Of a stretch of 64,000 nt of DNA, positions 1 to 64,000 are shown one piece after another. Numbering within the stretch: position 1 is the first letter of the stretch; the number at the start of each line of letters is the position of its first letter. This DNA comes from Psammoneis japonica (lineage: Eukaryota). The position numbers and the translations under genes were made by a program. The stretch covers positions 806,001-870,000 of the forward strand of contig QPGO01000010.1 in the NCBI GenBank assembly GCA_008632985.1, written 5' to 3'. The notes under the pieces are model-generated. The model did not search any database. It was not told the DNA's origin and saw only the letters and a list, made by a program, of their open reading frames with translations.

Positions 1-1
1 G

Positions 2-1456
2 GCCGAACTCAACAAGCTGGAGACATGGGCCACCGACATTGGCAATGCCTGCCTTGAAGCCACCACCAAGGAGAAGCTTTACATTGTAGCTGGACCCGAA
101 TTTGGCAAACTCGAAGGACACATCCTTGTCATCCACAAGGCACTGCATGGACTGCGCAGCTCCGGTCTCCGCTGGCACGAGCGCTTCGCCGACTGCCTGC
201 GAGCTGAAGGCTTCTTCCCCTGCCGCGCCGAACCCGACATTTGGATGCGCAGGAACGGCGACCACTGTGAACACATTGCCGTTTATGTGGATGACCTCGC
301 CATTGCCATGAAGGACCCTCAATCTTTCGTCGACACTCTCACGGAAAAGTGCAAGTTCAAGCTCAAGGGTGCGGGACCCATTGAGTTCCATCTGGGTTGC
401 GACTTTTCCCGGGACCCCGACGGAACCTTGTGCCTGTCTCCGCGCAAGTACATCGAGCGCATGGTCGACAGTTACGCCCAACTGTTTGGGGAGAAACCTG
501 CCACCAATGCCCTGTCACCTCTAGAGAAGGGTGACCACCCCGAACTGGACACTTCCAAACTGCTGGGACCCGATGGCATTCACAAGTTCCAGTCTCTTGT
601 TGGTTCACTCCAATGGGCAGTGTCCCTTGGTCGAATTGACATTACCACGGCTGTCATGTCACTCTCTAGCTTCCGAGCTGCGCCCCGTCAAGGCCACTTG
701 GATCGTGCCAAACGCGTCTGTGGGTGCCTCTCCAAGATGCGACACGGTGCTCTCCGCGTTCGCACGGAAGAGCCCGACCATTCGGATCTCCCTGCTCCGG
801 CCTATGAATGGATGCATTCCGTGTGTGGTGAAGCAGAAGAGATGATCCCGAAGGACGCTCCACCGCCCCTTGGCAAGTTCGTCACTACCACCCGCTGCGT
901 TGATGCAAACTTGTGCCATTGCATGCTCACCGGACGCTCTGTCATGGGAATGCTCCACTTCCTCAACAAATTCCCGGCTGATTGGTTCTCCAAGAAACAA
1001 GCCACCGTGGAGACTGCAACCTACGGATCTGAATTTGTTGCCGCAAGGAATTGTGTTGAGCAGATTGTCGACCTGCACATCACCCTGCGCTGCCTTGGCG
1101 TCCCGATCCGCAATGTTGGTTGCATGTTCGGTGACAACAAGTCGGTTGTAGACAGTGCCACCATCCCGCACTCCAAGTTACACAAGCGACACACCGCACT
1201 ATCGTTCCACCATGTGCGTGAGGCAATTGCCTCTGGTTGCCTTGAGCTCCACTTCATCGAAGGCTCCCGCAACCCTGCTGACATTCTCAGCAAGCATTGG
1301 GGTTACTCCCAAATCTGGGACCTTCTCCGCCCCCTCATGTTCTGGAACTTCATTCCATCCGAAGTCGAATCTGTTTCTGTGGCTCCTCAAGCAAACTGGG
1401 GAGTGACAGGATTTGAACAGGATTTGGATGCGCGCGAAGTGTCGCGCGCTGTTTAG
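2..1456 (+). CDS. pol: Copia pol fragment (reverse transcriptase + RNase H), open from the window edge, with many apparent Tyr->Cys/His changes
   Basis: Frame from nt 2 reads WATDIGNACL...KALHGLRSSG...IAVYVDDL...VDAN...TGRSV...WFSKKQATVETATYGSEFVAA...GDNKSV...NPADILSK, the copia RT/RNaseH motif series. Confidence 0.92.
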   Translation, partial: AELNKLETWATDIGNACLEATTKEKLYIVAGPEFGKLEGHILVIHKALHGLRSSGLRWHERFADCLRAEGFFPCRAEPDIWMRRNGDHCEHIAVYVDDLAIAMKDPQSFVDTLTEKCKFKLKGAGPIEFHLGCDFSRDPDGTLCLSPRKYIERMVDSYAQLFGEKPATNALSPLEKGDHPELDTSKLLGPDGIHKFQSLVGSLQWAVSLGRIDITTAVMSLSSFRAAPRQGHLDRAKRVCGCLSKMRHGALRVRTEEPDHSDLPAPAYEWMHSVCGEAEEMIPKDAPPPLGKFVTTTRCVDANLCHCMLTGRSVMGMLHFLNKFPADWFSKKQATVETATYGSEFVAARNCVEQIVDLHITLRCLGVPIRNVGCMFGDNKSVVDSATIPHSKLHKRHTALSFHHVREAIASGCLELHFIEGSRNPADILSKHWGYSQIWDLLRPLMFWNFIPSEVESVSVAPQANWGVTGFEQDLDAREVSRAV

Positions 1457-1680
1457 TTTACCGCGCACAGTTTTGTGTGCTTTAGTTCCGCGCGTTCACG
1501 CGCGATGTAGTTTGCTTTCGAGCCACAAGGCTCACAAGAATAAACAACAGTAGCCCGATTGTACCGACTCACACGTCTCTCGGCTCCTGCAACGGTCTCT
1601 GAGCGGAGACTCATCTGCTGTTTAGACAGCAGTAAGGAGTTGTTGTTTGAATTCTTGCCATTTGCCTTCATTTTCTGTCA
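1404..1680 (+). repeat. Putative 3' LTR (277 bp)
   Basis: Starts TGACAGGA directly after the PPT and ends TTCTGTCA (7/8 inverted repeat); contains AATAAA. Confidence 0.7.
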
Positions 1681-3500
1681 TTTCACATGATCCCTTTGGA
1701 CGATTTGGAGATTGCCCTCTCTGTCCCTCTCTCCACTTGCTCTGTGGCACAATCCTTTTGCTGTGGGCATGTCTGTGCTGCAGTCAGGTTGGCTGTGGCA
1801 CAAACCACGAGGAACCCCCAACTCAGAGTTTTGGGGCACCAGCCAGTCCCTGAAAACTCTGCTGGAGAATGGCAGCAGCTCCAGAGAGAGCTGCAAGGGC
1901 TGGGGGTGGTCGTGTGGTGGGGCTTGATTCCAAACTCTGCACTCTCTCACCTGAATGTGAGCAGTGCCAGCAAGAAAAAAAGTTGACAGGGGTGGAGCAG
2001 TGCTGGCTGCACTGTTGTCTGGGGCAGGGCTCTGTGTGGCCAGCAGCAGCACACACCCTGCCTTTGCCGTCTCCTTTGTTTGTTTGTGCACCATGCCATC
2101 TTTCCACATCTGCCTGCCTGTGACCTTCCATTCAGTCTGTCCATCTGGCGCAGCACAGGCAGAGCCTGAAAATGATTTTTTTGCTCTGTCCACCACAGTG
2201 CACTGTCTCATGGTGCGCAACTTCTCCTCCTCCTGCACAAATGCAAGCCTTGCCATGCTCTGGCAGCCTGCCTCCTGTTTTCACAACAGCTGGCCCAGCA
2301 CTGCTGTGAAGCAGAGCACACAGCTGCACCAACACACACAATGGGTCCACAACTGGGTGCTCAGTGATGGGGCCAATGTGGTGCGCAAAAGAATTTTGAC
2401 TCAAGCTCTGACAAAGACAGAAGGACAGACAGACACAGTGGGAAAACTGGCTGGGCTGCTTGCCATGGACAGAGGACCAGCAGCTCTCCCTCTCAAGAAC
2501 CACAGGTTTTGTCAGCCAGCCACAAAATGTCAAACAACAGCACCTGCTCACATTTGCTGCAAGTTCAATGACAGCAGCCTTTGCATCTTGACCAAAGAGC
2601 CACAAAGTGCAGCAGTGAATGAACAGCACTCTTTGCAACCTGGCAGCAGCCTTCTTGGACAACCTTCAGCCTGTTGCTCTCCAAGAGCTCTCTTGAGCTG
2701 TGAGCTTGGCAAGAAAATTGGTGAGTTGAAAAGGAGATAACTCTCCACCTTTTTTGTCAAAACAAACTCATTGCCATGGAGCCAGAGCTGGCACCACTCA
2801 ACAAAGAAGCACTTGGTGTGTGCAGCTGGCAGTGTGGTGGTGGTCAGCTCCCCCAGGTGCAGCACACCTTGACCATTTTGAACATTTGGGCACAAACAAT
2901 GGAGGTCCCCAAGAGATTTTGAGACATGTTGCTGAGAACTGGGACAACTTTTTGAAGCATCCTCTTCAAAGGCAAACTCATGCAAAGTGCACGTGGGGCA
3001 GCTCAATGCCCAGCTTGTTCAAGCAAGGGTCAAGCACATGACAGAGCCAGCTGCACTCAATGCTGATGGCCACAAGATGTCCACCACCAGCAGGGAAAAT
3101 TGTGCAGAATTTGAGTCCAAGTCTGGCTTGCAGTGGAAGAGACTTGCAAAACTGGCATCAAGCCACAACTCAAGATCCACCAAGAAGCTCAAGGGAGATG
3201 AGAACATGCCTTGATCATCCCATGTTCACAGGCATTAAATGACAGTCTTTTGACATGCTGGTGGCAGCATGCAACAACTGCTTTTGACTCAAGGTGAGCT
3301 GCAAAGCTTGGGTGACAGCAAGTGATGTGACACTCAGGGTGAGTGCAGGCAGACAAATGTGACAATGTTTCACTGATGTGAGGGCAGCTCAATGCTTGAT
3401 CAGGATTGCTTCCATTTTCCATTTCCTGTGCCTCCAGTGCCACCCACCCACCATCACCTTGAACACAAAGGCTTTGTCTTCAAGCACACACAGCTGCAGA
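1681..3500. other. TpA- and CpG-depleted degenerate repeat-like domain
   Basis: About 2-3 TA and roughly 10 CG in 1.8 kb; TG/CA-rich; only spurious Cys/His-rich ORFs. Confidence 0.8.
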
Positions 3501-3985
3501 GGTGTGACTTACATCAGAAACACACGAGCGGTTGGACCAATGAGAAATTCAAAATGGTCAAATGCTCGCTGTCCGTTGCGACAAAATTCATTGAATTTAG
3601 TTGCACCTGCAGCCGTCATTTTCATGCCCACTCTCTCTGGCTAGCCAGCGGACCCTCTCTAGAGGTCCCTGCTGTACAGGCGATCCGATGACTATTGCCT
3701 TCGCCAGCTTGAAATTTCTTTCTTTGAACAAATCAACTGGCAGAACTAAGCATACATCTAGAAGGATGATTTCCTCCAGCACAGATGCGAAGCACTCAAA
3801 GAAGGTACTGAGCCTGCGTAATGCATCCGTCTTATACTTTATATTTTTTATCTCCCTAAGTATTACTCAAAGACTTATCTCTAGAGGCTGTTAATCCCTG
3901 TTGGTGCAACAACTGCACGCAGTTAGCCCTGACGGTGGCATGGTAAGCCACGTCCGTTTTCTGTTCTGCTCAATAGAAGGGTCCA

Positions 3986-6510
3986 TCAGGAGCGCAGCAG
4001 AGAAGGATGTATGTCACCGGCATATTCAAGTGAATGCAGAAGATTGGACTCTAGCGCCGAAACACCGCAAGCATCAGAACAAAACATTGAGTCAAAACGG
4101 GGCTTGCAACAGCACCCACTTCGTGCGCATTGCCTGTCAGTAGCTTTGCTGAGAATCTTTCCTGCCTTCTCCGTTTCATTGTCTAGAGACGGCGAATCGT
4201 CTTTCTCTGTATCATCTACTTTTTGTCCGAGCTCTTCTAGATTGACATTGTCGAGAACGGCTTCTTTCTGCGCGAAGGCGTCGACGGAAGACCGATTAGA
4301 CTCTTCAGCAGGACCAGCACTTTCAGCAATGTCATCCTCAGGATCAAACAAGTTGCGCTGGTTACGCTCAAACCCAACGGGGTGATCTTTTGACGTATCT
4401 CTCTGAAGGAACAGTAACATGTTGTGGCGATCCATGATACCCTCTGACAAGAGGAAACTAATATGTTAGAATCGATCAACTTTGTTTCTCGTAAAATGGC
4501 GAGCGATTCTTACCTGCATCTTCCACAGATACCAGAAGACGCTCTAGCTCTCGTGTTCGTACTTTTACGCGCTCCTTCGGCCGGTATCCAAGGCCACGAC
4601 CAAGCCTAATCGCCATGTCACCCCACTGCTTCTCAGCTTTATCATGACGCGAGTGTACACTCCTGGTATGCCCTCCAATGTGCGTGGTTGACACACTACC
4701 CAGCGGCCACTTGTACGTGCCGCCGTGCTTGGCGAACGAAGCCTGGCGAATGACCGCAGATGTAGCAAGACCCCGACGAGTCTGCTCTATCCGCTGGCGA
4801 TCAATGCGAGCTTGAGCCTTCGGAAAGTCACGTAGCACTTCTTCTTCCTGATGACAACGGTCACAAACCGGTGCGAAGGGTGCGTTGGAGTTCAGCATGC
4901 CACGAACCGTGAAAGGTTTGTAGTGTCCACCGCAAAACGCGTGGCGCCATGTACTGCAACGCGAACAACAGAGCATGACGTCATTGCAAGTGTTCTCTGT
5001 TACCTGCCAACAGAATACCGGCTCTGACTTGACACTCCACCCTTCTGGCCTTTGGCGCGCAGCTTACTTATTTTGCAATGGGGAAGCTTCTCTAACACAC
5101 CAGGTTCGATGTTGTTGAGGAGACGGCTACGGACGGATGGTAAGTCGGCTCGAAACAGGCTTTCTTCATTCGCCAAAACTGGTTCATCAGCACAATCTTC
5201 TTCGTCACTCTTTTCTCCTCGAAGGCGCCGCTCGCGCTTGATGGTGGTGTTGGATGGCCACCACGTGTCCACTGGGAAAGGATAATCCGCCCCTGAAGAA
5301 GCCTTTGACTTGGATGCACCAGTAGTAGCCTTGGACCCAACAGAACCTTTCTTAGTGGTGGGATGCTTTGACTGTGACAATCCTTCGTCCCCATTGGCAA
5401 CGTTTTCTCCGGAAGCTTGTGCCTTTTTGTCAAGCGAAAAGTCATATTCAGGCTCTTCCGGTAAACGTGGAACTGAGGAAACAAAACCAGGGAGTTCAAT
5501 TGACTCGGCAGGAGTAATGTCTTCAGGTTCGGAGTCCGACCACTCCGCCTTCTGGAGGATTACTACAGCAGATGCAGCGTCTTGGACCTGTTGTTCTGCT
5601 GCTGCCGCGGCCACCAGCTCTTCCACAGTTCCTCGATAGTGTTCAACAACTGGTGAATCAGATCGATCCTTTTTCGCTTTTCGCGACTTCTTTGTTTCCT
5701 CTGATTTCTTTCCTTGTTTTGAACGAGGCTTCTTCTTCGCCGTCGTCGCTGCAGCCAACAAGAGGAGGCTTCGCTTTCATCCGGGGACGACGACGATCGC
5801 TCTCGCTTGGCTTTCTTTCGATGTGGCTGCGCACTGGCAGGACCGTCCTCTTGCGAGGCACTTCTTTTTCGTTGTAGATCCTTGGCTGGCTTTACTGCGG
5901 CGGTGGCTTGTGATGCTGCGACAGAATCGGCAAGAAGTCCTTCCGGAACAACCCGCCGGCCAGGACTTGGCTGATTCCCCAGAGCTGCCGACAGATTTAA
6001 CTCCTGCTGGAGCTGCTGGTGACGAAGTTGCTCTTGTTGCTGCAGCTGTTGCTGAAGAAACTGCTCTTCTTGAAGCGCGGCGAGAGGATTCTGGGCAGCA
6101 TAATTTTGAAGCTCGTACATTCGTTGCTGATGCAACATTGAGGCCGTCGGAGCCTGCATTAGTTGCTGATCAATCTGGTCTTGAAGAAGCATCTGCCGGA
6201 TTTGCAGATCTTGCTGCTGTCGCTGAAGATAGAGTGCCTCCTCCATCTCAAGAGCTGCCTGAAGCTGTACCGATTTCGACAAAATTGAGTGCATTTGTGG
6301 TTAGCGCAACGCAAGGTCAAAACAAAGAGAGGTGACTTGCACGAAGGGTTTGTGACTCTGTGGAGTCCCAAAAGCTTCCACCACCATTTTATGTTACCAA
6401 GAACATAAAAGTACAAATAATGTGTAGCAACGAACTCATTTAGCACTCACCGCTTGAGCTTGTTGCCGCTGCTGGCCCTGGGCGTCGTATGGGTTGAACC
6501 GACCGTCCAT
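3986..6510 (-). CDS. PHD-finger / Cys-rich zinc-finger chromatin protein with a Gln-rich N-terminus (spliced; apparent frameshifts near 5020-5060 and 5760-5820)
   Basis: ATG 6510; GT-AG introns 6450-6265 and 4513-4444; PHD-like [17 protein letters not shown]...VCDRC; C-terminal CARSGC...FCSDACG. Confidence 0.65.
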
Positions 6511-7251
6511 GGCGAAGATATTTGCAATCTCGAGTTTCGCCTTTTGAATAGCTGCGAAGCAATCGTCGATAGATTAATAATATAAACGAGTGAAAAAAAT
6601 ATCGACGACGGCAACTAAAACGATTCTTTCCTTTTCCAACTGACAGCTGCAGTCCAGTCCCACGGTATCTTCTTCCCTTACAAATTCGGTTCACGCTCAA
6701 CAATGCGTTTTACGAAACTAATCGTTTTTTCCGATAGAGACACGCCACTTTGTTTCGAATCACTTTTAATAAAACGTTTGGTAGGCAACGTATATGCTAA
6801 GAGTTGAAAATGCACTTGCTGTAGACGTCGATAACAGTTGCAGCGACCGCTGTTGTTGTCCCAAAATGTGGTGTTGTGGCAAACGCTCAATGCCTCTTGG
6901 GGTTTCGCTACGCGGCGTGGAGAATTATCCGTGATATGAAGAGGGCTATTATATTATCCATCGTTTAAGGCTTGAATATTTATGTCATTACGCTATGTTC
7001 AAAATGTCTAGATCTGCCGGCTCGAATAATGAATATTGAAAAGCAAATGTATATTAATACTATGCTATACATTAGGTTAGTCCTAAGACAAAATATCTAA
7101 TGATAGTAACGAACTATCATACTGAAAAGTACGACGCTCAAGCCGTTGGTTCGACGGTCGAGCAAGTGTACCCACCGCCCCGCCCACAGCCAGGCAGCGA
7201 GCGCCATCCAGTCCGCAGAGATTTCGAGACACGACATTGCACCATGTGGGC

Positions 7252-8253
7252 ATGCTGATGACGAGAATGGCCGTCAGCCCCTCCAACCCCTTCAAACGCA
7301 ACCGACAAGTTCATCGGTATACCCCTTCATGGCAAGGGCTATGCCTAGGCTTTACTGGAATCCTTGCGGTCTATTTATTTGGAAAGCTGCGAGCATTGAA
7401 GAGCACAATAAGCTTGCCGCTTCGTACTGCAAATACTAGCGATGAAACTGTGACGACGACTCAGTTCGAGGTTGACCCCGATGTGGCAAAATTGGTGGCT
7501 TTACAACAAAATCCACAAGATCAAGATGCTATTGAAGCTGCTAATGATGATTTTGGTTTAGTCTTGATAACGGGATGGCCGCCAACGAACGACATCAAAA
7601 GCTTCTTTACAGAGTTTCAACGGTTGGTGAGACAATGCTTTGAACCGCAAGACCTGGATAATTCTCATGGCCCAGCATCCGTTTACCTGTGTCCTCCCCA
7701 GTATCTTCATGTTACGGTTGCTACACTTCATTCACTGGTAATTCCCACCAGGGATAATCCAGAACAACGTTTGGTTCTGACACAACACTGGCGAGACATT
7801 TTGATGAGAGCTGCACTTCGGCCCGAATGGCCGACACAGCCATTGGAGTTGGTTATTGACTCGGCTCGGATAGGGGCACGTGCCGGAATTATACTATGGA
7901 AAGAGACAACCGGAGGATTAGAGAAGATGCGACAATGCATTCGACAAGAGACGGACGAGCGTAAAGACGAGCTAATTGAAGTTGGAATCGATCCGAGTAC
8001 GCTAAAGATACCCAACATTGTACACAGCACCTTTTTGCGCTTCTACAGAGTCCCAACGACAAGTGAAGCAGTCGTTCAAGAGCGGTTCAACCAAATTGTG
8101 CTGCCTCGGTTGCGTCAAGCCTTTTCTGCGCCAGTGACTTTTAATGATACAAAGCTCATTTGTGAGCTCATGCCCAATGTGCATTTCCCAAACGATGATC
8201 GCCATGTCTTGCTAAGGACGCCGATAGCAAGCCATGAAGAGCTCATGAAATAA
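7252..8253 (+). CDS. 2H-phosphoesterase superfamily-like protein with an N-terminal hydrophobic segment
   Basis: Single-exon ORF with two Hx(T/S) motifs, YLHVTVA and IVHSTFL, about 100 aa apart. Confidence 0.6.
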   Translation: MLMTRMAVSPSNPFKRNRQVHRYTPSWQGLCLGFTGILAVYLFGKLRALKSTISLPLRTANTSDETVTTTQFEVDPDVAKLVALQQNPQDQDAIEAANDDFGLVLITGWPPTNDIKSFFTEFQRLVRQCFEPQDLDNSHGPASVYLCPPQYLHVTVATLHSLVIPTRDNPEQRLVLTQHWRDILMRAALRPEWPTQPLELVIDSARIGARAGIILWKETTGGLEKMRQCIRQETDERKDELIEVGIDPSTLKIPNIVHSTFLRFYRVPTTSEAVVQERFNQIVLPRLRQAFSAPVTFNDTKLICELMPNVHFPNDDRHVLLRTPIASHEELMK

Positions 8254-8477
8254 AGATGCTCTACCTGATTTTGCCCTCCTGTTGTGTAAAGCTACAGAAA
8301 CTGAAAACAAAATGCTTGCACTATCTGAAACGAATCAACTTGCTGATAACATCGGCCACGAACCTGGACAAAGCTGACGAGGACCTATCTCAAACTTAAC
8401 AATTGGCTGTTAAAGAACGCCTTACAAAGACCGCGATAAACTAGACTTACGTAAACCAGCAACAGGACCACACACGT

Positions 8478-9592
8478 CTATCCCAAAAAGTCAAGGATAA
8501 GATTCAACTCCGAATCATCCCATTCCCAATCATCCACGTCCAACAAATCGTTACTATCAAATGCAGGAGTTGTCGTTGTTGTCTCCACGGCTGGCGCAGC
8601 TGGCTCGGCGGCAGCTGGTTTCTTTGCTTCCGCAGCAGGCGCCGTTGGTTCGCGCCTGACATATTCCCAGAAATAATAAGAATGATCCAAGTTGGGAATC
8701 ACCAGACAATTGAATTGATCCACTCAATGGGATTCGGACACGAGTTGCACTTGAGCTTGATGCAGGACAGTCGTGTCAATTTGGGAGTCACATCCTTGGT
8801 GGCGTGTACGGAAAAGACTTGCTGCGCCAAACCACGAATCTGCTTGTACCGATCCTTCTCGTCCAAAAACAAATCCACAATGGCCATTTGTTTGCTTTAT
8901 ACGTGCTTTCCATGAGTGACATGGGAACAATGTCACGTTCAAAAGCGGGAGAACAAAGCAATCGAATACAGCCCTTGTATTCCTCTCGAAACCAAATCCA
9001 CCGATTGCCCATGAAGCTCAAATCGCTATTATTATTGTTGGTGGAAGTGTGCGACGGCAATCCCACTGCCGACAAGAGTTCTGCAGGAATCTCGGAATAC
9101 TTGAGTGGCTCGTCACCCATGACTCTCTGTTCCGACGATGGCGTCAATAGTATGGGATACAATAAATCCATACCACGTTGATTCTGGTGCTCACACAGCA
9201 CCTGATCCATATCGAGTCCGCAGCGTGCCGCAATGGCAGACGCACGAGACAAGAGCGACAAGCTTCTCCTGGTAAACGCCAAGGATATCCAGGACCGTAC
9301 CAAATAATTCAAACCATAATTATCCGGTTTGATGGGAGGAAAGCAATCCAATTCTGTCGACAGGGCCGCATCTTCGGACGGCTGTAATCCATCCTGGGTT
9401 TGTGAAGTAGTACTGCTTCATCGTCACCACATGCGTCGCTCTGCTTGCGGCCTCGTTTACGACTCGTATTTCCTTTGCGACGGCCTTGTTGAGACTGGTG
9501 CTTGACACAGACACGATTGAGACGAGACAGCGCGAACAGGGAAGGACCTTATCGCACTTGACCTTGGCAATGTGACATTCCGTGCACGCCAT
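8478..9592 (-). CDS. Zn(II)2Cys6 (GAL4-type) transcription factor, broken by about 4 frameshifts
   Basis: MACTECHIAKVKCDKVLPCSRC; restoring one base near 9526 gives ...SRLNRVC and completes C-x2-C-x6-C-x5-C-x2-C-x6-C; overlapping ORFs continue to an acidic C-terminus (DVDDWEWDDSELNLILDFLG). Confidence 0.7.
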
Positions 9593-10013
9593 GGTTGCCT
9601 GCCTGCTCTTGCCTTTGAAAAATGGAAATGAAAAATCTACTTGTGGGCGTGGAGCTCGTAAAGTACGTCATGACGTACATCGATCGAGCTCTCTTCATAC
9701 GATAATAAAGTAGTAACAAAACATACTACACCGCATGCATGCACGCAACGCCTCCTTGAAGATGACGTCAATCGCGTCAGTCAGCGCCGCCATCCAACGA
9801 ACTTCCGCCGTGCGTTCACTTTTCACTTTCACCGCACAACGCCACCAAATAATAACTTCACTCGTTGACAGCAGGTGCCTTCTTCCTTGTCACGTTGCAA
9901 GGTCGCTCCTGCTATTTTGCTCGAGAGAACTCATACTTTATTATTTAGCTCTTTTTAGTGACTGCAACGAGTTGCGAAAAAGTGTTTCACACAGGGTTGG
10001 TTTAGAGGAAAAG

Positions 10014-11804
10014 ATGCGCTTGTCGGGTGATGTATTGCCGCTCTTGGTGATGGCTGCGTCCATGGCTGTGACCACGTCGTTTGTGCCGAGATCGCTGGGG
10101 TTTACCACGTCCATATCTGCGAGCATCATGACAAGACTCGCGATTTTCACTCTATTTTCGACAATCGACGGTTGCTCCTATGGATGATACAAAAGAAGAA
10201 GCACCACAACAGCATCCGACGACTCGGCCTTTGACAAATTTGACTACAATAATTGTTGGCATCCAGTGATTTGGGCACGGGATTTGCCTCTCAACCGACC
10301 AACACGAGTGACGGTATTTGATACGGATTATGTAGTGGCTCGTATTGATGAAAAGGATGAAATTATTTGCATGTTGGATCGTTGTCCGCACAATCGGCGT
10401 CGCTCAGTGAAGGACGCGTCACGTCGAGTGGATACTTTCAATGCGCCTATCACGGGTGGTCCTTTGACGGAAAGGACGGAACGTGTGTCGAAATACCTCA
10501 GACTCCTACCAATGAAATGGTGTCCAAGGAACAAGCACAAAAGATTTCATCACGAGCCTGCGGCACGGCAGTACCCGCCATGATTGTACAAGGCATGGTT
10601 TGGATCTTTCCGGGCGGCAATTTGGAAAAGGCCTTGCTCGCGCCGCCACCACCTGTGATTGATGAAATGGACATGGAGGGATACAAGACAGTTCAAGAGA
10701 TTCGGGATTTTCCAATCGATTGGACGATATTGTTGGAAAACATTATGGATCCCGATCACGGATTGTTTGCTCATCAGGCCGAGCCATTTGACTTGTACTG
10801 TGCCTCCAAGGATCGACCGCAGACGATTGAAGAGCACGTGACACATGACGGCAAACGCTGGACCATTACATCGCGTGTCGATGCCGTCAAGAAAATGACA
10901 GCTCTCGACAAATCCCAGCGTCGTGGAGAGGACAACAAGGAGGTTACAATGGAGAGTGAAAATGACATTCTCACTGCAACAACCACCTTTACGGCTCCAA
11001 ATCATGTCGTCATGGCACGTCGAGACAAGGCAAAGGGAGATACAAAATTCTTGACAGCCTTTTGGGTTTGTCCTGTTGGGACAGGACGTTCTCGATTCAT
11101 GGCGGTCGCCATTGCCAAAGTTCCCTTTCTGCCTCCCCGATGGTTTATGCATATCAATGTCAATAACTTTTTGGATCAAGATTCACAATTGTTGGCGACT
11201 CAGCAAACCTACGTATTGAGCGAGGAAGCTAAGATTGTTCGAAAATTAAAAGACAAGAATATCAATCTCGAAAAGGAATCGACGCACCTGAGGAGAAATC
11301 TATTTGTCTATCAGAGCCCGTCCGAGAAACTGAGCGTCCGCATTGGTGCGCTCTGGGATGCCACACTAAATCGTGCTCCAAAGCGACTCGCCACCTTGCT
11401 GGATATGGATAGCAGAGGGGATTTTCGATCGCAACCGTCACGTGAAGTTGTCTTGGATCGGCAGGTGCAACACACTCAAATATGTCCCGATTCACAAGAT
11501 GTCGTGCGAAATTGCAACCGCATTCAAAAGATATCCAACGACTGGCACTCTTGACGATTGCTGCCAAGGCATGGTCGCTTTGTGCAGCCAATGCGGCTGC
11601 AGCCAGTGGTACTACAATTGCGAAATGGGCCACACGTTTGGATGGCTTACTCAAGCCTTCTATTCTTGGCTGGACGCTGGGTCTGTGTGCCTTGTCATGT
11701 GGGTTGCCAAGAAGATTAATCTCGAGTTCGCCTTCAAATACACGGAAGCACTCCGCAATCGAGATATGGATAAGCTACCAAATCATTGGGCCGATAGAGC
11801 ATGA
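10014..11804 (+). CDS. Plastid-targeted Rieske non-heme iron oxygenase (pheophorbide a oxygenase / Tic55 family), about 5 single-base frameshifts
   Basis: Signal peptide + TS-FVP; WHPV; Rieske DRCPH...QCAYHGWSFDG; mononuclear-iron motif ENIMDPDHGLFAH; C-terminal HTQICPDS. Confidence 0.8.
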
Positions 11805-11925
11805 TGGAGCGCGCTATGCGTTTTAAAAGAGTATTATAGAGCTCTAATTGTACAGACGCTGAAACATTGCAACTTGATTGATTAAATTTCTTAGCTACTC
11901 CTGGCCGACTCATCTGCCGCTGGAT

Positions 11926-13833
11926 TTACCTTTTCGCTGCTGGCTTCTTATCACTGCCTCGAAACAGTTTTCTCCCTTCGTTCTTACGATTGTCCGGCGC
12001 CGTCTCTTCACTTACAATACTCTCGTCCAATTCCATCATTAGCTTTGCGACTTTTTCTTCCAAAAGCGGAATGCAATTATGAATCATGTCTAGTGTTTCT
12101 GCCCGTTGTCTTTGCGCTTCCGCAATCTCGTGTCGGAGAGGCTCCTTGTTGGCTTCGAGACTTTCCGTTGTATTCTTGAGAAAGGCAAGATCCTCCGATA
12201 CCTTTGCATAGCGTCGCTTGAGCGTGTCGCATCGCTGGCCAAGCTGATTCCGTTCCTGCTTGAGCGCCGAGATCAATTCGGCAGAGGCTGATACAACCTT
12301 TTTCTTATTATTATTGTGACGGCGCCCGCTGCCGCGGTCATCGTATTCTCGTCGAATCTCCTCCAAACATCCCTCGTAGTAGATGCGCTGTTGTTCCAGT
12401 TGACTCTTGAGCAACGTGTAATACTGGCTGGCAAATCCCTCCAGCTTGCGATGGACCACCTCGTCTTCTTGTGCGTCCGAAAGACCGGGACTTAGCGTTC
12501 GTTCGTAGGAAGACGTATTGTTGGGATCGGCCGTCTCGACCAGTTTGTCATCCTTGCTCTGTAAGAGACGATGGACATAACCCTGTCCCACAAAGTCCCA
12601 TACATGCTGTGTCTCCGTATCAAGTGCGTAGGCATGAAGTGTCTCATTGTAATGCTGACCAGCATGACCATGTGACAGAATGTTGCTAGTACTTGCAGAA
12701 GACATGGACTGTGAAGCTTCTCCGGCACCACTTGTTGTATTGTCTGGATTTTCCACCACCATACTTCTCCCACCACAGGAAACAACGCCACAAATGAGGC
12801 ACACATAATTCTGTTCAGTCGTACCGCAGACATGACACTGTGACAACGCCTCGTTCAAGCCAGAGTGATCGTATCGACACACGGGACAGGGTGAATCCTG
12901 CCACTGCAATAAGCACTCCAAATGAAAGGAATGATTACAAACTGTGGTAAGAATAGAAGACGACGGTTTCTGACCAGTCACACTACTTTGATCCAGCCGT
13001 TCCAAACACACGGCACAGTTTTGTACTTCGTGCGATGTTGTCAATGGAGAATGGCATGGACGTGGCCTATTATTTGCGTTCGTGTCAGCATTGTCAGGTT
13101 GTGCCTCATGATTGCTCGGAATGGGCGAGGATCGATTATTCAAGGTGGATGGAGCAAAAAACGGACTAATGAGCGACACCCCGTCTTCTCCCTTGAGTGC
13201 CACGACATGATAAACACTGCACGTGACATCCGGCTCGAGACTGCTAAAGGCCTTTCCATTCAAATCCCGTACAAAACTCTCTGCCGCTTGTTTCGTGGAG
13301 AGTTCCAACAAGACAATATAACTTCGAGATGGCATCTCTTTTTGTTCTTTCACATCATGTTGATCAGCTCCTGTATCTCGCAAAACGAGGTCTCCCAGGC
13401 TCGTAGTCAAATCCGATGTTGGTTCTTTTGGTGACGATTCGCATCCTTCAGTGACTGATGCAGTTGCGCTGTTGCTCCCGACAGCCACTGCGGGTGTCGG
13501 TGCTATTTGAGCATCACTTATATCACCGTGTTTTTCAGGCGAAGCAATTACGATTCGAAGCAAATCAATAAACCGTCGATGCGACCGGCAGAAATTCAAA
13601 ATTCCCTCTGGAACTTGTTCGGGTGGAACATTGACCATGGCAACCAGTTTATCATTGTCCGTCGTGGCTCCCTTTGGCACGCAAAACTCGTCTTGAGTAC
13701 TGCCGAGACTACCATTCTTTGCTTCTTCCAACGTGTAGACACATCCGCCGTATGTACCAAGAGCGGGATTACCAAAGCTTACAGGACGGGGACGTATTCT
13801 ACCATTTCGAGGGGTAGACGGAGACGAGGACAT
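11926..13833 (-). CDS. BRAP: BRAP2/ETP1-like E3 ubiquitin ligase (BRAP2 domain, RING-H2, UBP-type zinc finger, coiled coil)
   Basis: CAVCLERLD...CNHSFHLECL...CPVCRY; CLICGVVSCG...HAGQHYNETLHAYAL...VWDFVGQGYVHRLLQ; LLKSQLEQQRIYYE. Confidence 0.9.
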   Translation of the reverse strand: MSSSPSTPRNGRIRPRPVSFGNPALGTYGGCVYTLEEAKNGSLGSTQDEFCVPKGATTDNDKLVAMVNVPPEQVPEGILNFCRSHRRFIDLLRIVIASPEKHGDISDAQIAPTPAVAVGSNSATASVTEGCESSPKEPTSDLTTSLGDLVLRDTGADQHDVKEQKEMPSRSYIVLLELSTKQAAESFVRDLNGKAFSSLEPDVTCSVYHVVALKGEDGVSLISPFFAPSTLNNRSSPIPSNHEAQPDNADTNANNRPRPCHSPLTTSHEVQNCAVCLERLDQSSVTGQKPSSSILTTVCNHSFHLECLLQWQDSPCPVCRYDHSGLNEALSQCHVCGTTEQNYVCLICGVVSCGGRSMVVENPDNTTSGAGEASQSMSSASTSNILSHGHAGQHYNETLHAYALDTETQHVWDFVGQGYVHRLLQSKDDKLVETADPNNTSSYERTLSPGLSDAQEDEVVHRKLEGFASQYYTLLKSQLEQQRIYYEGCLEEIRREYDDRGSGRRHNNNKKKVVSASAELISALKQERNQLGQRCDTLKRRYAKVSEDLAFLKNTTESLEANKEPLRHEIAEAQRQRAETLDMIHNCIPLLEEKVAKLMMELDESIVSEETAPDNRKNEGRKLFRGSDKKPAAKR

Positions 13834-14000
13834 TGTAATGGGTTAATTAGAATGGATAATGGCGGCGACAACGACGCCATGGGCAGAGCGCTCCTGCCTG
13901 CTCGCGTCTCAGTCTCCGGTCTCGAATTCTCGAATCGAAGGAATCGTGCCTCTTCCAATTCTTTCGCGTTTCCACGTGGAAGTTGATGAGGACATTTACC

Positions 14001-14154
14001 ATTTTGACCAAATATCAAAATAACACGGTGTTTTACACGAGAAGTATGGATGCACGGACAGACGATCGACGATTTTGACCTAAAAAATAAAAATAACACG
14101 GTGTTTTTACACGGAAAAGTACGGAGGCATTGACAGACGGTTGACGATTTTGAC
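14001..14154. repeat. About 72-75 bp imperfect tandem repeat (2+ units) in the divergent BRAP/GH30 intergenic region
   Basis: ATTTTGACC x3; AAAATAACACGGTGTTTT(T)ACACG x2; GACAGACG.TYGACG x2. Confidence 0.7.
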
Positions 14155-14444
14155 CAGCCAGCCAACTGTTTTTGCACGGTGGACCGCTGACGGACATACG
14201 GTCACCCTCCCAATTGGCGGGCAAGGCCTTGCATGCATTGCGCGCCCGCGCAGTGCAAGATCTTGGATCTTGGCAACCGCCAACCGGCCTCATTATCACA
14301 CCACCACCTCAAAAGCAAAGCAACTTTTAATAGCATTGGCTATCTGTAGCCGAAATCTTGTCGGACAGGAAAAACGAATCAAACCCTTTAGAGTTCTAAT
14401 CGAACAAAAAGTGGTGATTGTATCCGTTCTCTGCTTTTGGAATA

Positions 14445-17395
14445 ATGTCTGAAGTGGTTGACGAGACGACGCCCATGCTGGGCGGTGCTGCAAACAGAAA
14501 CACGCCAAATAATGTTGTACAAGAACGTAATAGAAACTCGTGTTCCAAGACGTTTGCATTCTTTTCTCTGGGAACAATTGTGTTTTTACTTTTGTTTGTC
14601 ACGATTGGGCAATGGCACGAATCTCGATCGACTGCCATACTCTCCATGGCACAATCGGGCCAGCAACAACCACGCGCAGCAACAGCAACAACCAAACATG
14701 CCCGAGTCGTAATGTACCGTCCGACCTGTCGAGTTCATTCGAGGCAGTACTATGTCAAGAGCGTGGTACAGACCAGTCTCGGACAAGCTAGTCAGCAATG
14801 GGCCGATATGGAATGCATTGATGACACGGGTGTCTTTTCGAGAATGTTCTCCACAGACGATGTGGAACGGTCCTATGGTGCTCCGGATGCCGTCATTCAA
14901 GTTGAATTGTCAGAGGTGGCACATCCGTCGCGACAGCCAATTATGGGATTTGGAGGCGCCTTTACAGAAGCGTCTTCTTTAAATTTTCATTCCTTATCAC
15001 CGACTGGACAAGATGCTGTCATGGAGTTGTTGTTTGGAAAGTCCGGTCTTGGGTACAGGTGAGTTTGAAACCAACGAGGAGGAGAATGGAAATCTCACTT
15101 TGTTCATAAACTCATTCTTTTGTCGTCTCTCCTTTTACAGTCTCGGCCGTGTCCACATCAACTCGTGTGACTTTTGTATTTCGTCGTATAGTTTTGATCA
15201 AGTCGAGGACGACTTTGAGCTCAAACATTTCGATTCCTCGGTACAGCACGACGTCACGTCGGGAATGGTGGATATGATGCTTCGGGCTCGATCCATTGTA
15301 CGGGAGCAATGGAAATCTAAACACACGAGTAGTGATGGTGATTTGAAAATCATGGCATCGCCATGGTCTCCGCCCTCGTGGATGAAAAAGCCATTCAAGC
15401 AAGATCGCAAAATGGGAGCGACTCATGCGCTCAACATGACAAATAGTGCAGTACCCAATTGTTTGAGAGAGGGTGTAGGGCCCAAATCAAGATATGCCAA
15501 GGCGTGGGCCTTGTATTTTGCAAAGTTCATATCTGCGTGTACGTTACTACGTGTGCTTCTGACAAGAAACGTCTCATTGGATGGTCGCTAGGGCGTCTGC
15601 TAATACCTATCCGTTCGTGTTCTGTTTTCGTTGCAATTCAGATTCAGATTTGGGAGTCCCTCTCTTTGCAGTGTCGGTACAGAATGAACCGGAATTCCCG
15701 GCTCCATGGGAAGCTTGCGCTTATGATGCAGAAACCGAGGGTGACTTTTTGGCTTATCATTTGGGACCGACTCTACGGAAATTGCACCCTCACGTCAAGA
15801 TTTTCATGTTTGATCACAACAAGGATCATGTTTCTGCTTGGGCAAACAAAATCCTCGATGAATCGCATCCTGCCAAGCCATTTGTGGACGGTACGGCCAT
15901 TCACTGGTACGCGGGTGGCATGGATCGACTCTTGGATGGAGCGGTGGGATCCGCCAATATGCATCGACTCGTTTCGGACTTGGGTGATCTGAAGGTGAAA
16001 CCTGACCATTTGATATTTGGATCCGAAGCTTGTCATTGCCCAGGAACCGGTTATGCTGGAGGAGACATCAATGTAGCATGGGCACGCGCTGAACGGTATG
16101 CACACACTATACTTGCAGACTTGGCCGCTGGAAGCAATGGATGGATCGAGTGGAACCTCATGTAAGTCCTTGGTCTTGATCGAGAGTTGAAGACATGTCT
16201 ACGATTGCGTTGCGTTCTCACAGCTTCGCTTTCTAAACCGTAAATCATTTCGATAGTCTCGACTCGATCGGAGGGCCAAATCATCTTGGAAATGTTTGTG
16301 ATGCGCCGATATTGGCTGTGCCTCACCGTGCCAAAGACTCGAATGTGACGGCGGGAAAGATGGGCTACCCGTTACCAGTGTACGAACCGTCGTACTATCC
16401 CTTTGGTCGGGTTGTCGGCGACGGAAGAACCAATGAGGAGTTAAATGCTCTTGGTTTTCCGGCAAAATTCTTGGATGCTGGCGTCGTCGTTCAACCACTC
16501 TACTACTACATGGGCCACATTTCTCGTCATGTCAGACCCGGATCAAGAGCAGTCAAGGCACTTGTGCAGCAAAGTGCGGGTGGCCCTAGCCATCAAACAT
16601 TTCGACCTAGCGGGCAAACTGTTGCGGGTGGTGGTATCAATGATTTGGCTCGTCTTGGCATTGAAATCACCGCGTGGCCGTGTGAGGGTTCAACTCGCCA
16701 ACAATTTAAATACAATAGTGCCCAGCAGCTGCAAGTCTTTGGTCATGACTGGCTTGGAAAGCCAACCACAAACTGCGTAGGCAAGGTTCCAGACAAGGAC
16801 TTTCAGGGTTTGATAACAACCTCTTGTGACGATGAAGCTGGTGCTTTCGACCTAGTTCCGGCAACCAGCGATGAATACTTGCAGGTTGAATTCGTTCACT
16901 TTGTGCTCAAAAACCAGAATGGAACAGCGGATCCCAATAAGAGTTGTCTTGTTTTGAAGCCTCTCAAAAACGGGGGTGGTGCGTACGGTCCAAGAGGAGG
17001 AGCGCAGGTCACAATTGGAGATTGCGGCGCGAGTGCGGTATGTACTACGGCGGACTTGAAGTTGCTTTTGTGCATTCGATTGTGGTGTTGCCCATCATCT
17101 TTCTTGTTTGCTTTTGCAGGCTAACTGGATATACACGGAATCAACTGGGGAAATATCTTCTGCGTACTTTTGTGATGGTGACGCAGGAGGCGAAGTCTGT
17201 CTCACTACAGGGTGGCCTTTTCTTCAAGTCGGTGCGTTCGATACCCCCAAAGGCCACGGAGACAAAACAGTGGTTGTTCTAAACGAGGCGGCTGAGACGG
17301 CCAATTATATTATCAAGGACGGAAATGACGTTGTTTTAACCTCGTCGATTCCTGCCCATTCCATTCAAACCCTGTCACTAAGAAAGAGAAGGTAA
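14445..17395 (+). CDS. Glucosylceramidase-like glycoside hydrolase family 30 with an N-terminal TM anchor (5 exons)
   Basis: GFGGAFTEAS, ASPWSPPSWMK, QNEP acid/base, FDHN, HWY, SEAC nucleophile, WIEWNL, YYYMGHISR; GT-AG introns near 15059-15140, 15538-15641, 16162-16256 and 17038-17119. Confidence 0.9.
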
Positions 17396-17511
17396 TGATG
17401 TGATGACGTTATTAAAAACTTGAAAACTGTAGTCTCTAGCGCACAGTCGTTTTAGAACCAGTAAGCTCTGATTGCATTAGTTTCGCATGGGCGACAATCG
17501 AGAGCACCCGT

Positions 17512-18779
17512 TTAGCTTGCTTCGGTGACTTTCCTTACTTCGATATCGTCAATTTTGACCCTTAGAAGCGGTGGTCCGGAGTTTTGTCCAGGAATTACTC
17601 CTTTGATACCTTTCTTTGTAGGAAGGCTTGCTAGTCTCGCCACTACCGCCATTGATGCATCATCTATAATCTGCCCAATGACCCTTCTGCCTTCTCTGTC
17701 CATGCTGCTAACGGGAGCCGCATAATCTCAAACGCTGTCCCGACCATGCAGAGAGGTCAGGTGTCACTCACTCCAGAATTGAAACATGCTTCTTACATCC
17801 ACGACTTACCACTTGCGAATGCTTCATCCTCTGACTCCAAACCGCTTCCACTATAACCGAGCCCATTACCGGGTATAGAAATCAATCCGGCAGCGTCGTG
17901 TTTGCGCACACTAATTTCTTCTGCCAAGGCTTTGTCTCTTGGTCGCGGTTGTGCCAAAAAGTCATCACCAGCTTTTGATCTTCCTTTGGATCTAGCAAAA
18001 GCTGCCGATTGGGATGGAACGCCAAAGTCAAGCCGTTGCTGCGGAACAATTCCGTTCAGAATCCCTCCAACCAACAAGGACACGGGTGTTGTTAATCTGC
18101 CAAAAGAAGCGTCGTCGCTCATCGTAACAATGCCAACAGACGTCAAGAACTTTAGCATTTGATTCACACTATTTGGACAATCCTCCCCGTAGAGACCAAA
18201 CCTAATGGTTACCGATTCGCTTCGCCCGATATCCAAGCTCAATTGCACAAGGTGTGTAATTTTGCCAAATACCTGGGGCACGGGCTCCCCGACAAGTGGT
18301 GCATCCAACATTTGACCGTTTGGTCCACAAAGTGGATCAGTAGCATCACATCGATCCTTTCCTCCCCAATTCCAACCTACGGCGCCTATGAAGCAAGTAG
18401 TATGCAAAAAGAGAAACCGCAAAAAAAAAAGTGAGCAGAACTACAGAAGAAGGTATCTGGAAAATACTGAATGCGTCTCCGATAATCACTCACCATCCCA
18501 TTGACCAATCTCTAAACAGTTACCCGCCTCTCTGCACTCCTTTTCTGCGCCTCCAACAGCACGTTCCACAGCTACAGACGGTGGGCTTGGAAGCAGCACC
18601 AAAGATCCACCACCCAACAGAAGATTGCCAAGGATGCGTCGCCGGTCGGACGATGATCCTTCAACCATGTTGAGCGCACAAGAAGATTTTCGTTTCGATA
18701 GTTGACTCGTCGTCCATGCTGAAATAGATAGAGCATGAAAAGTCAACAAGGAGAATAAACTCCGCGAAATCATCGTCAT
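17512..18779 (-). CDS. Cyclophilin-like (PPIase-fold) protein, probably thylakoid-lumen targeted (3 exons)
   Basis: Signal peptide + SA-W, twin-Arg SDRRRIL and a hydrophobic stretch; ITHLVQLSLDIG...IRFGLYGEDCP; RRVIGQII...PLLRVKIDDI. Confidence 0.7.
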
Positions 18780-21509
18780 GTTCAAATGTTGCAACAGTAT
18801 ATTAACAACAACCGCCATGAGCACTGGCACTGGGCACTGAGCACTGAGATACCATAGGGCCCTAGTACATGATGAATGCTGAGGATGGACAGACGGCATG
18901 CAAGGGCGAACTCGCTCGCTCGCTCGCGTCGCTCGCTCATTCACTGCGATGCTGGCTGCTCGCTGTGGTAGACTAGCCCCACGCAAGCTACAGGACAGTT
19001 TTGGCTGCTGTTTTAGCATGTACAGCAGGGCCCTACATGCCCTAGAGTGGCTGTGCTTGGCCTGTTGTCTTGCCGATGATGTGACAGGAACCGATTCAAT
19101 GTCTGCCATGATGGTCGCAGGGTCTTTTGTTGCAAAGATGCTCGCAAGTCGATCACGTGAAATGACAGCAGAGCAACACGGCAATCAAGAAAGGGTGGCC
19201 GCCCAACACCCACCAAAAACTTCCAAGCACGTTGTGATGACCACACTTTTTTGAGCTGCTTCCACTGTCCCCACCTCTTTTTGCTGTCCTCAATCCTTTC
19301 ATCTTGTTTGCGTTGTCCCTCATTTCCTCTTCCCTGGAATTTGCACTCTCTGACGATTCTCTGGTTTCCAGTGAGTGCTGCATCTTCTTTCTCCAGTGAG
19401 CTGGTCTTGTTTGTGCTGGCTGTTTCCTTCACCACTGTTGTTTGCAGCTCCAGTGGGGAGTGTCATGTTCTTTGCCAATTGCCCCATCCACAACAATGGG
19501 TGGGGCATTTCCCATGACTGCTGTGTGCAGTGCCCAGCATTGTCTCCACCGCCACATCTTGTGCGCAGCAGTTTCCATCTGCTCTGCTGCATCCACCCCT
19601 GTCACTGCTGTCTGAGCATTGCCATCTGCCACATCCACTGCTTCCACTTCTTCTTTTTTCACCATGTGTCAGCAGCAGCTGCCTCAGTCATGTTGATCAC
19701 AACACTGCAGTCTGCGGCCGGCGAACTTGTGTTTTTTGTCAATCTCCATTGCAGCAGCAACTGCTGCCATGTTGCTCCTGCAAGGCAACACTGATGTGAG
19801 AAAGAGCAGCACACATGCCATGTGCCGCCAACCACTGATTTTGTGCTCACCTTCCCCTGGAGCATTGCCGCTCTCAGCATCGTGCCCGCAGCTTGTGTTG
19901 CTGTCTTTTTCTGGCTTTTCCACCACGTTGGCCATCAGTTGACACCTCACTTCTTCCAGCTGCTTGGTGCTTGTGTCTTGTTCACACTGTTGCTCCATGA
20001 CCATCATGCGTGCTGTTGTCAGTGCGGCCATGGAATTCTTGTGAATCTTTTTCACCAAATGGGCGTCATCACCCAATCCTGAAAATGCATTGTGCAACAG
20101 TTCTGGCACTTGTCACATGCAGATGGGTTCCATGGCATGGCATGGCATGACATGCCAGTTGAGCACCTGCTTGCTTCTGCCACACACCTTGTCCAACAGA
20201 CCCTGCTTGACTGAATTTGCAATCCCGGAAAAACAACCAGCTTTGTGTGTGCTGCCATCTTTGCCTGGCACAACCATGATTTGAAAGTTGTTTTGTTTCA
20301 TGTGGGCCTTTTGCACCCCCACTGTCAGTGTCTTGCATGACTTGGCTTGGCCCACCATGTGTTGCACCTGCTTGAAAAATCTTGCTGCAGCTCCTGCACA
20401 GTCATCTGCCTTGATGATGCAGGTTGCTGTCCATCATGAATGCTGCCTTGAGACTCTTGAAATTCAACACAGGTGTCCCATCATCCATGTTCTTCACACC
20501 AGATTTGTCAGCAATCACAGGCATGATTGCACGCCACGCACTGTTGAGCTGGCGACAGTTCTTGCAGCATGCCTCAATTGTTGCTTTCTCTTGATTCTGC
20601 TCCTCTTCTGCAACCACTTGCTGGTGCATGGTGTCACACACCCAAGACACATTTTGGCCAGCATTGCATTTTGGCCTGGATTTCACACAACTTCTTGGTG
20701 TGAACTTTGTGGTGTTGTTCTGTGCTGTGGGTGTTGCACTGTGGCAATGGGAAGCAGCAAAGAATTCTCCCACATCCCCCTGGGGAGACTCAGCCAGTGG
20801 ATGGAGATTGCGCTGCCATGGACGTGGGAACATGGTGGCTCGTCATTTCCACAGAGTGCTTTCCTGTGCACTGCTTGAAGACAACAGCACATGCGCACAA
20901 TGTGGCGACAATGTGAGAACACCCCTTGCCATCTGTTGCCAGTTTGGGGGCAATGACATGTTTGCAACATTTGTGACTTGACAATGTGCAGCTGCATTTT
21001 GTGCTCATGCTCACCCGCCACATTGTTTTGCGTGTGTTCCTTGCAGACACTGTCTCTGTGTTGTTGTTGTGGGCTGCCCTGCAAGCAATTTTGTTTTGAG
21101 GTCATTGCCATTTTTTTGTGTGACGTTTGAAATGCTGTGGCTGTCATTGCGCTCTGTGGTCACAGCGCAATTTCTGTGCATCCTCAGCCCCTTCTGATGC
21201 ACCGCCCAGGCACCGTGCAAATGTTGCTCAAAGAAATGTTGTTTTTTGTTGCCACAGTTTCTTGACTCATTTCACAGGCACACTTTCACATTGATGTGGC
21301 ACTTTGAATTTTTTGTTTGATCATCTCACACTCAAAGCCACCGTTGTGGCACCAGCCCAAATGGCCAAAAAATGTGGTCCCGTGCTGACCACATTTGGCA
21401 ATGACCCCAGTGACCACATCACATTGCATCGCAGTGCACCTCTGTTCTTGTCCACAATGCAGCCACAGGCAGCAGGGTTTTCCCTTGCACTCAGCTGCCA
21501 TTTGTGATG

Positions 21510-21512
<3 letters not shown>

Positions 21513-21598
<86 letters not shown>
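21513..21598. repeat. (TG)43 microsatellite
   Basis: Perfect dinucleotide run. Confidence 0.97.
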
Positions 21599-21600
<2 letters not shown>

Positions 21601-22942
21601 ACATCATGCATTGTTGTCATGCCATTGTCTGGAGCAAAAATCCAGCTCAAATGCAGAGAGGCAAAAAGCACTGGAGTGCCTTGACCCAATCACAAAGCCT
21701 TGATGACTCAATTTGTGATGGAAGTGGCAATGGAACAATCAACGTGGCAACAAACAAAACACAGCAAGGTTTGGCACAGGGTTGGCAGAGATTTCTTGGG
21801 ACAAAAACCTCTCCCACCTTGAGCTTTTGAGAAGGAAGGACACTTTTCTTGTGGCCATCACCAACAACGCAGCTGCAGAAGATCCTTCTGACAACGCATC
21901 AGAAATTGTGCACCTGATGCCACACAGGGGGGGTGCCAAAATGCCACACAGGAAAGCGCGGTTTGCTGCAAAACAACAGCTCATTTCGCAGATGATTGCA
22001 ACGCCGGGGGGGGGGGGGGGCAATGTGAATGACTTGCCAATGGAGCGTGCATCAGATTTTGTGTCATTTGGTGAGGATGCCATTGGGTGCAAGAATGACA
22101 TTTAAACTGCTTGAGTGGGCAGTCATGAAAATGAAGATGCGCCAGCAGCGTGTGATGAGCCCACATCGGTGCCAACAATCTTGTTGATGATGGTCATGAT
22201 GAGTCCAAAAGAACAAACCCACAAGGTCAGGGAAAAAATGGATGGAGACATTTTAGAAGAAGAAACGTCCTTGGGCAACAAAGAGACGTCAAAACTGGAA
22301 ACACCCAACAATGAGTGAAACCAAAAAATGTCAAGAAACCTTCCCAAAAAGTGCAAGCCAGAACACATGTGAAATGTTTTGATGCTGGGGATGGCACACT
22401 CACCTCTCAATTCATCCACTCCCATTGAAAGCGCAAAGGAGGCAATGCTGGAGACAAAAGGCTTAAAAAATGTGGGCAGGGATGCAGTGAGAGGTTTCTT
22501 GCAACCAAACAACCTGTTTGGTTGATGTTTTCATGGCATCCAATTGTGGCAAACAAGGGCAATGTCAACTCTCCACAACACATGGATGCACATTTTGGTG
22601 GCCTCCATCATTTGGAAATTGGACAGCCTCTCAGATGCCAAATGAGCTCCAGTTTTGAACAGACAGCATGGGGCCCTTGCAACTCACCACCATTTTGGCT
22701 CAGTGAACACTTGGTGCAAGGCGATGTTTTCAAACACAGCATTGTTGGATTTGGACATGCCAGCAGGGCACCACTCCTGAAGGACAATGGGTCAATCATC
22801 CTTCCATTTGACAAAGAGGTGGCCACCCAAAATCTCAGCATGAAGCACCTGTGTTGTTTGCATTGCAACGCTGTGCATTTGAGAGAATCCAAGTTGCCAG
22901 GAAAGAACAATCTGTTGAGATGAATGCAGAGATTGGACCCAG

Positions 22943-23393
22943 TGCAGCATGCATGCAGACAAAAGGTTGTTTTTGTCACGCCCTTTGTGACATTTAAAGG
23001 CTGCAACACGTCGCCGTGACACATTGACTCTTGTCAGCAGCTGTGTGTTGCACTCCTCCCCATGCATCGCGCGTCCATGCGGCTCTTTACCAACGTGCAC
23101 TGACACTGCACGGTTTTGGCGGAACAGTGTGGGTGCGCACGAAGGAACACACAGAACTGCACAAAGTTTTGCGCGTTCGACAGTGATCAACGTTGCTGCA
23201 GACAACTCCCACTCAGGGTTTCGAACCCCTGGCCTCCTGCCCAATGGTTGCGATGAACCACTCCGCTGTGAATTCATTCATGATGCAGCATGCATGCAGA
23301 CAAAAGGTCATTTTTGTCACACCCTTTGTGACATTTAAAGGCTGCAACACGTCGCTGTGATGCATTGACTCTCATTGGCAGCTGCACATTGCA
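22943..23393 (-). mobile_element. Non-autonomous miniature LTR retrotransposon (TRIM), 451 bp
   Basis: 110-bp TG...CA direct repeats at 22943-23052 and 23284-23393; 4-bp TSD CCAG (22939-22942, 23394-23397); minus-strand PPT GGGGAGGAG abutting the LTR at 23053-23061. Confidence 0.85.
23203..23276 (-). other. tRNA-derived segment (Pol III A/B boxes) inside the TRIM
   Basis: Minus strand CAGCGGAGTGGTT (A box if CA<-TA) and, about 30 nt later, CAGGGGTTCGAAACCCTG (T-arm/B box hairpin); anticodon arm not recognisable. Confidence 0.5.
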
Positions 23394-25749
23394 CCAGTGC
23401 TTTTTTGTGAAGTTTTTGACAAGAACAACCAACCAGAGTTGCCAACTTGTTGTGCTGCAACTCAGCAGATGTTGCTGCAGAAATCTAAACTTGGTCAACA
23501 TGTGAAGAAGGAACAGGCCAAAAAAATGCTGGACACTGAATCTGTTTGCATTGCACAGCTGTGAAAGAAGCCAAAACCTCTTTCAACAAGCAAGACAAAG
23601 AAACAGCATGGCTGCAAGTCCAGAACACCAGCCAATGAGGAGAACATGGGGCTGCAACGAGCAAATGTGAGTCCAGTCATTCATCACTGGTGACGAGTCA
23701 CAATGACTCACAATGCATGCACCCCTCATCTTTCCAATGTGCCTTTCCTTGTCACCAACCATCTTCCAATGAAATGCTTTGCCAATGATGCACAACCAAG
23801 CACATTGTTGATCCCCCTCCCCCGCTTGCATTTGTGGTTGAATCACAGGAATTTTTGTGACAGTGCTGCTGTGTCCATCAACAACTCTTGCACTGGTTTA
23901 GAAGATGAAAGCAAGATGTGCTGTTTGCAATGAAAAACTGAGTGAGCACTCATGGAATGAGGCGCACAGCCCAAACAGGGAAACTTTGGTTGCCATGAAC
24001 AAGGAGATTGACAAAGAGATCTGGAGCTCCTTTGGCGCCATTGATGCAGGCTGGGTGACAACATTGTGCTCCGCAAATGCAATCAGCATGGCCTTGTCCC
24101 TCTGCAACAGAATTTGCACATCAATGATGCAACCCACTCCATTTCAAGATGCATCTCCAAACTTGCATGCATTGAAAAGCACCCAGACAGAGCTGCACAT
24201 TGTCAGTTTGGCACGCACAACTCAACTCAGCAGCACACAGCAACCACAGCACAAGAATTTTGCAGACTCACATGTGTTTGACAACGCCCAAGGAATTGGT
24301 GCTCACAAGAGATTGCAGTCATCTAGAAAACCGAGACAATCCATCACTGCCAACTGTGGTCAATGTGGACTCTGTTCTTGCCAGCAATGGAAAGCGATTG
24401 CTGGAAGAGCTCTGTTCCATCATGATGAAGTGGAGCACCCCACCAAGACTCAAGGAACACTTGCATCACCAACTTGTTGTTCTCCAGTCAGTGTGCCCAG
24501 TCTCTTGAGTGCACAAACTTGCCAATGAAGGGGAAAATGAAAGCAAAAGACAGCATCAACAAGCTGAGTTTGGATGTCCAATCAGCTCTTGCAGAAGCGC
24601 CACAGTCCACACATGTTGCTCTTGCCAACATGACAGGGAAAGGAATGGCATGTTCAAGGATCATTGGGTGCCAAAGGACCCACTGTGCTTGGAAGAACAA
24701 CAAGATTTTGAGAAGGCACTCAGCACAGGAAGGAGCAGAGGTTGTGTCAGAGCATTGTTTTGAGATGCTTGCCATGAACATGACTTGTGTTCTTGGTGAG
24801 GAATGGGGGGGCACATTGTGGAAGAAATGCACAGCTGCAATTGATTGCAAGGCAGGCTGTGGCACAACAATTGATGTGCCCAAGGTGGACACAACCACGC
24901 AACCTCATTTCACTGGTTTGAGAACAATGATCTCTGCGATGATGACAAAACAAATCAGATGGTTGAGTTGCTGGAAAAAAGGCACAAACAGTTGGCAGAG
25001 AGTGATGCCACAGAAGAAAAATGAAGGGAACATTTTTTGTGGGTGAGGAGGGAATCACAAAATTCTTGCTTGGGCTGCTGTGTTTTTTTCAAATGCACAA
25101 AGGAACATTTGTTTTTGAAACAATGGTGGATGCCAAGAACTTTGCACTGCACCTTGCAGCAGTGGGCAGCTGATTTTGGTGTTTCTGGCTAACAATGGTT
25201 TTTCAATCACAGTCAAGTTTTCAAGAAATCAGTTTTTAGACCACTTTCTCACCCTCCATGAGGTGCACAAGATGCATCCTTCCCTGTGCACAGCAAACTG
25301 TGCAACTTGGAAGCAAAGCACACAAGCCACAATTTGAAAGAAAGAAAAAGCAAGCACTTGAAATGGCACAGCTTCACCAGCAACAAATCATTGCAGAGCA
25401 CATTCTGATGTCATCTCTTCAGTGGTGGGCAATCATCACTGGGTTTTGGAGTTTGATTTGGGGGCCACTGGCTTTTGGCATTGGGCTTTCTGTTGGAGTT
25501 TCCAAAGAGTGCCGCTCTGGATTCCAAGTCACTTCACATGCATCACAGAGCAAACAAAGTGGCTGCCCTGTTTCCATGCTCATCCCAGCTGCCATGCAGG
25601 TTTCCCAAGTGGCTTTTTTGCAGCAACCAAAAAGGGTTGGTGTTCATGAGTGCACAACAAGCAACACAAGATTTTTAGAAATGGTCAACCCAACTTGTTG
25701 AATGAACTGAGGTGACAGGTGACAAGCAGCATGCTGCTGCTCATTCCCA

Positions 25750-27800
25750 GTGCCATTCACCATGCAAGTCAGGTGCATGAGCCATTGGGTCCAATCACAC
25801 TCCATTCAGTCAGACCCAACAACAATGCGGCATGCCAGAAGAGCTGGTGGGTCAGCCACCTCATGCACAAATTCTCCACTTTTGTCAAGGAGAGGCAAGA
25901 AGAACATGCATTCCCTCACAAGACTTGGGTTGTTCTTGAGATTTTCCCACTTGTCTGTGGAAAATTGCATTGCATGATTGAGTCCAAGGCACTTGGCACC
26001 AACACGAGTGGTCATTCGGTGCAGTTGGAAAACAACCTGGTGCATGTCACACTTGCAACAAGGAGCTGTGTTAGACTCAACCAATGCAGTGATGAGATTT
26101 CTGTTTTTGTGCAAGAGTCCTCCACAACCGCCCCAGCCATCAAATTGCCATTTGCCACAGCTTCTTGGAGAAAGCAGCATTGCATTCCCACATGCAGCAT
26201 TGGTCATCAAGCTTTCTGACAGGCTGTGGTTCTTCAACATGGAAGTGTGTTTGCAGCACACTGAGAATGCAAAAATTGATGATCATTTCCTGCTGACAGC
26301 AACCACCCTTCATGCAGCATTGTTGGAACAACTGGCTTGAGGTGGCACAGAAATCCCTCCACCCTGCCACTCCCTTCCCAGCACAAATGCAAGGGACCAA
26401 AAATGCTGGGTGCATTTGGAAGATTTAGAAGAGACAGGAAATTGTTCTTGCCTGTGAAAAAGCAGTCTTTGGTGACTGTTCTTGGCTTGTCATCAAGCAC
26501 ACAGAGCAAAGTGACAAGAACATTTTGATTTGCTGGTCCATCTCTTTCACAATCTCTGGTGTCATCTGGTTGGCTGGCTCTGGTTCCCAGTGCACTTCAT
26601 GCTCCATGTCTGCCAGGCAAAGCAGTGCCTCTCAAACAACTGATCTGCCCTCTGAGTTTGCTGTTGCTGTGCTTCTTGCACTTTGACCATGGACAGCAAA
26701 ACTTCTGAGCCTTGGGCAAAGTTGTTGCCAAACCTGCAACAGAAGGCAGAGTGCATGTGTTGCAACCTCAACCAGTGTCTGACAAAATCCTTCATGGTTG
26801 TCTTCACAATGCCTGGAATCTGCCAGAAGATGCACCATGATGTTGAGGAAAATGAATGTGTCAATGCCCAAATTCCCATGGAATGTGGCACAAGTCACCC
26901 ATGCCATCAGCATCAACACAGTTTGCAAGGTGGTTGATCTCATCACCGCTGAATGAACAATCCTTCAAAAACATTTTTGTGGTCTCTGTTGTCCACTCCT
27001 CTGATGAACACAAGTCTTTGTGGTGATCTCTGCTGCCTCACTGAACAAGTTGAAGTTTTGCATGTAAATGGACTTTTGCAGATCATTCCCTGGGTCAGAT
27101 GCAGCTGATGCTGGATGTGAAGATGGTGTGCTGCGATCAAGCAGGGAAGCACCAGGACCATCCATGTCACAATCAGCACAGGAGCCGTTGGGGCAAGGCA
27201 CATTTAGACCATCAAGATGTCTCTCTCTGCTTGGAGTGGAGTGTGCATGTTGCCAACAAGCAACTGTGAAAGCAGGAGGTGTGAGTTGAAGATGAGAGCC
27301 TTGCTTGGGACAGTCTTGCAACATGGCAAGCAGCTCTGCTGCTGCTTGAACCATGGTGCCAGTCTTGTGACAGCAAAGTTGGTGAGGATTGCTTGGGTCA
27401 CACAATTGGTTGAGTTCATCATGGAAGCAACCCCACATCAGCTGATGGCCAGTCCTTTTGTTGCCAAGAGAAAACAAAAATGAGTTGTTGTTGGTCTGCA
27501 ATCAACCATCACAACTTCAGCATGCATTGAAGTGAGGCTCAATTGTTGGAAAGGGTGTGTGTCATCTGCCCACACAAACACTGGGAGAACTGGCACAGCT
27601 GATGGGGTGCCACTCAGTTGAGTGGCAGCAACAATTTGCTGTGCTTGCTCAGTCTGACAGATGGAGCTGGTTGCACTGTCCTCTGCTTTCTCCACCGGCA
27701 CAATGAGTGGTTCAATGTTGCGTGACAGTCCAAGCACACATGAGACAGCATCTGAAACAAAGAGTGGCATGCATGCCCATGCATGTCAATGCCAACAGGT
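25750..27800 (-). pseudogene. Decayed CMC/EnSpm(Plavaka)-like DNA transposase
   Basis: Ordered remnant motifs across frames: VFVWADD, LQDCPK, GIVKT, NFLSLLNLP...FGPLHLCWEG...EGF...KP; boundaries approximate. Confidence 0.5.
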
Positions 27801-29234
27801 GTTGGCAGATCAGCGCACATGCTGGCCCACTTGCCCCCCAGAGTGCATGAGCATGCACCTCTTATGATGTTGGTGAGTGCAGGGTGTGTGCAGACCATTG
27901 TGTCTGTTTCAGGCAGATTTGTGATGCTGCAGATGAAGCTGCTGGGTGGCCAATGCAAATGAGATGATGGAAGGAGCTGCACCATCATGGCTGGCTTCAT
28001 CATCTGATGAATGTTGCAACAATGACAGCAAATCATGCTGGTCATCTTAACTTGCTGGAGTGACCAGGCCACCAAATGTTCAACTTTGCTGCCCAAGTCT
28101 CCACTTGAATTGCCAACAAATCATGCCATGGGAGCACCCTCAATGTGAGAAAACAACAAGGGATCATCATGCATGAGCACAAATGGGGCAGGAGAAGAGC
28201 TGGCATCTTGGGTCACCAAGAGCCAATGGGTGGCATTCATGCCAAAAAAACCTGGAGGAACAGAGCCAACATTGTTGCCATCTTGTGAGGGGCCATTGAA
28301 TGATGAAAAATCACCATCTTTGAATGAAGCAGGGGAGGCAACAACTGTGCTGGCTGAAGCAAGAGCAGGGTGGGTGCAGCAGTGGCAATTTTCATTGTGG
28401 CAGAGGAGAGCACATTGCTGAGACCTTGAGTGAAAGCAACCCACAACTGGTTTGCAAAACTGTTGGCATGAGTCACAAGCAAGTGTGGCAAAAACACCAA
28501 GCAGATGTGGTGCGTCCCCCACAAAGAAAATGAAGAAACCAGGGAAAATCGCCAAACCCGCCAAGGTGCACTTCCCACTGGTGTCTGCCACATGTGTGCT
28601 GCAATTGGGACAATCTTCAAAATAATTTGGTGCATTGTGACTGCCAAGGCCCAGCAAAGTGCAGGAGAAACAGTTGGCATGAGCGACAGCCCAGAAGGTG
28701 GAGCGCCAGCATGCCACTAAGATCAGCATCAGAGCACGATGCCATCATGTGCATCACAGCAAAACACAGTGTCAGCCAGCAGTCCAGTGAGTTGGACACA
28801 TTGTGGGGTGCACTGGCAGCACAAATGGAAGATGTGTTTTCAAAGGGTTGCAGTGTGTGCATCACAGGCAACGGGGGTGAGGAAGCAGCAGGTCACGAGC
28901 TCCTCGCTGCAGGCAGGGGGGGTGAGTGGGGGAAGACTCTGATCCAGATGAGGGGCACACCACTGGTGTGGGGGAACAAGTGACATTTGTTGCTGGTGTG
29001 TGGGGAATGAATTTACTGGCAGGGCCCATTGCAGGTAAAATGCCAGAAATAAGAAATGAACACTGTAACAGGAGAGGGAACCAGCAATGGCGCATGCATG
29101 CAATAAGTTTGGTGGCGGAAAGCACGCGCGCTTGTATCCGGTAAGACCGCGCCCACAAAAAACTTGCCTCAGCCCTCATACCGTAGCCCTCCAGCATCAG
29201 CAACAAAAAACATTGAATAGGCCAACCGGTGTAT

Positions 29235-29521
29235 GAAAAGAACCCACAATGGCGGTCGTTGACTGTGACCATGCGTGACCACGTGGTCACGCTCGCGTGA
29301 CCGCCGTGACCACGTGGTCACGAACGATTGAGAAACGGTCCTCAGAAGAAGTTTTCAAACGGAGCGCAAAACGTGACAAACGCATCTGCTCGAACCATAT
29401 GAACGCATCTGCTCGAACCATGAAAAAACTCGATGTTGCCACACACTGCCCGTTACCACAAGTCATTCATTGACAACTGAAATGGTCAAGATCGAATCCC
29501 AGCGCCAAAGGGAATGCAGGA
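29235..29521 (+). repeat. Direct duplicate of 30587-30857 (upstream region + first ~13 codons of the 30818 ORF)
   Basis: Near-identical from GAAAAGAACCCACAATGG to GGGAATGCAGGA, with an internal ~22-bp re-duplication. Confidence 0.9.
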
Positions 29522-29726
29522 TCCTCCCTACCGTGACAGAATGAGCTGTTCCTTACGTACAGTAGACGCAGCAGTTGTCGCTACCTGCCGCTCAGTCCAT
29601 TCATTGTAATGAATTGGACGGATTTGGGAGAATGTTGGCACTGCAAAGACTAAACTAAATTTATGTTTATGAGTATGAACGCAAATCGCTAAAAGCCATG
29701 CCACGATGATTAGGAATAACTAAGTA

Positions 29727-29851
29727 TAGTCAAGCTCTGGCTCTCTAGATAGGAGTGCGCAGTAGGAGAGGCTGAATGCCAGGATTGAATAGTCAAGCTC
29801 TGGCTCTCTAGCTAACAGTGTGCAGTAGGAGAGACTGAATGCCGAGATGAA
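29727..29851. repeat. 63-bp tandem duplication
   Basis: TAGTCAAGCTCTGGCTCTCTAG...GCAGTAGGAGAG.CTGAATGCC x2. Confidence 0.85.
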
Positions 29852-30625
29852 GCTTTTAGAGTTTGAGAGAGACAGAGAATTCGACAAACAAGGATTGTCT
29901 TGGACGGCTCTTGGTTTTACGCCCCGCAATCGTTGTTTAAATTATGTTGGTCCTTCGAGCTAAACAACCGAACGCACCCAATACCGTTGAGGCATCAATT
30001 TCAATCCTGAGTTTTTAAAATGACTGCAAGAGGAAAACACAACTTTGGTGAGCTTCTCTTGAAGTGTTCCCGCGTCAAGGATGAGGTACATTGGAAGCGG
30101 CGTCCGTAGTCGGCGGTTCGGCTTCCACGGGGTAGTGCTTCTTTGAGCTGCTTGCAAAGCTCGGTCTGGAGCTTTTTATCCTTCCAGAGTTCGCTGCTGC
30201 TATTCTTGAGACGATCAGCCTTGATTCCACGAAGTTTCGCCGACTAAACAGGCAATTTGGATCCCGCGGGCAACGAAAGCAGAGTGCGCCCTGCACTGCG
30301 AACACCGTCGACGATGGCATCACGTACACCGTTTTCTGGCAAGCTGCTTCCCCTGCCACTCGTAGAAGGCGTAATTGTTCGAGTGTTAGGCGTTGCACAC
30401 ATTGTAGCGGAAAATACGGAAGCCCCGGGAGCCGTCTAAAATTGCCATCGTCATCGGCATCAAATTCGGGCGAAAAAAATTGAAAATTGAAAATATCGTA
30501 CCTCTAACGCACAGACAGACAGAAGTACAGTACCCTACAACTACCAGTAGAGCACACTGTATTTTGTGTATTGATTTACTCGCAACGAAAAGAACCCACA
30601 ATGGCGGTCGTTGACTGTGACCATG

Positions 30626-30674
30626 CGTGACCACGTGGTCACGCTGCGTTTTCCAGCGTGACCACGTGGTCACG
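30626..30674. repeat. Nested palindrome: 21-bp perfect inverted repeat whose arms each contain the 18-bp palindrome CGTGACCACGTGGTCACG
   Basis: CGTGACCACGTGGTCACGCTG-cgttttc-CAGCGTGACCACGTGGTCACG. Confidence 0.9.
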
Positions 30675-30817
30675 TGGTCACAAACGAGTGAGAAACGGTC
30701 CTCAGAAGAAGTTTTCAAACGGAGCGCAACACCTGACAAACGTATCTGCTCGAACCATGAAAAACTCGATGTTGCCACAAACTGCCCGTTACCACAAGTC
30801 ATTCATTGACAACTACA

Positions 30818-31840
30818 ATGGTCAAGACCGAAGCCCAGCGCCAAAGGGAATGCAGGAGCCGCAAGCAGGCAAAAGATCCGAATTACAACCGAAAGCGTGC
30901 TGACAAAGAAAAGAAGCGTCGCAAGGAGAAGAAGGAGCAACAGTTACGGGATCCACTCGCCATGTCCGATTTGATTTTGAAGCACCAAGCAAAGGAGCGA
31001 GAAGACTTTCTGGAGCACCAAGCAAAGGAGCACAAAGACATTCTGGAGCACCAAGCAAAGGAGCACAAAGAACTTTTGTCAAGGGTGTCTAAACAAGGCA
31101 ACAAAGCTCGAAAGTATGTCACTAATTTGTTTGGTATGGCCGTGGTGGGTCCATACGGTTCCGATCGGGTATTGAAGCCCAATACTAAGGAGAATCAAGA
31201 TCATGTATACGATCTGTCAGAAGGCGAGATTCGTGAGAACGAAACCTTGTGCGAAGACGGATATACTACAGATTGTGAAGAGCAGAGCCATGCCAGTGAT
31301 TTCAGCAGGTTCAATCGTCGCCGGAAACGGAAATGGGGTCACGACAACATCACTTTCCCTTTGACGGAGGATTCTAAAGCGATCCATGTAGATTTCTATA
31401 ATGACAGAGACCTCTCTACAGTTGGATCAAAGGTTTGCCACGAGGCCTTTGAAACATACGTGCCCGGTTTGAAACGCACGAGCGGCCTTGGCAAGATCCT
31501 CCAACAAGTCGAGGATCGATTGGAACCACCAGAGCTTTTGGAGGACCTGCAGTACATTGCCTGGGGTCGTAGCAAGCTTCAGCACCAGAAGTGGGTGTAC
31601 CGCTTGGACGACCGGCGGATGTACGCAGAAACTTTAATGCGTGTCATGCATCACCTCTGCCCCAACTGGACCTTGCATCCATACAACCCCGAAGCGGAAC
31701 GCCTAGAAAAACTTCTCGATGATCGAGACGCAAAGATTGCGCGGCTTGAGCAAGAGCTCGCCCTAGCCTACCAAGATGATTTCGAGTGCGAGTACGGCCG
31801 ACCGGGGAAGCGCCGCCGCAATCAGGGATCCTATTACTAA
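30818..31840 (+). CDS. Hypothetical protein (340 aa) with a basic N-terminal helix, three 11-aa repeats and NLS-like clusters
   Basis: Intronless ORF; EAQRQRECRSRK...EKKRRKEKK; L(K/E)HQAKE x3 (33-bp period); RRRKRK, KRRR. Confidence 0.6.
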   Translation: MVKTEAQRQRECRSRKQAKDPNYNRKRADKEKKRRKEKKEQQLRDPLAMSDLILKHQAKEREDFLEHQAKEHKDILEHQAKEHKELLSRVSKQGNKARKYVTNLFGMAVVGPYGSDRVLKPNTKENQDHVYDLSEGEIRENETLCEDGYTTDCEEQSHASDFSRFNRRRKRKWGHDNITFPLTEDSKAIHVDFYNDRDLSTVGSKVCHEAFETYVPGLKRTSGLGKILQQVEDRLEPPELLEDLQYIAWGRSKLQHQKWVYRLDDRRMYAETLMRVMHHLCPNWTLHPYNPEAERLEKLLDDRDAKIARLEQELALAYQDDFECEYGRPGKRRRNQGSYY

Positions 31841-33959
31841 TTATCTTCATCTGCTGATGCTCCTACTGTACTGTAATAATGTTTCTATAACCAACACCGT
31901 TAGATGACTGCATCATTCGTGTTTCATTTGCTTTCGATTACATGTGTTGTCTCACACTATCGTGAAGTAAAAAGAGTCAATAGCGGATAACTTTTCGATG
32001 AAGTATAAACCTTGTCCCGCCGATCGTTATGATGAAAATTGAATTCATGACAGCTTGCTTGAGAGTCAGGAACCCAAAGTTTGCCGTCTTGACCCTGCTT
32101 GTGGGCTGCTTGATATCCTGTGCATCCAAAAAGGATGATTCAGAGGAGTCGGAGATGGAATCATCTGAATCACTTTCTTCGTGGTAACTGTCTGAGCTGT
32201 CCGCGCTTGTGGTAAAGAAAGACGGCGGAGGAGACGAGGCCGGTTGACCCTCTGGAATTTCTGGTCAAACTTGCAACCCACCCTCCTCACTGAATTGCCG
32301 CTCCCTGGTGGGTCTAACCGACGGATTTGGATTATTCGCATTGAGTATGTCACTCCCGATGTCCAACGAAGCGTGTCGGACATGTCTCTGCTGATGGTGC
32401 ATGATTCTTGCTGTCACAGGGGATCCCAACGCCATTGGTGATGCAGCTTGCCAGAAGTCGTTGTCAGCGGTGGCGAGATAAGTGTAGAATCGTTTCTTCC
32501 AGTGTTTCCAGTCACATACAAACACGATCCTTGACTGTTCACGCCACTACCACTGAACTGGCTTGGCTCTGACTGTTGAGAATCATAGCTTCCTCCAAGA
32601 TGAACTGGACCTGGTAACTGACTGTATTCCGCGGGCTCCGGTCTCTGATGCAATCCTGGTGTCTCCATATTACCGGGAGGCCTATGGCTCTTTTCGGCAC
32701 CCCCATACACCGCCTGGTGGGGTTGAGTGTTCGCATTCTGCGGCCCCTCAGAAATTAATTTCGATGCAGACGATAATGATGAAGGGCTGTTCACAGAATT
32801 GATTTTGACACCAGCCTTTCGTGTTTCATTCGACGACGCTTTCCAATGCTTTCAGTCGATTACAGTTGTTGATGCACGTGTCAACTCGATTGGCCTTTGC
32901 TTCTTCTCGAGAAACGTCATAAGCGACACTGCAAGGTTAGAGCCGAGAAACAATCCTATACGGGCAACTCCAAAATAGATGAAAAACGAGCATATGACCT
33001 TTGCGCCATCTGGTACCGAGGACATCAGGTGTGCTACTCTTACCTGCAGGCCAAAGATACGAAGCGATGCAATCACGTTGTAGATGAAGATATAAAAAGC
33101 GAGATAGCCAGCAGGGCTGTTTTGTGTTGGAGCTGCAGCTGTGTCGAAAGATGCTATCTGACGTGCTTCACAACGAGGACAAACAAACACCGAAGTTGTT
33201 GCCAGCGCCGGCGGTGGCGAGGTTACTGTAGAGTCGTTACCGTATAATAGACTGTGTATTCGCTCTTTCCCGATTCACGTGCTCATTCAATGCTTTATTA
33301 CCAACGCCTTCTCCTGGGTCTGAAACCATGAAAGCCCAACACTTTGTTGCCGTAGGGCTTAAGTGATAAAGAAAGGCAGCGGCATCATCCGGTATATTAT
33401 TTTGAGTTCAAAAAGTATATCATTTCCATAATGATTCATCGTGCCATTTATATGCTTCCGCTCAAGGTCGTTGTGCTGAAGCCAATTGTCGTGATCCTTC
33501 GACGAAACTACCACCTGCACCATGTTCACTTTCACCTGGTTTACATGCGATAAAGTGGTATTGTGTATAGTCCAAAATGGCGGCTGTCCCTAGAGCTGAG
33601 GCTGGCTGTCCCGCCTGCCTGAAAGCGAGGTTCCCGCTCGAGTTGGGGACGGCCCGACATCTGCGCGTGGTGACAGTGGTTGTCGGGTAGGCGATGATAT
33701 ATTTGCAGAGCAGATTCATCCAGGTTACCAACCAGTTGATGATTCTGTGGTCTGAAGAAGTGCTCAGTGTTTCCGATAAACTGTCTTGAGGTGAAAGAAT
33801 GGTATTTCCCGTCATGGACGGTTGTTCTGAACCCTCTTTGCTGGCCGACTGCTCGCTCACAAAGCAGTGGCTGCCATCGTCTTCCTCTGCTGGTTGACGA
33901 CCGTTTCCACTTGTTTATCGCTCATTGCTCGACTTAATCACACAAACATTTGTAACATT

Positions 33960-34590
33960 TGTTTTTCTCATCAGAGGAACTGCCAGTGCTTTCGTCGCCT
34001 CCTTCTCCTTCTTCAGAAGCGTTTGTGTTTGAAGATTGACTGATGGAACTTGAGACTTTGCTCAGGGGACAAAACCTTTCCCTCCTGCAACTCCACTTTG
34101 CTCATGAAAGCTCAATGAAAAGCTCAATGCAATTGCAAGAAATGCAGGCAACAAAACCGAACAAGGAAGGAGCGCGGTGCTGCTCTCGCGCGAGACTTGT
34201 GGAGTTCCACACCGCTTGTGGTGGCGGCATTGTGCAGAATGACTTGTGAACGAGTTTTTGTTCAAAGTTCACCAACACAGCAAGAGAGCTCCTTGTAATT
34301 CGAGAAACGCCATGAAGAGAAGACAGCAATAACTTTGGACTCTTCAATCTGCGATGGCCGCCATGGCGATGGCTTTGCATGCATGATGAAACACATCAAA
34401 GCGCGATCATCGGAGGGGTGCGCGCCGGTGCGGATCTCTCCGTGATTGGTGCTTGTGCTTTCAGCGCGAAAACCGCGCGATTTACTGACGCACTGACGAC
34501 TGCCACCTGCCAAAGAAAGTGGACGACGACGATGTTGTGAGGAAAAGCAAAAAGCAAACTCTGAGGAAAGAGAAACGTTGACAAGCTTTG
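33960..34590. other. Small TpA-depleted patch (probable repeat remnant)
   Basis: About 3 TA in 630 bp; CpG retained. Confidence 0.5.
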
Positions 34591-34646
34591 AGTTTTTACT
34601 TGGTGCAACGTATCCTTGCTATTGAGTAAACGGCAAAGATTCGAAA

Positions 34647-35976
34647 ATGGTGCGAATTTACGTTTCAGTTGCCGCGTTGTCGATACTTCTTTTGGCATCA
34701 TGTTGTTTCAATGTTGTGGATGCCTTTGGAATGGTTGGTCATGATGTTGTTGCGCGGAGAACGCCACCAACCCGCTTGAACATGGCTCTTGACGAACAAA
34801 TGGAAGCTCGACTGGAAGGTATCTGTCGTTCCTACCAAGCGCTGACGGAGCGATTAGGTGATCCTGATGTGATTGGAGATTCCAACCTGCTGAAACGAGT
34901 CATGTCTGACCGTGCCCAGAGCGAAGAAGTGGTGCTGGCGTATGAGCAGTATTCAAAGCTCAAGGAAGAATTGGAGGGTGCGACTGAACTCTTTCAGGAA
35001 GCGGGTGATGATGCAGACATGAGAGAAATGGCAAGGGAAGAAATTAAAGAGATTGAGCCACAGTTGGAAACGCTCGAAGAAAAAATCAAGGTTCTGTTGC
35101 TTCCCCGTGATCCGAACGATGACCGTGACGTGATGGTTGAAATTCGTGCCGGTACCGGAGGGTCGGAAGCCAATATTTTTGCCGGTACGTAGGTTGTTTG
35201 AAAGTAGGCTATGCTGCAGAGCTGCAGCCTTTTGCTAACTTGGTTTTGTCTAATCAATCTCACGCATTCTCTCAGGTGACTTGGCTGATGTCTACAGAAA
35301 GTATTTTACTGCAAGCGGTTGGCAGTCGACAATAATCGATTCATCTCCTGGAGATGATGGAGGATACAAGTCGGTCACAATGGATGTCAAGGGTGATATG
35401 GTGTACTCGAGAATGAAATGGGAAGCGGGGGTGCATAGGGTACAGCGTGTGCCAGCGACAGAATCACAGGGCCGAGTCCACACGTCTACAGCAACAGTCG
35501 CTGTCATGCCAGAATGTGACGAAGTGGATGTAAATGTTGATCCGAAAGATATCGAAATGTCCACCATGCGATCCGGTGGAGCTGGAGGTCAGAATGTAAA
35601 CAAAGTTGAGACGGCTGTCGATCTGTTGCACAAACCCACGGGCATTCGTATCAAGTGCACGCAGGAACGTAGTCAACTCAAAAACAAAGATCTGGCCATG
35701 AAGATGCTCATGGCAAAGCTCTATGACATTGAAAACGAAAAGCGTGACATGGAAGAGCGTGAGAGACGAGGATCACAGGTGGGAACAGGTGGACGGAGTG
35801 AAAAGATTCGCACCTATAACTGGAAGGATTCAAGATGCTCCGATCACCGACTTGGACAAAATTTCCCTCTCAGTCAGTTTCTCAATGCTGATTTAGGCCC
35901 AATCATTGATGCGATGATTGCCAAAGATCAAGAAGAGAAATTGAGACAGCTGAGTGAAGAAAGCGCAGCCGTGTAG
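34647..35976 (+). CDS. prfA: Plastid-targeted peptide chain release factor 1 (2 exons)
   Basis: Signal peptide + [32 protein letters not shown] (PxT); [20 protein letters not shown]; intron 35185-35275. Confidence 0.95.
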
Positions 35977-36395
35977 TTTGAGAAAGTACCCGTGACGCAA
36001 TTGGTCGTCAAGAGTAGCGAATGTACTCCTTACATAATACTTTCAGTAGGCCCAGATTACATCTCTGACTTGAACCCTTAATGCCCTACACAGTTTAGGA
36101 TGAAAAAGAGAGTATGGCATACGATCCATACTAATTCACGATTTCTGACCATAAAGGGTTTCGAGTTACATTTCCTAGGTAGAGCTAATCGGTTTGAATG
36201 GAAGCTCATACCGGTACCCTTGCAGAAGAGACATGATATGGACTACCGCTAGTAACTTTTCTTACAATAGCAAAAAGAAACCATTCACAACTTAGAAGGC
36301 TACAAGAGAAGTTGCCGATTGTGTCAGCTCAGCAATACCAGGTGCTTCTCCTTGGTTGCACTAGCGAACAATTCCACGCCTCGAAGGCTACCTTT

Positions 36396-37967
36396 CTATT
36401 CGAATGGCAGCTTGGCATACTTTTCCTTCATACCGGGACGTTTGTCACGAAGCACCACCATGTTGCTTTGGAGTGACTTGGGCACAACCATGCCACCTTG
36501 CGCATGCCTGGCAATACGAGCATCATTCTCGGGCTCACCCGCTGTCCAAATGCGGCCAGGGCCTGTGGGTGATTTCTGACTTGCCCTGATTGCCTTTAAA
36601 AGCTTTCCCGCATTGGCTTCGAATGTTTTGAGAGGACACAAGCTTTCAATGTCAATGGCCAAGAAAAAGTGACCGAGTGGCATGGGGGCGGGTTTTCCGG
36701 TAGCACGATCCACTCCACACACCGCCTCTCCAAACGGTCCAGACTGGAATGCAGTACACAAGAGTTCCACGACAGTAGCCCATCCGTATCCTACGAAAGA
36801 AAGCAAGGAGAAAGATCCATTAGAAGAGTGCACCTGTGACTGGTTTGCTTATGTACAAAGTACGAAGCTTGACGACGTACCCTTGTATCCTCCCAACTTG
36901 TCTCCACCGCCACCCACGGGTGTCAAGGCGCACTTGCCAAGCACCATGTCACGCAAGATGCCTTCTGTATCAGTCCTTTCGATTCCTTCATTGTCAATGA
37001 CGGCACCGCGTGGTGTCGACTTGCCCTCTCGCGCGTACCGTTCAATCTTTCCGCGTTGATTGACCGATGTGGCGCAGTCAATGTTAAACTCAAATTCCTC
37101 GTCCGTTGGGATCCCAAAGCAAAGAGGATTCGTGCCTGGAAAGACGTAAGAATAGTGCAAAATGAATATTTAGAGAAGAGCGTTTCGTACAACCCCAATA
37201 GAGTTCGAGACAGAAAGCTTACCCAACATTGGTTCCACTCCAAAGGTGGGAGCAATCGATGGTCGAGCGTTGGTTCCTGTAAATCCAATACAACCTGCCT
37301 TGGCCGCCATGGAAGAGTAGTAGCCAGCAATACCATAGTGTGTCGAATTCTGAACCGCTACAAATCCAACTCCGTGCTTCTTGGCCTTGTCAATAGCCAT
37401 TTGCATAGCATATGGTCCAATGTATAGGCCGAGACCCAAATTGCCGTCCAGCAAGGCCGTTGTCTCTGTTTCCTTTACAACGTCAATAGGCTTGGATGGC
37501 CACAAGATGCCATTATCAATGCGATCACAGTATATTGGTTTGAGTCGTCCGAGACCATGAGAATCAATGCCCCTCCTGTCGGCTTCAATCAACACTTCTG
37601 AACACGTTTCCGCCCGATCTTCTGGAACTTCATACGACAGAAACACGTCCTTCATGAATTGCTTCATGAACTCAAAGTCAATAATGACATCCGGTTCTTT
37701 TTCTTTTTGTTTGGAAGGAAATTCCACTTCCACGCCATAGACTGACGCTCCAATGGCAAACACAACATCGGAAGCATCGGCATTTCCGCTCGTGGCAAAG
37801 GACTCGAGTGCCTCTTTGAGATTGGCACGGACTTGCGGATCCAAATGACCCCCGGGATTCTTTCCAATCAATTCGAGAATACTTTCACGAGACGACATGG
37901 CTGATGATGACGATGCAACCAAGGACAAGCAACAAGGAAACCAAAGCAACAAGCGCAACGGTTTCAT
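36396..37967 (-). CDS. Type 2 malate/L-lactate dehydrogenase family (Ldh_2) oxidoreductase with an N-terminal signal peptide (3 exons)
   Basis: EADRRGIDSHG, NSTHYGIAGYY, LGTNPL, IDCATS, GGYKG.G, GHFFLAID; introns 37222-37136 and 36880-36791. Confidence 0.88.
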
Positions 37968-38149
37968 GAGCCACTGATGTTGATTTTGTGATGGGTGATA
38001 GGTGTGATGATGTGATGGAACAAAAACAATAATCCAAAACACGTGGTGTCACTTGTACCACGGCCTCACGTAGATCCTACTTCCTTCGTACATCTTGGTA
38101 GACAATTTACGAGGAATGATCCATTGTCGGTCGACGATCAGACTAGCTA

Positions 38150-41100
38150 CAGCTTTCCCTGCAACCAACCTAAACGTCGTATTAATCCTACGTTACTGGT
38201 AGGAAAATTTATTTTTCATACAAAAAGCCACAGTAAAATCGCCAGCAGCGTTATATTTAAATCTTATCTATATTCTAGAGTTTTTTATTTACCTACAAAA
38301 AATATCTTTTCACCCCGCGAAAAGCGTCCTCACAATGAAACCCTTGTCAAAATCAATCGCACTGCGGTGCGTTTTGAACTCTTTGACAAGCTTTTCAATG
38401 GTCTCAAGAGACAAGGCTTCATGATGAACCTCTTGAGACACATCAGGTTGTGAAAGAACCATGTAAGCACAAATGCATCGTCGTGCTCGTCGCGAGAACT
38501 TTCGCATCCTGTCAGTCGTGAGTGCGCTTGATGACATTGATTCTCGTACCAACTCTCTAAAGTTTTGCTTTCCCCTCTTTCTTGACAAAGGTTGCAAACG
38601 ATAATGCTGCTTTGCCAGTCCCCAAGAACATTCAATGCCCTCCCCAGCCATTTCTGGGTGACACTTTGGCGTTCTGTCAATGGTCACACCCATTTTGCGA
38701 CCCATGGTTTGCAACAACGTCTCTTCGTTGACGAAATCATCGCAAGCAGCCATCAAGTGAAGAAGAGATGTTGACTTATTGATCTCTCCATCTTTGCCCT
38801 TTGCACCATCCACAGTGCATTTTCCAGGGTTGTTGGGATCAATCCATCCTCGCTCACACAAAATTTGCTTTGGTCCTTTCGGCTTGTTGACCCATCCGTG
38901 CTTCACCTTTTGAATGGTTTCTTCGACAGGTGTGTTGTTGCTCTTTGCCATGTCAATCAATTCATCCTTTTTCTTGCCCCTGATGTTCTTGATGTTCTTT
39001 TGTAGAAGCTTGTCAAAAATTTCATCACGCAGGAACTTCCGAGTTTCAGTTTGACCCTCGACAGGTGCGTCACATTTCTCAGCTTCTCGTTCTTCCGGCG
39101 TCATCCAGCATGGTCCCTGGTCTTCCTCACTGAATGCCATTGTTTGCACTTGTCCTGCAGACAACATGCCAACTGCTTCAGCATGAGGACCTGGAAAGCC
39201 CTCTTCCTGAAGAATCTCAGTGGGATGCATCTTGTTCTGACTGCCGCCGACTCCTGCGTTCATCGTGCGCTTGTTGCAGATTAGTCCGTCTGCTCTCTGC
39301 TTGTCGTGCCCGCAAGAATGATCAAAAAGGAAATGACAGTCAAATTGAGGATGCAGCACTTTCAAGCAATCCACGCAATCCTCCAATCGCACCAACATGT
39401 GGTTGTAATTCCAGCATCCGTCGCCATTCGCTCCACACTTGAACTCACGGATGAACGGACTTTTCTTCAACTTCGGCTCACGCTGCTTCTTGCTGAACAC
39501 TGTTTCTGCAGCTTCTTCATCAGTGTGGCATTTGCCTGCTCGAGTTTCATTCATCTCTCGGAGTTGCTCTTCCGAAATGTCTCCATCTCGAACAAGGCCG
39601 ACCTCTCGACATTGAAATGCAGACTGCATCACGCCTTCTCCATCATCTTTGGGCAGCAGCGGCCGCTCACCTTTGGGACCCGACCAGCTGCTTGTGCTCA
39701 GCAAGCATTGCTTAAAAACAGCCTCGTCCTGTCCAAATGTCATGACAGGCTTTACATTCGGATCCTTTCTCACACTTTCACTTCCTCCAAATTGCACGGA
39801 CAGCTTGGGCGCAAGGCTTGGATGCTCCGGGTCGATGACAGTGTCGACATGACACTCGACAAAATCTTCTCCATCAACTTGGCATTCATGCCCTGTTTTT
39901 GCTGGGAGAGCTTCAGCTTTGACAATGTCCATGGCAGTGGCTTTTGGAAGTTGCATCCAACGTGGGCATCGTTCTTCCATCATCAAGTGTCGACGGACCA
40001 TCGCATTCCGACACCTCACATTGTCGGGACGTTCATGATTGTCAACACAATGCATCTTTTTGTTTGGTCCATGCCGGAAACCAAATAGATTCATCCAGTT
40101 GGAAACTGCATTGGAAGAAATGCACAGTTGGTTTTCCCCGGTGAGCAATCCATGCTGATTCAGGAACTCCCGTTCCGACTCCAAGATGTCTTCCCTGTTC
40201 TTGCGACGGTCATTGTTCTCTCTCTTTAAGAATTCCGGGACAAGCACTTCGTGGAAGTGGTCTGTGGCCACCTCAGTGGAAAGTCGAGAAAGGTTTGCTG
40301 TCACAAACTCAATGAATTTCCTCTTCATCTTTGGATGTGCTTCAAATGTCGGTGGGTCTCCTTTTCCTTTTGGTCGGGGATGAGGAAAGGAGCTGAGATT
40401 CCTAAAGATGCGACACCAAGCAGCTGCGGTTTGGCGACTTTTTACAAAGTTAACACCTGCACCGCTGAGGTCATTGATTGCATGCTGACAGCAGTCAAGC
40501 CATGCAGTGTTCCTTTTTGGCAGCTTCTTCAACACATGGTCAAGCGCCATCGCAAGATGCTGGCATCTCAATCGAATCACATGAGCGTCGTTGGGTGTGC
40601 ACAGGTTGTCAGGGTCGCCTCCTTCGATCACTTCTTTCCATCCATCATGAAAAGCAAATCTAGAAGTCAATTTGTCTGTCTGTTTCTCAATTGCCTTTTT
40701 TGCATCCTCTCCATCATCTGCATTGAACAGGTTCCGCACGGTCATGTCATCCTAGAAGGCGCCAACAACAGCGGTCAAATCATCGGCAGGCATGGCATCA
40801 TTCTCAGGAGTGTCATCTTCATCAGCACCACCATCATTGGATGATTTCTCCTCTGTTGCAGAGGACTCTAGCAGTTCTTTCCTTTTCTTTTTCTTTCGCT
40901 CGTTTTCCTGCAACGTCTGTGTGCACTCGTTTGCGTCACACCCCACTGTTCTCTTGCTGGAGCCGGCTCGAGTTTCTACTTTCTTGTTGTGCTCTTCAAC
41001 AGTCAACATCACACGCCTGAGATCATTGATTGTTGAGGGCACATGCCTTGGCAATTCTTGCTCTTTGCAGGAACAGTGAGCCACAACAGACGGCTCTCCC

Positions 41101-41595
41101 TTCGGTCGGAACTGCTTTCGGAAAACCCCGCCATGGTTCTCAGACGTGTCCTTGTCAATGTCTGGAAATGGAGATCCAACTCTGCTCAAAGCACTGTTCA
41201 ACTTCTTGGCATTGAAGTTCAAATCTTTGTCAATTGTGTGGGCCTCTTTTGTCACATGCACAAAACAGTTCGCCTCGATCCATCTGCATTGGAACTTCGG
41301 CATCTTGAACGCATCCCTGAAATGCGAAGTGACAATGCCAGTCGGTGTCGACCGAGACGCTCTGATCGCATTGCCTTGTGACATTTTGATGGGTGTTTGC
41401 TGTCAAGCTGTGCAGGGGGATCAGAGAGGACTCAGCAGCAAAACCACAAAAAACGCCGATTCCACCAGCGCCATTGTCTCGTGCTTTTTCTCGTGCTTCA
41501 AGATTGTTGCGATGACGTCAAAGCGGACACGTCACAAAAATCTGGCATGTCCTGCACAAATTCTACGGCGTTTAGGTTGGTTGCAGGGAAAGCTG
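38150..41595 (-). mobile_element. IS630/Tc1/mariner-like DNA transposon, 3446 bp, full length
   Basis: 32-bp TIRs CAGCTTTCCCTGCAACCAACCTAAACG(T/C)CGTA at 38150-38181 and 41564-41595 (1 mismatch); TA at 38148-38149 on the left flank, CA at 41596-41597 on the right. Confidence 0.9.
38310..41384 (-). pseudogene. DDE transposase (~1024 codons) with one in-frame TAG at 40752-40754 and severe Tyr depletion
   Basis: The 210-aa and 811-aa ORFs share a frame; VDNHERPD, GQDE, FLFDHSCGH, TPKCHPEMAGEGIE.SWG, KTHR motifs; only 3 Tyr in 811 aa. Confidence 0.85.
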
Positions 41596-42172
41596 CAGAG
41601 AAGTGCGTGCGCGCAGTCAGTGGCACGCAAAGACACAGCAGACATCTTCGAATTTTGCCAGAGTGAGGCAGGAAGGCTTGAAGCATCCTCCCACTGCAAA
41701 TGCGTTTGAGACAGGGAGGAAGACTTGTGAACTAGAATGACACACAACTGCAACATCCATCTCTTCTACTGGCAGCTCCACCACCGTCCGTCATGTGCGG
41801 CAAAAAATTGTGAGGGTTTACGGTTGCGGGTTTCGATTTAGAGGATTTCAAAAAAGCTGAGTCTGAGTCAGTCGACTCGGGATTCAACAAACCCCGCTTC
41901 CCTTTCAATCTTGTGACGGCGTTCTGCTCAGGTTTGACAAGACCGAATCCAAGACTGAGTATATTCAAATCTTCATTTTCATAGACCATTTGGCGGGAAT
42001 TCCATCAATTTTACATACGGATTCAAAATATTTCATTATCGTTGAAGAACACGAGCACTCTATTTGAGTTGGGAATTTTTGTTATGTTTAACTAAATAGT
42101 TGAATGTAGATATTAATTTTATTATGCTGAAAAATTGGAATGGCCCGGTTTTTGTAATCATCAACTTCTAAT

Positions 42173-44241
42173 ATGTTCAAATATCATTTCAAGACTCAAC
42201 GCCTCATAATATTTGCGCGAGCAAATTCTACACAGGCCTCAGAAAAACTCGCACAACGCTCATTCCAGCGCACCTTTGCCGCGGTGCAAGTCTTGTGTGT
42301 AATTGTGTTGACCATGACGTACTCCTCCAGCAGCAGCAAGAGCAAGGGCAAGGGCAAGGGCGGCAGCAGTAGCAAGTCCTCAAAGGGCTCGTCAAAGAGT
42401 AAAGGTGGAAAGAAGAGCTCAAGCAAAAGCGAGAGCAGACACAGCAGCAGCAGCAGTGACGACTGGCAAGCGAAGGGCAAAGGCGCCTACTCGTCTTCTT
42501 CATCTTCTTCCTCCTCGCACTCATCCAATTCCTCCTCCAATGGCTCTTCCTCGAACGGAAAGGGTGCAGTCGTTCCATCGCTTCCGCCTCCGCCGACTCC
42601 GCATCCGCCCGCACCAACACCGCCGCCGCCAGTGCCGACTACGCCGATACCGCCACCGCCTCCACCGGTTGTTGTACCGACCCCAGTTACCAATCCGAAT
42701 CCCCCAGCGCCTACCCCACCGACAATACCAACGCCGACTACGCCTACAGAACCGACTTCGCCTACTCCACCAACTTCACCTACTCCACCGACAATGCCAA
42801 CGCCCACTACGCCTACAGAACCGACAATGCCAACACCGACTACGCCTACAGAACCGACGTATCCTACTCCTTCGGTGCCGTCGTCGCCGACTCCCTCGGG
42901 ACCAGTAACTGAACCGACGCCCACGGAACCGTCTTCACCGACGCCCTCGGGGCCGTCTTATCCGACACCCACCGAACCGACGGATCCCACTCCATCGTAT
43001 CCAACCGAGCCTACCCCTCCGCCACCACCGCCTACAGAGCCAATCCCATCAGATCCGGTAACTGCACCGTCTCCGACCGATACAACGTCTCCCACAACAT
43101 CTCCGTCCGAGACTCCATCCTCCTCTCCCACAGAAGTGCCTTCTTCGACTCCAACGGCCTCGCCTACGGTGCCGACGTTTAACGTCGTGTCGGGGATTGA
43201 TTGCAGTGCCATTGCCGACGGCACGCTTGATCCTCCACCCGAGAGCCTGTCCGTCGTGGCGGAAGCAAACCTTTCCATCATGAACGGAGTTTCAGCAGAA
43301 GAAGTGTTTGACTTGGTGGAACTCAAGTTTCAAGACGGTCTGGACGAGTTGGCCTTGTGTGCTACACAGTCCACGACGAGACGACGACAACGACAATTGG
43401 AACAAGTCACAATTACCCATGTTGTGGTTGGAGACATGGAAGACGATGGAGGTGCGTTGTGATTTTTGGCGCGAATTCTGTTTGGCGCGCGAAAATTCAA
43501 AATCGTGCTCACTCACATCAATTCTTATTTCTCTTTATCAATACAGGCTCGTGCGTTGTCCCTGATGACATTGAGGATGCTACATGCTATTCGACCGATA
43601 CCAATGTGGACGTGTACTTTATTTCGGACGATGCGCGCCGACGATTCCTCGTGGAACGTGCGGATATCCCACAATTGATACAAGACAAACTCAATGCCCT
43701 CGATTTCAATGTTCCAGGACTGGCGCACATGTCGGGTGTCACGGCAACAACCGCGGGCAATGGCGGCGGAGTAACAGGTGCACAAGAAGAAGTGACCCGC
43801 GAAAACAAAAAGGACGACGGCCTGGGAGCCGGTGGGATCATTGCCATTGCCGGAGCCGTCGCGCTGTTGGCTCTGCTCTTTGCCTGTTTTATAGTCAGAC
43901 GACGAAGACGCTCTAGTAGCTCTGTCCAATCGAGCTTCTTTTCTTTGGATGATCAAAAGGACGACTTGGACGGCACCTTTTACGAAGACGACGTGGAAGT
44001 CGTTGGTGATGGCTCGACGATTGCGTCCGAATGGACCGGAAGAAAGAATGACGGAACCTTTCCCAATTCCAATGTCCACCGATGCAACTCTGCCACGTGT
44101 GACATTTGTGAACGCCAACGAAAAAATGACATTACCTTCATCAGCACCGGGCCCGTACGATCGCTCCCGCGACCGAGTAGTCAGGGTTTCTCACGCGATT
44201 CGAGTCGGGAGTATGGAGCAGAAGACTCTATCATTCTGTAA
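42173..44241 (+). CDS. Ser/Lys- and Pro/Thr-rich single-pass membrane (cell-surface/frustule-type) protein, 2 exons; start uncertain
   Basis: SSKSSKGSSKSKGGKK region, PT repeats, DCSAIADGT, RXL motifs, TM GIIAIAGAVALLALLFACFIV-RRRRR, cytoplasmic VHRCNSATCDIC; intron about 43453-43546. Confidence 0.78.
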
Positions 44242-45119
44242 ACGACCATGGCACGGTATTATGGGAAGGACACACGCCAGCTTGCACGTGCTTATAGTGA
44301 GAAAGGCACGAGCTCGTATGACTGGCATGGCCAGCTATGTTTGAGACCGACCGCGGCTGGTTTGACGAATCGAACGCGATCGCGCCGATCAATGATCTCT
44401 TTTGTATTCTGAGAGAGATTCCTACATACAAAAATTACAGTACTCTAGAGAGTTCAGAATACTCAAAGTCTCTAGGTCATGGTGATATCTCTAGTTGAGA
44501 CTTCAGAGGGTTCATGGTATTTAGCAAGCTGGTTATTCTTATGAAAGGACCAGCCATAGTTTGACGGATCTCCACAATAAGTAGGGGAGTCGACGTCTTG
44601 TCGAGGTCGTTGTTCACTTTTCTTTGCGAAGTCAGCCCAGATGGTGACTGCGTTTACAGGAGAGCCGTCATTGCTGAGCACTCCTGTGGCACTGCGGCAA
44701 GAGGCTTCGATTTCAAGGCCGACCTGTTTTTGCGGCTGCTTGAAAGGCGTTGGCGAGCTGTGTCACAGTCTTCGAGCGGTCATTCAACCTCCCATTATTG
44801 TTTTGAAACCTGCAGCGGTCTTCCTGCATCTTGGCGGGTTGTTGTAGATGCCTCGGCCATCATGATCAGGAAATGAAAGACGGTGCCGACACTCCTCCAA
44901 TGCACCCGGAAGCAGCAATTTAATTTTTACACCCTCTCCAATGATGAAGATACATCATTGAAAGATGAGTCACCTCTATTTTCGATAGCGACAATCATTT
45001 CCCGCCAAAATTGAAAATCAGCAGTTCCCCATCGCGACCACTTTCTTGACACCACATCGAGAAAGGCGTGATTTTTGCGATCGCAGTCCCACATCACCAA
45101 GAAGCGCGTTGTTGTGGTC

Positions 45120-47238
45120 ATGAAAGCCGCTACTTCCTTCTATCCACTTGCATGCATTCAATGCAATCAGAATGAGAATTGGGGACTACACCAACAACGA
45201 GAATGGTTCGGTTCTTAGCTTGCTACGAAACTTAGGAGACTGGTCACGTTCGAGCTCGAGTAGCAACGACTGGGATTCATCTTCGAGCAGCGAAGATTCA
45301 GACTCGAGATCTAGTAGCAGCAGTAGTGATGATTCGGATTCGAGCTCTAGCAGCAGCAGCAGCAGCAGTGATTCAGACTGCTCGAGTTCCAGCAGTTCCG
45401 AACCGGATTCCAGGTATGAGAGCAGCGGCAGCTCAGGCAAAGGGGGGACTCCAAGCCCTACAAAGAATTCAGAAGCTACAATCACGGCTCCACCAACGCA
45501 CCCTCTAACAACTCTAAGCCCGACACCAAATTCCAAACCTACAATTACAGCTCCGCCAACGCGTTCGCCGACTCAGCATCCTACTCCAAACCCAACAGAA
45601 AGGCCCACTCAAAGACCTACACAAAAGCCAACGCCCTCACCAACACGAAGCCCTACAAAGAATCCAACACCGACGACGACACCGAAACCAACAAGAAACC
45701 CCACGCCGCCGCCAACCCCCTTCCCAACACAACCACCGGCAACGACTGCTCCAACCAGCAATACCCCATTTCCAACCTCACACATGACTCCGTCTCCATC
45801 AACGCAAACCGAAACGCCATCACCGACGCCCGGCGAAACCATGACCTCATTTCCGACCTTAGAGGTGACGCCATCTCCATCTTTGCAAACTTCAACGGCA
45901 CCACCGACTCCTCTCTCAACGAGTCAGTCCACCGGTGTAGATACACCTGAGCCTTCTTCATCCTCCATGACCCCATTTCCGACCTTAGAGGTGACGCCAT
46001 CTCCATCTTTGCAAACTTCAACGGCACCACCGACTCCTCTCTCAACGAGTCAGTCCACCGGCGTAGATACACCTGAGCCTTCTTCATCCTCCACGAAAGT
46101 CCCGACGCTAGCACCAGGAATACCAGCAAGAGATTGTGATGCGATTGCGGCAGGAACTGCTACCACTGAAGCGGACGCTATCGAGAGAGTTGTAGTTGAT
46201 ATGGACCTTACTATTCAAGATGGCGTTTCGTTTGACGCCATAGCGACAGAGCTCCAGTCCAGTCTTCAAGAAACTGTAGCACCGGCTATTGCGGGGTGCG
46301 ACAAGGAGGGTGGAGAAGTGCCATCAGATATTGACGAGACAAGACTTATCGTAAACGTTCTATTTGGAAAACCGGCAGTGGACCCAAATGGTAAGCTGAG
46401 GAGCTCTACTGCTATCTCAAGTGAATTGCTCGTGTCTGACACTTCTCTTGTCTCTTTCTCCATAGACACCTGCACTCCGCCAGCAGGCGCAGCGGATGCT
46501 ACATGTGTTGCAACAGATACGGTTGTTGATGTTTATTACATCGAAGAAAGTATTAGCAAACGTGTCCTTTTCCTCGCCCCTGAAATGAGACCCGAACTCG
46601 ACCTTGTCCCTTCAGGAAGGAAGCTTGAGGATGGCGAAAATTCCGCGTTGGAGATGAGAATCGAGGATGAAATAAACGATGCCTTTGCAGACGGATCTCT
46701 TCAAGTCCCTGGACTTGTTGACATTAGTGAGGTCAATGCCGAATCGCAGGGAATAATCACTCCACCGGATACCGAAAGAAGCGGGGTTGGTTTGAGTGCG
46801 GGCGGTATAGTTGGTATCGTCCTTGCATCCCTAGTTCTGGTTTTGCTATTAGCTTTTCTTTTCGTTCGATGGAGACAACGGCAGCAGTTGTACTCCCGAC
46901 AATTCGACGACGAAGACGTTGTGGTTAAGGAATCAGAGAACGATACAGAACCAGAACCACATATATCTACCCTAAGCAATCAGGGGTCGCTTCCACCTGT
47001 TAGAGAGAACGAAGACGAAGAGTTTGTCATCGATATAGAGGAAGAAAATGAAGACGTTTTGCTGGACTCTCGGCCCATTACAATTGATGAAGCCATACCA
47101 CAAGAGGTTGACAAAGATGGCTTTCCAGTTGTAAATAGCAATCAAATATCCCAAAGAAGATTTCTACAGTCGCACGCGCATTCACTGCTGGATCACAACG
47201 AGCGCAACTATAAGGTGCATGACACCGTGATTCTGTAG
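45120..47238 (+). CDS. Tandem paralog: Ser-rich, Pro/Thr-rich single-pass membrane protein; 5' end probably frameshifted
   Basis: Poly-Ser, PT repeats, DCDAIAAGT, TM GIVGIVLASLVLVLLLAFLFV-RWRQR; probable in-frame intron 46391-46465. Confidence 0.78.
45841..46092 (+). repeat. 126-bp (42-aa) near-perfect tandem duplication within the CDS
   Basis: MT(S/P)FPTLEVTPSPSLQTSTAPPTPLSTSQSTGVDTPEPSSSS x2. Confidence 0.95.
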
Positions 47239-47365
47239 CTGAAGGAAACGGCATGGCGACAAAATCGTTCCAGAGTGGGCGAAGAGCTCTATCTTGTTTG
47301 CTTGAAATCTGTTCACACATAATACCTAAAACGATTCTATACAGTAAACTTTATCCAACACTGGT

Positions 47366-48343
47366 TCATCTAGTTAGAAACTGGCCAATGCCAAACATGG
47401 ACACAAGGAATGAATCACGTGCAGCGACAAGAGAGAGCTTGTGTGTAGGCAAATGGTGTTGATTGAATCGACCTTGTGTGTCAGGGCGCTCGTGCACGCC
47501 TATATCGAAACAAGTTCCGCATAGATCGTACCCAATATCTTCACTGCAATCTAGACACTTGTATCGGCGTCCCACAATGGGACAAACACCACAACTATCA
47601 CAGCCAACACCATAATGAGTTTGCTCTTCTTGCCGTATTGCTGGACGAGAACGGCGTTCTTGCTTATTTTGGTTGTCTTCGCACGTTTCAGCTGCGGCTG
47701 GAATAATCGTTTCTTGGCACTGTGTTGCAGAGCAGGATACGGATACAACGCAAGCACGGTCATATTCGTCCTTGGACAAATGCTTTCTAAGAATCAAATC
47801 AATCAAAGCGCAAATAGGCGTTTCAGCATCGGAACTTGTCTCTGAGACTGAGATCCCAACGCAATTCTCGACCGGACACTTCTTGTGCTTGCCATGGCGA
47901 CAAACCACGTGGCCACACGAAAGAACCGTTGGCGGACATGCCGCTTTGTGACAAGCACTACATAGAAATAATGAGTCAATGGATTCATCCTCCGTTCCAA
48001 CTTCGATCAGCGGCGATTGTGCCATGTGTTCGCTTGATTCGATTGCCGCAATTTGCTCCTGCCTCTTGTTCATTTCATCTGGAAAAGTCCTTACAAGATA
48101 GGTGTGAAGCGGAATGCAAATAGCAGCAAAATGTCGAAATCGAGTGCGACAAATGGGGCATGCGTGATGCTCTTCCAAGAGATTCCTACCCGACATCATC
48201 GCACGGTTCAAACACCAGAAGCAAAAGACGTGACCACAATCATTCATCACGCACGGCTTGAACAGAGTTTCCAAACATATGGGACAAACAAAGTCATCCA
48301 ATGCGATGCTATTGCATCCACTGCCCGTCGTGTCTTTTGACAT
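47366..48343 (-). CDS. PRT1: PRT1-like E3 ubiquitin ligase (RING, RING-like, ZZ)
   Basis: CPICLETLFKP...CGHVFCFWC...CPICR; second CSAC...LSCGHVVC...CP; ZZ HYGVGCDSCGVCPIVGRRYKCLDC.EDIGYDLC..C...GRFNQHH.P.H. Confidence 0.8.
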   Translation of the reverse strand: MSKDTTGSGCNSIALDDFVCPICLETLFKPCVMNDCGHVFCFWCLNRAMMSGRNLLEEHHACPICRTRFRHFAAICIPLHTYLVRTFPDEMNKRQEQIAAIESSEHMAQSPLIEVGTEDESIDSLFLCSACHKAACPPTVLSCGHVVCRHGKHKKCPVENCVGISVSETSSDAETPICALIDLILRKHLSKDEYDRACVVSVSCSATQCQETIIPAAAETCEDNQNKQERRSRPAIRQEEQTHYGVGCDSCGVCPIVGRRYKCLDCSEDIGYDLCGTCFDIGVHERPDTQGRFNQHHLPTHKLSLVAARDSFLVSMFGIGQFLTR

Positions 48344-48519
48344 GGTTGTGCGGATAAAAGTAACTCCTGAGTCACGTGGTTACTAATCCACTCCCGCATC
48401 TTGAATAGCCGCTGTCGCCATTGTATCTCGTAGAAATCAACTTTTGAAGCGAAGCGGGAATCAGAATAAGGCTGTTACGCTTTCTAATTTCTTTTTTTCT
48501 AAGCAATAAGGCAGGCAGA

Positions 48520-48880
48520 TAGTCTACTGTAGCTACTCTACTCTAGCTACTACTCTAGCTAGAGTAGCTAGAGAGCACCGGTAGCTACTACTCTCTACTC
48601 TCTAGAGCTACTAGTCTAGCTCTAGCTAGTAGAGAGTAGCTAGCTACTGAAGCGCAGCGCAGATAGATAGGCCGGCTGCGGATCTAATCTACCGCGCTCT
48701 CTCTAGCTAGAGAGGAGCTAGCTAGCTAGAGTAGAGAAGTAGCTGGAGATACCGGTAACCAGTAACTCTAGTCTACTCTCTAGAGTAGAGGGCCCTCTAG
48801 CTAGAGTCTCTCTAGAGTAGAGAGGGTCTCGAGAAGTAGAGCTACATCCCTCTCCAGTAGCCCTAACTCTCTAGAGCTGT
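48520..48880. repeat. CTAG/AGCT/CTCT/GTAG-rich quasi-palindromic low-complexity tract
   Basis: Built almost entirely from CTAG, TAG/CTA and AGAG/CTCT words, with no fixed period. Confidence 0.85.
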
Positions 48881-49166
48881 TATGGACCTTTCCTTCTGAA
48901 CTATGCTACTGGTATCGACTGGTGGTAAGTAGGCATACTGTAGCTATGTGCGTGAGATGTGAGATAATAGATTAGAACTAATTGGGTATGAAAGGTATGA
49001 TAGATATAAAGTAGATAAGGGAGAGATCGAATGAACAAAGCAAGGAGTACACGAGCGATAAATGATCGATGAAGTGCACTTTGCTTGAAGTATGCAGCAT
49101 CAAAACATAAATCACAACCAACAATGATCATCATTCTAACGGGACTGTGAATCAACAAGCCTCAGC

Positions 49167-51777
49167 TCATTTTGTCACCTCTTCGCAGACAAAGCCGCTG
49201 GTGTCACAACAGATTGTACAGCAGTCGCACTGCATCTCCGGTGAAACACCGGCGCAATCCGATCTGAAATCCGTGAGCGGGTTAGACCGTTCGCAAAAAA
49301 AGGAATCAAGGCTGCCGTCAAATTCATTGCCTTGGAGCCACAGTTCCTCTAAAGACGAAAGGCAAACAGCTTGTAAGCTTTACCGTGCGCTGAGTGAATA
49401 AAGAAGCACAAATTCGCTTACCGAGTGTCGGAATCGCAGCAATTTCTGTGGGCAACGTTCCCACCAATCCATTGTAGGGCAAATTAAGCGACCTTAAGTT
49501 CGTCATGTCTCCCATTTCGCTGGGTACTCTTGTACCGAACAAATTGTTATTACCTAGATCCAAAAAGTCTAGCGAAGTTAGGAGGCCAAGTTCAGACGGA
49601 ATCGAAGAGCCGAATCCTACTCCAAACAAGTCCAGTGTGAATAGCCTACTCAGCAATCCTATTTCGGAAGGTAAATCACCCCCAAGGTCATTGAGCTCCA
49701 TCTGGAGATTCGTCAGTCTTGAGAATTCACCAATTAAGGGGGGGATTGATCCAACAAGTTTGTTTGAGCTGATATCAATGGTTTCCAGGCGAGGAGATGC
49801 CAACAGCGGCGTGAGAAACTGTTCCACAGTCCCCGTGAGAGAATTTCCATATAGCCAAACGTTTGTCAATGAACGACTCCCTGTGAACAGAGGAATCGGA
49901 CCACGGAAGTCATTATCCGAAATACTAATCTGCTGAAGACCTAAAAGTTCTCCGATCTCTTTTGGAATCTCTCCGTCGAGATTGTTGTCGCGCAAAAAGA
50001 TGTCGTTGATGGAAGGGCTGCGGAAGGCAGGCAAAGAGCCTTGAAGTGCATTACCAGCAAGGTTTATGAATTCAAGACTCGACAAAAGAGCAAGTGACTT
50101 TGGTAGAGTACCTGAAAGCTTACAGTCACTTATACCGATACTCTTCAGCCCTGTCGCTCCCCTAGTACCCACGGTGTCTGGCAGTGTTCCAGAGAGTTCG
50201 GTATTGAGGAAAAGATACAATTCCTCAAGGTCAGGCAAGTCAAAAAGCTCTGTTGGAAGTGTGCCAGTGAGGAAGTTTTCAGCAAGGTCAACAGACTTCA
50301 TAGAAAAAAGATTTCCAATATTCTCAGGAATAGATCCTTGGAGACGATTCGTTCTTAGATCTAGCACCTCAAGTGTTTCAAGAGCCGTCACTTCGGGTGG
50401 GAGACTGCCCTGAAGGTTGTTCCCCTCTGAAGAATGAAGGAAATGTTAGGACAGGTTCATTCTACATGTACAATATTGCTGGGCAAACAATCGTCGCGAG
50501 TTTGTCTTACCTAGTCTTATGTGCGTGACAGCTTCGTTACCATTGCAGAACACACCCGCACCAGAGAACAATGGATTGGAGGAGCCGTCATTCCAAGAGC
50601 AGACGGAAGTACCTCCTAGGAAGACAAAGCCATCGGTCCATTCTGACCCCTCCGTAGCGAAGTAGAGAACAAGGACGATATAGCGCTCCTTCAGGATTCT
50701 GAACGGAGTGTTGACAGTCATTTGAAGCGGATCCATATTGATAAGCCAGTTGAGTGCCTCGGCCTGAGGAGTGCCTGTGTCAATCGGGCCAAATTCTTGC
50801 TCGAGCCGACCTTGTATAACATCCGTTGCCACTGCAGTTGGTGGGTCGGTGGGAGCTGGCGTGGATGCTGGTGTAGTTGGAGTGGGCACTGGCGAAGTCG
50901 GCGCAGAGGTAGGCCTACTAGTACTATTGTTATCGCCACCACTGTCGTCATTGTTATTGCTGGATTGGCTGACGACAACGCCAACCACGGCGCCAATAAC
51001 AGCCAGAACAACCACGGTGCAGAAAATAATCGCCCACTTTCTCCTCCTAGCACCATTCTGCTCTACTTCTGTGGGTTGCTTGTTCGAAGGATCCATGACG
51101 TCTGCCACGACCGCCTGACCAATAATACGACGTTGAACCTCGTCCGCGATATCTTGGGTTTCTTGGCGGACTCGCTCATTCACTTGGTTCTCCACGTCTT
51201 GATGTTCAACAACCTTTGCAGCAATTGGTGTGAAACCGCCTGTTGCACTCTTGGTAGAAGACCGCTGGTATTGTACGAAGGTGGACATTTCGTGGGTGGT
51301 AGAGGTCGTAATCGGAGCCACGGCAACAGCACCGGGAATAGCAGCTGGAGCTTCCGATCTTCCCCTGGCGGCAGTCTTTTTTGTCACCAAATCTTCGACA
51401 ACCATGTTGTCACTCGGTGGAGGCATGGCCGCTACACCCATTCCTGGAGGTGATCCCCTTGCTGCCAACTTGGCTGCCCTGAGCTCTTCGTCATCAGATG
51501 TAGACCTGTATACGGTTTCACCAAGGCGCCCAGCGCCGGCAGAAGCGCGGGCCTCACTCGACCTGAAAGGGACTTGGTTGCTATTATTCATAGCGGGGGG
51601 CTTCGAGGAGGTGCGAGAAGGTAGCGACGGCGTCACGGGTATGTCATCATCTTGCTTGGGACCGGCCACTCCACCATCGCCGGATATGGAGCTGCCGTAA
51701 CGCTTACCAAACGACGGAGGAGCGGCCCCTAAATCGTCGTCGTCTTCGCCCCTCAAACGCGAACGATGTAAGGACAT
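49167..51777 (-). CDS. Leucine-rich-repeat membrane protein (cytoplasmic N-terminus, TM, LRRNT, plant-type LRRs, Cys-rich tail), 3 exons
   Basis: TM WAIIFCTVVVLAVIGAVVGVVV; PQAEALNWL...ERYIVLVLYFATEG..W; repeated LxLxxNxLxGxxPxE; ends CDCCTICC; introns 50510-50427 and 49421-49349. Confidence 0.9.
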
Positions 51778-52314
51778 ACTTGTTTCTAACCAAAACCAAA
51801 ACGCAGAGAAACTCTACACAATGAAGATGAGAGCGAGTGTTTTGTTTAAACAAAGGGATTCACCTCGACAAGCTAAAGAGATACGATCTTTGTCGTCTGC
51901 AGTTTGAAGTTACTACTTTCAGAATGCGAACACACTTCAAGCGCGCTTTGATGTCGCTTTAGCGGGCACGACGTTGCTTGTCCTTCATCGATTTTGCGCA
52001 CGACCCAAAGATTCGCGGATACGCTATCGAGAAGCGACGTAAAAATGTGATATAACAAATTTTAATATACCGATACTTAGATACAAAATATGTTATGGTT
52101 TCTGCCTCGTGGATATTATTAGTACTGCTGTACATACTTAGGAAGACTGCAATATTATAAAATAGAGTATATGATATATACATTTACTTTTCTGTTGATA
52201 GTCCATACATACTGGACGTATTACTTCTACGCAGTATCAGAGTGAAAGAGTCAAAAGAGATGGCAAGCGCGTAAATCATACTCTTAGCTCACAATACATA
52301 CCGTATTCCATAGG

Positions 52315-52460
52315 GCTCGAGGGCCCTCTACTAGTGTAGAGCTAGAGTATTCCTAGTACTGTCTACTCTCTACTGTAGAGACTTCTAACTACTAGCTAGA
52401 GAGGGCCCTAGCTACTAGCTCTAGAGCTAGAGCTAGCTAGCTAGAGTAGAGAGAGTAGAG
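52315..52460. repeat. Second CTAG-rich low-complexity tract
   Basis: Same word set as 48520-48880, including GAGGGCCCT. Confidence 0.8.
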
Positions 52461-53010
52461 AGCAATGGCAGCTACAGCGCATCCCTCTCCCCAACTGGCA
52501 GTGTGTGTTTCTTTCATTGAAGGTCCCAACGCACGACAATCCCTTTGAAGAAGGAATTTTGAACTGCCATGCGCGCTCCCTCCCGGTGCCCCTTTCAACC
52601 GCCGATGTGTCATTTTTTCGATGGTCATCTGCCATTTCATTCCAACACTGACAATCTAGGAAGTGTGTCTTGAATGCCTTGAAACATGAAAGCCACCCGC
52701 TGGGAAGTGGAGCCCCACCGTGTCTTTTATTACCGAACTTACTCTTGAGTCTACCATCGTTATTTGGCCAGCTGGAACCCCGGCGAAACATCCATCTTGG
52801 CATCACCGAAGACGAAGGAGACGACTTACCGGTAGGTCAAACACCATGCAGTGTCATTAGGATGCTTGATTATAATGCGGAAAACTGATTTCAATGGCGT
52901 TTCAACAGTGTTATTTACAGTCAATTGAGTCTCAATTAAGAATACACTAAACCTATTGGTTTCCCGATCCGCGTGCTGTAATATTATTTAACGCTATCGA
53001 AACCATGCGT

Positions 53011-56000
53011 TTATCGCTGGTCGGCAACCTCTTGTTGCTCTTGTTGATCACGCAGCAACGTCGCTTCTCGGTGCGCTTGTTCCAAGGATAGCTGCTGCTG
53101 CGCTTGTATGGATGCTGTAAATTGTCTTCGCAACGCCTCGTCGCCCGACAAGGTCACTTGCAAACGATGAAGTGTTCCTGCGGCACTCTGTTGTAGTACC
53201 TGGTCACCAGGGTAGTTGGCCAAGCACCACTCAAGCATTTGGTAGCAGTTGGGTGTCCACAGGAGGGTGGAGTGGTATTCGTGCGTGAGTGAAAGATTAT
53301 GAAGGACAAGGCAGGCCCGGTTCAAAATGGTCTGGCTGGAGCAAAAGTTCTTCATGGCTAAGACAACCAGATTGGCAATCTGCCCAACGTTCTCATCCAA
53401 TATCTCCTTTTCGGTGACATCGTTGACATCTTCAAGTTGCTCTGAAGTTGATCTTGATTCCGAACCCTCCTCCTCCGATGGAGTCACGGCTATAAACGCA
53501 GATACGAGAAACAAATGAGAAGGTGAGAAAATGATAAACAATCTAGCAACACTTCGAAATGAAATGGACACAACTTACTTGGAATGACTAGATTAATTAA
53601 AGCAAACAGGGCTCGGAACTGAACTTCGGCACTGTACGGGTGCTGCATCATTGCGTTTGCAACAGCAGAAATGCCGCCAAGCTTTGCCAGAACTGTCTTT
53701 TGGGACGAGGCCAAGGCGATATTCACCAAGGACCAGCAACTCATGGCTTGGAGTGCTTCTTCGGAGGCAAACCGTCTCATGGAATCTAGCATGACGGCAA
53801 TGCCGTTCTTTCCGCTGTGGGATCCGTTGCTAAAGACACCCGATGAATTCACCATGGAACTGTGAAAGAGCATTCCCTCGCGACCTCCAAGAGGTCTTGC
53901 CAAGAGAACAATCGTATGAAAGGCAGCAGTATGCAGTTCAAAGCTGTCTGGGAACGTCACCATTCCTCGGAGAACAATGCTCGTGAGGCCAGCGCGTTGC
54001 GCCGTCGTGCGTTGGTCCTCGTCTTCTAGTAGGTTTGGTAGAACTCGTAAGCACAAAGTCTGCAATACAAAGAAAGCGGTGTATGAATGAGCAGCTGTCC
54101 GTGATGAAACATATTCAAAACGACGCGTTTCCGCAACAAGTGCTTACCTGAATGCCTTCCACATCGGAAAAGGCCACCATCCAATTAACAATGGAGTAAA
54201 TGGCGCACGACCATGGCAGGTTCACGTCCCCGACCTCTCCCGTCTTGGCTGGACCCAAGAGCCTCTGCGTGATTACAGAGTGGCCGTACTTGACATTGGG
54301 ATTTGGCTTCGATTTTTGCTTTGTAGCAGAAGCGACCTAAGTTGTAAAGAAAGAAAAGAGGGTAAGAAACGTATGTACTCCTAACCGACAAAAACAGAGC
54401 GAAGCGTCGTTCACATACCTTTTGTCGTTTCCGCGCTGAACTCGTGTCACTGTCGGATACTCCCAAAAAGGGTGGTTCTTCTTCGGGTGGACACGGGGAA
54501 CTCATTCCCGATGAGGGTGGAGAGTAGGCCCGTTTCTTTTTATTGCCGTCCACTATATTTCTAGCTCGAGCAAGAAAATGCTTGAGCTTGGAATTGGATG
54601 TAAATGGATGGTGCGATACCCCCGCACCGCCATTGTCAATGACCGACGGTGGTCTACCATGCAAGGCATCGTCCTTGATCCGTTCCAAGTACCGCATGCA
54701 TCGGATAAAGGACGTGTACAAGAGACGGTATCGTCCAAACAAGTGTTTGACTTGTACATTGGAATGGACCGGAAAGGGACAGAGCGACTCTTCTTCACCA
54801 CTGTCATCGTCGTTTTCGCCATTGCCACCACTGTCGTCGTCAAAGGTAGCCTTGAAGGGTTCCGACAAACACAAGACTCTCCACAGGTGGTGTGGCTGTG
54901 TAAAGGTATCATACCAATCTTTGGAGAGAGGCATGGTGAGTAGCTCGTGTGCTTCGGGCGGCTCCAAGTAGGACAGGCAATGGGCCATGGTGTCGCCGCC
55001 CAAGCTGAAAATGGCAGGTTTGCCATCAATCAGGCCAATAGGTGCTCGCTTGTGATTGGACTTGACGGCGGCCTTCTTGTATATAGCAGCCGGCTTTCTG
55101 TCGTCGTCCTTGCATTCGTGGCCTTGTAGGGTTCTTCCGGTAGCACGCTCCATCTTGCTGGTGAATGCAAGAAGGGACGAAGCCAGTTCGCTCGGAACAG
55201 CCGCTCGATCGTCGGCTCCTCTTCTGCTTCGCTTTCGTCGTCTCTTAGGAGGCACTACTACGACATCGTCTTCGAGTTCATCCGATGATGATGAATTGGA
55301 AAAGGTGGAGGATACCGGTGAACACGATCGCGATGCCATTTGAAAGGCAAAGCCAGCCTTGGATGCGACTCGTGATTGCAAGTCATCGTTGGTGGGAGCG
55401 TGGTGCAAGTCGAGTCGATGATGATGATGATTTGGCGTTCCTTGATAATCTCCAGATGAGTCACTGCTGCTGGAGGACGAGGAGGATGAGCTTTGCTGCG
55501 CATCATTGGAGGAAGCTGATCCCGCATAGCCGCCTTCCGTCCCACTGCTTGTGACTCGGCATCATTGGAAGAACACGATGCGGTAGATCGTTGTCGCTTT
55601 ATGCGTGTCGACGGTTTCTTTGCAGCAATTGTAGGTACTGCGGCCCTTTTACGGTCATCACTGTTACGCAGTATCGACTACTGCTATGAGCGCTTGCAAG
55701 AGAACTTCTTCCTGAAGAAGAAAAGTCCGTCTGTGGAGGTGGCAATCGGGCTTGCACCATGGCGTGTGAACCCGACGAGTAGTCTCCTCCTGCTGCGCCG
55801 TCCTCGTCCTCCATGTGAATCGGAAGACCGTATCCGTCTCTTGCCGACCGTCGCCGTTGATGATGCTGTCGAAGAAAGGGTCCCTCACTAGGCATTGCAG
55901 CAGATCCCGAGTTTCCTCCGGAAGAGTTGCGATCATCGCCAGAAGACGTGTTGAGTCCAGAAGAAGTTGTTGTAGTTGTTGTTGTGTTGATTCCGGATGC

Positions 56001-56471
56001 AGTCACGATTGCTGGTCCATTCGATATTCGGATTTGACGATGCATCCCACTACTTGTGCTGCTCGATTGCTGTCTTGCATCACTGCTGCTGGAACAAGAG
56101 GAACCTTCACCTCCTCCCCGTGCAGCTGCTGCGACTCCACGTCCCGCAATCGTTGCCAGGGACGAGGATAAAGCATCCGCCAGTGTTGCTCGTAAGAAGC
56201 GAGACGCATCACTTCGGACTTCTGCGGACGATGATGTTTCACTTCCTGCTTCTCTTACAAGTGGTTTGCCGCTGCACGCCAGCAACAGAGACCGAGATAC
56301 CGGCGAAGGAGGAGGGGCAATGAGTAATCCCCGCGTTGTCACATATCCGTCGTCATCATTCTCCGCTACCGTATCGCTTATTGCACTGTTGTCGTCTATT
56401 GGACGAGGCATGTTGTTATTATTATTGAATGAAATGGCGTTCTTTTGTTGTTGTCCATGATGCATTTCCAT
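53011..56471 (-). CDS. Armadillo-repeat protein with an F-box-like segment and a low-complexity N-terminus (multi-exon; 5' part probably frameshifted)
   Basis: IFSLGGDTMAHCLSYL...LWRVLC; ARM-like LQAMSCWSLVNIAL, VQFRALFALINL, ILNRACLVLHNL; introns near 54417-54338, 54147-54061 and 53578-53491; linkage of ORF 55599-56471 is inferred. Confidence 0.65.
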
Positions 56472-57029
56472 TTCGCTCGTGAGTTTATGGGCGGAAGTTG
56501 AGAAACAGCTGATGGGTGTCGTGATCGCCTGCTTTTTTTACGTGCCTTTTGGTACAAAACGAATGGGACTGCCGAGCAGCCTTCAGCAGGCAAAGGTTCG
56601 ATGGAGCAGATGTTTTTCTGACAAATGTCGCACTAGTTAAACGTAGTCGTCTTGTGTGATGTCAATTCAGTGTCACAGAAAGAAAAAGTACAATTTATTT
56701 AACTAACCGAACACTGAACCCAGAAGGTACTATTTAACAACTGCACCCACTGACGCTCTAAATTCTTATTGGCTCCGAACACACGTTGGGAAGAAACAGA
56801 AGGTCTGGGCCTTAAATACCGATAACGTGAATGACGTCACAGCTTCTCCCGCTCTTTCGAGGTCGATGTCTTGAGAGCTCGAAATTTTCTCATTTTTCTG
56901 GATTGTCTTTCTGCTCCACGGCTTTCCGACATTGGAACATGTGCTTCTGACGATGAGGCTTGTGTCCGTCGCGTCGGTTCGGCTTGGATGAACCAACACA
57001 AAACACAACTAACACAGAGCATGCATGTC

Positions 57030-59921
57030 ATGAGAAGACGACTATCTCTAATATGCATTTGCATTTCATCAATAATAGCCGCTACGAATGCATTCATCTT
57101 TTCAGGTCCTCTTGCGGCGTGCAAGACTGAAAGAAATCATTTCGTCGCGTCACGCCTCATTGGCATGGCGTTGAACAACGCCGATGCAGCAACGAACACC
57201 AATACTGCTACTTCGCTAGAATCGACGTTGCTTGACAATCCAAACCGACAAGTAGCCATTGATTTCTTTCAACAGGCAGCCAAGAATGCAAACGCCAAGG
57301 TCGTTCCCGATCAAGATGTAATCAACTCAAACAGCAGTATCCTCATCAATTCACTCGTTTTCTTGGCCAACAACAACGACGTGACGCCTCTGCTCTTGAT
57401 TGTTCCTTCCAAAGAATCTGTTGACGTGGACTTGGCAAGCAGAGCCGTTTCCGACATGTTGAATTCATCAACAATTACAAGAATAAAACTCGCTCCATCC
57501 GACCTTGTTGAAAATGTTTGCGGTTTCCCTCCTGGTTGCGTACCGCCCTTTGGACACGTTACTCCACTCTTGACTCTTGTCGACTCGAGTTTAAAGAACA
57601 TGATATTGCTGGGAGGGGGTGGTCGTGATGGATATACTTGTGAAATTACAGCAAACGACCTGATTGCCATGGACCAAGCGCACGTGGCGGATCTCGTTGT
57701 TTCAGACGATACGACACGTAGAGAGGCACTTCTCCTGCTTCCAAAACCCTTTTTTTCGGTCGAGACGCCAGACACAAGGCAAGCGCAACTATACTTGAGT
57801 AGTGACAGTCAAGAGTACAGCAACACACCTCTGGAGCCAGTACCAGTCACAGTGTTTGGGAGACTGGGAGGGGTTCGTCAAATTGCCCGTCGTCTCGTGT
57901 TTTGCGATTTACTGCCGCCAACCGCAGAAATCGTCAATGGCCAAGTACAGGACGAGTATCCCTGGAGATCGGGCAGCGATGGAAAGGACATGGCGGTACA
58001 AGTCATTGCGGGCAAGACATTGTGCGAACAACTTAGTGACGACGATGGAGTAGCCGCCATGAAGGCATTAAAGAGTGGTAAACTTGCAATCATCAAGGGA
58101 CAAACCAATACTCGGACTCGCGATTCGTTGCGCAATTGGGTCGACAAGCGGAGTTTGGATATTGTCATTACTTCATTTCAAATCATTGAGGAAGAAGAAC
58201 CTAAGATATTTAAAGCGACTCAAGCAAATGTCGCAAAGCCAAGACTGGTTCAATCGTCGTTTCAAACTTCAACTGTTCGACCCCCATCAACATCGACCAA
58301 ACATACGGTATCTGCATCGGCTGCATCCTTCTTGAAATTGACTGATATTTTTGAGTCCCCCGAGGTATTGGTTGTAGACGACTTGGAGTCCGTCAATGCA
58401 TTTTCCGAAACAATCTCGCAAGTATTGTTGTCCCTCACAACGTACGAGAGCCCGGACAATGGCGACGCCAAACCAATTGGAGTTAGCAATGTCACGGTGG
58501 GATTAGACTGCGAGTGGAAGCCGTCAAGTCTCTTAACATATTCTGGTGATCCGCAAGCAGTCTCACTGTTGCAAATTAGTGTGCAATCGCACCAACAAGT
58601 CTATCTGCTTGATGTTTGTCGTCTTATTCGACCTCTGCAACCCGAGTCTGAAGACATGACAGAGATTGAAGCCTCCGTCTCGGACGTGCTGCAGAATCTC
58701 TTTTCGTCTACAAAAATACTCAAGACCGGTTTCCAAGTGGTTACAGATTTGAGGCGACTAGCAGCAAGCTTTCCGCATATTCCAGCCTTTCACACAATTC
58801 ATGCCGTTGTTGAGATCTCAAGCTTGGCCAAACAAGCGATAAGCTCCAACAAGAAGCGACGGGCGTCTCACAAGAGACAGTCACTGGCGGCTCTTACTGA
58901 ATCACTAACGGGTAAAACGTTGAATAAGGAACAGCAAGTTTCGGATTGGGAACAGCGACCCATGTCGAGTGCGCAAATGACATATGCGTCATTAGATGCT
59001 GCCGTCACTCCCTTTCTCTTGGAAAAGATTTTTGACATGATGGATGTGTCTCTTACGAGAGAGCTGTCTACAGCTGCTTCGGCTTATGAGTTGGGTCGAT
59101 GGAAGGGTGATCAATCCTTCAACAAGCAAATAGTGTCGTGGAGGTTCGTCAATATCCAGACGGATGATTCGAAAGCCATTCAAAAGCTCAAGGCAAAAAC
59201 GGTTGTGGGTGACGCATTGTACGTTTCGCAAAACTGGCCTACTGGGCACATTCCGCCTCTCTTGCCGTCTCCACCGTCGAGTGCGGGAGACGGCTCTTAC
59301 ACGGATAAACGAGGGATTCTACGCATTCCTTGCAAAACAATTACAGTGAGACAGTCCAAAGACGACTCAGCCAATCCAGCTGGCGATCTTGTTGGGAAGA
59401 GAATGGGCAAATCAAAGGAGAGATGCCTCGAAGCACTTCTACAAGGAACTGCTTCGTTGTCACCGGGATCTCAGCTTGACTTTTATCAGCGATCGGGATA
59501 TGTAGAGTTTCAAGATGCCGTAGCTTTGTTCGTCAACATGCCCAACAAGAACAGTCAAATACGACGGACCAGCTATCCAAACAAATGGTTGCATGGAGGC
59601 AAGATGTTAACTTGGTTCATTAGAGAGAAAGATTGGAAGAATGGAACGACTGGCCTAGCAGAAAAGTTGCTCTCAACGGATAACAATGAGTACGCTGTCC
59701 CCTCGGCGTTTCTCTTTGTTCGAATGGGAAGAGATGAGTTCATTTGTTGTGGGGGTTGCAGCGCAATAATACTACCAGCACCTGAGCGCTGTGAAGATGG
59801 TGCTCCCAAGACAATAAAGAGCTGGGAACTAAGAGAGTTATATCTTGTGCTACACGATTGGGAAAGGCTTAGCGACTCAGATGAGTTCGTGGAGTTGGTC
59901 AATTTCCAATGGACCGAGTAG
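57030..59921 (+). CDS. Plastid-targeted multidomain protein: YbaK/ProX-like domain, OB-fold-like segment, DnaQ-type (Mut-7/WRN-like) 3'-5' exonuclease, DUF3427-like C-terminus
   Basis: Signal peptide + NA-F; CGFPPGCVPPFGH...LVDSSL...GGG; VTVFGRLGGVRQIARRLVFCDL; VGLDCEWKP, LLQI, QVSDWEQRPMSSAQMTYASLDA; LFVN...YPNKW...LTWF...LFVR...FICCG. Confidence 0.8.
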   Translation: MRRRLSLICICISSIIAATNAFIFSGPLAACKTERNHFVASRLIGMALNNADAATNTNTATSLESTLLDNPNRQVAIDFFQQAAKNANAKVVPDQDVINSNSSILINSLVFLANNNDVTPLLLIVPSKESVDVDLASRAVSDMLNSSTITRIKLAPSDLVENVCGFPPGCVPPFGHVTPLLTLVDSSLKNMILLGGGGRDGYTCEITANDLIAMDQAHVADLVVSDDTTRREALLLLPKPFFSVETPDTRQAQLYLSSDSQEYSNTPLEPVPVTVFGRLGGVRQIARRLVFCDLLPPTAEIVNGQVQDEYPWRSGSDGKDMAVQVIAGKTLCEQLSDDDGVAAMKALKSGKLAIIKGQTNTRTRDSLRNWVDKRSLDIVITSFQIIEEEEPKIFKATQANVAKPRLVQSSFQTSTVRPPSTSTKHTVSASAASFLKLTDIFESPEVLVVDDLESVNAFSETISQVLLSLTTYESPDNGDAKPIGVSNVTVGLDCEWKPSSLLTYSGDPQAVSLLQISVQSHQQVYLLDVCRLIRPLQPESEDMTEIEASVSDVLQNLFSSTKILKTGFQVVTDLRRLAASFPHIPAFHTIHAVVEISSLAKQAISSNKKRRASHKRQSLAALTESLTGKTLNKEQQVSDWEQRPMSSAQMTYASLDAAVTPFLLEKIFDMMDVSLTRELSTAASAYELGRWKGDQSFNKQIVSWRFVNIQTDDSKAIQKLKAKTVVGDALYVSQNWPTGHIPPLLPSPPSSAGDGSYTDKRGILRIPCKTITVRQSKDDSANPAGDLVGKRMGKSKERCLEALLQGTASLSPGSQLDFYQRSGYVEFQDAVALFVNMPNKNSQIRRTSYPNKWLHGGKMLTWFIREKDWKNGTTGLAEKLLSTDNNEYAVPSAFLFVRMGRDEFICCGGCSAIILPAPERCEDGAPKTIKSWELRELYLVLHDWERLSDSDEFVELVNFQWTE

Positions 59922-60361
59922 TGAGTCAGCCCAACATGTGTATAAGCTTGAGAGAAACAGACCGGTCTTCATTTCACGTCGCGTCGCCTGCACCGGCGCA
60001 TAAGTGCCTCTAGGCAGGACAGGTGGGATTCTCCAGAATTTATGCTTTGCATCTGAATGGTGCCGTTTCCTGAAAATTGTCGACATTTACTTACTGGACA
60101 ACATGAATGCTCCTTAGACACTTCAAACTCTCTAACGGTAGAGCACTGTAACATCAGCAGAATATTTTTGCTGTTCTAAGCTGGTCCACTCTTCTACGAG
60201 TAAACACATCTCAAAGTCCGTCAAAATACACAAGTCCTGCCAAATAGCACATCTATCAAAAAGTGACGTTGGCGCTTTCCTCTACACTGTACTCTCGCTA
60301 GCCGTACTTATCCTTAGTCCAAGTTGGTGATATTCAAGGTGAAACAAGCTCGGGTTAGTAA

Positions 60362-61944
60362 TTAGCGCTGGTAGTTGCGACTGCGTCCGTCGTTAGGTCG
60401 GCCCGCGGTTGCTAGGATTGCCTCGGAATAGCCGGAGGAAGAGGAGGTTGCTCTTCCCGACTTTTCACCTGCAACACTTCTTTGAAGAGAAGCAAAAGCT
60501 TGCTCCATCACGTGTTGGATATGATGAGACGACGGTGCTGACCACACCATGTTGTTGCATCGCCGTACTGAAGACGTGTCTGAGCCGGAAGATGCTGATC
60601 TACCAGATCTGTCTTCTGTAACGCCTCTCTGCGTAGGAATGAGGACTTGTTCCGTCATATGCACTGTTCCTGGTGACGATGGAGCCGACCAAACCATCTT
60701 GGTAATCTGTCGAGAATGATCTGACATGGTCTCTGAATCTGAGCACAAAATTCCTACCGACGACGACTTATCGTCATCAGAATGTCTTGACACTTGAACC
60801 TGCATTGAATGTGGTTGTGTCGCGTACCTGTACCTGCCACACAACTGCTTTGGATGTTGCGCGCTTCCGTATACTTGCGATTGCGACGGGGCATGAGACG
60901 CAAGGGCTTGGCGTTGATATGATTCTATCTCCGTGCCAGGTGTAGCCTTGCAATCTGTGACATCTCCCTGTAACTGTTCCATATTCGGTGCTACCACGTG
61001 CGCTGCTCTTGGATCGGTCAAGACACTGCTGAAGTGTTCAGAAATGCTGCTCGCAACCCGATGCGGCTGCAGTGGCTTGGCAGTGTAAAGGGGGGTAGAG
61101 GAACTAAGACCCGGTTGCTGTTGAAAAATGGCTTGCTGGCCCATGTCAGTAAACTGGGGTTGGTGATACTGAGCAATTGAATTTGACGCTTCTTGTGCTT
61201 TGGATATAGCAGTGTACGGAAGAGAGGAACTAGCAACGGAAGATGGTTGGTGTGGTGAATAGAATACACCTTGAACTAAGCCGTAGAAAAAGGTCGGTGT
61301 GGTAGCAGGAGCCTCCGCACTCCATCTTGGAGGAACCAATTTTGCATTTCCTTGTGATGACGTGAGTGACCTTGTGGAACCCTTCCTCTTCTTCTTCTTT
61401 GGCATCGGCGTTGCTCTCTTCTTACCAATAATCTCTGCTCGTATCTCAGGGGCGTTTTCTCTCAGTGCTTGACTCGTCTTGTCCCTTGCCTTGGCGTCCC
61501 CTATCTCATAATACGCGCCTGTCACAGAATCTTTGTTCAAGAAACGTCCTGGTGGATCAAGAGCTTGGATCTCACTCACTATTGTATCTGCGATCAGTCT
61601 CTTTTCTTCCTGAAAGCGGGCATTCAAGTACACGATTCTGTACCTTTTTACTGTCTTTCGAAAATTTTCGTTACCTGGATGAGAAAGTCGATAGTATGCG
61701 AGTCAGCAAAATCTCGAGAAATCGACAAAGAGAAGAAAGGGTGGAAGAAGAAACGGGGAAAACGCAGGAACCCAACGTTTTTCTCCTGCCGAGGGAGAAG
61801 GTAGGATGAAGCGTGGGAAATGTTACCTGGATGAGCATTAATGGTCATTCCTCGACCACAGAGGACATCGTTATGATTTAGAGAGATAGGTGGTATGTTG
61901 AAAGTTGACTGAAGTGGTCCCTCGTCATCGACTTTCGCCGCCAT
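60362..61944 (-). CDS. DUF6824-domain protein (2 exons)
   Basis: NDVLCGRG..INAHPGN..F...EK..IA..IV..I...PPGRFL...YYEIGD.KARDKTSQALRE; intron 61826-61675/6 (152 nt). Confidence 0.85.
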
Positions 61945-62249
61945 GGTTGCTCACAATTCCATCCGGTCATCAAAAAAAAATGAGCTGCGCGTCGCAGCAT
62001 GATTTGTTGATGATCGGCTTTGTATAAAATATAATAATGGCATATTATTTTATACGGATCCATGCAATTATGTTTTTGCCAATATTTGGGTTGATTTTCA
62101 TTCTTTATATTCGGGTGATACATCTCGTTATACTCTCGACGGTTACACGGTGCACTCGACTTGATCGATTCAGATTTCGAACAAGAGTTCGGGTCCATCT
62201 CAGCAGTCAGCTTGCATGGTCATGTTGTGACGTCTCTCCTCTCTATCGC

Positions 62250-64000
62250 TCGAACATTCGATCGAATCGATGGAATGTCGTGTCCAGGCCACGGGCCAGG
62301 CAGGAGGTTTTCCTGCAGTGCTCGACTCTCGTCATGAACGTGCCTTGCACTTCTCACCCAAAAGAGCAAACAGAGAAAGATCGCAGCAGAGTGAGAAAAA
62401 AGCCACAAAAAAGAAAAAACAACCCAATGACAATGCTGCACTCTCTCTTTTTCCTTTCCCAATCTCTCTGTGCTCTGGCTTTGCTTGCCTGCTCTTGGTG
62501 CTGCCATGCTTGGGTGCAATGGGAACTGCCTCAGCTGGAGCCAGCAGCCCGCAGAGAAATCTTGTGCATGGACAATGAACAAAAAAGGAGAAAAACTGGC
62601 CAACTCAACAAAAGCACGGCCCTTGTGAGATGTGCCTTTGACTTTCAAGTGCAGGTGGTGCCTCCCAACTTGCTTTGTGGCTGGCTTTGCCTTGTGCCAC
62701 ATTGTCTGTGCTTTTGATGACCCCACCCCCAGTGGCTTGTGCAGCAGCTGTGGTTTTTGTCAACTCACCTGTTTTCTTGCTGACATTTTTGACATTGACA
62801 CACTTTGCCAAACACCTTGCCAACCCAAATTGCCAGCTGCTGCATCTGCCAATTTACAAGCAGAGGAGCTGCTGGCTGCTGCTGTTTGTGCCAGCATTCT
62901 TGAGAGTGTTTTGCACTGCTGCTGGGGCTCCATTCCTGCTGCAGCTGCTGCTGCTCAGCATGTGCTGCCCACCAGTGCCTGTGGCAATGGGTGGTGGGGA
63001 TGATGAGATGATGTGCCAGAACAAGTGGGGCCTTCTTGTCACATCTTTTGTGCAGTGGTTTCTCAGCCTTCTTGTCCTGGCGGCACCTGTTTGTGTGTGT
63101 GGGAAGCATGAAGCACAAAGCATCACACAGGGGGCAAAGGTGCAGGGCAAGCTCCTGTCCATCCACGATCTTGCTTTTGAGGCCTTTTGCTTCTCTTTGG
63201 GACACTGATTTGGTGCCATGTGATGTGCTGTGCACTGCGTTTTGCTGCCAACAAGAAGAGCAAAAATTAAAATGAAATCTCCAAAAAAGAGATCTTCTCA
63301 TCCTCTCCCTCCCTCTCCACATGCAAAAATTTGCTTGCAACAAGGAGTGCTGAGGGCTGGAACAGCACACCATCTTGCTGCTGCAGGGAGCAAAGCTCTT
63401 TTTTTCTTTCCCAAAAAAAGGAAGCATGCACAAGAGAGAACTCCCCACAAAAAGTGAGAGTTTCTTGCTTTTTTTTGAGGGGGGGGGTTCATCTCAAGCA
63501 ACAAGTGTGCCACCCAAGAAAATGTGCAAGTGTGTGCAAATGTGCAGATCTGTGTCTTTTGGCTGCCTGCCACCTGGGCACCAAATCTCAATCTTTCTTG
63601 TCAAAGCTTGAAGGGGGGGGGGCTGGGATCATGTGCTTCTTCTCAAACTGTCACAACATTTCTCAGCACCCACGAGATGGCTCAGCCATCATTGTGACCT
63701 TGTGGCAGCCAGAGCAAGAACTGTGCAGCAGAGTGGCAGCAATTGATCTGATGTGATCTTGCTTGTTGTGTTCTTTTGGCAATGTGAAGAGGAGCACTTG
63801 CAGGCAGCTGGCTTGTGTTTGATTTTGGACAGAGCAAAAAATCGGCACAGCAGGTTTCCTCTCTGCAACTGTGGAAAAAGCCCCAAAAGAACAAAAATGT
63901 GCCAAAAATGCAAACTTTGCCACTGCATCTGTGCCATGTGTCAAATTTGGCCACACATTTCAGCTCCATGCTTTTGCCTTGGTGCTTGCTTCAGAGGTCT
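62250..64000. other. TpA- and CpG-depleted degenerate repeat-like domain (runs off the window)
   Basis: About 2 TA in 1750 bp; TG/CA-rich. Confidence 0.8.

Follow-up and report, generated by a model that had tools for sequence, protein, structure and literature searches.

In ascomycete fungi, repeat-induced point mutation (RIP) changes C to T, mainly at CpA, and thereby creates TpA. Targeted hypermutation of TpA itself was reported in 2026 and, before the diatom case described here, from one chlorarachniophyte only, the rhizarian alga Bigelowiella natans. According to the accessible text of that preprint, two viral regions integrated in the genome of mutation-accumulation lines gathered 231 mutations, 230 of them A>G or T>C changes and every one of these at TpA (Mettrop et al., bioRxiv 10.64898/2026.01.13.699255). 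The same text, which is based on Illumina data, places the origin of the mutations in integrated DNA during culture, describes TpA-poor coding sequences as enriched for RT and DDE domains, and adds in its Discussion that ADAR-type enzymes prefer U 5' of the edited A (10.64898/2026.01.13.699255). The process is thus already described in another alga, and its occurrence in a diatom would be new; a search of the openly accessible literature revealed no earlier account of diatom hypermutation specific to TpA.

The window analysed here, 64 kb of the genome of the diatom Psammoneis japonica (a stramenopile), opens inside a pol gene, so that of the copia element, with its order protease-integrase-RT-RNase H between two LTRs, only the 3' end is covered (Table 1). 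The ORF matches RVT_2 (PF07727) of Pfam at 6e-17 (62 bits, cut-off 31.6), and its translation contains the YVDD box of RVT_2-type reverse transcriptases, whose survival had been pointed out in an earlier note made from the sequence alone. Its homologs number 2681, the best with 65-69% identity, and those of the 120 listed that bear a name are copia polyproteins of the diatom Cylindrotheca; the element is presumably 'CoDi'-like. The ORF holds 16 TpA (o/e 0.23) together with 90 CpG (o/e 0.80), and its TA density of 0.011 per base lies below that of all 77 relatives compared (mean 0.051, minimum 0.029). The adjoining non-coding 3' end contains 8 TA in 224 bases (o/e 0.56). No further pol copies were found within the window.

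Table 1. Features of the 64-kb window discussed in the text (dinucleotide values in brackets, and those for TG and CA, are observed/expected ratios)
Feature	Coordinates	Strand	Description
Ty1/copia pol ORF, 3' part	2..1456	+	484 aa, 5' end open, stop codon 1454-1456
Copia non-coding 3' end (3' UTR/LTR region)	1457..1680	+	likeness to other copies ends at 1680
Block A	1681..3597		adjoins copia; 3 TA (0.03), 13 CG (0.10), TG 1.88, CA 1.81
Block B	19044..29013		10 kb; 20 TA (0.03), 115 CG (0.20), TG 1.93, CA 1.92
Second, unrelated transposon	38304..41732	-	TpA-depleted, CpG mostly kept
813-codon ORF of second transposon	38313-40751	-	47 homologs, no Pfam family
Block C	62245..64000		continues past window end; 2 TA (0.02), 18 CG (0.17), TG 1.81, CA 1.63

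The depletion of TpA has a direct counterpart in the protein. The earlier note had quoted ten motifs in which a conserved Tyr appeared to be read as Cys or His, and all ten are found as written in the translation, with TGY (Cys) and CAY (His) as the codons at the replaced positions. When the ORF was aligned with 120 relatives, 14 columns carried Tyr in at least 80% of them, and at these columns the window reads Cys six times, His twice, Phe once and Tyr five times; where Tyr is simply the commonest residue (25 columns) the corresponding numbers are 10 Cys, 5 His, 3 Phe and 7 Tyr. Conserved columns other than Tyr are changed at 20 of 251, so that the replacement of Tyr by Cys or His (8/14) stands out from other changes (p = 1.1e-5, Fisher's test). 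The Cys and His of the window at these eight columns recur in 0-1 of the 120 relatives each, and Tyr is invariant or nearly so (116-120/120) at positions 17, 49, 89, 91, 242, 275 and 364. The motif list is weaker than stated in five places, namely 'EKCKF', 'PDHSD', 'GCMFGDN', the first Cys of 'RVCGCL' and the second Cys of 'CVDANLCH'; there Tyr predominates (47-90 of 120 relatives) without being near-invariant. Some of the changes outside Tyr obey the same TpA rule: T124A, I200V and S373G each follow a codon ending in T, and I317M, which reads ATG, is also in line with it.

At the DNA level, the ancestral state was inferred from relatives that are just 55-74% identical, and ancestral TpA is therefore secure only at conserved codon positions 1 and 2, which provide 20 sites. 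Eleven of these have undergone a transition (8 A>G, giving TpG, and 3 T>C, giving CpA), two a transversion, and seven are kept, compared with transitions at 12 of 176 A/T sites outside TpA (6.8%; p = 4e-7). The latter value is that of the background in 76 related loci (899/13446, 6.7%), and in the same pool TpA itself shows 128 transitions at ~1555 sites (8%). A few window-specific transitions nevertheless fall outside TpA, at 894 (CAC>CGC) and 1247 (TTC>CTC). The direction of change proposed in the earlier note, from TA to TG or CA as the outcomes of the two strands, is thus borne out, Tyr being the ancestral residue in the 120 relatives and the excess being confined to TpA; its description of the copy as caught in mid-conversion is also fair, given the remaining TpA and the existence of other copies that keep TA where the window has TG or CA, and the reverse. 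CpG is indeed abundant, as the earlier note had stated, but its decay has already begun, with 2 of 15 conserved CpG changed. The frame is open to its stop codon, yet the use of this openness as a sign against decay fails, since under the genetic code A->G and T->C changes can never create a stop. Strand-coordinated tracts are not evident in the elements and blocks, where runs tests of TG versus CA gave z = -2.1 to +0.7 (host regions: -5.4 to -0.05).

The copies of the copia family were compared through contigs of four sequencing runs of the same organism (X1-X4), matched at 80% likeness; as these derive from a single sample, from which the assembly itself was probably made, they do not constitute independent support. 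Summed contig depth is 6e4-5e5 over the copia region versus 56-84 in the flank; it amounts to 535258 in bin 1561-1680 and to 277 in bin 1681-1800, with loose ends at 1680. Beyond this point the other copies continue with partly common letters (agreement 0.98-1 in X2-X4 and 0.52 in X1), so that the copy in the window may be truncated there. Of the 32 variant places listed within 1-1680 (X1 total 94), 18 oppose TA to TG or CA, and the differences in X1 comprise 23 A>G, 24 T>C, 18 G>A, 13 C>T and 16 transversions. The same site may be TG in one copy and CA in another: at 779-780 the window has CAT and 62% of the depth TGT, and at 1117-1118 the window has TG and other copies CA. Conversely, at no fewer than nine listed places the window retains TA where 52-95% of the depth reads TG or CA (87, 474, 523, 644, 804, 1023, 1201, 1305 and 1633), and such TA/TG/CA differences extend into the non-coding 3' end (1561, 1570, 1633). 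The occurrence of TA, TG or CA at one site in different copies suggests conversion copy by copy, although the differences could partly be inherited among subfamilies and not reflect independent events. At six or more listed places the window has TG or CA where 49-99% of the depth of other copies reads CG.

The same signature is found in a second, unrelated transposon of the window. In its ORF (TA o/e 0.10, CG 0.71), Tyr has given way to Cys at seven and to His at four of 14 conserved columns, against changes at 10 of 163 other conserved columns (p = 1e-9), and the Tyr content of the ORF is 0.4% compared with 3.9% in its relatives. A JGI-named transposase and a protein from Fragilaria crotonensis are among the homologs, and a 35-base inverted match links 38147-38181 with 41564-41598. 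Together with an atlas pointer to DDE_3, the JGI name and the inverted terminal match give a lead that this may be a DNA transposon of the DDE type; a Pfam search of eight of its relatives at E up to 1 returned nothing meaningful. Outside this genome, two copia loci in unrelated metagenome assemblies (L052, TA o/e 0.01; L072, 0.16) have 14 of 20 TpA converted each, and a third copia from such an assembly (P0062) has exchanged 7 of 18 Tyr for Cys or His. The nearest relatives of the mutated copia lineages are not depleted, except for that of L052, which is P0062 and itself mutated. The scan for such sequences relied on motifs containing Tyr, and its yield of 3 of 80 must therefore be read as a minimum.

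The host genes group the organism with the diatoms. Host sequence in the same window is spared, as judged by alignment for one host gene and by dinucleotide ratios elsewhere. The BRAP2-like gene keeps Tyr at all ten conserved columns while differing at 32 of 272 conserved columns, and the o/e ratios of host regions are 0.59 for TA and 0.97 for CG, compared with TA values of 0.02-0.23 in the elements and blocks. An alternative genetic code is not a likely explanation, since host genes in the window encode conserved Tyr by TAY.

Three further stretches (blocks A-C) are almost free of both TA and CG, and TA positions mark their sharp edges. Block A is present at single-copy depth (the 56-84 of bins 2041-3600). 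The blocks contain no recognisable transposon or viral content: none of 108 stop-to-stop ORFs of at least 75 aa exceeded the curated Pfam cut-off (three rows were at chance level), nor did any of 13 long ORFs, a set that included two from the transposon block at 38.3-41.4 kb. Self-BLAST of the window revealed no likeness of the blocks to one another or to either element, and a repeat search of 18.5-29.5 kb found no terminal repeats for block B. Comparison with the cut-offs used for B. natans clusters gives a mixed picture: block B (10 kb) lies within both, blocks A and C do so by their ratios but span less than 3 kb inside the window, and the copia ORF does so for TpA (0.23) but not for TG (1.53) and CA (1.25), which average below 1.52. 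Depletion of CpG with gain of TpG and CpA is present in blocks A-C and just incipient in the copia.

Taken together, these observations indicate that the window probably begins in a non-functional copy of a high-copy Ty1/copia element of the diatom's nuclear genome that was hit, as integrated DNA, by a TpA->TpG/CpA mutation process. The mutation would be context-specific, converting TpA to TpG, or to CpA where the other strand is hit. Since Tyr is encoded by TAY only, its codons end up as TGY (Cys) or CAY (His), and TpA at codon borders and in ATA, CTA and GTA codons would change alike, while the frame stays open despite the ruined protein because TpA transitions make no stops. The process would be aimed at selfish or silenced DNA, sparing neighbouring host genes. 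Conversion of TpA would also be quicker than loss of CpG, which would account for young targets (the copia and the second transposon) that are poor in TpA with CpG kept, and old targets, the three TA/CG-free blocks, would have ended in TG/CA as the common sink. These blocks may be the end state of the process combined with 5mC-driven CpG decay. We infer that the action takes place in situ on double-stranded DNA and is probably enzymatic, either through deamination of the adenine in TpA or through a modified thymine that mispairs; adenine and thymine chemistry are inseparable by sequence because TpA is self-complementary.

The strongest alternative, which we nevertheless regard as unlikely, is that the change occurred before or during integration, through ADAR-like A-to-I editing of RNA with a 5' U or APOBEC3-like deamination of cDNA, so that insertions were born mutated. 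ADAR and APOBEC3 resemble the present case in their clustered transitions in selfish or viral sequences, the copia is a many-copy retrotransposon, and editing before integration would likewise produce differences between copies. However, ADAR acts on RNA and APOBEC3 on single-stranded cDNA, whereas here DNA other than retroelements is hit and both coding-strand outcomes occur, in the copia as well as in the second element, so that two different single-stranded substrates would be needed. ADARs are, to our knowledge, known only from animals. The U-before-A preference of ADAR-type enzymes, given in the accessible text of the preprint, fits editing (10.64898/2026.01.13.699255), but the B. natans mutations described there arose in integrated DNA in culture. 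Within the window, the second element resembles a DNA transposon (as a lead), and block A, single-copy and not a retroelement, is fully converted.

It is very improbable that an active element avoids TA through selection or adaptation of its codons, e.g. against UA-cleaving nucleases or spurious signals. Host coding regions are TA-poor too (o/e 0.38-0.73), and one copia locus (L044) combines a pol TA o/e of 0.24 with three changes at 18 conserved TpA, which looks like selection keeping Tyr. Functional selection would not, however, swap the near-invariant Tyr of the relatives, and the like Tyr loss in a second, unrelated protein and the full retention of Tyr in the host control also speak against it. 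General AT-to-GC pressure, for instance GC-biased gene conversion among copies with Tyr prominent by chance, would agree with the G+C of the ORF (0.56, against 0.49 for the whole window) and with some I>V and K>R changes; it is scarcely credible given that A/T transitions outside TpA are at background, that the I>V change follows T, and that the window keeps conserved Lys (12/13), Asn (6/6), Met (3/3) and Phe (10/11). Systematic miscalling of a modified base in TpA (or CpG), which is possible on some platforms, would suit runs X1-X4, whose library type is not recorded, but such an artefact is just as implausible, because one X1 contig matches block A over 2385-3600 with no differences at a k-mer depth of ~61, which needs accurate reads, because the signature recurs in the unrelated metagenome assemblies, and because the B. 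natans data, as described in the accessible text of the preprint, are Illumina.

Mutation of integrated copia DNA at TpA is, we infer, the same kind of process as that of B. natans. As far as the accessible text of the preprint allows comparison, both consist almost only of A>G and T>C transitions, at TpA, giving TpG or CpA; both are restricted to foreign or selfish DNA and appear to leave multi-kb clusters poor in TpA and rich in CpA and TpG, and the enrichment for RT and DDE domains in B. natans is matched here by the RT of the copia and a putative DDE transposase as targets. The hosts differ, one a chlorarachniophyte and the other a diatom, as do the targets, a giant-virus/virophage insert there and a very high-copy LTR retrotransposon plus a transposon here, and a rate was measured in B. 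natans whereas the diatom offers the footprint alone. The fully converted diatom blocks are also CpG-poor, and the Tyr->Cys/His read-out comes from the diatom; the accessible text of the preprint mentions neither CpG nor tyrosine, and the CpG loss in the diatom may therefore be unrelated. Diatom transposons carry 5mC, as stated in the accessible text of Hoguin et al. 2023 (PMC9998398), and decay of methylated CpG would resemble the change of CpG to TpG or CpA in the copia and the near-total CpG loss in blocks A-C. Such decay cannot remove TpA or alter Tyr codons, and in the copia the loss of TpA greatly exceeds that of CpG (11/20 vs 2/15 conserved sites).

With fungal RIP the diatom process shares context-specific transitions in transposon copies, on both strands and copy by copy, and a dinucleotide footprint. 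RIP itself is not what is seen here, as TpA is depleted, CpA and TpG are enriched and the ancestral state is TpA; the two are opposite in direction, RIP making TpA and the diatom process using it up to make TG and CA. RIP is moreover linked to repeats, whereas block A is single-copy, so that dependence on repeats is not evident. A serious possibility, which we advance tentatively, is that diatoms possess a RIP-like defence of opposite chemistry, in which an enzyme attacks the A or the T of TpA in transposons and other silenced inserts, on either strand and copy by copy, that it belongs to an old SAR-wide system, and that TA/CG-free blocks are its fossils. The same signature in a rhizarian alga would favour an old and widespread SAR system over a one-species oddity. 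Together with 5mC-driven CpG loss, both self-complementary pyrimidine-purine steps would be funnelled into TG/CA, leaving kilobase blocks without TA and CG and hence without TAA or TAG stop codons.

If the preferred reading is true, the phenomenon reaches a second eukaryotic supergroup and, with the diatoms, the foremost group of primary producers in the sea. The hundreds of copies at differing stages would then form a natural replicate series, from which one could read off rates, the rules of sequence context and the order in which TpA and CpG are lost, and the change of Tyr to Cys or His with the frame left open provides a simple read-out at the protein level. For annotators, long open frames in such regions are no sign of function. 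The search for the enzyme would be narrowed to genes common to diatoms and Bigelowiella, and, should the RIP-like reading be true, TA/CG-free blocks could flag former invaders in algal genomes.

Translation of the copia pol ORF, the 3' part of a Ty1/copia element, yields a match to Pfam RVT_2 (copia-type reverse transcriptase, 6e-17) and, out of 8000 candidates scored, 2681 homologs with E <= 0.001, those named among the matches listed being from the diatom Cylindrotheca. When the best 120 of these (54-68% identity) are aligned, Tyr is the commonest residue at 25 columns, where the window carries 10 Cys, 5 His, 3 Phe and 7 Tyr, and 10 of the 17 Cys residues of the copia protein sit at Tyr-majority columns. 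The ten motifs in which the earlier note read Cys or His for Tyr are all borne out in translation; at five of the positions involved Tyr is the majority residue without being near-invariant. Conservation reaches at least 80% in 265 columns. The window departs from the 120 relatives at 29 of them, and nine of these changes fall on Tyr (9/14 Tyr columns, with Cys at 6, His at 2 and Phe at 1); each of the remaining residue types in such columns is retained at 64-100%. Replacement of Tyr by Cys or His is thus in excess over other changes (8/14 vs 20/251 conserved columns, p = 1.1e-5), and the window's Cys or His at the eight columns is present in 0 or 1 of the 120 relatives. The frame is open and CpG is abundant, as had been noted (90 CpG, observed/expected (o/e) 0.80), but an open frame is uninformative on function, since no stop codon can arise through A>G or T>C changes.

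Positions of the transposon reading frames and of the TA/CG-free blocks in the window
Feature	Position	Strand	Description
copia pol ORF	2 to stop 1454-1456	+	484 open codons, extends beyond window start
Block A	1681-3597		TpA and CpG almost absent, sharp edges
Block B	19044-29013		TpA and CpG almost absent, sharp edges
Second transposon ORF	38313-40751, block 38304-41732	-	813 codons, without Pfam domain
Block C	62245-64000		TpA and CpG almost absent, sharp edges

At the DNA level, 80 related loci were taken from metagenomes with codons anchored to window residues by tblastn, and the ancestral base was set as the majority (at least 60%) of 76 loci, the window and three TpA-poor loci being excluded. 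Among 20 inferable ancestral TpA in copia, 8 have become TpG and 3 CpA, with 2 transversions and 7 retained, which supports the TA to TG direction with both strand outcomes proposed in the earlier note. Other inferable A/T sites show transitions at 12/176 (6.8%), against which the excess at TpA is marked (p = 4e-7); in the pooled 76 loci the corresponding values are 6.7% at non-TpA A/T sites and 8% at TpA. A general AT-to-GC drift is ruled out by this limitation of the excess to TpA, the non-TpA rate in copia being that of the pool. Conserved CpG is changed at only 2/15 places. The ORF retains 16 TpA (o/e 0.23), a density of 0.011 per base; 77 relatives average 0.051, and none falls below 0.029. 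Replacements of other residues also follow the TpA rule: T124A, I200V and S373G each stand after a T-ending codon, and I317M is encoded by ATG. Two window-specific transitions lie outside TpA, one at 894 (CAC>CGC, His to Arg, beside a converted Tyr), where nearly all depth of other copies has the ancestral base, and one at 1247 (TTC>CTC, Phe to Leu), where 70% of their depth is ancestral.

Host genes in the window, recognized as long uninterrupted ORFs (PaO/Rieske, BRAP2-like, Ldh_2, LRR, a 3'-5' exonuclease protein and DUF6824), provide a control. The BRAP2-like protein, whose six named relatives among the 120 listed are all diatoms at 44-52% identity (Seminavis, two Nitzschia, Phaeodactylum, a Bacillariaceae MAG and Mayamaea), retains 10/10 conserved Tyr while 32/272 conserved columns are changed. 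These relatives identify the source as a diatom that has no closely related named species, and not as Bigelowiella. With TpA o/e at 0.59 and CpG at 0.97 in the host regions, TpA loss is not a general habit of host sequence in the window. Two bins flanking the LRR-protein ORFs (48501-49000 and 52001-52500) hold 69 TpA each per 500 bases, about 4x the local norm.

The second transposon, unrelated to copia, is an independent replicate of its TpA signature within the window. It belongs to a family of ~1000-residue proteins with 47 homologs, one named transposase by JGI and one from Fragilaria crotonensis; DDE_3 is a protein-atlas lead only. Its conserved Tyr columns read Cys at 7/14 and His at 4/14, compared with changes at 10/163 other conserved columns (p = 1e-9), and only 3 Tyr remain in 813 residues. 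Several of the ten other changes are TpA changes too (T215A, I345V and K425E after T; L520P as CCA), and the ORF has TpA o/e 0.10 and CpG 0.71. A 35-base inverted match (94%) at 38147-38181 and 41564-41598 flanks the element and may represent its terminal inverted repeats. The interval 38056-38303, overlapping the left inverted match, is TA-rich and not depleted of TpA.

Variation among family copies was read from contigs of four coded sequencing runs (X1-X4) placed on the window at 80% likeness; the runs come from one sample containing the stretch and are probably the assembly source, hence give no independent confirmation. Summed depth, which is not copy number, is 63,000-535,000 over bases 1-1680 vs 56-84 over 2041-3600, so that the copia family is very abundant and its flank, block A, is single-copy. 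Likeness to the other copies stops at 1680, beyond which several of them extend with one shared sequence (X2-X4, agreement 0.98-1); this point may therefore mark a truncation or interruption of the window copy and not its natural LTR end. Of the 94 places that vary in X1, 23 are A>G, 24 T>C, 18 G>A, 13 C>T and 16 transversions. Context was classed for the 32 variants in 1-1680 among the 40 listed, with adjacent pairs 779/780 and 1117/1118 each counted as one dinucleotide: 18 are TA vs TG/CA differences, 6 have TG/CA in the window and CG in other copies, 1 is the window-specific CAC>CGC and 7 are other changes. At nine listed places the window retains TA and 52-95% of depth has TG or CA. One Tyr codon reads CAT in the window and TGT in 62% of depth, and 1117-1118 reads TG in the window and CA in other copies; one ancestral TpA therefore went both ways in different copies. 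Inherited subfamily structure is a possible source of variation among copies; opposite outcomes at the same site are a prediction of copy-by-copy mutation.

Beyond this family, pol-region TpA o/e is 0.49-1.13 in 76/80 metagenome loci, a sample in which mutated copies are under-represented since the scan patterns contained Tyr. The four lower loci are L052 (0.01; 3 TA in 2766 bases, CG o/e 0.44), L072 (0.16 in pol; TA o/e 0.13), L044 (0.24) and one between 0.24 and 0.49. L052 and L072, from unrelated assemblies, have the signature of copia, with 14/20 ancestral TpA converted in each. One protein relative, P0062, likewise from an unrelated assembly, has Cys or His at 7/18 Tyr columns; among the 120 relatives, 19 show such a change at a single column and 99 at no column. 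The mutated sequences share 60-74% identity with their nearest neighbours, which are non-depleted with the sole exception of that of L052 (P0062, itself mutated), and several copia lineages are therefore affected. In L044 (pol 3-1211) 3/18 conserved TpA are changed and Tyr is retained though other TpA is scarce; selection may still be acting on this element, in a host subject to the same mutation pressure.

Blocks A-C have TG and CA at 1.6-1.9 times expectation. Their many long ORFs exist because TAA and TAG are missing, and none of 108 ORFs of at least 75 residues has a Pfam domain above cut-off; no similarity was found between blocks or between a block and copia or the second transposon. Block B contains a perfect (TG)43 microsatellite (21513-21599), and a direct repeat of ~290 bases at 83% identity (29235-29524 and 30587-30860) lies just beyond its right edge.

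Taken together, the interpretation of copia in the earlier note is supported, and most likely integrated transposon DNA undergoes TpA to TpG or CpA conversion on both strands with host genes spared. The signature, its TpA context, both strand outcomes and the restriction of its targets are seen directly in the data; we infer that an enzyme acts in place. TpA conversion probably runs ahead of CpG decay: young targets such as copia and the second transposon are TpA-poor and CpG-rich, and old targets would end as TA/CG-free, TG/CA-rich blocks. TpA is self-complementary, so A deamination and a mispairing T modification predict identical changes, separable only by chemistry or genetics. Editing of RNA or cDNA by an ADAR/APOBEC-type enzyme is a weaker explanation, because both strand outcomes occur and because the effect extends to a probable DNA transposon and to single-copy DNA. 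Fungal RIP resembles the TpA conversion in outline but produces TpA, and is rejected on this opposite direction. 5mC on diatom transposons (PMC9998398) can account for CpG loss but not for TpA loss.

A preprint reports this TpA-only spectrum of A>G and T>C changes, as measured in Bigelowiella natans mutation-accumulation lines, where 230/231 mutations in two integrated regions, one of giant-virus and one of virophage origin, are TpA-type at a rate of ~6e-7; the genome has TpA-poor, CpA+TpG-rich clusters, TpA-poor genes are enriched in RT and DDE domains, and an ADAT2-like enzyme is proposed as candidate (bioRxiv 10.64898/2026.01.13.699255). That main text, supplements aside, makes no mention of diatoms, CpG, retrotransposons or tyrosine (bioRxiv 10.64898/2026.01.13.699255), and no report of TpA-specific hypermutation in diatoms was found in the literature searched. 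The targets reported there are viral inserts, whereas here they are transposons of a diatom. The copia case is a probable diatom, transposon-targeted instance of a process whose sole earlier description is that preprint of 2026.

Follow-up and report, generated by a model that had tools for sequence, protein, structure and literature searches.

Probable mutational erasure of TpA from silent transposon-derived DNA in a pennate diatom

We found that a 10-kb block within a 64,000-nucleotide stretch of DNA from the diatom Psammoneis japonica (the window) has lost almost all of its TA dinucleotides, as have three companion blocks. We consider it likely (probability about 0.75) that these blocks are silent, transposon-derived DNA of a pennate-diatom nuclear genome that has been rewritten by two context-specific transition processes. 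The faster process would change TpA to TpG or CpA (A:T>G:C, on either strand) nearly to completion, and because it would be confined to delimited chromatin domains, neighboring genes would keep normal TA. The slower process would change CpG to TpG or CpA, and its simplest source would be deamination of 5-methylcytosine on methylated transposons. Transposon genes would be inactivated by the replacement of tyrosine with cysteine or histidine, among other changes. At least three unrelated types of element have been hit: a DNA transposon, a copia LTR element and a SINE-like repeat. Judging from the sequences, the scarcity of TA arose by mutation and is not native composition.

Results

A 10-kb block with few TA dinucleotides

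The main block (19044-29013, unstranded) was recognized by its composition. The TA at 19043 and that at 29014 enclose 9,970 bases with 20 TA, compared to 658 expected from base composition, or 388 from the TA observed/expected dinucleotide ratio (o/e) of gene regions in the same window (0.59). An earlier note on this DNA had counted about 18; the scarcity was real, and the exact count is 20. One run without TA spans 3,060 bases (19043-22103). In the main block the o/e was 0.03 for TA, 0.20 for CG, 1.93 for TG and 1.92 for CA, compared to 0.59, 0.97, 1.21 and 1.13 in the flanking genes. That is, CpG was also depleted, alongside TA. The largest other shifts were in GC (1.27 vs 1.04), GA (0.90 vs 1.16) and TC (0.87 vs 1.10). 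The remaining dinucleotides were mostly near the values of the flanking genes, including AA (1.19) and TT (1.20), each 1.13 in the flanks. The pyrimidine-purine (Y-R) steps TA, CG, TG and CA sum to 254 per kb in the main block vs 242 per kb in the flanks. This approximate conservation is expected from transitions within Y-R steps.

The borders are sharp, and this and the excess of TG and CA agree with the earlier note. On the left, seven TA in 18969-19043 are followed by none for 3 kb, and on the right there are nine TA within 29014-29184. The left rim (19044-19360) has no TA and 11 CG (o/e 0.57, a mild drop in CpG). The right rim (28500-29013) has two TA (o/e 0.08) and nine CG, with a CpG o/e (0.25) above that of the adjoining core (0.08). 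A perfect (TG)43.5 microsatellite lies inside the block (21513-21599, plus strand).

The main block had no match to Pfam, PHROGs or copia, and no protein family was recognized in it. Except for a nested insert (22943-23394), it had single-copy depth (52-73) in X1, a set of accurate reads with a word depth of ~66. Because there is no recognizable transposon or viral protein and the block is mostly single-copy, we infer its foreign origin from the companion blocks. The earlier note described the affected DNA as repeats; the main block is mostly single-copy today and may have been repeated in the past.

Contigs built from exact 31-letter words of X1 reproduced the TA-free sequence of the main block. 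One contig of 5,899 bases, from this read set that is possibly of the same sample as the assembly and whose library type is not on record, corresponds to positions 23367-29264 with one substitution and one indel. Neither restores a TA.

Direction of change in a DNA transposon and a copia element

The companion blocks, as the earlier note had reported, have the same loss of TA. One lies in a Tc1/mariner-type DNA transposon (38150-41595, minus strand), recognized by its terminal inverted repeats, its reading frame, DDE_3-like clusters and similarity to catalytic domains. The inverted repeats are 32 bases long (38150-38181 and 41564-41595). The reading frame runs from 41342 to 38322 and encodes a protein of ~1,000 residues, with one in-frame TAG (40752-40754). 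The relatives of the transposase are DDE_3-like clusters (Atlas), and its Z scores to the catalytic domains of Metnase, Mos1 and Sleeping Beauty were 15-16.6. Read depth (215-517) suggests about three to eight genomic copies. The element is flanked by TA on the left (38148-38149) and CA on the right (41596-41597), and the earlier remark that loss of TA would remove target sites used by Tc1/mariner elements is therefore apt.

The transposon body (38304-41563) is eroded, with an o/e of 0.09 for TA and 0.72 for CG. We compared conserved columns of the transposase to 47 homologues. Of 19 conserved-tyrosine columns, 15 are now Cys (TGY; 8) or His (CAY; 7) in the window copy, three are Tyr and one is Phe; 220 of 275 other conserved columns are unchanged. 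The same treatment of the homologues gave 778 cells, of which 681 are Tyr, 14 His and 3 Cys. Tyrosine makes up 2.2-5.9% of the homologues and 0.37% of the window transposase. We also examined 80 related metagenome (environmental) loci, selected by conserved peptides and thus a sample that favors intact copies. TA o/e in these loci was 0.47-0.84, and none of the 80 was TA-poor. The normal tyrosine content of the homologues and the absence of TA-poor loci rule out an intrinsically TA-free element, a possibility raised by the earlier note. With the same bias toward intact copies, the absence of the signature from all 80 indicates that the process is not general in diatoms. Metagenome relatives with a CG o/e of 0.04-0.09 still had normal TA, so CpG decay occurs without TA loss.

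One AT-rich end of the transposon (38150-38303) is uneroded. The 157 bases measured (38147-38303) contain 20 TA (o/e 1.10), several of them in RTAY contexts. An expressed Ldh_2 gene on the minus strand has its 5' end nearby, with the uneroded transposon end lying 100-250 bases upstream of it (Ldh_2 domain in the ORF at 37170-38048; a spliced X2 contig spans 36481-37994). Erosion is limited to domains, with sharp borders, and TA is kept near the 5' end of an expressed gene.

The 3' part of a copia-type LTR retrotransposon (1-1633, plus strand; RVT_2; RT/RNase H ORF at 2-1456) is partly eroded (o/e 0.28 for TA and 0.84 for CG). Its 15 conserved-tyrosine columns are now Cys in six cases, His in three, Tyr in five and Phe in one, and 240 of 264 other columns are unchanged. 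In 120 copia homologues, Tyr occupies 1,720 of 1,799 cells, His four and Cys none. The same TA rule fits other differences as well, namely I>M and, where the T and the A belong to neighboring codons (T|A>T|G), I>V, S>G and T>A. For the transposase and copia combined, conserved Tyr codons (TAY) are now TGY or CAY in 24 of 34 columns. The two strands were hit about equally (14 Cys vs 10 His).

Copies of a SINE-like insert and two older blocks

The insert nested in the main block (22943-23394, plus strand) is a young, high-copy SINE-like element. Its depth of 28,000-36,000, compared to ~66, corresponds to roughly 500 genomic copies. Direct repeats of 101 bases lie at 22943-23043 and 23284-23384, and there is a tRNA-like T-arm near 23215-23231; neither Rfam nor a tRNA search gave a call. 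TA is eroded (o/e 0.11) and CpG is largely kept (0.74).

We compared the window to other genomic copies. Among the 40 variants listed of 120, 34 of which fall in two repeated elements, at least 14 have TG or CA in the window where other copies carry TA, and at least eight have TG or CA where other copies carry CG. At least two are TA in the window and CA in another copy, and at least one is CG in the window and CA in another copy; at least nine of those listed in the two repeated elements are other differences. Transitions account for 104 of 118 tallied changes between copies. The results with copies and with tyrosine codons establish the direction of change and its specificity for TpA. The earlier proposal of a change from TA to TG or CA on either strand, targeted to silent or repeat DNA, is borne out by the tyrosine replacements in two elements and by other copies that keep TA.

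The other two companions are old TA-erased blocks. One (1634-3510) has two TA (o/e 0.02; CG 0.07), and its 259-residue ORF (1961-2737) had no matches among 1.84 billion representatives. The second (62245-64000) continues past the window end and also has two TA (o/e 0.02; CG 0.17). We found no sequence similarity between the eroded blocks, including after masking Y-R steps.

Order and context of TA loss

TA loss precedes CpG loss in young elements. TA and CG o/e were 0.09 and 0.72 in the transposon body, 0.11 and 0.74 in the SINE-like insert, and 0.28 and 0.84 in the copia fragment. In old blocks they were 0.01-0.04 and 0.07-0.25. Depletion of CpG in the blocks, a slower second process alongside the loss of TA, had gone unmentioned in the earlier note.

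The flanking bases affect the loss, in the order RTAY > mixed contexts > YTAR. Of 43 surviving TA, 27 are in YTAR and one is in RTAY, compared to 17.9% and 29.7% in the flanks (p=9e-11). Tyrosine codons in RTAY were mutated in 16 cases and kept in one, and those in YTAY were mutated in eight and kept in seven (p=0.013). The informative mixed-context cases, small numbers behind a T-A-Y reading, split 10 to 3 (p=0.09). Tetranucleotide gains per kb were +16.4 for RCAR and +15.7 for YTGY vs +8.8 for RTGR and +10.1 for YCAY; the agreement with T-A-Y holds on two conditions, an even split of CpG decay between TG and CA and an original composition of the blocks like that of the flanks.

Discussion

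Comparison with known systems

The earlier note knew of no eukaryotic process with this polarity, but one has been described. According to a preprint of 2026, integrated viral DNA in Bigelowiella natans undergoes TpA>TpG/CpA hypermutation, measured in mutation-accumulation lines (Mettrop et al., bioRxiv 10.64898/2026.01.13.699255). In its text, two viral insertions had 231 mutations, of which 230 were A>G or T>C; every GC-biased mutation was at TpA, and there are 124 TpA-poor clusters (bioRxiv 10.64898/2026.01.13.699255). To our knowledge, the signature has been reported only once before, in this unrelated alga. As described there, the change is, as here, exclusively TpA>TpG/CpA and regional, with normal neighboring host DNA; its long-term trace is likewise TA-poor, TG/CA-rich clusters, enriched as here for DDE and reverse-transcriptase domains and unannotated ORFs. 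The hosts differ, a diatom (Stramenopila) here and a chlorarachniophyte (Rhizaria) there, as do the targets identified, transposons here and giant-virus or virophage insertions in the preprint. Erasure is near-complete here (TA o/e 0.01-0.04), compared to the Rho of 0.45 that the preprint gives for an NCLDV region. The superimposed CpG decay and the preference for RTAY over YTAR also set the diatom apart, insofar as the terms "CpG" and "context" are absent from the preprint's main text (bioRxiv 10.64898/2026.01.13.699255). Finding the B. natans signature here places a just-described process in a second eukaryotic supergroup, acting on transposons. A TpA-erasing genome defense may be more widespread than known.

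The outcome resembles that of fungal RIP: dense, context-specific transitions in repeated or foreign DNA, wrecked genes, and borders at the element or just beyond. The polarity is opposite. RIP is C:G>T:A, creates TpA and yields AT-rich DNA, whereas here TpA is destroyed and the GC content of the eroded blocks stays at 0.47-0.51. Decay of 5-methylcytosine accounts for the change of CpG to TpG or CpA, with old blocks at a CG o/e of 0.07-0.25, and further copies of the same transposon family show it by itself. It cannot remove TpA, and TA loss here is faster than CpG loss and separable from it. Thus, neither known process explains the TA loss, as the earlier note had argued.

Candidate enzymes and other explanations

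Our leading guess for the enzyme is a TadA/ADAT-like DNA adenine deaminase. Tentatively, and at somewhat less than even odds, a TadA/ADAT2-like enzyme would convert adenine in DNA to inosine, reading 5'-T-A-Y-3' and being recruited by a silent-chromatin mark, not by element sequence. Inosine reads as G, and engineered TadA (adenine base editors) acts on DNA. The natural substrate of TadA and ADAT2-3 is U33-A34, with C35 for TadA, a T-A-Y-like context; we would treat this resemblance as a lead only. We know of no established natural activity of this family across double-stranded DNA.

It is possible, but rather unlikely, that thymine is the base attacked. A TET/JBP-type dioxygenase would oxidize the T of R-T-A in silent chromatin to 5-hydroxymethyluracil or 5-formyluracil, and mispairing of the oxidized base with G would give T>C, that is, TpA>CpA, or TpG on the other strand. 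This signature is strictly complementary to that of adenine deamination, and R-T-A mirrors T-A-Y. Because A>G on one strand is indistinguishable from T>C on the other, the sequence results fit both equally. In the telomeric repeats of trypanosomes, T that precedes A is replaced by base J; in dinoflagellates, TpA sites are enriched for 5-hydroxymethyluracil; and 5-formyluracil induces A:T>G:C mutations. However, oxidized thymines are usually weakly mutagenic and also give transversions, whereas here the Y-R sum is conserved and transitions make up 104 of the 118 differences between copies.

CpG-like decay of symmetric N6-methyladenine (6mA), deaminating to hypoxanthine at the TpA palindrome on silent DNA, seems improbable. 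It would account for TA and CG, two self-complementary Y-R steps, both becoming TG or CA in the same blocks. However, young elements have lost far more of their TA than of their CpG, the TA and CpG domains differ at the block rims, and the same transposon family elsewhere has CpG decay without TA loss. In addition, the 6mA known from eukaryotes occurs at ApT rather than TpA.

Error-prone repair patches in heterochromatin, made by polymerase-eta-like synthesis at WA motifs, are very improbable. Polymerase eta mutates A in TA and AA motifs, often A>G, but AA and TT are not depleted in the main block, transversion products are not enriched and the Y-R sum is conserved.

We give similarly little credence to a sequencing or assembly artefact in which base calling turned a modified base at TA into G or C. 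Strand-dependent miscalling of a modified A would mimic the mix of TG and CA, and the sole read set found may share its sample with the assembly. However, over 5.9 kb of the block no difference between the assembly and the X1 contigs (depth ~66) restores a TA, and where other copies have the corresponding sites, these reads do give TA. Elements also differ in their degree of erosion, which varies together with CpG loss, and the context bias of the survivors is unlike random polishing.

It is hardly credible that RNA was hyperedited from A to I (by an ADAR- or ADAT-like enzyme), reverse-transcribed and re-inserted. RNA editors typically act on an A preceded by U, as the preprint's Discussion has it (bioRxiv 10.64898/2026.01.13.699255), and one eroded element, copia, is a retrotransposon. 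However, the cut-and-paste Tc1/mariner element was eroded in place, including one flanking TA dinucleotide, and both strands were hit about equally. Long stretches without recognizable coding content were erased as well, and a purine 3' of the A is disfavored, the opposite of the preference of ADAR for 3'-G. Just as implausible are native composition, acquisition from a donor that lacked TA, and selection against TA. Each would account for the composition itself but not for the replacement of conserved Tyr by Cys or His in two families in which relatives retain Tyr, for the normal TA of relatives, or for the pattern common to unrelated elements.

TA is nearly absent from four sharply bounded blocks

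We found that the dinucleotide TA has been almost entirely erased from ~10 kb at 19044-29013 (the main block), a real and striking feature of this DNA. Every kb of 19001-29000 contains 0-4 TA, compared to 36 and 43 in the adjoining kb and 24-54 in most kb of the gene regions of the window (the flanks; extremes of 14 and 91). The last TA before the main block is at 19043 and the first one after it is at 29014. Twenty TA lie between them, and one TA-free run is 3,060 bases long. Base composition predicts 658 TA for this block, and the observed/expected ratio (o/e) of the flanks, 0.59, predicts 388. An earlier note on this DNA had described the loss of TA at ~19-29 kb, its sharp borders, an excess of TG and CA, and the same loss in three other places. 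Each of these descriptions holds, and the three further blocks are at 1634-3510, 38304-41563, and 62245-64000. CpG is also depleted in the blocks, which had gone unmentioned.

Strong departures of the main block from the flanks are limited to four dinucleotides: TA (o/e of 0.03 vs 0.59), CG (0.20 vs 0.97), TG (1.93 vs 1.21), and CA (1.92 vs 1.13). There are lesser shifts in GC (1.27 vs 1.04), GA (0.90 vs 1.16), and TC (0.87 vs 1.10). TA o/e is 0.53-0.63 in the stretches that make up the flanks. The sum of the four pyrimidine-purine steps (TA, CG, TG, and CA) is approximately conserved, at 254 per kb in the main block and 242 per kb in the flanks, the outcome expected from transitions within those steps. 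GC content is unchanged at 0.47-0.51.

A sequencing artefact, for example miscalling at modified bases, is a very improbable cause of the blocks. We compared the window to contigs made from exact 31-letter words (depth ~66) of a public read set, X1, whose library type is off record and which may come from the same sample as the assembly. X1 contains 95% of the words sampled from 18000-27999, and one X1 contig of 5,899 bases is the same as window 23367-29264 except for one substitution and one indel, neither of which restores a TA. The length and depth of the contig imply accurate reads, making miscalls unlikely, and X1 itself shows TA at the matching sites of further copies of the repeated elements.

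The block at 38304-41563 lies within a probable Tc1/mariner-type transposon

The block at 38304-41563 falls within an element bounded by terminal inverted repeats of 32 bases (31 matches) at 38150-38181 and 41564-41595. The element contains a transposase frame on the minus strand, from 41342 to 38322, of ~1,000 residues that aligns end to end with its homologues and is broken by a single in-frame TAG at 40752-40754. The transposase family had no sequence match in Pfam or PDB. An AlphaFold model of a homologue (mean pLDDT of 75.9) was compared to known structures. A plain Foldseek search with this model was weak (E of at least 0.037). VIA-align, run afterwards, matched the model to Metnase (Z of 16.6, rmsd of 2.8 A, 188/201 residues), Mos1 (Z of 16.3), and Sleeping Beauty (Z of 15.1); the next fold class had a Z of 10.5. 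An Atlas feature search indicated clusters carrying DDE_3. The protein is thus predicted to have a DD(E/D) RNase-H-like catalytic domain of the Mos1/Sleeping Beauty type, and, on the strength of the model, we read the element at 38150-41595 as a probable Tc1/mariner-type DNA transposon. Its left flanking dinucleotide is TA and its right one is CA; this fits, short of proof, a TA target duplication in which one copy has eroded. The family, with its ~1,000 residues, Tc1/mariner fold, and large insertion in the catalytic domain (window member at 38313-41342, minus strand), is common in aquatic metagenomes, with 320 confirmed loci, and is present in Fragilaria.

TA and CpG were lost by mutation in place

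We compared conserved tyrosine columns (codons TAY; Y, pyrimidine; R, purine) in two recognizable proteins to their homologues. In the window transposase, 19 conserved Tyr columns contain Cys (TGY) in eight, His (CAY) in seven, Tyr in three, and Phe in one. In 47 homologues, the same cells are Tyr in 681 of 778, His in 14, and Cys in three. Other conserved columns were mostly unchanged in the window copy (220/275). Total Tyr content is 0.37% in the window transposase and 2.2-5.9% in the homologues. The second protein is a copia RT/RNase H fragment, encoded by a frame at 2-1456, that shares 65-74% identity with the majority of 120 polyproteins (57-74% across them all). Its 15 conserved Tyr columns contain Cys in six, His in three, Tyr in five, and Phe in one; the homologues have Tyr in 1,720 of 1,799 cells, His in four, and Cys in none, and 240/264 other conserved columns are unchanged. 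That is, conserved Tyr became Cys or His in 24 of 34 columns in the two proteins together. In copia, the change of I to M matches ATA to ATG, three changes at codon borders match T|A to T|G, and the change of T to M and two of R to H fit CpG decay.

Relatives of the transposon in metagenomes were not depleted of TA. TA o/e was 0.47-0.84 and none of 80 loci was depleted, in a set drawn from the 320 confirmed loci via conserved peptides and leaning toward intact copies. The earlier note had allowed that such families might be intrinsically TA-free; these loci and the normal Tyr content of the 47 homologues contradict that. Relatives that had lost almost all CpG retained TA (CG o/e of 0.04 with TA o/e of 0.47, and 0.09 with 0.48).

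We also compared copies of the repeated elements within X1. Among the variants listed (40 of 120), 34 are in the transposon or in a short SINE-like insert in the main block. In 14 of the 34, the window has TG or CA where other copies have TA, and in eight it has TG or CA where other copies have CG. The window has TA where another copy has CA in two cases and CG where another copy has CA in one; the remaining nine are other differences. Transitions account for 104 of 118 of all tallied copy changes. Together, the Tyr columns, the metagenome relatives, and the copy comparison show that two processes, one converting TpA to TpG or CpA and the other converting CpG to TpG or CpA, have acted in place and independently on several copies.

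TA is lost before CpG

The loss of TA is faster than the loss of CpG. The younger elements have lost most TA and kept most CpG: o/e for TA and CG was 0.28 and 0.84 in the copia fragment, 0.11 and 0.74 in the SINE-like insert, and 0.09 and 0.72 in the transposon body. In the old blocks (the main block and those at 1634-3510 and 62245-64000), TA o/e is 0.01-0.04 and CG o/e is 0.07-0.25.

The SINE-like insert (22943-23394) carries a direct repeat of 101 bases at each end, with a tRNA-like T-arm at ~23215-23231 (stem CAGGG/CCCTG). It was not called as an RNA gene; a Rfam gathering scan and ARAGORN each found zero RNA genes in the whole window. Most CpG in this nested insert is kept and most TA is lost, indicating that the main block was still mutating after the insertion. 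The rims of the main block also separate the two processes. The left rim (19044-19360) has zero TA with a CG o/e of 0.57, and on the right CpG density rises from ~28500 while TA depletion continues to 29013. Thus, the exact borders are not common to both processes.

The main block is probably old mobile or foreign DNA

Searches of 87 ORFs from the main block and 15 from the other blocks against Pfam gave two chance-level matches, and 53 ORFs had no match in PHROGs. Probing by tblastn with 11 copia or transposase proteins yielded nothing in the main block but matches with E>0.1, and a copia polyprotein HMM, tested on every six-frame ORF, had no match there. In the block at 1634-3510, the longest ORF (259 residues) had zero matches in a full HMMER search of 1.84 billion representatives. 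A codon-usage coding scan of sequence with the pyrimidine-purine steps masked had too little power for calling frames. Self-BLAST of the window, unmasked and with those steps masked to one symbol, showed the four blocks to be dissimilar to one another, and in neither version was the main block bounded by an LTR or TIR; there were no internal repeats, even after masking. The main block contains a perfect (TG)43.5 microsatellite at 21513-21599.

By depth in X1, the main block is single-copy today outside the nested insert. The eroded elements that are known are present at ~3-8 copies (transposon; depth of 215-517 vs ~66) and ~500 copies (SINE-like insert; depth of 28,000-36,000). By analogy with these identifiable companions, we take the main block to be, probably, old and fully eroded mobile or foreign DNA.

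There are 48 ORFs of at least 100 codons overlapping 18000-30000, rich in Cys, His, Trp, and Gln. In TA-free DNA, TGA is the sole stop codon, so long chance ORFs are expected. Gene callers could annotate such ORFs as orphan genes, and eroded transposons evade homology-based repeat annotation.

Erosion stops near the 5' end of an expressed gene

One end of the transposon has escaped erosion. The segment 38147-38303 keeps 20 TA (o/e of 1.10), several of them in RTAY, the context in which TA is otherwise lost fastest, and erosion begins abruptly at 38304. The uneroded end lies upstream of Ldh_2 (minus strand), 100-250 bases away from the gene's 5' end. A second read set, X2, was compared to window 30400-38400. 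X2, labeled 'DNA?', behaves like a transcriptome: its contigs skip GT..AG introns of 87-91 bases at 35183/35275, 36789/36880, and 37134/37222, and spliced X2 contigs cover Ldh_2. We suggest that a chromatin domain, and not the sequence of the element, may guide the targeting. X2 cover is absent at 23.8-26.5 kb and 27.1-29.8 kb (main block) and at 38.5-41.8 kb, an absence that is no evidence for silence. Another copy of the SINE-like insert is covered by an RNA-like X2 contig.

Surviving TA reveals a flank preference

The TA remaining in the four blocks (n=43) are strongly biased in context (binomial p=9e-11). YTAR accounts for 27 of them (17.9% in the flanks), mixed contexts for 15 (52.4%), and RTAY for one (29.7%). 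Sixteen of the 20 survivors within the main block are YTAR. Tyr codons isolate the effect of the preceding base, since their TA is always followed by a pyrimidine. When that base was a purine, 16 had mutated and one was kept; when it was a pyrimidine, eight had mutated and seven were kept (Fisher p=0.013).

A rule in which the mutated A lies in 5'-T-A-Y-3' could account for the survivors and the Tyr codons, and a mirror rule, in which the mutated T lies in R-T-A, could account for them equally well. In mixed contexts, the T-A-Y direction was seen in 5/5 copy differences and 5/8 Tyr codons, that is, 10 to 3 (p=0.09). Tetranucleotide gains per kb were greater for RCAR (+16.4) and YTGY (+15.7) than for RTGR (+8.8) and YCAY (+10.1), an argument that presumes that CpG decay is split evenly and that the ancestral composition was like that of the flanks. 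We rate the three-base T-A-Y motif as suggestive only. The flank bias of surviving CpG was opposite to that of surviving TA: in the old blocks (19361-28499, 1634-3510, and 62245-64000) we counted 39 RCGY and 13 YCGR, whereas the flanks have 547 and 634 (p=5e-5).

Possible mechanisms

The blocks have undergone TpA-specific A:T to G:C transitions, on both strands, regionally, in place on DNA, and outpacing CpG decay. We put the probability that an A:T to G:C process at TpA acts in these blocks at roughly 0.75-0.8. The agent would be an enzyme that works on the TpA of DNA in silent chromatin. The leading candidate step would be deamination of A to inosine by a TadA/ADAT2-like enzyme, to which we give somewhat less than even odds. 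The natural context of TadA, U-A-C, resembles T-A-Y. Adenine deamination was also proposed in the main text of a preprint on Bigelowiella natans (Mettrop et al., bioRxiv 10.64898/2026.01.13.699255).

In the mirror model, a TET/JBP enzyme would oxidize the T at TpA; it fits the sequences as well as the adenine model does, and we consider it the less probable of the two by some way. Decay of 6mA is improbable, as the losses of TA and CpG differ in speed and in borders. Polymerase-eta-like repair, which targets WA motifs, is highly improbable: AA/TT is unchanged, the sum of pyrimidine-purine steps is conserved, and copy differences are overwhelmingly transitions. RNA editing of the ADAR type followed by retro-copying is scarcely credible: it would be restricted to sequences that go through RNA and reverse transcription, yet a DNA transposon has been eroded where it sits, on either strand, and so has a target dinucleotide beside it.

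Two familiar processes cannot explain the loss of TA, as the earlier note had argued. Fungal RIP is similar in outcome. However, RIP converts C:G to T:A, makes TpA, and enriches AT, whereas here TpA is destroyed and GC is maintained; the polarity is opposite. RIP is also triggered by sequence duplication. Here, most of the main block is single-copy today, other eroded elements are multicopy, and a direct repeat pair close to the main block keeps normal TA. Decay of 5mC by deamination resembles what we see in that CpG is lost and TpG and CpA are gained, but it cannot be the whole cause since it cannot remove TA, and the CpG-poor relatives keep theirs.

Comparison to B. natans and implications

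To our knowledge, well-characterised mutational genome defences are found in very few lineages (fungal RIP and vertebrate APOBEC editing), and all are cytosine-deaminating. A TpA-aimed A:T to G:C process has been reported once before, in one chlorarachniophyte, in the 2026 preprint (10.64898/2026.01.13.699255). The mechanism class favored in the earlier note is supported, and its claim of no precedent is out of date. As in B. natans, substitutions are confined to TpA, with TpG or CpA as products, and delimited regions of mobile DNA are hit while host genes alongside are spared. Unlike B. natans, the host is a diatom, from a different supergroup than chlorarachniophytes; the recognised targets are transposons (a Tc1/mariner element, a copia element, and a SINE-like repeat) and not viral insertions; TA erasure is nearly complete; CpG decay co-occurs; and a preference for RTAY over YTAR is seen. 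The words 'CpG', 'context', 'trinucleotide', and 'diatom' do not occur in the main text of the preprint, the supplements of which may hold context data. Openly readable full text yielded no account of diatom transposons losing TpA or undergoing A:T to G:C hypermutation; PMC9258296, considered as a prior report, is irrelevant, judging by passages of its text.

The preprint gives 211 mutations on 6,169 TpA over 3,132 line-generations and a de novo rate ~1000-fold over background in culture lines (10.64898/2026.01.13.699255). From the former numbers we calculate ~1e-5 per TpA per generation. At that rate, a rough extrapolation across species, loss of 97% of TA would take ~3e5 generations. A bolder proposal, which we regard as doubtful, is that one ancient enzyme system, guided by chromatin and common to diatoms and chlorarachniophytes, edits adenine (or thymine) of genomic dsDNA at 5'-T-A-Y-3'. 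This would be a mutational defence in vegetatively dividing cells, the mirror image of RIP, that erases every TA of an invader within ~10^5-10^6 generations, and its catalyst would be a natural A:T to G:C DNA editor of a new kind.

The diatom case adds another supergroup of eukaryotes to the one from which the process was reported, and extends its targets to ordinary transposons; diatoms are algae that dominate ecologically and are tractable genetically. It also supplies constraints for testing: RTAY is preferred to YTAR, TA is lost before CpG, and erosion has a boundary at an active promoter. With the signature in none of the 80 environmental relatives, a sample leaning toward intact copies, the process looks lineage-restricted, so presence/absence genomics could find the enzyme. 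A natural dsDNA A-to-G editor, if real, would interest genome engineers.

Other features of the window

Nuclear genes in the window encode PaO/Rieske, BRAP2-like, GH30, release factor, Ldh_2, and DUF6824 proteins. Among named relatives, those closest to the BRAP2-like protein come from pennate diatoms: Seminavis (52% identity), Nitzschia (47-48%), Phaeodactylum (47%), and Mayamaea (44%); the database searched had no identical match. With the Fragilaria relative of the transposase, these point to a diatom, and not Bigelowiella, as host. Just outside the main block, a pair of direct repeats of ~290 bases (29235-29524 and 30587-30860; 83% identity, 1.06 kb apart) keeps normal TA and CpG. The opposite extreme, TA richness, is found at 48001-49000 (o/e of 1.19, 86 TA) and 52001-53000 (o/e of 1.13, 91 TA). 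A 704-codon ORF at 45124-47238 contains a tandem duplication of 126 bases (45839-46096) with 97.7% identity.

What the first reader, a model, noticed from the sequence alone, without database searches (positions are those of the whole stretch)
22100..28720. Surviving TpA sites reveal the mutator's context: YTAR is resistant, implying a TAY target
Of about 18 survivors, about 15 are TTAA, TTAG, CTAA or CTAG (e.g. near 22102, 22254, 23486, 24324, 25237, 26426). YTAR is the only context with no TA-pyrimidine on either strand, so the preferred substrate is 5'-TAY-3'. That includes both Tyr codons. It is reminiscent of the UAC context of TadA-type deaminases and unlike ADAR's UAG preference; the enzyme link is inference only.
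Basis: partly seen in the sequence, partly recalled or inferred. Interest (0 to 1): 0.85.

Follow-up and report, generated by a model that had tools for sequence, protein, structure and literature searches.

The report
Flank-dependent TpA hypermutation in diatom repeats
Stretches of mobile or junk DNA in this diatom-like genome have had almost every TA (and CG) step turned into TG/CA, and the few TA left sit in one sequence context, which gives a fingerprint of the still unknown mutator.

Summary
Window 19101-29000 has TpA O/E about 0.03, CpG O/E about 0.15 and TpG+CpA O/E about 2. All 20 remaining TpA lie in 22103-28718, and 16 of them are YTAR, against 18% in the flanks (p=3e-9). None is RTAY.

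The loss is real mutation of the DNA in place:
- Conserved Tyr codons of two transposable elements in the window now read Cys or His.
- Two 115-bp direct repeats differ only by transitions, mostly paired TG/CA.
- Other copies of the element families keep TA where the window has TG or CA.

Loss rate is graded by flank. By 3' base it runs TAY > TAG > TAA, about 10:4:1, so RTAY goes first and TTAA (TYTARA) last.

YTAR sites do mutate. Half-sites convert to TG or CA about equally (9:5 in the window, 14:14 with three metagenome loci), so the 5' purine seems to matter as much as the 3' pyrimidine. The minimal motif is RTAY.

TpA-only hypermutation of integrated foreign DNA was reported in 2026 for Bigelowiella natans. 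Its main text gives no flank rule, and my searches found no diatom case. The enzyme remains inference.

The parts
19101..29000 (.). Deep-depleted domain in which both TpA and CpG are almost wholly replaced by TpG/CpA. No recognisable gene. Single copy.
   Evidence: TpA O/E 0.00-0.07, CpG O/E 0.04-0.43, TpG+CpA O/E 1.8-2.1. Edges fall at the last or first ordinary TpA, 19043 and 29014. Run X1 contigs cover 22006-22965 with 0 differences and 23367-29264 with 1 differing letter and 1 gap, at depth 56-66, like the flanks at 57-63. No Pfam family with a significant score in 96 ORFs (5 stray matches at E 0.0037-0.032, all under the curated cut-offs), and none in six frames read with X at stops.
22103..28718 (.). 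The 20 surviving TpA of the finding: 16 YTAR, 0 RTAY.
19044..22102 (.). Longest TpA-free run of the window, 3,060 bp between TpA at 19043 and 22103. It keeps more CpG than the right-hand part of the domain.
   Evidence: gap list.
22943..23394 (+). Small very high-copy element nested in the deep domain. It has 115-bp terminal direct repeats at 22940-23054 and 23281-23395. This copy was hypermutated after insertion.
   Evidence: Depth about 61,000 against about 60 for single-copy DNA, with loose ends at 22943 and 23394. The repeats are 100% identical in the purine/pyrimidine alphabet but 84% in nucleotides. Differences are six paired TG<->CA, two CpG->TpG/CpA and none a transversion. The family has TA where the window has TG or CA at 23079, 23091, 23098, 23135, 23138, 23150, 23171 and 23242.
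1751..3500 (.). Second deep-depleted domain (2 TpA left: ATAA, TTAA).
62251..64000 (.). Third deep-depleted domain, running off the window (2 TpA left: TTAC, TTAA).
2..1456 (+). Copia-type RT/RNase H ORF, lightly hit (TpA O/E about 0.25).
   Evidence: Pfam RVT_2, E=6e-17. 875 relatives below 1e-30, the best at 66% identity. At 11 conserved Tyr columns it has Cys 4, His 2, Tyr 4, Phe 1, while 200 of 216 other conserved columns are identical. Its 24 TpA include only 2 RTAY (p=0.006-0.013).
38147..41598 (-). DNA transposon with 35-bp terminal inverted repeats (38147-38181 and 41564-41598) and an 813-codon transposase-like ORF (38310-40751, minus strand). About 7-11 copies in the genome.
   Evidence: Inverted repeat at 94% identity. 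47 relatives of about 1000 aa, one from Fragilaria crotonensis and one named transposase. Depth 415-713. At 16 conserved Tyr columns it has Cys 8, His 5, Tyr 3.
38304..41950 (.). TpA-depleted interval in which CpG is largely kept. It is shifted relative to the transposon: it ends at the ORF stop codon on the left and runs about 350 bp past the right inverted repeat.
   Evidence: TpA positions: 25 TpA, of which 12 YTAR and 1 RTAY.
38150..38303 (.). 3' end of the transposon that is not depleted: 20 TpA in about 150 bp, 6 of them RTAY.

Best explanation
A mutational process acting on DNA in place converts TpA to TpG or CpA (A:T->G:C transitions) in chosen tracts of a diatom-like nuclear genome. 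The tracts include mobile elements and derelict DNA.

Its rate depends on both neighbours of the TpA. It is fastest at R-T-A-Y, intermediate at half-sites, and slowest at Y-T-A-R. Within YTAR it is slowest at TTAA or TTAG embedded in TYTARA. The TpA still present in 22100-28720 are simply the slowest sites of a nearly saturated reaction.

CpG is lost in the same tracts but more slowly. The likely cause is deamination of 5-methylcytosine, since diatom transposable elements are CpG-methylated.

Shown here: in-place transitions at TpA, the flank hierarchy, confinement to tracts with sharp edges, and equal use of both strands.

Inferred: the chemistry is enzymatic deamination of adenine to inosine in DNA by a deaminase that prefers R-T-A-Y, and the process serves as a RIP-like genome defence aimed by chromatin or RNA.
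For: Real mutation rather than inherited composition:
- Tyr is the only conserved residue class lost. In the transposase-like ORF it is 13 of 16 conserved Tyr columns, now Cys 8 and His 5, while G is kept in 30/33, D 16/17, R 15/16 and P 10/10. In the Copia ORF it is 6 of 11 changed to Cys or His, with L 26/26 and P 15/15 kept. The codons are TGY and CAY.
- It happened in place after insertion. The two 115-bp direct repeats are identical in the R/Y alphabet, differ by transitions only, and show six paired TG<->CA. The nested element's family keeps TA at 8 sites where this copy has TG or CA.
- Both strands are used: Cys:His is 10:8 in the transposase ORF and 7:3 in the Copia ORF.

Flank hierarchy:
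- Class survival in the deep domains is RTAY 0%, half-sites 2.2%, YTAR 19.5%. In the transposon it is 0%, 13% and 48%.
- The fitted rates are TAA 0.34, TAG 1.37 and TAY 3.27. The model without a flank effect is rejected at p=2e-14.
- Tyr codons preceded by R: 18 mutated, 1 kept. Preceded by Y: 10 mutated, 7 kept (Fisher p=0.016). Preceded by T: 3 mutated, 6 kept (p=0.001 against the rest).
- Among YTAR survivors the +2 base is A in 26 of 36 half-sites, against 226 of 650 in the flanks (p=1e-5).
- There is a staged series. The lightly hit Copia region lacks RTAY only, the transposon is enriched for YTAR, and the deep domains hold almost only YTAR.

Targeting:
- Edges are sharp.
- TA-rich intergenic islands at 48501-49000 and 52001-52500, and the 150 bp beside the depleted ORF, are untouched.
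- The young transposon has inverted repeats at 94% identity and an open 813-codon frame. It has lost about 85% of its TpA but kept most of its CpG.

Precedent and replication:
- All 231 de novo mutations in the hypermutable viral inserts of B. natans fall on TpA (bioRxiv 10.64898/2026.01.13.699255; abstract, Results and Discussion read).
- Metagenome locus L078 has TpA O/E 0.13, YTAR 6 of 13 and RTAY 1 of 13. At 18 conserved Tyr columns it has Cys 7, His 5, Tyr 2.
Against: - The ancestral NTAN make-up of the domains is unknown. Survival figures use the window's flanks as a stand-in, although 60 Copia-bearing loci give the same 17% YTAR.
- Survivors are few: 24 in the deep domains and 25 in the transposon.
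- Which base of a half-site changes is unsettled. The split is 9:5 towards the TAY prediction in the window and 5:9 against it in three metagenome loci.
- The tetranucleotide budget seemed to favour TAY->TGY: +33 per kb for YTGY+RCAR against +15.4 for YCAY+RTGR. It is confounded, because CpG decay is itself flank-biased (YCGR survival 7.5%, RCGY 27%) and would feed the same classes.
- The R-before-T effect on Tyr codons is not seen in the three metagenome loci (R-preceded 11 mutated, 8 kept; Y-preceded 14 mutated, 12 kept). Their YTAR or RTAY shifts are weak: L045 is not significant, and L048 shows only RTAY at p=0.036.
- The depleted interval of the transposon does not coincide with the element. 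Its AT-rich 3' 150 bp keeps 6 RTAY, which no simple model explains.
- No deaminase, inosine or base modification was examined.
- Only 40 of 701 variant rows could be seen.
- Run X1 is probably the sample from which the window was assembled, so it is not independent support.
Confidence: 0.72

Rival explanations
1. Same targeted TpA transition process, but the attacked base is thymine rather than adenine. For example, T in R-T-A could be oxidised or otherwise modified to a form that pairs with G. Alternatively the motif is read on duplex DNA as the palindrome RTAY by a modification-type enzyme.
For: A->G on one strand and T->C on the other cannot be told apart in sequence. RTAY is a palindrome, and half-sites convert to TG or CA about equally (14:14). 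That fits reading of both flanks better than a one-sided TAY rule.
Against: No thymine modification is on record for diatoms in the papers I searched, and nothing here tests it. A single-strand enzyme that reads both the -2 and +1 positions gives the same symmetry. The only published proposal for the same signature is adenine deamination.
Confidence: 0.17
2. The TpA seen today are not survivors. They are new TpA made from CpA/TpG by C->T transitions, for example at CAG/CTG, after the tract had been swept clean. On this reading their context reports the creating process.
For: 11 of the 16 YTAR contain TAG or CTA, which C->T at CAG/CTG would produce. TG/CA precursors are very abundant, about 250 per kb.
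Against: Precursor pools are not biased that way. In the deep domains ACAG+GCAG number 242 and CCAG+TCAG 136, yet no RTAG is present against 11 YTAG/CTAR. TTAA (7 of 24) has no CAG precursor. The TpA kept in both inverted repeats of the transposon, and the three Tyr codons retained at conserved Tyr columns, are ancestral TpA, and they sit in slow contexts. Even if some TpA are new, their persistence still needs slower removal in that context.
Confidence: 0.05
3. Editing at the RNA level (ADAR-like A-to-I on double-stranded transcripts of retroelements), carried into the genome by reverse transcription.
For: A-to-G clusters with a 5' U preference are the ADAR hallmark (review passage). Two of the affected elements may be retroelements (Copia, and the small element with terminal repeats).
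Against: The two terminal direct repeats of one inserted copy differ from each other, which points to change after integration. This assumes they were identical at insertion, and that is inference. A DNA transposon and about 10 kb of single-copy DNA are affected as well. Both strands are hit equally. TAG, the ADAR optimum, is slower than TAY.
Confidence: 0.03
4. Nothing is targeted. The tracts are foreign or old DNA whose composition (TA- and CG-poor) was inherited, or they reflect a genome-wide TpA mutability visible wherever selection is absent. Or they are a sequencing or assembly artefact of modified bases.
For: TpA is under-represented throughout the window, with O/E about 0.5-0.6 in genes. 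The only run that holds the tract is probably the assembly's own sample.
Against: Unconstrained AT-rich spacers next to and far from the tracts are TA-rich. Copies of the same families elsewhere in the genome keep the TA. Conserved Tyr are replaced in elements whose relatives have them. Contigs built directly from the reads of a run reproduce 5.9 kb of the tract at single-copy depth. From general knowledge, no known chemistry reads 5mC as T and a modified T or A as C or G at about 100% in one tract and 0% beside it.
Confidence: 0.03

Closest known systems
TpA-restricted hypermutation of integrated giant-virus and virophage DNA in Bigelowiella natans (Mettrop et al., bioRxiv 10.64898/2026.01.13.699255, 2026; abstract, Results and Discussion read)
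   Same: A:T->G:C transitions only at TpA, giving TpG or CpA by strand. The process is confined to particular inserted tracts. The genome holds clusters of TpA-poor, CpA+TpG-rich windows enriched for reverse-transcriptase and DDE domains and for unannotated ORFs. An adenine deaminase is proposed.
   Different: - The host here is diatom-like (stramenopile), not a chlorarachniophyte.
- The targets seen are a Copia element, a DNA transposon, a small high-copy element and unidentifiable DNA, not recognisable viral inserts.
- Depletion is near saturation (O/E about 0.03, against Rho 0.45 for their giant-virus region).
- CpG is lost in the same tracts.
- A flank hierarchy is resolved here. Their main text has no use of 'context', 'flanking', 'trinucleotide' or 'CpG'. 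Their figure 2B and supplementary tables could not be seen.
- No de novo events could be observed here.
Repeat-induced point mutation (RIP) of ascomycete fungi
   Same: A dinucleotide-specific transition storm confined to mobile or duplicated DNA with sharp edges. It leaves degenerate, gene-free tracts and is read as genome defence.
   Different: RIP turns CpA into TpA and so enriches TpA (abstracts in the listing); here TpA is destroyed. RIP needs duplicated sequence, whereas the 10-kb tract here is single copy today. RIP makes stop codons, while this process removes TAA and TAG and cannot create a stop from a sense codon (this follows from the genetic code). RID-like DNMT4 genes exist in many diatoms with unknown function (passages of PMC9998398); none was examined here.
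CpG decay by deamination of 5-methylcytosine in methylated transposable elements
   Same: It explains the CpG->TpG/CpA half of the deep domains. Diatom transposable elements are CpG-methylated through DNMT5a (abstract and passages of PMC9998398).
   Different: It cannot remove TpA. The transposon shows that TpA loss runs ahead of CpG loss.
TadA/ADAT2-type adenine deaminases, and ADAR
   Same: The 5' T of the mutated A matches the U33-A34 of tRNA substrates and the 5' U preference of ADAR. The 3' pyrimidine preference resembles the ACG anticodon context tabulated for TadA/ADAT2 (review passage).
   Different: - TAG, the ADAR optimum, is about 2.4 times slower than TAY.
- A purine at -2 seems to matter as much as the 3' base. 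This is not a described feature of these enzymes as far as I recall.
- From general knowledge, eukaryotic ADAT2/3 substrates mostly carry a purine after A34.
- No enzyme was tested.

Membership tests
TpA-directed hypermutation of inserted DNA (B. natans type) | Changes are A:T->G:C transitions at TpA, giving TpG or CpA | tested here: met
   Tyr TAY has become TGY or CAY at 28 of 36 Tyr codons in two elements. The paired direct repeats differ by transitions only, six of them TG<->CA pairs. The family has TA where the window has TG or CA at 8 sites.
TpA-directed hypermutation of inserted DNA (B. natans type) | TpA depletion coupled to CpA+TpG enrichment in clustered windows | tested here: met
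   TpA O/E 0.00-0.07 with TpG+CpA O/E 1.8-2.1 over 10 consecutive 1-kb bins.
TpA-directed hypermutation of inserted DNA (B. natans type) | Confined to inserted foreign or mobile sequence, not genome-wide | tested here: met
   Edges are sharp, and neighbouring genes and TA-rich spacers are untouched. Three of the affected units are mobile elements. The origin of the 10-kb tract is unknown.
TpA-directed hypermutation of inserted DNA (B. natans type) | Very high de novo rate seen in mutation-accumulation lines | not testable with these tools
   No genome, lines or population data are held. Only one run holds the tract.
Fungal RIP | C->T at CpA, raising TpA | tested here: not met
   TpA is removed, not made.
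Fungal RIP | Acts on duplicated sequence | tested here: inconclusive
   The transposon (7-11 copies) and the small element (about 1000 copies) are repeated, but the 10-kb tract is at single-copy depth today.
ADAR-type RNA hyperediting fixed by retrotransposition | Changes arise before integration, on one strand, with a 3' G optimum | tested here: not met
   Repeats of one insertion differ from each other (that they were identical at insertion is inferred). Cys:His is 10:8 in the transposase ORF. TAG is slower than TAY. A DNA transposon is affected.
TadA/ADAT-type deaminase signature | 5' U/T and a 3' C (UACG-like) around the target A | tested here: inconclusive
   The 5' T is met by definition, and a 3' Y is preferred (rates C 2.94, T 3.69 against G 1.37, A 0.33). 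But half-site events do not follow the 3' base alone (9:5 in the window, 14:14 overall). No protein was examined.
5mC-driven CpG decay | CpG->TpG/CpA in methylated repeats | tested here: met
   CpG O/E is 0.04-0.43 in the deep domains. There are CpG/TpG and CpG/CpA differences between the direct repeats and between family copies. Methylation itself was not testable.

The most novel reading that the evidence does not exclude
Diatoms and chlorarachniophytes, and perhaps much of the SAR clade, share a dedicated DNA mutator that erases TpA from silenced mobile and viral DNA. It would most plausibly be a natural DNA adenine deaminase with an R-T-A-Y preference. It would act as a mirror image of fungal RIP and run alongside CpG methylation. 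The flank hierarchy found here (RTAY > CTAY/RTAG > TTAY/RTAA > CTAG > TTAG > TTAA) is its enzymatic fingerprint. That fingerprint can be used to pick out the enzyme and to find its traces in any genome or metagenome.
Probability: 0.35. Interest if true: 0.85.

Novelty: new member of a known kind. Interest (0 to 1): 0.62.

Why it matters
- **Enzymology.** If the process is enzymatic, it is a natural activity that changes A:T to G:C in chromosomal DNA with a defined four-base preference. That matters both for genome-defence biology and as a possible source of DNA adenine-editing enzymes.
- **Breadth.** It would extend a phenomenon known from one preprint on one chlorarachniophyte to diatoms, a major algal group. 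It would also show that transposable elements, not only viral inserts, are targets.
- **A testable fingerprint.** The flank rule can be checked on the published de novo mutations of B. natans and on candidate deaminases.
- **Annotation.** The process removes TAA and TAG and never creates a stop, so hypermutated tracts carry long false ORFs without tyrosine (for example 813 codons here). Such Tyr-less Copia ORFs are already in public metagenome protein sets.

Tried and rejected
- **Dinoflagellate lead.** A 13-base string at 22690 resembled a spliced-leader relic. It occurs once, and 16 of 100 shuffles do as well. The named relatives of host genes are diatoms, so the lead was dropped.
- **Own genome.** None is held, so no genome-wide NTAN table or family consensus could be made.
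- **RNA genes.** No tRNA in the window and no Rfam family above chance in 18-30 kb.
- **Coding content of the deep domains.** 96 ORFs of at least 80 aa gave five matches at E 0.0037-0.032, all below the curated Pfam cut-offs, so I treat them as chance. Six-frame readings of all three deep domains with X at stops gave no Pfam family at all. The origin of these domains remains unknown.
- **Paralogues inside the window.** Ordinary self-BLAST and a purine/pyrimidine-alphabet search found no paralogue pair between depleted and undepleted DNA. They found only the 115-bp repeats and the transposon's inverted repeats.
- **Expression.** No RNA holder was listed for the tract. Run X2 behaves like RNA, with spliced joints at 36789/36880 and 37134/37222. 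It has almost no cover on the depleted tracts apart from the high-copy element (depth 55 in bin 22667-23333; about 1 in one other bin). Absent cover is not evidence, so nothing is claimed from it.
- **Variant table.** One search showed 40 of 701 rows and cannot be repeated. A full polarised spectrum was therefore not obtained.
- I first read it as proof of TAY->TGY. I withdrew that as decisive after finding that CpG decay is flank-biased in the same direction and that codon-polarised events split evenly.
- **Metagenome loci.** The first alignment, A2, was too diverse for the scan. A3 gave 79 loci. Only L078 is strongly depleted, with L045 and L048 mildly so. None has a nucleotide relative closer than about 70%, so only Tyr codons could be polarised.
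- **Earlier notes of this scan.** Nothing found.
- **Literature.** Four searches found no report of TpA hypermutation in diatoms. Supplements of the B. natans preprint are closed, so its list of mutated sites could not be checked for flanks.

Full report
**What is there.** The window is from a eukaryote with intron-poor genes. Named relatives of a BRAP2-like ORF are all pennate diatoms at 44-52% identity. No whole genome is held. Three tracts (1751-3500, 19101-29000, 62251-64000) have TpA O/E 0.00-0.07, CpG O/E mostly 0.04-0.3 and TpG+CpA O/E 1.7-2.1. Ordinary flank bins mostly show about 0.4-0.8, 0.7-1.2 and 1.0-1.3; other TpA-depleted or TA-rich stretches of the window fall outside these ranges. 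The gain in TG+CA (about 90 per kb) matches the loss of TA+CG (about 83 per kb). A fourth tract (38304-41950) has lost TpA but kept most of its CpG.

**The observation.** In 19101-29000 there are 20 TpA, all between 22103 and 28718. Sixteen are YTAR and none is RTAY.
- Flanks: 327 of 1807 TpA are YTAR (18.1%), p=3e-9.
- Counting the duplicated TTAA once: 15 of 19, p=1.3e-8.
- Null from the tract's own dinucleotides: expected 0.30, p=5.6e-6.
- 60 undepleted Copia-bearing metagenome loci have 17.1% YTAR.

**It is mutation, in place, on DNA.**
1. The 813-codon ORF at 38310-40751 (minus strand) belongs to a family of about 1000-aa transposase-like proteins (47 hits). It lies between 35-bp inverted repeats. 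At 16 columns where relatives conserve Tyr it has Cys 8, His 5 and Tyr 3, while other conserved residues are kept (G 30/33, D 16/17, P 10/10). The codons are TGY and CAY.
2. The Copia RT/RNase H ORF at 2-1456 (875 relatives below 1e-30) has Cys 4, His 2, Tyr 4 and Phe 1 at 11 conserved Tyr columns. Of the other conserved columns, 200 of 216 are identical.
3. The 115-bp direct repeats at 22940-23054 and 23281-23395 flank the core of a small element present at about 1000-fold depth. They are identical in the purine/pyrimidine alphabet but 84% identical in nucleotides. Their differences are six adjacent TG<->CA pairs and two CpG decays, with no transversion. If the repeats were identical at insertion, which is inferred, the changes arose afterwards.
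4. Contigs of run X1 show other copies of that element with TA where the window has TG or CA at eight sites. They show the same for the transposon at five sites, and the converse at two.
5. The 10-kb tract is covered by read-derived contigs at single-copy depth with one difference in 5.9 kb. That run is probably the assembly's own sample.

**The flank rule.** Survival relative to flank composition is RTAY 0%, half-sites 2.2% and YTAR 19.5% in the deep tracts. In the transposon it is 0%, 13% and 48%. I fitted a Poisson model in which each strand's 3' neighbour adds to the loss rate.
- The model with no flank effect is rejected (likelihood ratio 58.2, p=2e-14).
- Three rates fit better than a purine/pyrimidine split (p=4e-4): TAA 0.34, TAG 1.37, TAY 3.27.
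- The transposon has had about 0.47 of the exposure of the deep tracts.

Of the 24 deep survivors, 23 contain TTA/TAA, and CTAG survives no better than half-sites (1 seen for 29 expected). Among YTAR survivors the next base outward is A in 26 of 36 half-sites, against 226 of 650 in the flanks (p=1e-5). The slowest sites therefore look like TYTARA.

Tyr codons give independent support:

| Base before the Tyr codon | Mutated | Kept |
|---|---|---|
| R | 18 | 1 |
| Y (all) | 10 | 7 |
| T | 3 | 6 |
| C | 7 | 1 |

Fisher tests give p=0.016 for R against Y, and p=0.001 for T against the rest.

The window also shows a staged series. The Copia region (O/E about 0.25) lacks RTAY only, with 2 of 24. The transposon is enriched for YTAR. 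The deep tracts are nearly pure YTAR.

The tetranucleotide budget seemed to say so: +33 per kb for YTGY+RCAR against +15.4 per kb for YCAY+RTGR. Directly polarised half-site events are:
- Y-preceded Tyr codons in the window: Cys 6, His 4.
- Family-polarised sites in the window: 3 as predicted, 1 against.
- Three metagenome loci: Cys 5, His 9.

That is 9:5 in the window and 14:14 overall. It is compatible with 50-70% and poorly compatible with 85% or more. YTAR sites are also seen to mutate (CTAA->CCAA twice, TTAG->TCAG once, CTAG->CCAG twice). The safest statement is that both flanks count and RTAY is the preferred tetranucleotide. Sequence cannot tell whether A or T is the base attacked.

**Targeting.**
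- Edges are sharp: 19043, 29014 and 38303.
- TA-rich spacers are untouched.
- The transposon's depleted interval ends exactly at the ORF stop and leaves 20 TpA, 6 of them RTAY, in the element's last 150 bp. It runs about 350 bp beyond the other inverted repeat. The target is thus not simply "the repeated sequence". A transcription unit or a chromatin domain is a guess.
- TpA loss outruns CpG loss in this young element.
- Both strands are used: Cys:His is 10:8 in the transposase ORF.

**Known relatives.** A 2026 preprint on Bigelowiella natans reports 231 de novo mutations in two integrated viral regions. All fall on TpA and all but one are A:T->G:C. It also reports 124 TpA-poor, CpA+TpG-rich clusters and proposes an ADAT2-like deaminase. 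Its main text does not treat flanks or CpG, and its figures and supplements were not visible. Four literature searches found no diatom report. Fungal RIP is the mirror image, because it makes TpA. Diatom transposable elements are CpG-methylated by DNMT5a, and many diatoms carry RID-like DNMT4 of unknown function (passages).

**Beyond the window.**
- Several of the 150 best Copia relatives in public protein sets have little or no Tyr and raised Cys and His. P0213 and P0263 have 0% Tyr, and there is Cys or His at conserved Tyr columns in 7 of 9 proteins checked. They come from ENA and JGI assemblies.
- Of 79 related metagenome loci, L078 is strongly depleted (O/E 0.13). It has YTAR 6 of 13 (p=0.015), RTAY 1 of 13 (p=0.04), and Cys 7, His 5, Tyr 2 at 18 conserved Tyr columns.
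- L045 and L048 are mildly depleted and show weak or no flank shift. The R-before-T effect on Tyr codons is not seen in these three loci (11 mutated and 8 kept for R, against 14 and 12 for Y).

**Limits.**
- This is one window with 49 survivors.
- The ancestral composition is assumed, not known.
- The variant table is truncated.
- There are no independent reads.
- No enzyme or base chemistry was tested.

The phenomenon and its flank dependence are well supported. The enzyme and the purpose are inferred.

Noticed in passing
window 38147-41598: DNA transposon with 35-bp inverted repeats. Its roughly 1000-aa transposase-like protein family matches no Pfam model. It has 47 relatives, mostly in metagenomes, with one from Fragilaria crotonensis. 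This may be an undescribed transposase family of diatoms.
   Followed up: partly
window 22943-23394: Element of about 450 bp with 115-bp terminal direct repeats, at about 1000 times single-copy depth in run X1 (LTR-miniature-like). It has no tRNA or Rfam match. Its core keeps 17 CpG per 250 bp inside an otherwise CpG-poor tract, so it is a younger insertion.
   Followed up: partly
window 38150-38303: The 3' end of the transposon keeps 20 TpA, 6 of them RTAY, although the adjoining ORF has lost about 85% of its TpA. The depletion stops exactly at the stop codon. This is unexplained.
   Followed up: partly
deep domains 1751-3500, 19101-29000, 62251-64000: Surviving CpG are also context-biased, in the opposite sense to TpA. 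YCGR survival is 7.5%, half-sites 13-16% and RCGY 27%, implying faster C->T at Y-C-G.
   Followed up: partly
window 19044-22102 against 22103-29000: The left 3 kb of the tract has no TpA at all but more CpG (O/E 0.19-0.32). The right part has TpA survivors but fewer CpG (0.04-0.16 in most bins). The tract is probably two units with different histories.
   Followed up: no
depleted tracts generally; ORFs 38310-40751, 23902-24528, 28121-28744: TpA->TpG/CpA removes TAA and TAG and cannot create a stop from a sense codon. Hypermutated DNA therefore carries long open frames without Tyr that gene callers will report as proteins.
   Followed up: partly
proteins P0213, P0263, P0265, P0305, P0190; locus L078:1-1943: Public metagenome assemblies (ENA, JGI) hold Copia RT ORFs with 0-2% Tyr and with Cys or His at conserved Tyr columns. 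L078 has TpA O/E 0.13 with no in-frame stop. The same process seems to be at work in other, unnamed organisms.
   Followed up: partly
window 36789-36880 and 37134-37222: Run X2 contigs skip 90 and 87 bases with CT..AC ends, which read as GT..AG on the minus strand. These are two short introns of a minus-strand host gene at about 36.5-38.0 kb.
   Followed up: no
window 21480-21570 and 22006-22021: A (TG)n microsatellite of about 60-80 bp and a run of about 16 G lie inside the deep tract.
   Followed up: no
window 48501-49000 and 52001-52500: These are TA-rich islands (68 and 69 TpA per 500 bp, O/E about 1.1-1.2) in ordinary intergenic DNA. They show that TpA is not generally unstable in this genome.
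   Followed up: no

Follow-up and report, generated by a model that had tools for sequence, protein, structure and literature searches.

The window analysed here is the whole stretch of 64,000 nt, in which a miniature LTR-type element lies within a domain of altered dinucleotide composition. It also carries a BRAP2-type ORF (11926-13833, minus strand) whose best named relatives belong to the raphid pennate diatoms Seminavis, Nitzschia, Phaeodactylum and Mayamaea, at 44-52% identity, and other coding sequences in it specify a DUF6824 protein and part of a pheophorbide a oxygenase. We take the genome to be that of a diatom or of a close ally that lacks a sequenced near relative; it is not that of Bigelowiella. 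A repeat search of the window placed 22943-23053 and 23284-23394 in one direct-repeat family, 87% identical with a spacing of 341. The repeats form the ends of an element of 451 nt in total, which consists of two 110-nt LTRs and a 231-nt internal part and has the following features:

22939..22942, no strand assigned: left target-site duplication, CCAG directly 5' of LTR1
22943..23052, no strand assigned: LTR1, a terminal direct repeat of 110 nt with TG start and CA end
23053..23061, minus strand: polypurine-tract-like run GGGGAGGAG, 9 nt, abutting LTR1
23053..23283, no strand assigned: internal non-coding domain of 231 nt, with 16 CG (O/E 0.92) and 1 TA (O/E 0.09)
23217..23227, minus strand: B-box-like motif GGTTCGAAACC within a tRNA-like stretch at about 23207-23270, only a lead
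23284..23393, no strand assigned: LTR2, a terminal direct repeat of 110 nt
23394..23397, no strand assigned: right target-site duplication, CCAG directly 3' of LTR2

Both LTRs read TGCAGC...ATTGCA, that is, they have TG..CA termini. Contigs of other copies part from the element into unlike sequence before 22943 (5 contigs), behind 23052/23053 (8 and 9 contigs) and at 23394, so the ends of the repeats are real termini of the family. The junction at 23272-23283 shows indel variation among the contigs of the family. Within the window, no other copy of the element was found by blastn at word size 7 or by a repeat search in a purine/pyrimidine alphabet, which was built to see through transitions, and degenerate patterns of the element gave 0 matches in metagenome_contigs (two patterns) and 0 in viral_contigs (one pattern).

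TRIMs, which include the plant Cassandra elements with their polymerase III gene fragment, offer the nearest comparison. The element has the short LTRs, a length below 1 kb without coding capacity, the TG..CA ends, a target duplication in the range of 4-6 bp and the dispersed multi-copy family of a TRIM, and a profile scan of the ORFs across it returned no Pfam family. The locus is a non-autonomous LTR-type retroelement, TRIM-like. The first-pass annotation had called it a TRIM, and the anatomy agrees with that name; the label is not complete without a primer-binding site, and none was recognised: in neither orientation does a TGG-initiated site occur a few bases or less from the LTR, and the window is without tRNA genes for comparison. 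A polymerase III motif of tRNA-like character, called by the B-box consensus, is a possible further likeness to TRIMs and Cassandra elements, as are the short non-coding core and the high copy number. Unlike them, the element has no recognised primer-binding site, its duplication is 4 bp, and its tRNA-like stretch fails with both ARAGORN and Rfam: ARAGORN found no tRNA in the internal domain, also with -ps80, and gave only meaningless calls with -ps60, while a search of Rfam with E up to 1 returned 0 matches. The minus-strand purine run beside LTR1 suggests that the element may be oriented on the minus strand; since the run is short, it argues only weakly for a polypurine tract.

Base-by-base comparison of the LTRs (110 aligned positions) gave 14 differences, all 14 of which are transitions, with 0 transversions and 0 gap columns. 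Twelve of the 14 make up six adjacent swaps, with TG in one copy and CA in the other, at LTR1 positions 22968/69, 23020/21, 23032/33, 23035/36, 23044/45 and 23046/47. The remaining two are single differences: CG in LTR1 and CA in LTR2 at 22980, and CG in LTR1 and TG in LTR2 at 23015. At a transition share of two-thirds, the probability of 14 transitions out of 14 is 0.003, a figure in which the tandem arrangement is not yet counted. Pyrimidine-purine steps take up 68 of the 110 LTR positions and hold all 14 differences; the other 42 positions hold none. The 34 steps comprise 12 CA/CA, 11 TG/TG, 6 CA/TG and 2 CG/CG pairs and one pair each of CA/CG, CG/TG and TA/TA. The single TA kept by both LTRs (context TTTAAAGG) has no family variant at 5% or more. 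A control pair of repeats in ordinary DNA of the same window (29235-29524 vs 30587-30860) differs by 5 transitions, 14 transversions and 32 gap columns and shows no swap. This ordinary spectrum indicates that the LTR pattern is unlike the usual divergence of duplicates in this genome.

The comparison bears out what the first-pass annotation had reported for the pair. Its count of 14 differing nt between 110-bp LTRs, with no transversions or indels, is exact, and its division into six TG/CA swaps and two changes of CG versus CA/TG takes in all 14 differences. It had also described the change as dinucleotide-directed and far above background, which agrees with the confinement to pyrimidine-purine steps and with the ordinary control pair. 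Its warning that LTR-divergence dating would be inflated is well founded, as the apparent LTR-LTR divergence of 12.7% (K2P 0.147) stands against 0 out of 42 outside pyrimidine-purine steps.

The composition of the element and of the DNA around it was examined next to these differences. The element contains 3 TA against 26.5 expected (O/E 0.11) and 22 CG against 29.6 expected (O/E 0.74). In the kilobases flanking it, CG O/E is 0.17-0.26 and TA O/E is 0.04; CG is less worn in the element than in the surroundings, and TA is not. The element is held by the following domain:

19044..29013, no strand assigned: converted domain of about 10 kb with sharp edges, 20 TA against about 600 expected

In this domain TA O/E is 0.01-0.04 and CG O/E 0.10-0.26, while TG and CA stand at about 1.9-2.0 and G+C is unchanged at 0.47-0.49. 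The excess of TG+CA matches the deficit of TA+CG on either side of the element (464 vs 422 on the left, 643 vs 654 on the right). Counted per 500 nt, TA occurs 0-3 times inside the domain and mostly 10-35 times in ordinary DNA outside the TA-poor stretches. Comparable TA-poor stretches lie elsewhere in the window at 2001-3500 and 62501-64000, and the stretch at 38.3-41.5 kb is TA-poor with CG near normal. One of the affected stretches is a copia reverse transcriptase relic and one contains the LTR element; the 10-kb domain and the ORF at 38310-40745 are without a recognisable family. The 53 ORFs of the 10-kb domain (64 were scanned in all) gave no credible Pfam family, only two chance-level matches at E 0.005-0.01. 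A runs test of TG versus CA showed no sign of long strand-coherent conversion tracts (z = -2.1 in the domain, -4.8 in ordinary DNA). The sole deviant 1-kb block in the runs test contains a (TG)43 microsatellite.

Plain decay of 5-methylcytosine would produce the swaps if all six sites had been CpG and had been deaminated on opposite strands in the two LTRs. CpG decay does operate at this locus. The single CG/TG and CG/CA differences are of this kind, the family has CG at 23356 (it reads C there in 99% of depth), which means that LTR2 changed from CG to TG at this position, the CG O/E of the domain fits, and the copia relic has two conserved Arg changed to His and one Thr to Met. A CpG origin of the swaps, however, demands a per-copy CpG loss of about 0.81, and the element retains 22 CG, with an O/E of 0.92 in its internal part; at a loss of 0.81 the 231-nt internal part would have begun with about 84 CpG, where it now has 16. 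The unambiguous CpG rate of 2 out of 8 copy-sites predicts 0.2-0.3 swaps; six or more would arise with a probability of 5e-8 to 1e-6. CpG decay can neither yield TA alleles nor remove TA, it cannot give changes of Tyr to Cys or His, and it is slower here than TA conversion. As the decay of methylated transposons it explains the two single LTR differences and the CG depletion of the domain; it accounts for 2 out of 14 LTR differences and not for the swaps, and we consider it very unlikely as their source.

The ancestry of the swap sites can be approached through the other copies of the element. We used the public run X1, which contains 0.95 of the sampled words of 18001-28000 and may be the window's own source sample, hence not independent; its contigs were compared with 22001-24400, a likeness of 80% being the lower limit. 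One further contig came from run X2, and none from X3. The family is high-copy, with 1362 contig pieces and a summed word depth of 12,000-200,000 against 52-66 in the flanks, depth not being equal to copy number. Family variants at 5% of depth or more are listed at 32 places and are all transitions (A>G 11, C>T 10, G>A 6, T>C 5); 22 of them form 11 adjacent pyrimidine-purine pairs, 8 are single within such a step, and 2 lie outside (23027, 23164). The alleles at the swap sites are unphased frequencies at single contig positions, and contigs were assigned to LTR1 or LTR2 by best match, which biases the frequencies. At five places the partner base is invariant, so that the TA alleles there are unambiguous:

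23026: TA allele in 39 contigs, assembly state TG
23038: TA allele in 36 contigs, assembly state CA
23135: TA allele in 24 contigs, assembly state TG
23171: TA allele in 7 contigs, assembly state TG
23309 (swap site 23309/10): TA allele in 13 contigs, assembly state CA

At paired places where the assembly reads CA, more contigs have T at the first base than have G at the second, and the surplus is the minimum number of TA contigs; a paired place with assembly TG is given last:

23020/21 (swap site): T in 63 and G in 52 contigs, 62% vs 42% of depth, at least 11 TA contigs
23004/05: 37 vs 25 contigs, at least 12 TA contigs
23091/92: 44 vs 29 contigs, 82% vs 42% of depth, at least 15 TA contigs
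23035/36 (swap site): 41 vs 34 contigs, at least 7 TA contigs
23032/33 (swap site, assembly TG): 40 vs 32 contigs, at least 8 TA contigs

The largest lean towards CG anywhere is 3 contigs at 23098/99, with 2 at 23078/79. Since the imbalance towards CG never exceeds 3 contigs, this was taken as the noise level. TA alleles above noise are present at 4 out of 6 swap sites, and CG alleles (at 5% or more) at none; 23044-47 is without family data, and TA alleles are the minority at most sites. The first-pass annotation had proposed to determine whether the swap sites were ancestrally TA or CG. The contig allele frequencies, the composition of the element and the protein relics described below together favour descent of the six swaps from TA. 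We estimate that no more than one of the six derives from CpG; the TA state assigned to the individual sites is putative. If each LTR began with 7.5-13 TA and TA conversion reached 0.6-0.89 per copy, the expected number of swaps is 1.4-5.2, and in the same model the CpG share of the swaps is 1-26%, or below 9% at the rates measured on the element. Six swaps are more than the approximately 3 expected from the present base composition (7-8 TA per LTR); as they lie at the upper end of expectation, a higher A+T content than today's is probable for the ancestral LTR.

The assembled letters of the flanks are reproduced with 0 other letters by a contig covering 22006-22965 (960 nt, word depth 55.6) and another covering 23367-24400 (1035 nt, word depth 66.4). 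Within the LTRs, flank-anchored contigs reach no further than the outermost 23 nt of LTR1 and the outermost 27 nt of LTR2, also with 0 other letters. Three swap positions of LTR2 (23373/74, 23376/77, 23385-88) have their assembled states confirmed by the right-flank contig 23367-24400, and the inner LTR1 states have the assembly as their sole basis. These data bear on a sequencing artefact, in which base modifications at the TA and CG of silenced DNA would have been misread as transitions. The window has one inserted letter at 23811 relative to the reads, a hint of a long-read assembly. Against such misreading, the run contigs reproduce the TA-free flanks (960 + 1035 nt) at a word depth of 55-66, and run X1 contains the sampled words of 18001-28000 in the proportion given above; strand-dependent miscalls would be expected to set reads in conflict at every site and so to break the contigs. 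We hold an artefact to be highly improbable.

The read data also bear on the possibility that the LTRs were unlike from the start or were overwritten, through a recombinant origin, gene conversion or mis-polishing to the family consensus, so that their differences sample polymorphism. The family is very abundant and is polymorphic at exactly swap-type sites, contig depth is higher on LTR1 than on LTR2 (about 200,000 vs 89,000 in the best bins), and the interior of LTR1 is without flank-anchored read support, all of which would fit such an origin. The pair is, however, flanked by the CCAG duplication, as for one intact insertion, and the chance of such a 4-bp match is 1/256. Borrowed polymorphism would itself consist of transitions at TA/TG/CA/CG steps, in which case the conclusion of hypermutation stands and only the in-place timing is lost. 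We regard this explanation as unlikely.

The direction of change was read from two coding relics in the window:

2..1453, plus strand: copia-type reverse transcriptase relic (Pfam RVT_2, E 6e-17)
38310..40745, minus strand: open ORF of 811 aa with no recognised family, in a TA-poor, CG-normal stretch; 7 homologues at 35-45%

The copia relic was aligned with 120 homologues (57-74% identity). Conservation is at least 80% in 279 columns, and the relic departs from the conserved residue in 34 of them. Of 15 conserved Tyr, nine have given way to Cys (TGY, 6) or His (CAY, 3), compared with changes at 24 out of 264 other conserved columns (Fisher p 4.7e-6). In the opposite direction, 0 out of 17 conserved Cys/His columns read Tyr. 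Among the 120 homologues, 116 have no change of Tyr to Cys or His, 4 have one and none has more than one. Conserved Arg became His (CGY to CAY) at 2 out of 19 columns, and 16 retain CGN; the Thr-to-Met change went from ACG to ATG. The ORF at 38310-40745 shows the same loss, with 9 out of 14 conserved Tyr now His (5) or Cys (4) and with Tyr at 0.4% of residues against 2.6-4.1% in its 7 homologues. The relics show that TA is the ancestral state and TG/CA the derived one, and that TA conversion outruns CpG decay; the CG-normal stretch around the ORF further shows that TA conversion can act where CG is untouched. As both Cys and His outcomes are present in each ORF, both DNA strands have been hit.

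Both LTRs of one insertion are copies of the same template. Their differences therefore arose after integration, which excludes RNA editing before reverse transcription, and the earlier claim that both copies were mutated after insertion, on opposite strands, is supported, with the caveat that the interior of LTR1 comes from the assembly alone. ADAR-like A-to-I editing of the element RNA, followed by copying into DNA, has one point of agreement, namely that ADAR, as is cited in the Discussion of bioRxiv 10.64898/2026.01.13.699255, prefers a U before the edited A. Editing prior to integration cannot make the LTRs of one insertion differ, however, and the non-repeated 10-kb domain is converted as well. 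The joint presence in each ORF of Cys (sense-strand A-to-G) and His (antisense-strand A-to-G) contradicts RNA editing, and we find this route barely tenable.

The pattern is transition-only and domain-confined, affects both strands of integrated DNA, and runs from TA to TG/CA. We propose, with a probability of roughly 0.78, that TpA was converted to TG or CA by transition in a transposon-derived island after the TRIM-like insertion, and that slower CpG decay came second. Under this proposal, the TRIM-like element would have inserted into a transposon-derived island, and a DNA-level process would then have converted TpA, with A-to-G on the top strand giving TG and A-to-G on the bottom strand giving CA. 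Near saturation, each ancestral TA would have ended as TG or CA at random and independently in each LTR, so that about half of the ancestral TA sites would now appear as TG/CA swaps. A slower second process, ordinary CpG-to-TpG/CpA decay that presumably reflects 5-methylcytosine deamination, would have made the two single differences. The chemistry could be that of a DNA adenine deaminase (through inosine), as proposed for Bigelowiella, or that of a miscoding thymine modification; sequence alone fails to separate adenine deamination from thymine modification. The process would target repeats, mobile or foreign DNA.

Several known systems share parts of this signature. RIP of ascomycetes changes CpA to TpA, and the DNA becomes rich in A+T and in TA. 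The changes described here resemble RIP in being a transition-only, dinucleotide-directed and region-limited decay of repeated or mobile DNA after integration; unlike RIP, they destroy TA, create TG/CA and leave G+C steady at 0.47-0.49. A fungal-RIP-type reading was rejected on this opposite polarity (TA nearly absent, CA/TG doubled, G+C unchanged). In animals, APOBEC3 (G-to-A) and ADAR (A-to-G) hypermutate one strand of retroelements, either ahead of reverse transcription or while it is under way. The present clusters are likewise deaminase-type, context-dependent transitions in mobile elements; unlike the animal cases, they arose in integrated DNA and on both strands, as is seen from the LTR pair and from the converted domain, which is not repeated. 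Diatom DNMT4 enzymes are described as related to the fungal RIP factor RID (PMC9998398), a relationship that gives no explanation for TA loss.

The closest known case is that of Bigelowiella natans. Mutation-accumulation lines of this species show about 1000-fold hypermutation, exclusively TpA to TpG/CpA, of integrated viral DNA, active only in some lines; the preprint also describes 124 TpA-depleted clusters, reports that TpA-depleted genes are enriched in reverse transcriptase and DDE domains, and proposes an ADAT2-like DNA adenine deaminase as candidate (Mettrop et al., bioRxiv 10.64898/2026.01.13.699255). The two cases have in common TpA to TpG/CpA transitions on both strands in regions of foreign or mobile origin, and clustered TpA depletion with CpA+TpG enrichment as the long-term signature. 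They differ in the lineage, since B. natans is a chlorarachniophyte (rhizarian) and the named relatives of the window are pennate diatoms at 44-52% identity. They differ in degree and target: conversion is near saturation here (TA O/E 0.01-0.04) against 0.45 in the B. natans viral region, and the targets are transposon relics and a miniature LTR element here against integrated viral DNA there. CpG loss joins TA loss in the oldest domains of the window, whereas the available part of the preprint has nothing on CpG and no LTR-pair analysis; the rate in B. natans was measured in mutation-accumulation lines, and ours is inferred from sequence.

In the literature we found no report of TpA hypermutation in diatoms and, at the level of titles and abstracts, no TRIM family and no 5-hydroxymethyluracil in diatoms. 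TpA hypermutation of integrated DNA has so far been reported only in B. natans, in the 2026 preprint. What is new here is the same signature in a second lineage, saturated and with CpG decay alongside. We lean slightly towards the view that diatoms, or this lineage of them, possess a defence-like DNA editing that erases TpA from transposon or foreign DNA as a mirror image of RIP, that is homologous or convergent with that of Bigelowiella, and that saturates within the lifetime of one LTR insertion. If this is true, the editing, whether homologous or convergent, could be a widespread trait of the stramenopile-alveolate-rhizarian group, and transposon dating, annotation and gene prediction would be systematically distorted in these genomes, for example through lost TAA/TAG stops and Tyr codons. 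The signature itself, with its sharp domain edges and a direction set by the protein relics, brings the phenomenon into a second major, ecologically dominant eukaryotic lineage. The LTR pair serves as an internal clock, placing the action on integrated DNA and on both strands and making it fast relative to CpG decay and background mutation. LTR-divergence ages are inflated in such genomes, and degraded elements that lose Tyr codons and TAA/TAG stops give rise to long false ORFs.

With the whole genome, the context preference and the rate of the conversion could be measured directly on the high-copy family. A context effect is already visible in the window. Out of the 20 TA that survive in the domain, 16 lie in a Y-TA-R context, compared with 17.5% of TA in ordinary DNA (binomial p 1.8e-9). 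At three out of six swap sites a T precedes TA, a context that is enriched among the surviving TA. A strict context rule for TA conversion was rejected on these three sites, and the preference is a bias.

When the TA dinucleotides left in the main converted domain around the TRIM-like element (19044-29013) were analyzed, we observed a predominant Y-TA-R context (TTAA, TTAG/CTAA, or CTAG), found at 16 out of 20 sites, while only 17.5% of the TAs in ordinary DNA have such flanks (p = 1.8e-9). The LTR TA in TTTAAAGG is invariant across the element family, whose contigs show no variant of at least 5% of depth at this site. The Y-TA-R bias of the survivors and this invariant TA together suggest a flanking context that is refractory to the conversion of TA to TG or CA. 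The sole 1-kb block with non-random TG/CA runs is the one that carries a perfect (TG)43 microsatellite (21513-21599, within the converted domain).

Two further regions lie at the ends of the window:

2-1453, + strand: copia-type reverse transcriptase relic, extending past the left window end
62501-64000: TA- and CG-depleted domain, extending past the right window end

The copia relic, with 15 TA and 90 CG in 1452 nt, is at an intermediate stage; in the stretch after it (2001-3500) TA and CG depletion equals that of the main domain. The domain at the right end contains 1-2 TA and 2-3 CG per 500 nt, and its ORFs gave no match to any Pfam family.

The DNA at 38.3-41.5 kb is TA-poor with near-normal CG, and surrounds a long reading frame:

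38310-40745, - strand: ORF of 811 aa, family not recognised

Seven homologues share 35-45% identity with the 811-aa product, which has zero Pfam matches and is nearly devoid of Tyr (3 residues, 0.4%). The ORF looks like a gene-like insert after TA-only conversion, still open perhaps because TAA and TAG stops were unable to arise. Another ORF (45148-47238) contains a 126-nt tandem duplication (45839-46096) with copies 98% identical, differing by three T/C transitions and nothing else; two of the three are TG vs CG.

One repeat pair adjoins the converted domain on the outside:

29235-29524 and 30587-30860: direct-repeat pair, about 290 nt, 1.35 kb apart

Its copies diverged ordinarily (5 transitions, 14 transversions, and 32 gap columns). 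The pair contains an inverted GTGACCACGTGGTCAC-type motif and may represent a further terminal-repeat element, one that was spared from conversion.

Two features lie inside the TRIM-like element:

23207-23270, - strand: tRNA-like stretch with B-box-like GGTTCGAAACC, in the internal domain
23272-23283: internal domain/LTR2 junction (…ATTCATTCATGA)

The tRNA-like stretch was called by neither ARAGORN nor Rfam. If real, it would give the element a polymerase III promoter, a likeness to plant Cassandra TRIMs, which have one via 5S sequences. To the right of the element, a read-derived contig has one extra G after 23811 that the window lacks, at depth 66.4 of 66.4; here the assembly is probably in error by a single-base indel. 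At the LTR2 junction, family copies show 1-4 nt deletions, and two family contigs read GCTATGA vs GCTGTGA in the window's copy.

Follow-up and report, generated by a model that had tools for sequence, protein, structure and literature searches.

Probable DNA-Level Erasure of TpA, with Retention of CpG, in a Tc1/mariner-like Transposon Copy of the Diatom Psammoneis japonica

Main Finding

A transposon copy in the 64,000-nucleotide stretch of Psammoneis japonica DNA analyzed here (hereafter the window) has lost about 85% of its expected TA dinucleotides, whereas its CG observed/expected ratio (o/e) is 0.72 as against a family median of 0.74; the proposal of an earlier note on this DNA, that TA loss outruns CpG loss, is thus upheld. 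The explanation that we favor, and consider probable as a whole, is that the element is a dead, multicopy, Tc1/mariner-like cut-and-paste transposon, inserted at a TA upstream of a gene of the Ldh_2 family, in which TpA has been changed to CpA or TpG by a DNA-level process acting over a tract. The same explanation holds that the transposase ORF would have been under selection until recently, with little else changed since, and that TA is erased much more quickly than CpG decays, the one loss not depending on the other. The features on which these statements rest are collected in table 1.

Table 1. Features of the Transposon Copy and Its Surroundings (positions in the window)
Feature	Position	Strand	Basis
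Neighboring host ORF, Ldh_2 family	37170-38042	-	Pfam PF02615, E 1.9e-56
Left flanking dinucleotide TA, putative target-site duplication	38148-38149		read from sequence
Whole transposon copy	38150-41595		bounded by terminal inverted repeats
Left TIR, starts CAGCT; 3' end of element relative to gene	38150-38181	+	
AT-rich 3' noncoding segment, escaped conversion	38182-38309	-	
TA-erased tract inside element	38304-41563		
Transposase gene, 1024 codons plus TGA stop, one internal TAG	38310-41384	-	
5' noncoding part of element, fully TA-free	41385-41563	-	
Right TIR	41564-41595	-	
Right flanking dinucleotide CA	41596-41597		read from sequence
Single-copy right flank with conversion signature	41598-41800		

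Structure and Classification of the Element

The terminal inverted repeats (TIRs) agree at 31 of 32 positions, as stated earlier, with one stretch of 27/27 being exact, and each retains both of its TAs (at 38171 and 38180 on the left, at 41564 and 41573 on the right). In the relatives L043 and L053, TA is found on either side of the CAG...CTG termini and, since the left flank here is also TA, the CA on the right would represent a TA target-site duplication turned into CA. No contig spanning across the insertion, corresponding to an empty site, is present among the DNA-run joints listed, and a search with the TIRs retrieved no further copy or MITE within the 64-kb window. The neighboring Ldh_2 ORF has its 5' end toward the left end of the element, which has been spared.

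The attribution to the Tc1/mariner-like type follows from the fold of the transposase, the TA target duplications of its relatives and the CAG termini. The transposase has seven protein homologues with 35-46% identity, and the fold assignment rests on the VIA-align comparison of the AF2 model predicted for one of them (P0006, pLDDT 83.4). The closest structures are Metnase (Z 13.0, rmsd 3.5, 172 aligned), Mos1 (Z 12.6) and Sleeping Beauty (Z 11.2), with 172-190 residues aligned across the three, followed by integrases with Z of at most 9.9. Foldseek retrieved nothing from the PDB at E <=1e-3, its best transposase row being Mos1 at E 0.059. The predicted structure points to an RNase H-like DDE/D catalytic domain of the mariner/Tc1 type; the Atlas feature neighbors are DDE_3 clusters (score 0.90). 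Pfam gave no match at all on the ORF and no DDE_3 or Transposase_1 match on eight members at E up to 1; what these eight members show are unrelated matches and weak N-terminal ones to HTH_Tnp_Tc3_2/HTH_33, all below Pfam significance. The near-invariant residues D42, D176 and E391/E398 (P0006 numbering), assigned by motif, are putatively catalytic.

The element resembles Tc1/mariner transposons in its left TA flank, CAG-starting termini, TIRs and catalytic fold, but its protein has about 1000 aa, and a long insert separates its second D from the E. About 134 aa lie between the first D and the second, and the second D is about 215-222 aa away from the conserved E run, in contrast to the approximately 34-41 aa that separate the second D from the third D/E in classical Tc1/mariner elements. 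A cut-and-paste element with TIRs involves no RNA intermediate. The transposase family seems to be largely confined to diatom-like environmental sequences.

Loss of Tyrosine from the Transposase

The minus-strand ORFs at 38310-40745 (811 aa) and 40752-41384 (210 aa) share one frame which, in agreement with the earlier note, is intact apart from one TAG (40752-40754), with neither a frameshift nor an internal TGA. The TAG derives from TGG (Trp): other copies carry C at position 40753 (minus-strand TGG) in 86% of the covering depth, and Trp (in YWDS) occupies the column in the 4/4 homologues that cover it. Internal TGA is absent from the coding frame as against 9-64 in the five other frames of the tract, which argues that the ORF was selected until recently. 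This absence is the informative part, for the open frame in itself is weak evidence of youth because changes of TA to CA or TG cannot make stop codons.

Along this frame Tyr is found three times in 811 aa, as claimed, and 3/1024 (0.29%) in the read-through, whereas it accounts for 2.58-4.06% of the residues of the seven homologues (binomial p = 4e-14 against the family median of 3.85%). All five motifs that had been quoted as lacking Tyr are present, and the homologues do have Tyr at the aligned places: HCVDNHE corresponds to YYVDGHE, FKCGANGDGCW to FEYG..EGYW, LHPQFD to LYPxFD, GIECSWG to GIEYxWG and RARRCI to RARxYI. At the 19 columns with Tyr in at least 4/7 homologues, the copy has His in six, Cys in six, Tyr in three and other residues in four, so that both strands have been hit equally. 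Of the 142 columns without variation among the homologues, the copy keeps the residue in 2/9 of those with Tyr and in 122/133 of the others (Fisher p = 5e-6); it also retains the D, D and E of the motifs.

Metagenome contigs contain 166 relatives of the element, and the family norm was taken from 53 metagenome relatives having ORFs of at least 500 aa. Their Tyr content has a median of 3.85% (q1-q3 3.38-4.28), with a median TA o/e of 0.58 (0.53-0.64) and a median CG o/e of 0.74 (0.66-0.84). The outcome that the earlier note named as refuting its reading, intact active family members with equally little Tyr, was not obtained: at least 2.9% Tyr is present in 50/53 of these long-ORF sequences, which also show TA o/e of at least 0.41, and the three Tyr-poor exceptions are all TA-depleted themselves. 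The comparison supports the view that Tyr poverty is mutational rather than a family trait. The metagenome relative L072 combines TA o/e of 0.06 and 0.2% Tyr with retained CG; TA is lost and CG kept likewise in L047, L049, L052 and L067. The TA-depleted copies from microbial mats (L047, L049, L052 and L072) are 60-70% identical at the DNA level, too distant for substitutions to be classified.

Limits of the Converted Tract

Both the site specificity of the change and the limits of its tract are visible in dinucleotide composition. Between 38304 and 41563 there are 19 TA as against 212.4 expected (o/e 0.09) and 596 CA+TG as against 400.3 (o/e 1.49). CpG is retained in the same interval, with 136 CG for 188.4 expected (o/e 0.72), and the CDS by itself contains 127 CG (o/e 0.72), in line with the previous statement that CG is common in the element. 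The lack of TA extends to each of the three codon phases, and over the ORF span the TA o/e is 0.10, compared with 0.56-0.63 where the window carries host genes. The 5' noncoding part of the element (41385-41563) contains no TA for 11.6 expected, and its CA+TG o/e is 1.56. The CG o/e of the host-gene stretches is about 1.0; had the lineage started from such a host-level value, up to 28% of its CpG would have been lost.

The left edge of the tract, at 38303/38304, is sharp and lies 7 nt past the stop codon. On its other side, the interval 38148-38303 (GC 0.31) has 20 TA for 18.3 expected (o/e 1.09) and belongs to an island, 38043-38303, with TA o/e of about 1.0-1.1. The right edge lies beyond the element: positions 41598-41800 have 2 TA for 10.8 expected (0.19) and a CA+TG o/e of 1.58, and a contig of 4334 bases, at single-copy depth, matches them without any difference. 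The significance of this TA deficit is marginal (Poisson p 0.06 with a baseline of 0.56, 0.009 with a baseline of 0.8), and it is only suggestive of conversion leaking beyond the element by about 200 bp on the right. In the ORF that follows (42173-43462), TA o/e is 0.61. The converted tract, running from 38304 to about 41800 (about 3.5 kb), is offset from the element, on its right side probably so.

A switch of strand along the element was considered and rejected. At 18 ancestral-TA sites, CA on the plus strand predominates 9:2 to the left of 39850 and TG on the plus strand 5:2 to the right; the Fisher p of 0.049 depends on a post hoc split, and no switch of this kind is visible in the bulk CA/TG skew (0.047 versus 0.069).

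Sister Copies

Other copies of the element were compared in one DNA run (X1), which may be the assembly's own sample, by aligning 295 contig pieces; two further runs, X2 and X3, yielded no piece that aligns. The summed depth is 190-1040 inside the element versus about 63 in its flanks. Among 524 differing places, the best-supported 40 correspond to 35 events, to which the following counts refer: TA here and CA/TG in other copies in nine, CA/TG here and TA in other copies in three, and double sites at which this copy has one of the products CA and TG and other copies have the other, in five. The TA-type events thus total 17/35, compared with only 5/35 for transitions of the CpG type. Read from the sequences, the conversions are copy-specific DNA mutations, because at these sites sister copies have either TA or the other of the two products.

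Sister copies also have CA/TG at six TAs of the segment that has been spared here (38182-38309). A left end that is unconverted in this copy and converted in its sisters is unexplained by a purely element-directed process.

TpA Loss and CpG Loss

The losses of TA and CG are separable, as had been suggested: their o/e values are uncorrelated among the 53 relatives (r = 0.06), and the 80 family loci examined include both copies with TA lost and CG kept and copies with CG lost and TA kept. CG loss without TA loss is seen in L013, L046, L074 and L078, which belong to other hosts. Scanning of the window by 500-bp segments found CG-low composition in 0/80 of the TA-normal segments, and ten TA-low segments with normal CG; every CG-low segment is also TA-low. 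The CG-poor blocks that the earlier note considered old extend over about 1.7 to 10 kb, with a CG o/e of 0.19 and both CA and TG at 1.9, and the TA-low tracts with normal CG are small insertions adjoining genes. CpG decay by deamination of 5-methylcytosine, the putative cause of CG loss, also ends in TpG and CpA, and its signature is present in the CG-poor blocks but absent from the element, whose CG o/e lies within the family range given above.

The further claim that these states form a three-stage time series was not borne out, the evidence being cross-sectional only, with old blocks that contain no recognizable coding remnant or in-window copies. No credible Pfam match was found in 74 open frames of at least 90 aa from these blocks, which gave three Pfam rows, all unrelated and under the threshold, with no domain of a transposon among them, and self-BLAST of the window returned eight short repeats, none linking the old blocks. 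DNA that has lost CG could belong to another class of chromatin or methylation instead of representing a later stage.

Proposed Mechanism and Known Systems

In the mechanism that would account for these observations, a copy arises and lands at a TA, and conversion follows afterwards, at least partly in situ, as argued by the different flanks (TA on the left, CA on the right) and by the converted single-copy right flank. A:T-to-G:C transitions on either strand would turn TpA into CpA or TpG; Tyr codons would then become His or Cys in equal numbers and stop codons could not arise, with CpG, like every other class of site, remaining essentially as is normal for the family. The tract spares the 260-bp island at the junction with the upstream region of the neighboring gene and probably runs into the other flank, a pattern that a locally bounded mutator, defined by chromatin or by a guide, would fit better than a strictly element-defined one. 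The most likely chemistry would be enzymatic deamination of adenine at TpA, as proposed for Bigelowiella natans; for the targeting cue and a role in genome defense, we likewise argue by inference. The process is not ongoing on this copy, because the new TA within the TAG stop has not been reconverted.

B. natans provides the only published precedent for the signature that we found, in a 2026 preprint (Mettrop et al., bioRxiv, 10.64898/2026.01.13.699255); a full-text literature search returned no description of TpA erasure in diatoms. In that alga, A>G/T>C mutations at TpA only were measured directly on integrated foreign DNA in mutation-accumulation lines, and TpA-depleted CDS of this organism are enriched in DDE-endonuclease and reverse-transcriptase domains (10.64898/2026.01.13.699255). 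The likeness extends to the products, with CpA+TpG rising as TpA falls, and to the confinement of the changes to foreign or mobile DNA, the ordinary genome being unaffected. The activity in B. natans is described as episodic. There are also differences, for B. natans is a chlorarachniophyte and the present host a diatom; its target is integrated viral DNA, which still holds many TAs (3.3% of dinucleotides; 10.64898/2026.01.13.699255), and ours a Tc1/mariner-like DNA transposon; and there a rate was measured, whereas here a fixed, near-complete erasure (TA o/e 0.09) is deduced by comparison. How the process relates to CpG loss and where its tracts end, both dealt with here, are matters untreated in the main sections of that preprint.

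Fungal repeat-induced point mutation, or RIP, changes C to T at CpA to give TpA, so that TA is enriched, the product is AT-rich and stop codons are created. Its signature was considered and rejected here, for TA is erased, CA/TG are enriched and the tract has a GC of 0.48. RIP has been described in Neurospora and other ascomycetes (PMC7296669, PMC2621366). It is nevertheless similar in that dense transitions in a dinucleotide context are confined to mobile or repeated DNA, kill transposon coding and leak into adjacent unique DNA. The direction is opposite: in the element TpA becomes CpA or TpG, GC is gained and no stops are made.

If real and enzymatic, the process would endow diatoms, which are major primary producers, with a transposon-killing mutator opposite to fungal RIP, a kind of process for which the sole report to date is a 2026 preprint concerning an alga that is not related. 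Since the element involves no reverse transcription, the change has to take place on DNA; and since CpG is untouched, it does not arise as a side effect of cytosine methylation. For base editing, a naturally occurring enzyme able to turn A into G at TpA within chromosomal DNA would, if it exists, be of direct interest. Affected elements lose Tyr and drop under Pfam thresholds and, because the process cannot make stop codons, long open frames survive in them, so that annotation may take them for intact genes of unknown kind or fail to recognize them as transposons. Dating from TA or from total divergence will overestimate the age of such copies. A wider reading, which we advance tentatively and are more inclined to doubt than to accept, is that diatoms possess a DNA-level, TpA-specific, adenine-deaminating defense that inactivates a fresh insertion of any transposon class before CpG decay or ordinary substitutions can register, with no dependence on the methylation of cytosine. 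It would act on a locally bounded chromatin domain and not on the element itself, sparing promoter-like AT-rich DNA by an active gene and leaking on the other side, and would be widespread in benthic diatoms, as suggested by environmental members of the transposon family that have likewise lost TA.

Alternative Explanations

The long frame, 1024 codons open apart from one TAG, and the conserved D, D and E motif residues would also suit a functional protein of a lineage in which low TA and low Tyr are native, owing to codon usage or selection against TA/UA. This is very improbable given the composition of 50/53 long-ORF relatives, and given that invariant Tyr is lost at 7/9 columns versus 11/133 for other invariant residues; moreover, TA is absent in all codon phases and in the 5' noncoding part, sister copies keep TA or have the other product, and the 3' end of the element itself has TA o/e of 1.09. 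A different chemistry, in which a TET/JBP-type enzyme oxidizes T to 5-hydroxymethyluracil (5hmU) at TpA, with mispairing or faulty repair leading to T>C, would leave the same signature: TA is its own reverse complement, so that T>C and A>G on the other strand look the same, and the outcomes of His and Cys are equal (6:6). 5hmU is enriched at TpA in some algae, which counts for this chemistry, but it pairs normally with A, and near-complete, exclusive T>C is not expected from it. The sole experimental precedent proposes (without testing) adenine deamination with an ADAT2-like candidate; we regard thymine chemistry as unlikely. The UA context matches the 5' U preference of ADAR-like enzymes, a neighbor preference raised in the Discussion of the same preprint, and RNA-level A-to-I editing could have been fixed through a cDNA copy. 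This origin is contradicted for the present element, a cut-and-paste DNA transposon with TIRs, TA duplication and a Tc1/mariner-like DDE fold that has no reverse-transcription step; both strands are hit equally (His 6, Cys 6), the signature extends to the 5' noncoding part and probably to the single-copy flank, and we give editing next to no credence. No more credible than editing is a sequencing or assembly artefact, in which a modified base at TA in repeats would be systematically miscalled as G or C. Run X1 may come from the same sample as the assembly, in which case their agreement is not independent, and the sequencing technology of both is not on record; yet independently assembled metagenome relatives (L072, L047, L049, L052, L067) show the same combination of lost TA and kept CG, different X1 copies have different products at the same site, and the effect stops sharply 7 nt past the stop codon with 20 TAs intact next door.

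The states of TA and CG may also not be stages in time, a possibility to be taken seriously even if we lean against it. CG loss would then characterize DNA of another class, for instance extensive heterochromatic blocks that are methylated, or reflect a slower CpG side activity of the mutator, and an isolated insertion between genes would lose its TA and yet never its CG. This would suit the large size of the CG-poor blocks and the small insertions beside genes that make up the TA-low, CG-normal tracts; neither Pfam (0/74 frames credible) nor inter-block repeats (none) give an age for the blocks, and the Mettrop preprint refers to ADAT2-type enzymes able to deaminate A as well as C in DNA. An ordered series, in turn, predicts the nested pattern that is found, CG-low being always TA-low. 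The 500-bp segment at 23001, which lies inside the big block and is TA-low yet CG-normal, would fit a younger insert. Also against this reading is the CG loss without TA loss of L013, L046, L074 and L078, which implies that CG loss needs no TA mutator.

Tyrosine Loss and the Family Norm

The read-through product of the transposase gene contains 3 Tyr in 1024 residues (0.29%), as compared with 2.58–4.06% in the seven homologues retrieved by protein search (35–46% identity, E 1e-116 to 7e-166). This bears out the tyrosine poverty described in the earlier note, and the five motifs quoted there are all found in the element protein, each aligning with a Tyr-bearing motif of the homologues. None of the other seven sequences compared is as rich in His (3.81%) or Cys (3.52%). 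At the 19 alignment columns having Tyr in at least four of the seven homologues, the element shows His (6), Cys (6), Tyr (3), Glu (2), Phe (1) and Gly (1); His and Cys outcomes being equal, both strands must have been hit. Where the homologues show no variation (142 columns with at least six present), the element retains Tyr in 2/9 cases versus 122/133 for other residues (Fisher p = 5e-6).

To define the family norm, a scan of metagenome contigs returned 166 relatives, 80 of which were kept, and 53 with a longest open frame of at least 500 aa provided the reference values: median Tyr 3.85% (q1–q3 3.38–4.28), TA observed/expected ratio (o/e) 0.58 (0.53–0.64) and CG o/e 0.74 (0.66–0.84). Relative to these medians, approximately 85% of the TAs in the element have been lost while CpG is unchanged; CpG loss would amount to at most 28% even if the level of host genes (CG o/e approximately 1.0) is taken as reference, and the G and C gained in conversions would themselves lower CG o/e slightly. 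The poverty of the element in Tyr and TA is the product of mutation, not a family trait. As to the refuting condition set in the earlier note, namely that intact members be equally Tyr-poor, 50 of the 53 relatives have at least 2.9% Tyr, a result that favours the finding, and the three Tyr-poor ones (L047, L049 and L072) have TA o/e of 0.33, 0.30 and 0.06 with CG retained at 0.66–0.79. Together with L052 and L067, they form the 5 of 80 loci that have lost TA but retain CG (TA o/e 0.06–0.33, Tyr 0.2–1.6%, CG 0.62–0.79); the family has therefore undergone the same erasure in one further environmental host at least, L047, L049, L052 and L072 all deriving from one microbial-mat metagenome assembly.

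Coordinates and composition of the features discussed (o/e, observed/expected)
Feature	Position	Strand	Remarks
Element with terminal inverted repeats (TIRs)	38150-41595		ends start CAGCT
TIR pair	38150-38181, 41564-41595		31/32 nt match; outer 27 nt identical
Left flanking dinucleotide	38148-38149		TA
Right flanking dinucleotide	41596-41597		CA
Transposase frame	ATG 41384 to TGA 38310-38312	minus	1024 codons
Sole in-frame interruption	40752-40754	minus	TAG
Internal tract	38304-41563		TA 19 vs 212.4 expected (o/e 0.09); CG 136 vs 188.4 (0.72); CA+TG 596 vs 400.3 (1.49)
Right flank, single-copy	41598-41800		TA 2 vs 10.8 expected; CA+TG o/e 1.58
5' 500 bp of Ldh_2-family ORF	37540-38042		TA 6 vs 36.4 expected (o/e 0.16); CA+TG o/e 1.35; CG o/e 0.95
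CG-poor blocks	1751-3500, 19100-29000, 62250-64000		TA o/e 0.01-0.04; CG o/e 0.08-0.19; CA and TG ~1.9
CA/TG here, TA in other copies	39699, 40125, 40674		
CA versus TG between copies	38949, 39593, 39706, 39719, 40990		
L049, after stop	3064-3260		13 TAs at +61..+193, vs 6-7 in 600 bp before
L052, after stop	4976-5180		12 TAs at +14..+200, vs 6-7 in 600 bp before

Conversion of TA to CA or TG cannot create stop codons, because the only TA-bearing codons able to give TGA are already stops; hence, an open frame alone is no evidence of youth. The informative fact about the frame is not its openness but the absence of internal TGA (0, versus 9–64 in the five remaining frames). The single TAG derives from TGG, which occupies its position in 86% of the covering depth of other copies, and Trp is present at this column in all four covering homologues. 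It represents a new TA that is still unconverted, so the process has not been continuously active on this copy.

Copy-Specific Changes

Sister copies of the element were read from one public DNA run, which may be the assembly's own sample. The 295 contig pieces placed on the stretch with likeness of at least 80% fall into identity classes of 99% or more (76), 95–99% (70), 90–95% (82) and under 90% (67), and their summed depth is approximately 63 in the flanks versus 190–1040 inside the element, indicating that the family is multi-copy. From the 40 best-supported of 524 differing places, 35 between-copy events were obtained: TA here with CA or TG elsewhere (9), the reverse (3), double sites with CA versus TG in either direction (5), CpG-type transitions (5, with CG here in 2 and elsewhere in 3) and other changes (13). 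The double sites are the mark of one ancestral TA converted independently, and the conversions are copy-specific changes on DNA. At the 18 sites of known ancestral TA (38477–40990), CA predominates 9:2 as the plus-strand product to the left of 39850 and TG 5:2 to the right (post hoc split, Fisher p = 0.049), while the bulk CA/TG skew shows no such switch.

Relation of TA Loss to CpG Decay

The earlier note proposed a series of three stages, in which TA is lost fast and separably from 5mC decay. When 128 windows of 500 bp were classed by TA and CG state, 26 were low in both, 10 were TA-low with normal CG and one TA-low with middling CG, whereas none of the 80 TA-normal windows was CG-low. This nesting fits a loss of TA ahead of CG. 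Depletion of TA shows no correlation with that of CG in the family (r = 0.06), and five loci (L013, L046, L074, L078 and L055) show the opposite state, with CG o/e of 0.0–0.26 and TA o/e of 0.45–0.64; in their hosts CpG decays and TA is not erased. The two processes are therefore separable, and this part of the proposal holds; the putative stages in time are read from a cross-section of the window. In the CG-poor blocks, no recognisable protein domain was found in 74 open frames, nor any block-to-block similarity inside the window. One segment within the large block (23001–23500) is TA-low with normal CG and is possibly a younger nested insert.

Type of Element and Known Systems

No Pfam family matches the transposase, be it the element ORF or other members. 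The catalytic half of the homologue P0006 was modelled with AlphaFold (41-sequence alignment, pLDDT 83.4), and VIA-align matched the model to the Metnase transposase domain (Z 13.0, rmsd 3.5, 172 aligned), Mos1 (Z 12.6) and Sleeping Beauty (Z 11.2), with retroviral integrases at Z 9.9 or below; Foldseek by itself gave no match at E 1e-3 or better for this model. Near-invariant residues are D42, D176 and E391/E398 (P0006 numbering), Atlas neighbours comprise one diatom cluster plus DDE_3 clusters, and two relatives with flanks, L043 and L053, have TA|CAG...CTG|TA ends. On this evidence, the element is a Tc1/mariner-like cut-and-paste transposon, albeit with an unusually long insert between the second D and the E run. 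RNA editing fixed in the genome is excluded, since a cut-and-paste element has no reverse-transcription step.

A preprint on Bigelowiella natans describes 231 new mutations in two viral regions integrated into the genome; 230 of these were A>G or T>C, and every one of the 230 lay at TpA. It proposes an ADAT2-like adenine deaminase as a candidate only (Mettrop et al., 10.64898/2026.01.13.699255). Apart from this 2026 preprint, full-text literature searching returned no description of a TpA-erasure signature. The process in the diatom element is of the same kind, but has gone nearly to completion and targets a DNA transposon; it adds independence from CpG and the limits of the tract. Fungal RIP acts in the opposite direction.

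Limits of the Converted Tract

The TA-free tract starts sharply at 38304, 7 nt past the stop codon. TA is at expectation over the element's leftmost 156 bp, which take in the TSD, the TIR and the AT-rich 3' non-coding part (20 vs 18.3 expected), and over the next 105 bp of host sequence (7 vs 6.9), while the 5' non-coding part of the element has none (vs 11.6 expected) and normal TA returns from approximately 41950. The depleted right flank, together with CA where TA is expected at the right end, points to in situ action on a domain that is shifted relative to the element. Six left-end TAs are converted in sister copies, so the left segment is not intrinsically immune. Accessible DNA upstream of the neighbouring Ldh_2 gene might set the boundary of the converted domain; alternatively, the left end may have been spared through survival of mobilisable ends or through guide-limited targeting. 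Dense TA right after the transposase stop is also seen in the TA-depleted environmental relatives L049 and L052, the same pattern as at 38148–38303.

The 5' end of the Ldh_2 ORF is TA-low and its remainder near host level, which could reflect either conversion that leaked past the spared island or simply the codon usage of an N-terminal part that is not conserved. For the BRAP2-like host ORF nearby, 458 matches reach E 1e-30 or better; six of the 120 rows listed name an organism, in every case a diatom (Seminavis, Nitzschia twice, Phaeodactylum, Bacillariaceae sp. and Mayamaea; 44–52% identity), and by this criterion the host is a diatom. Contig L049 carries a perfect 19-nt inverted repeat at both ends (25–43 and 4193–4211), which is not a transposon end and resembles a library adaptor that was not trimmed before metagenome assembly.
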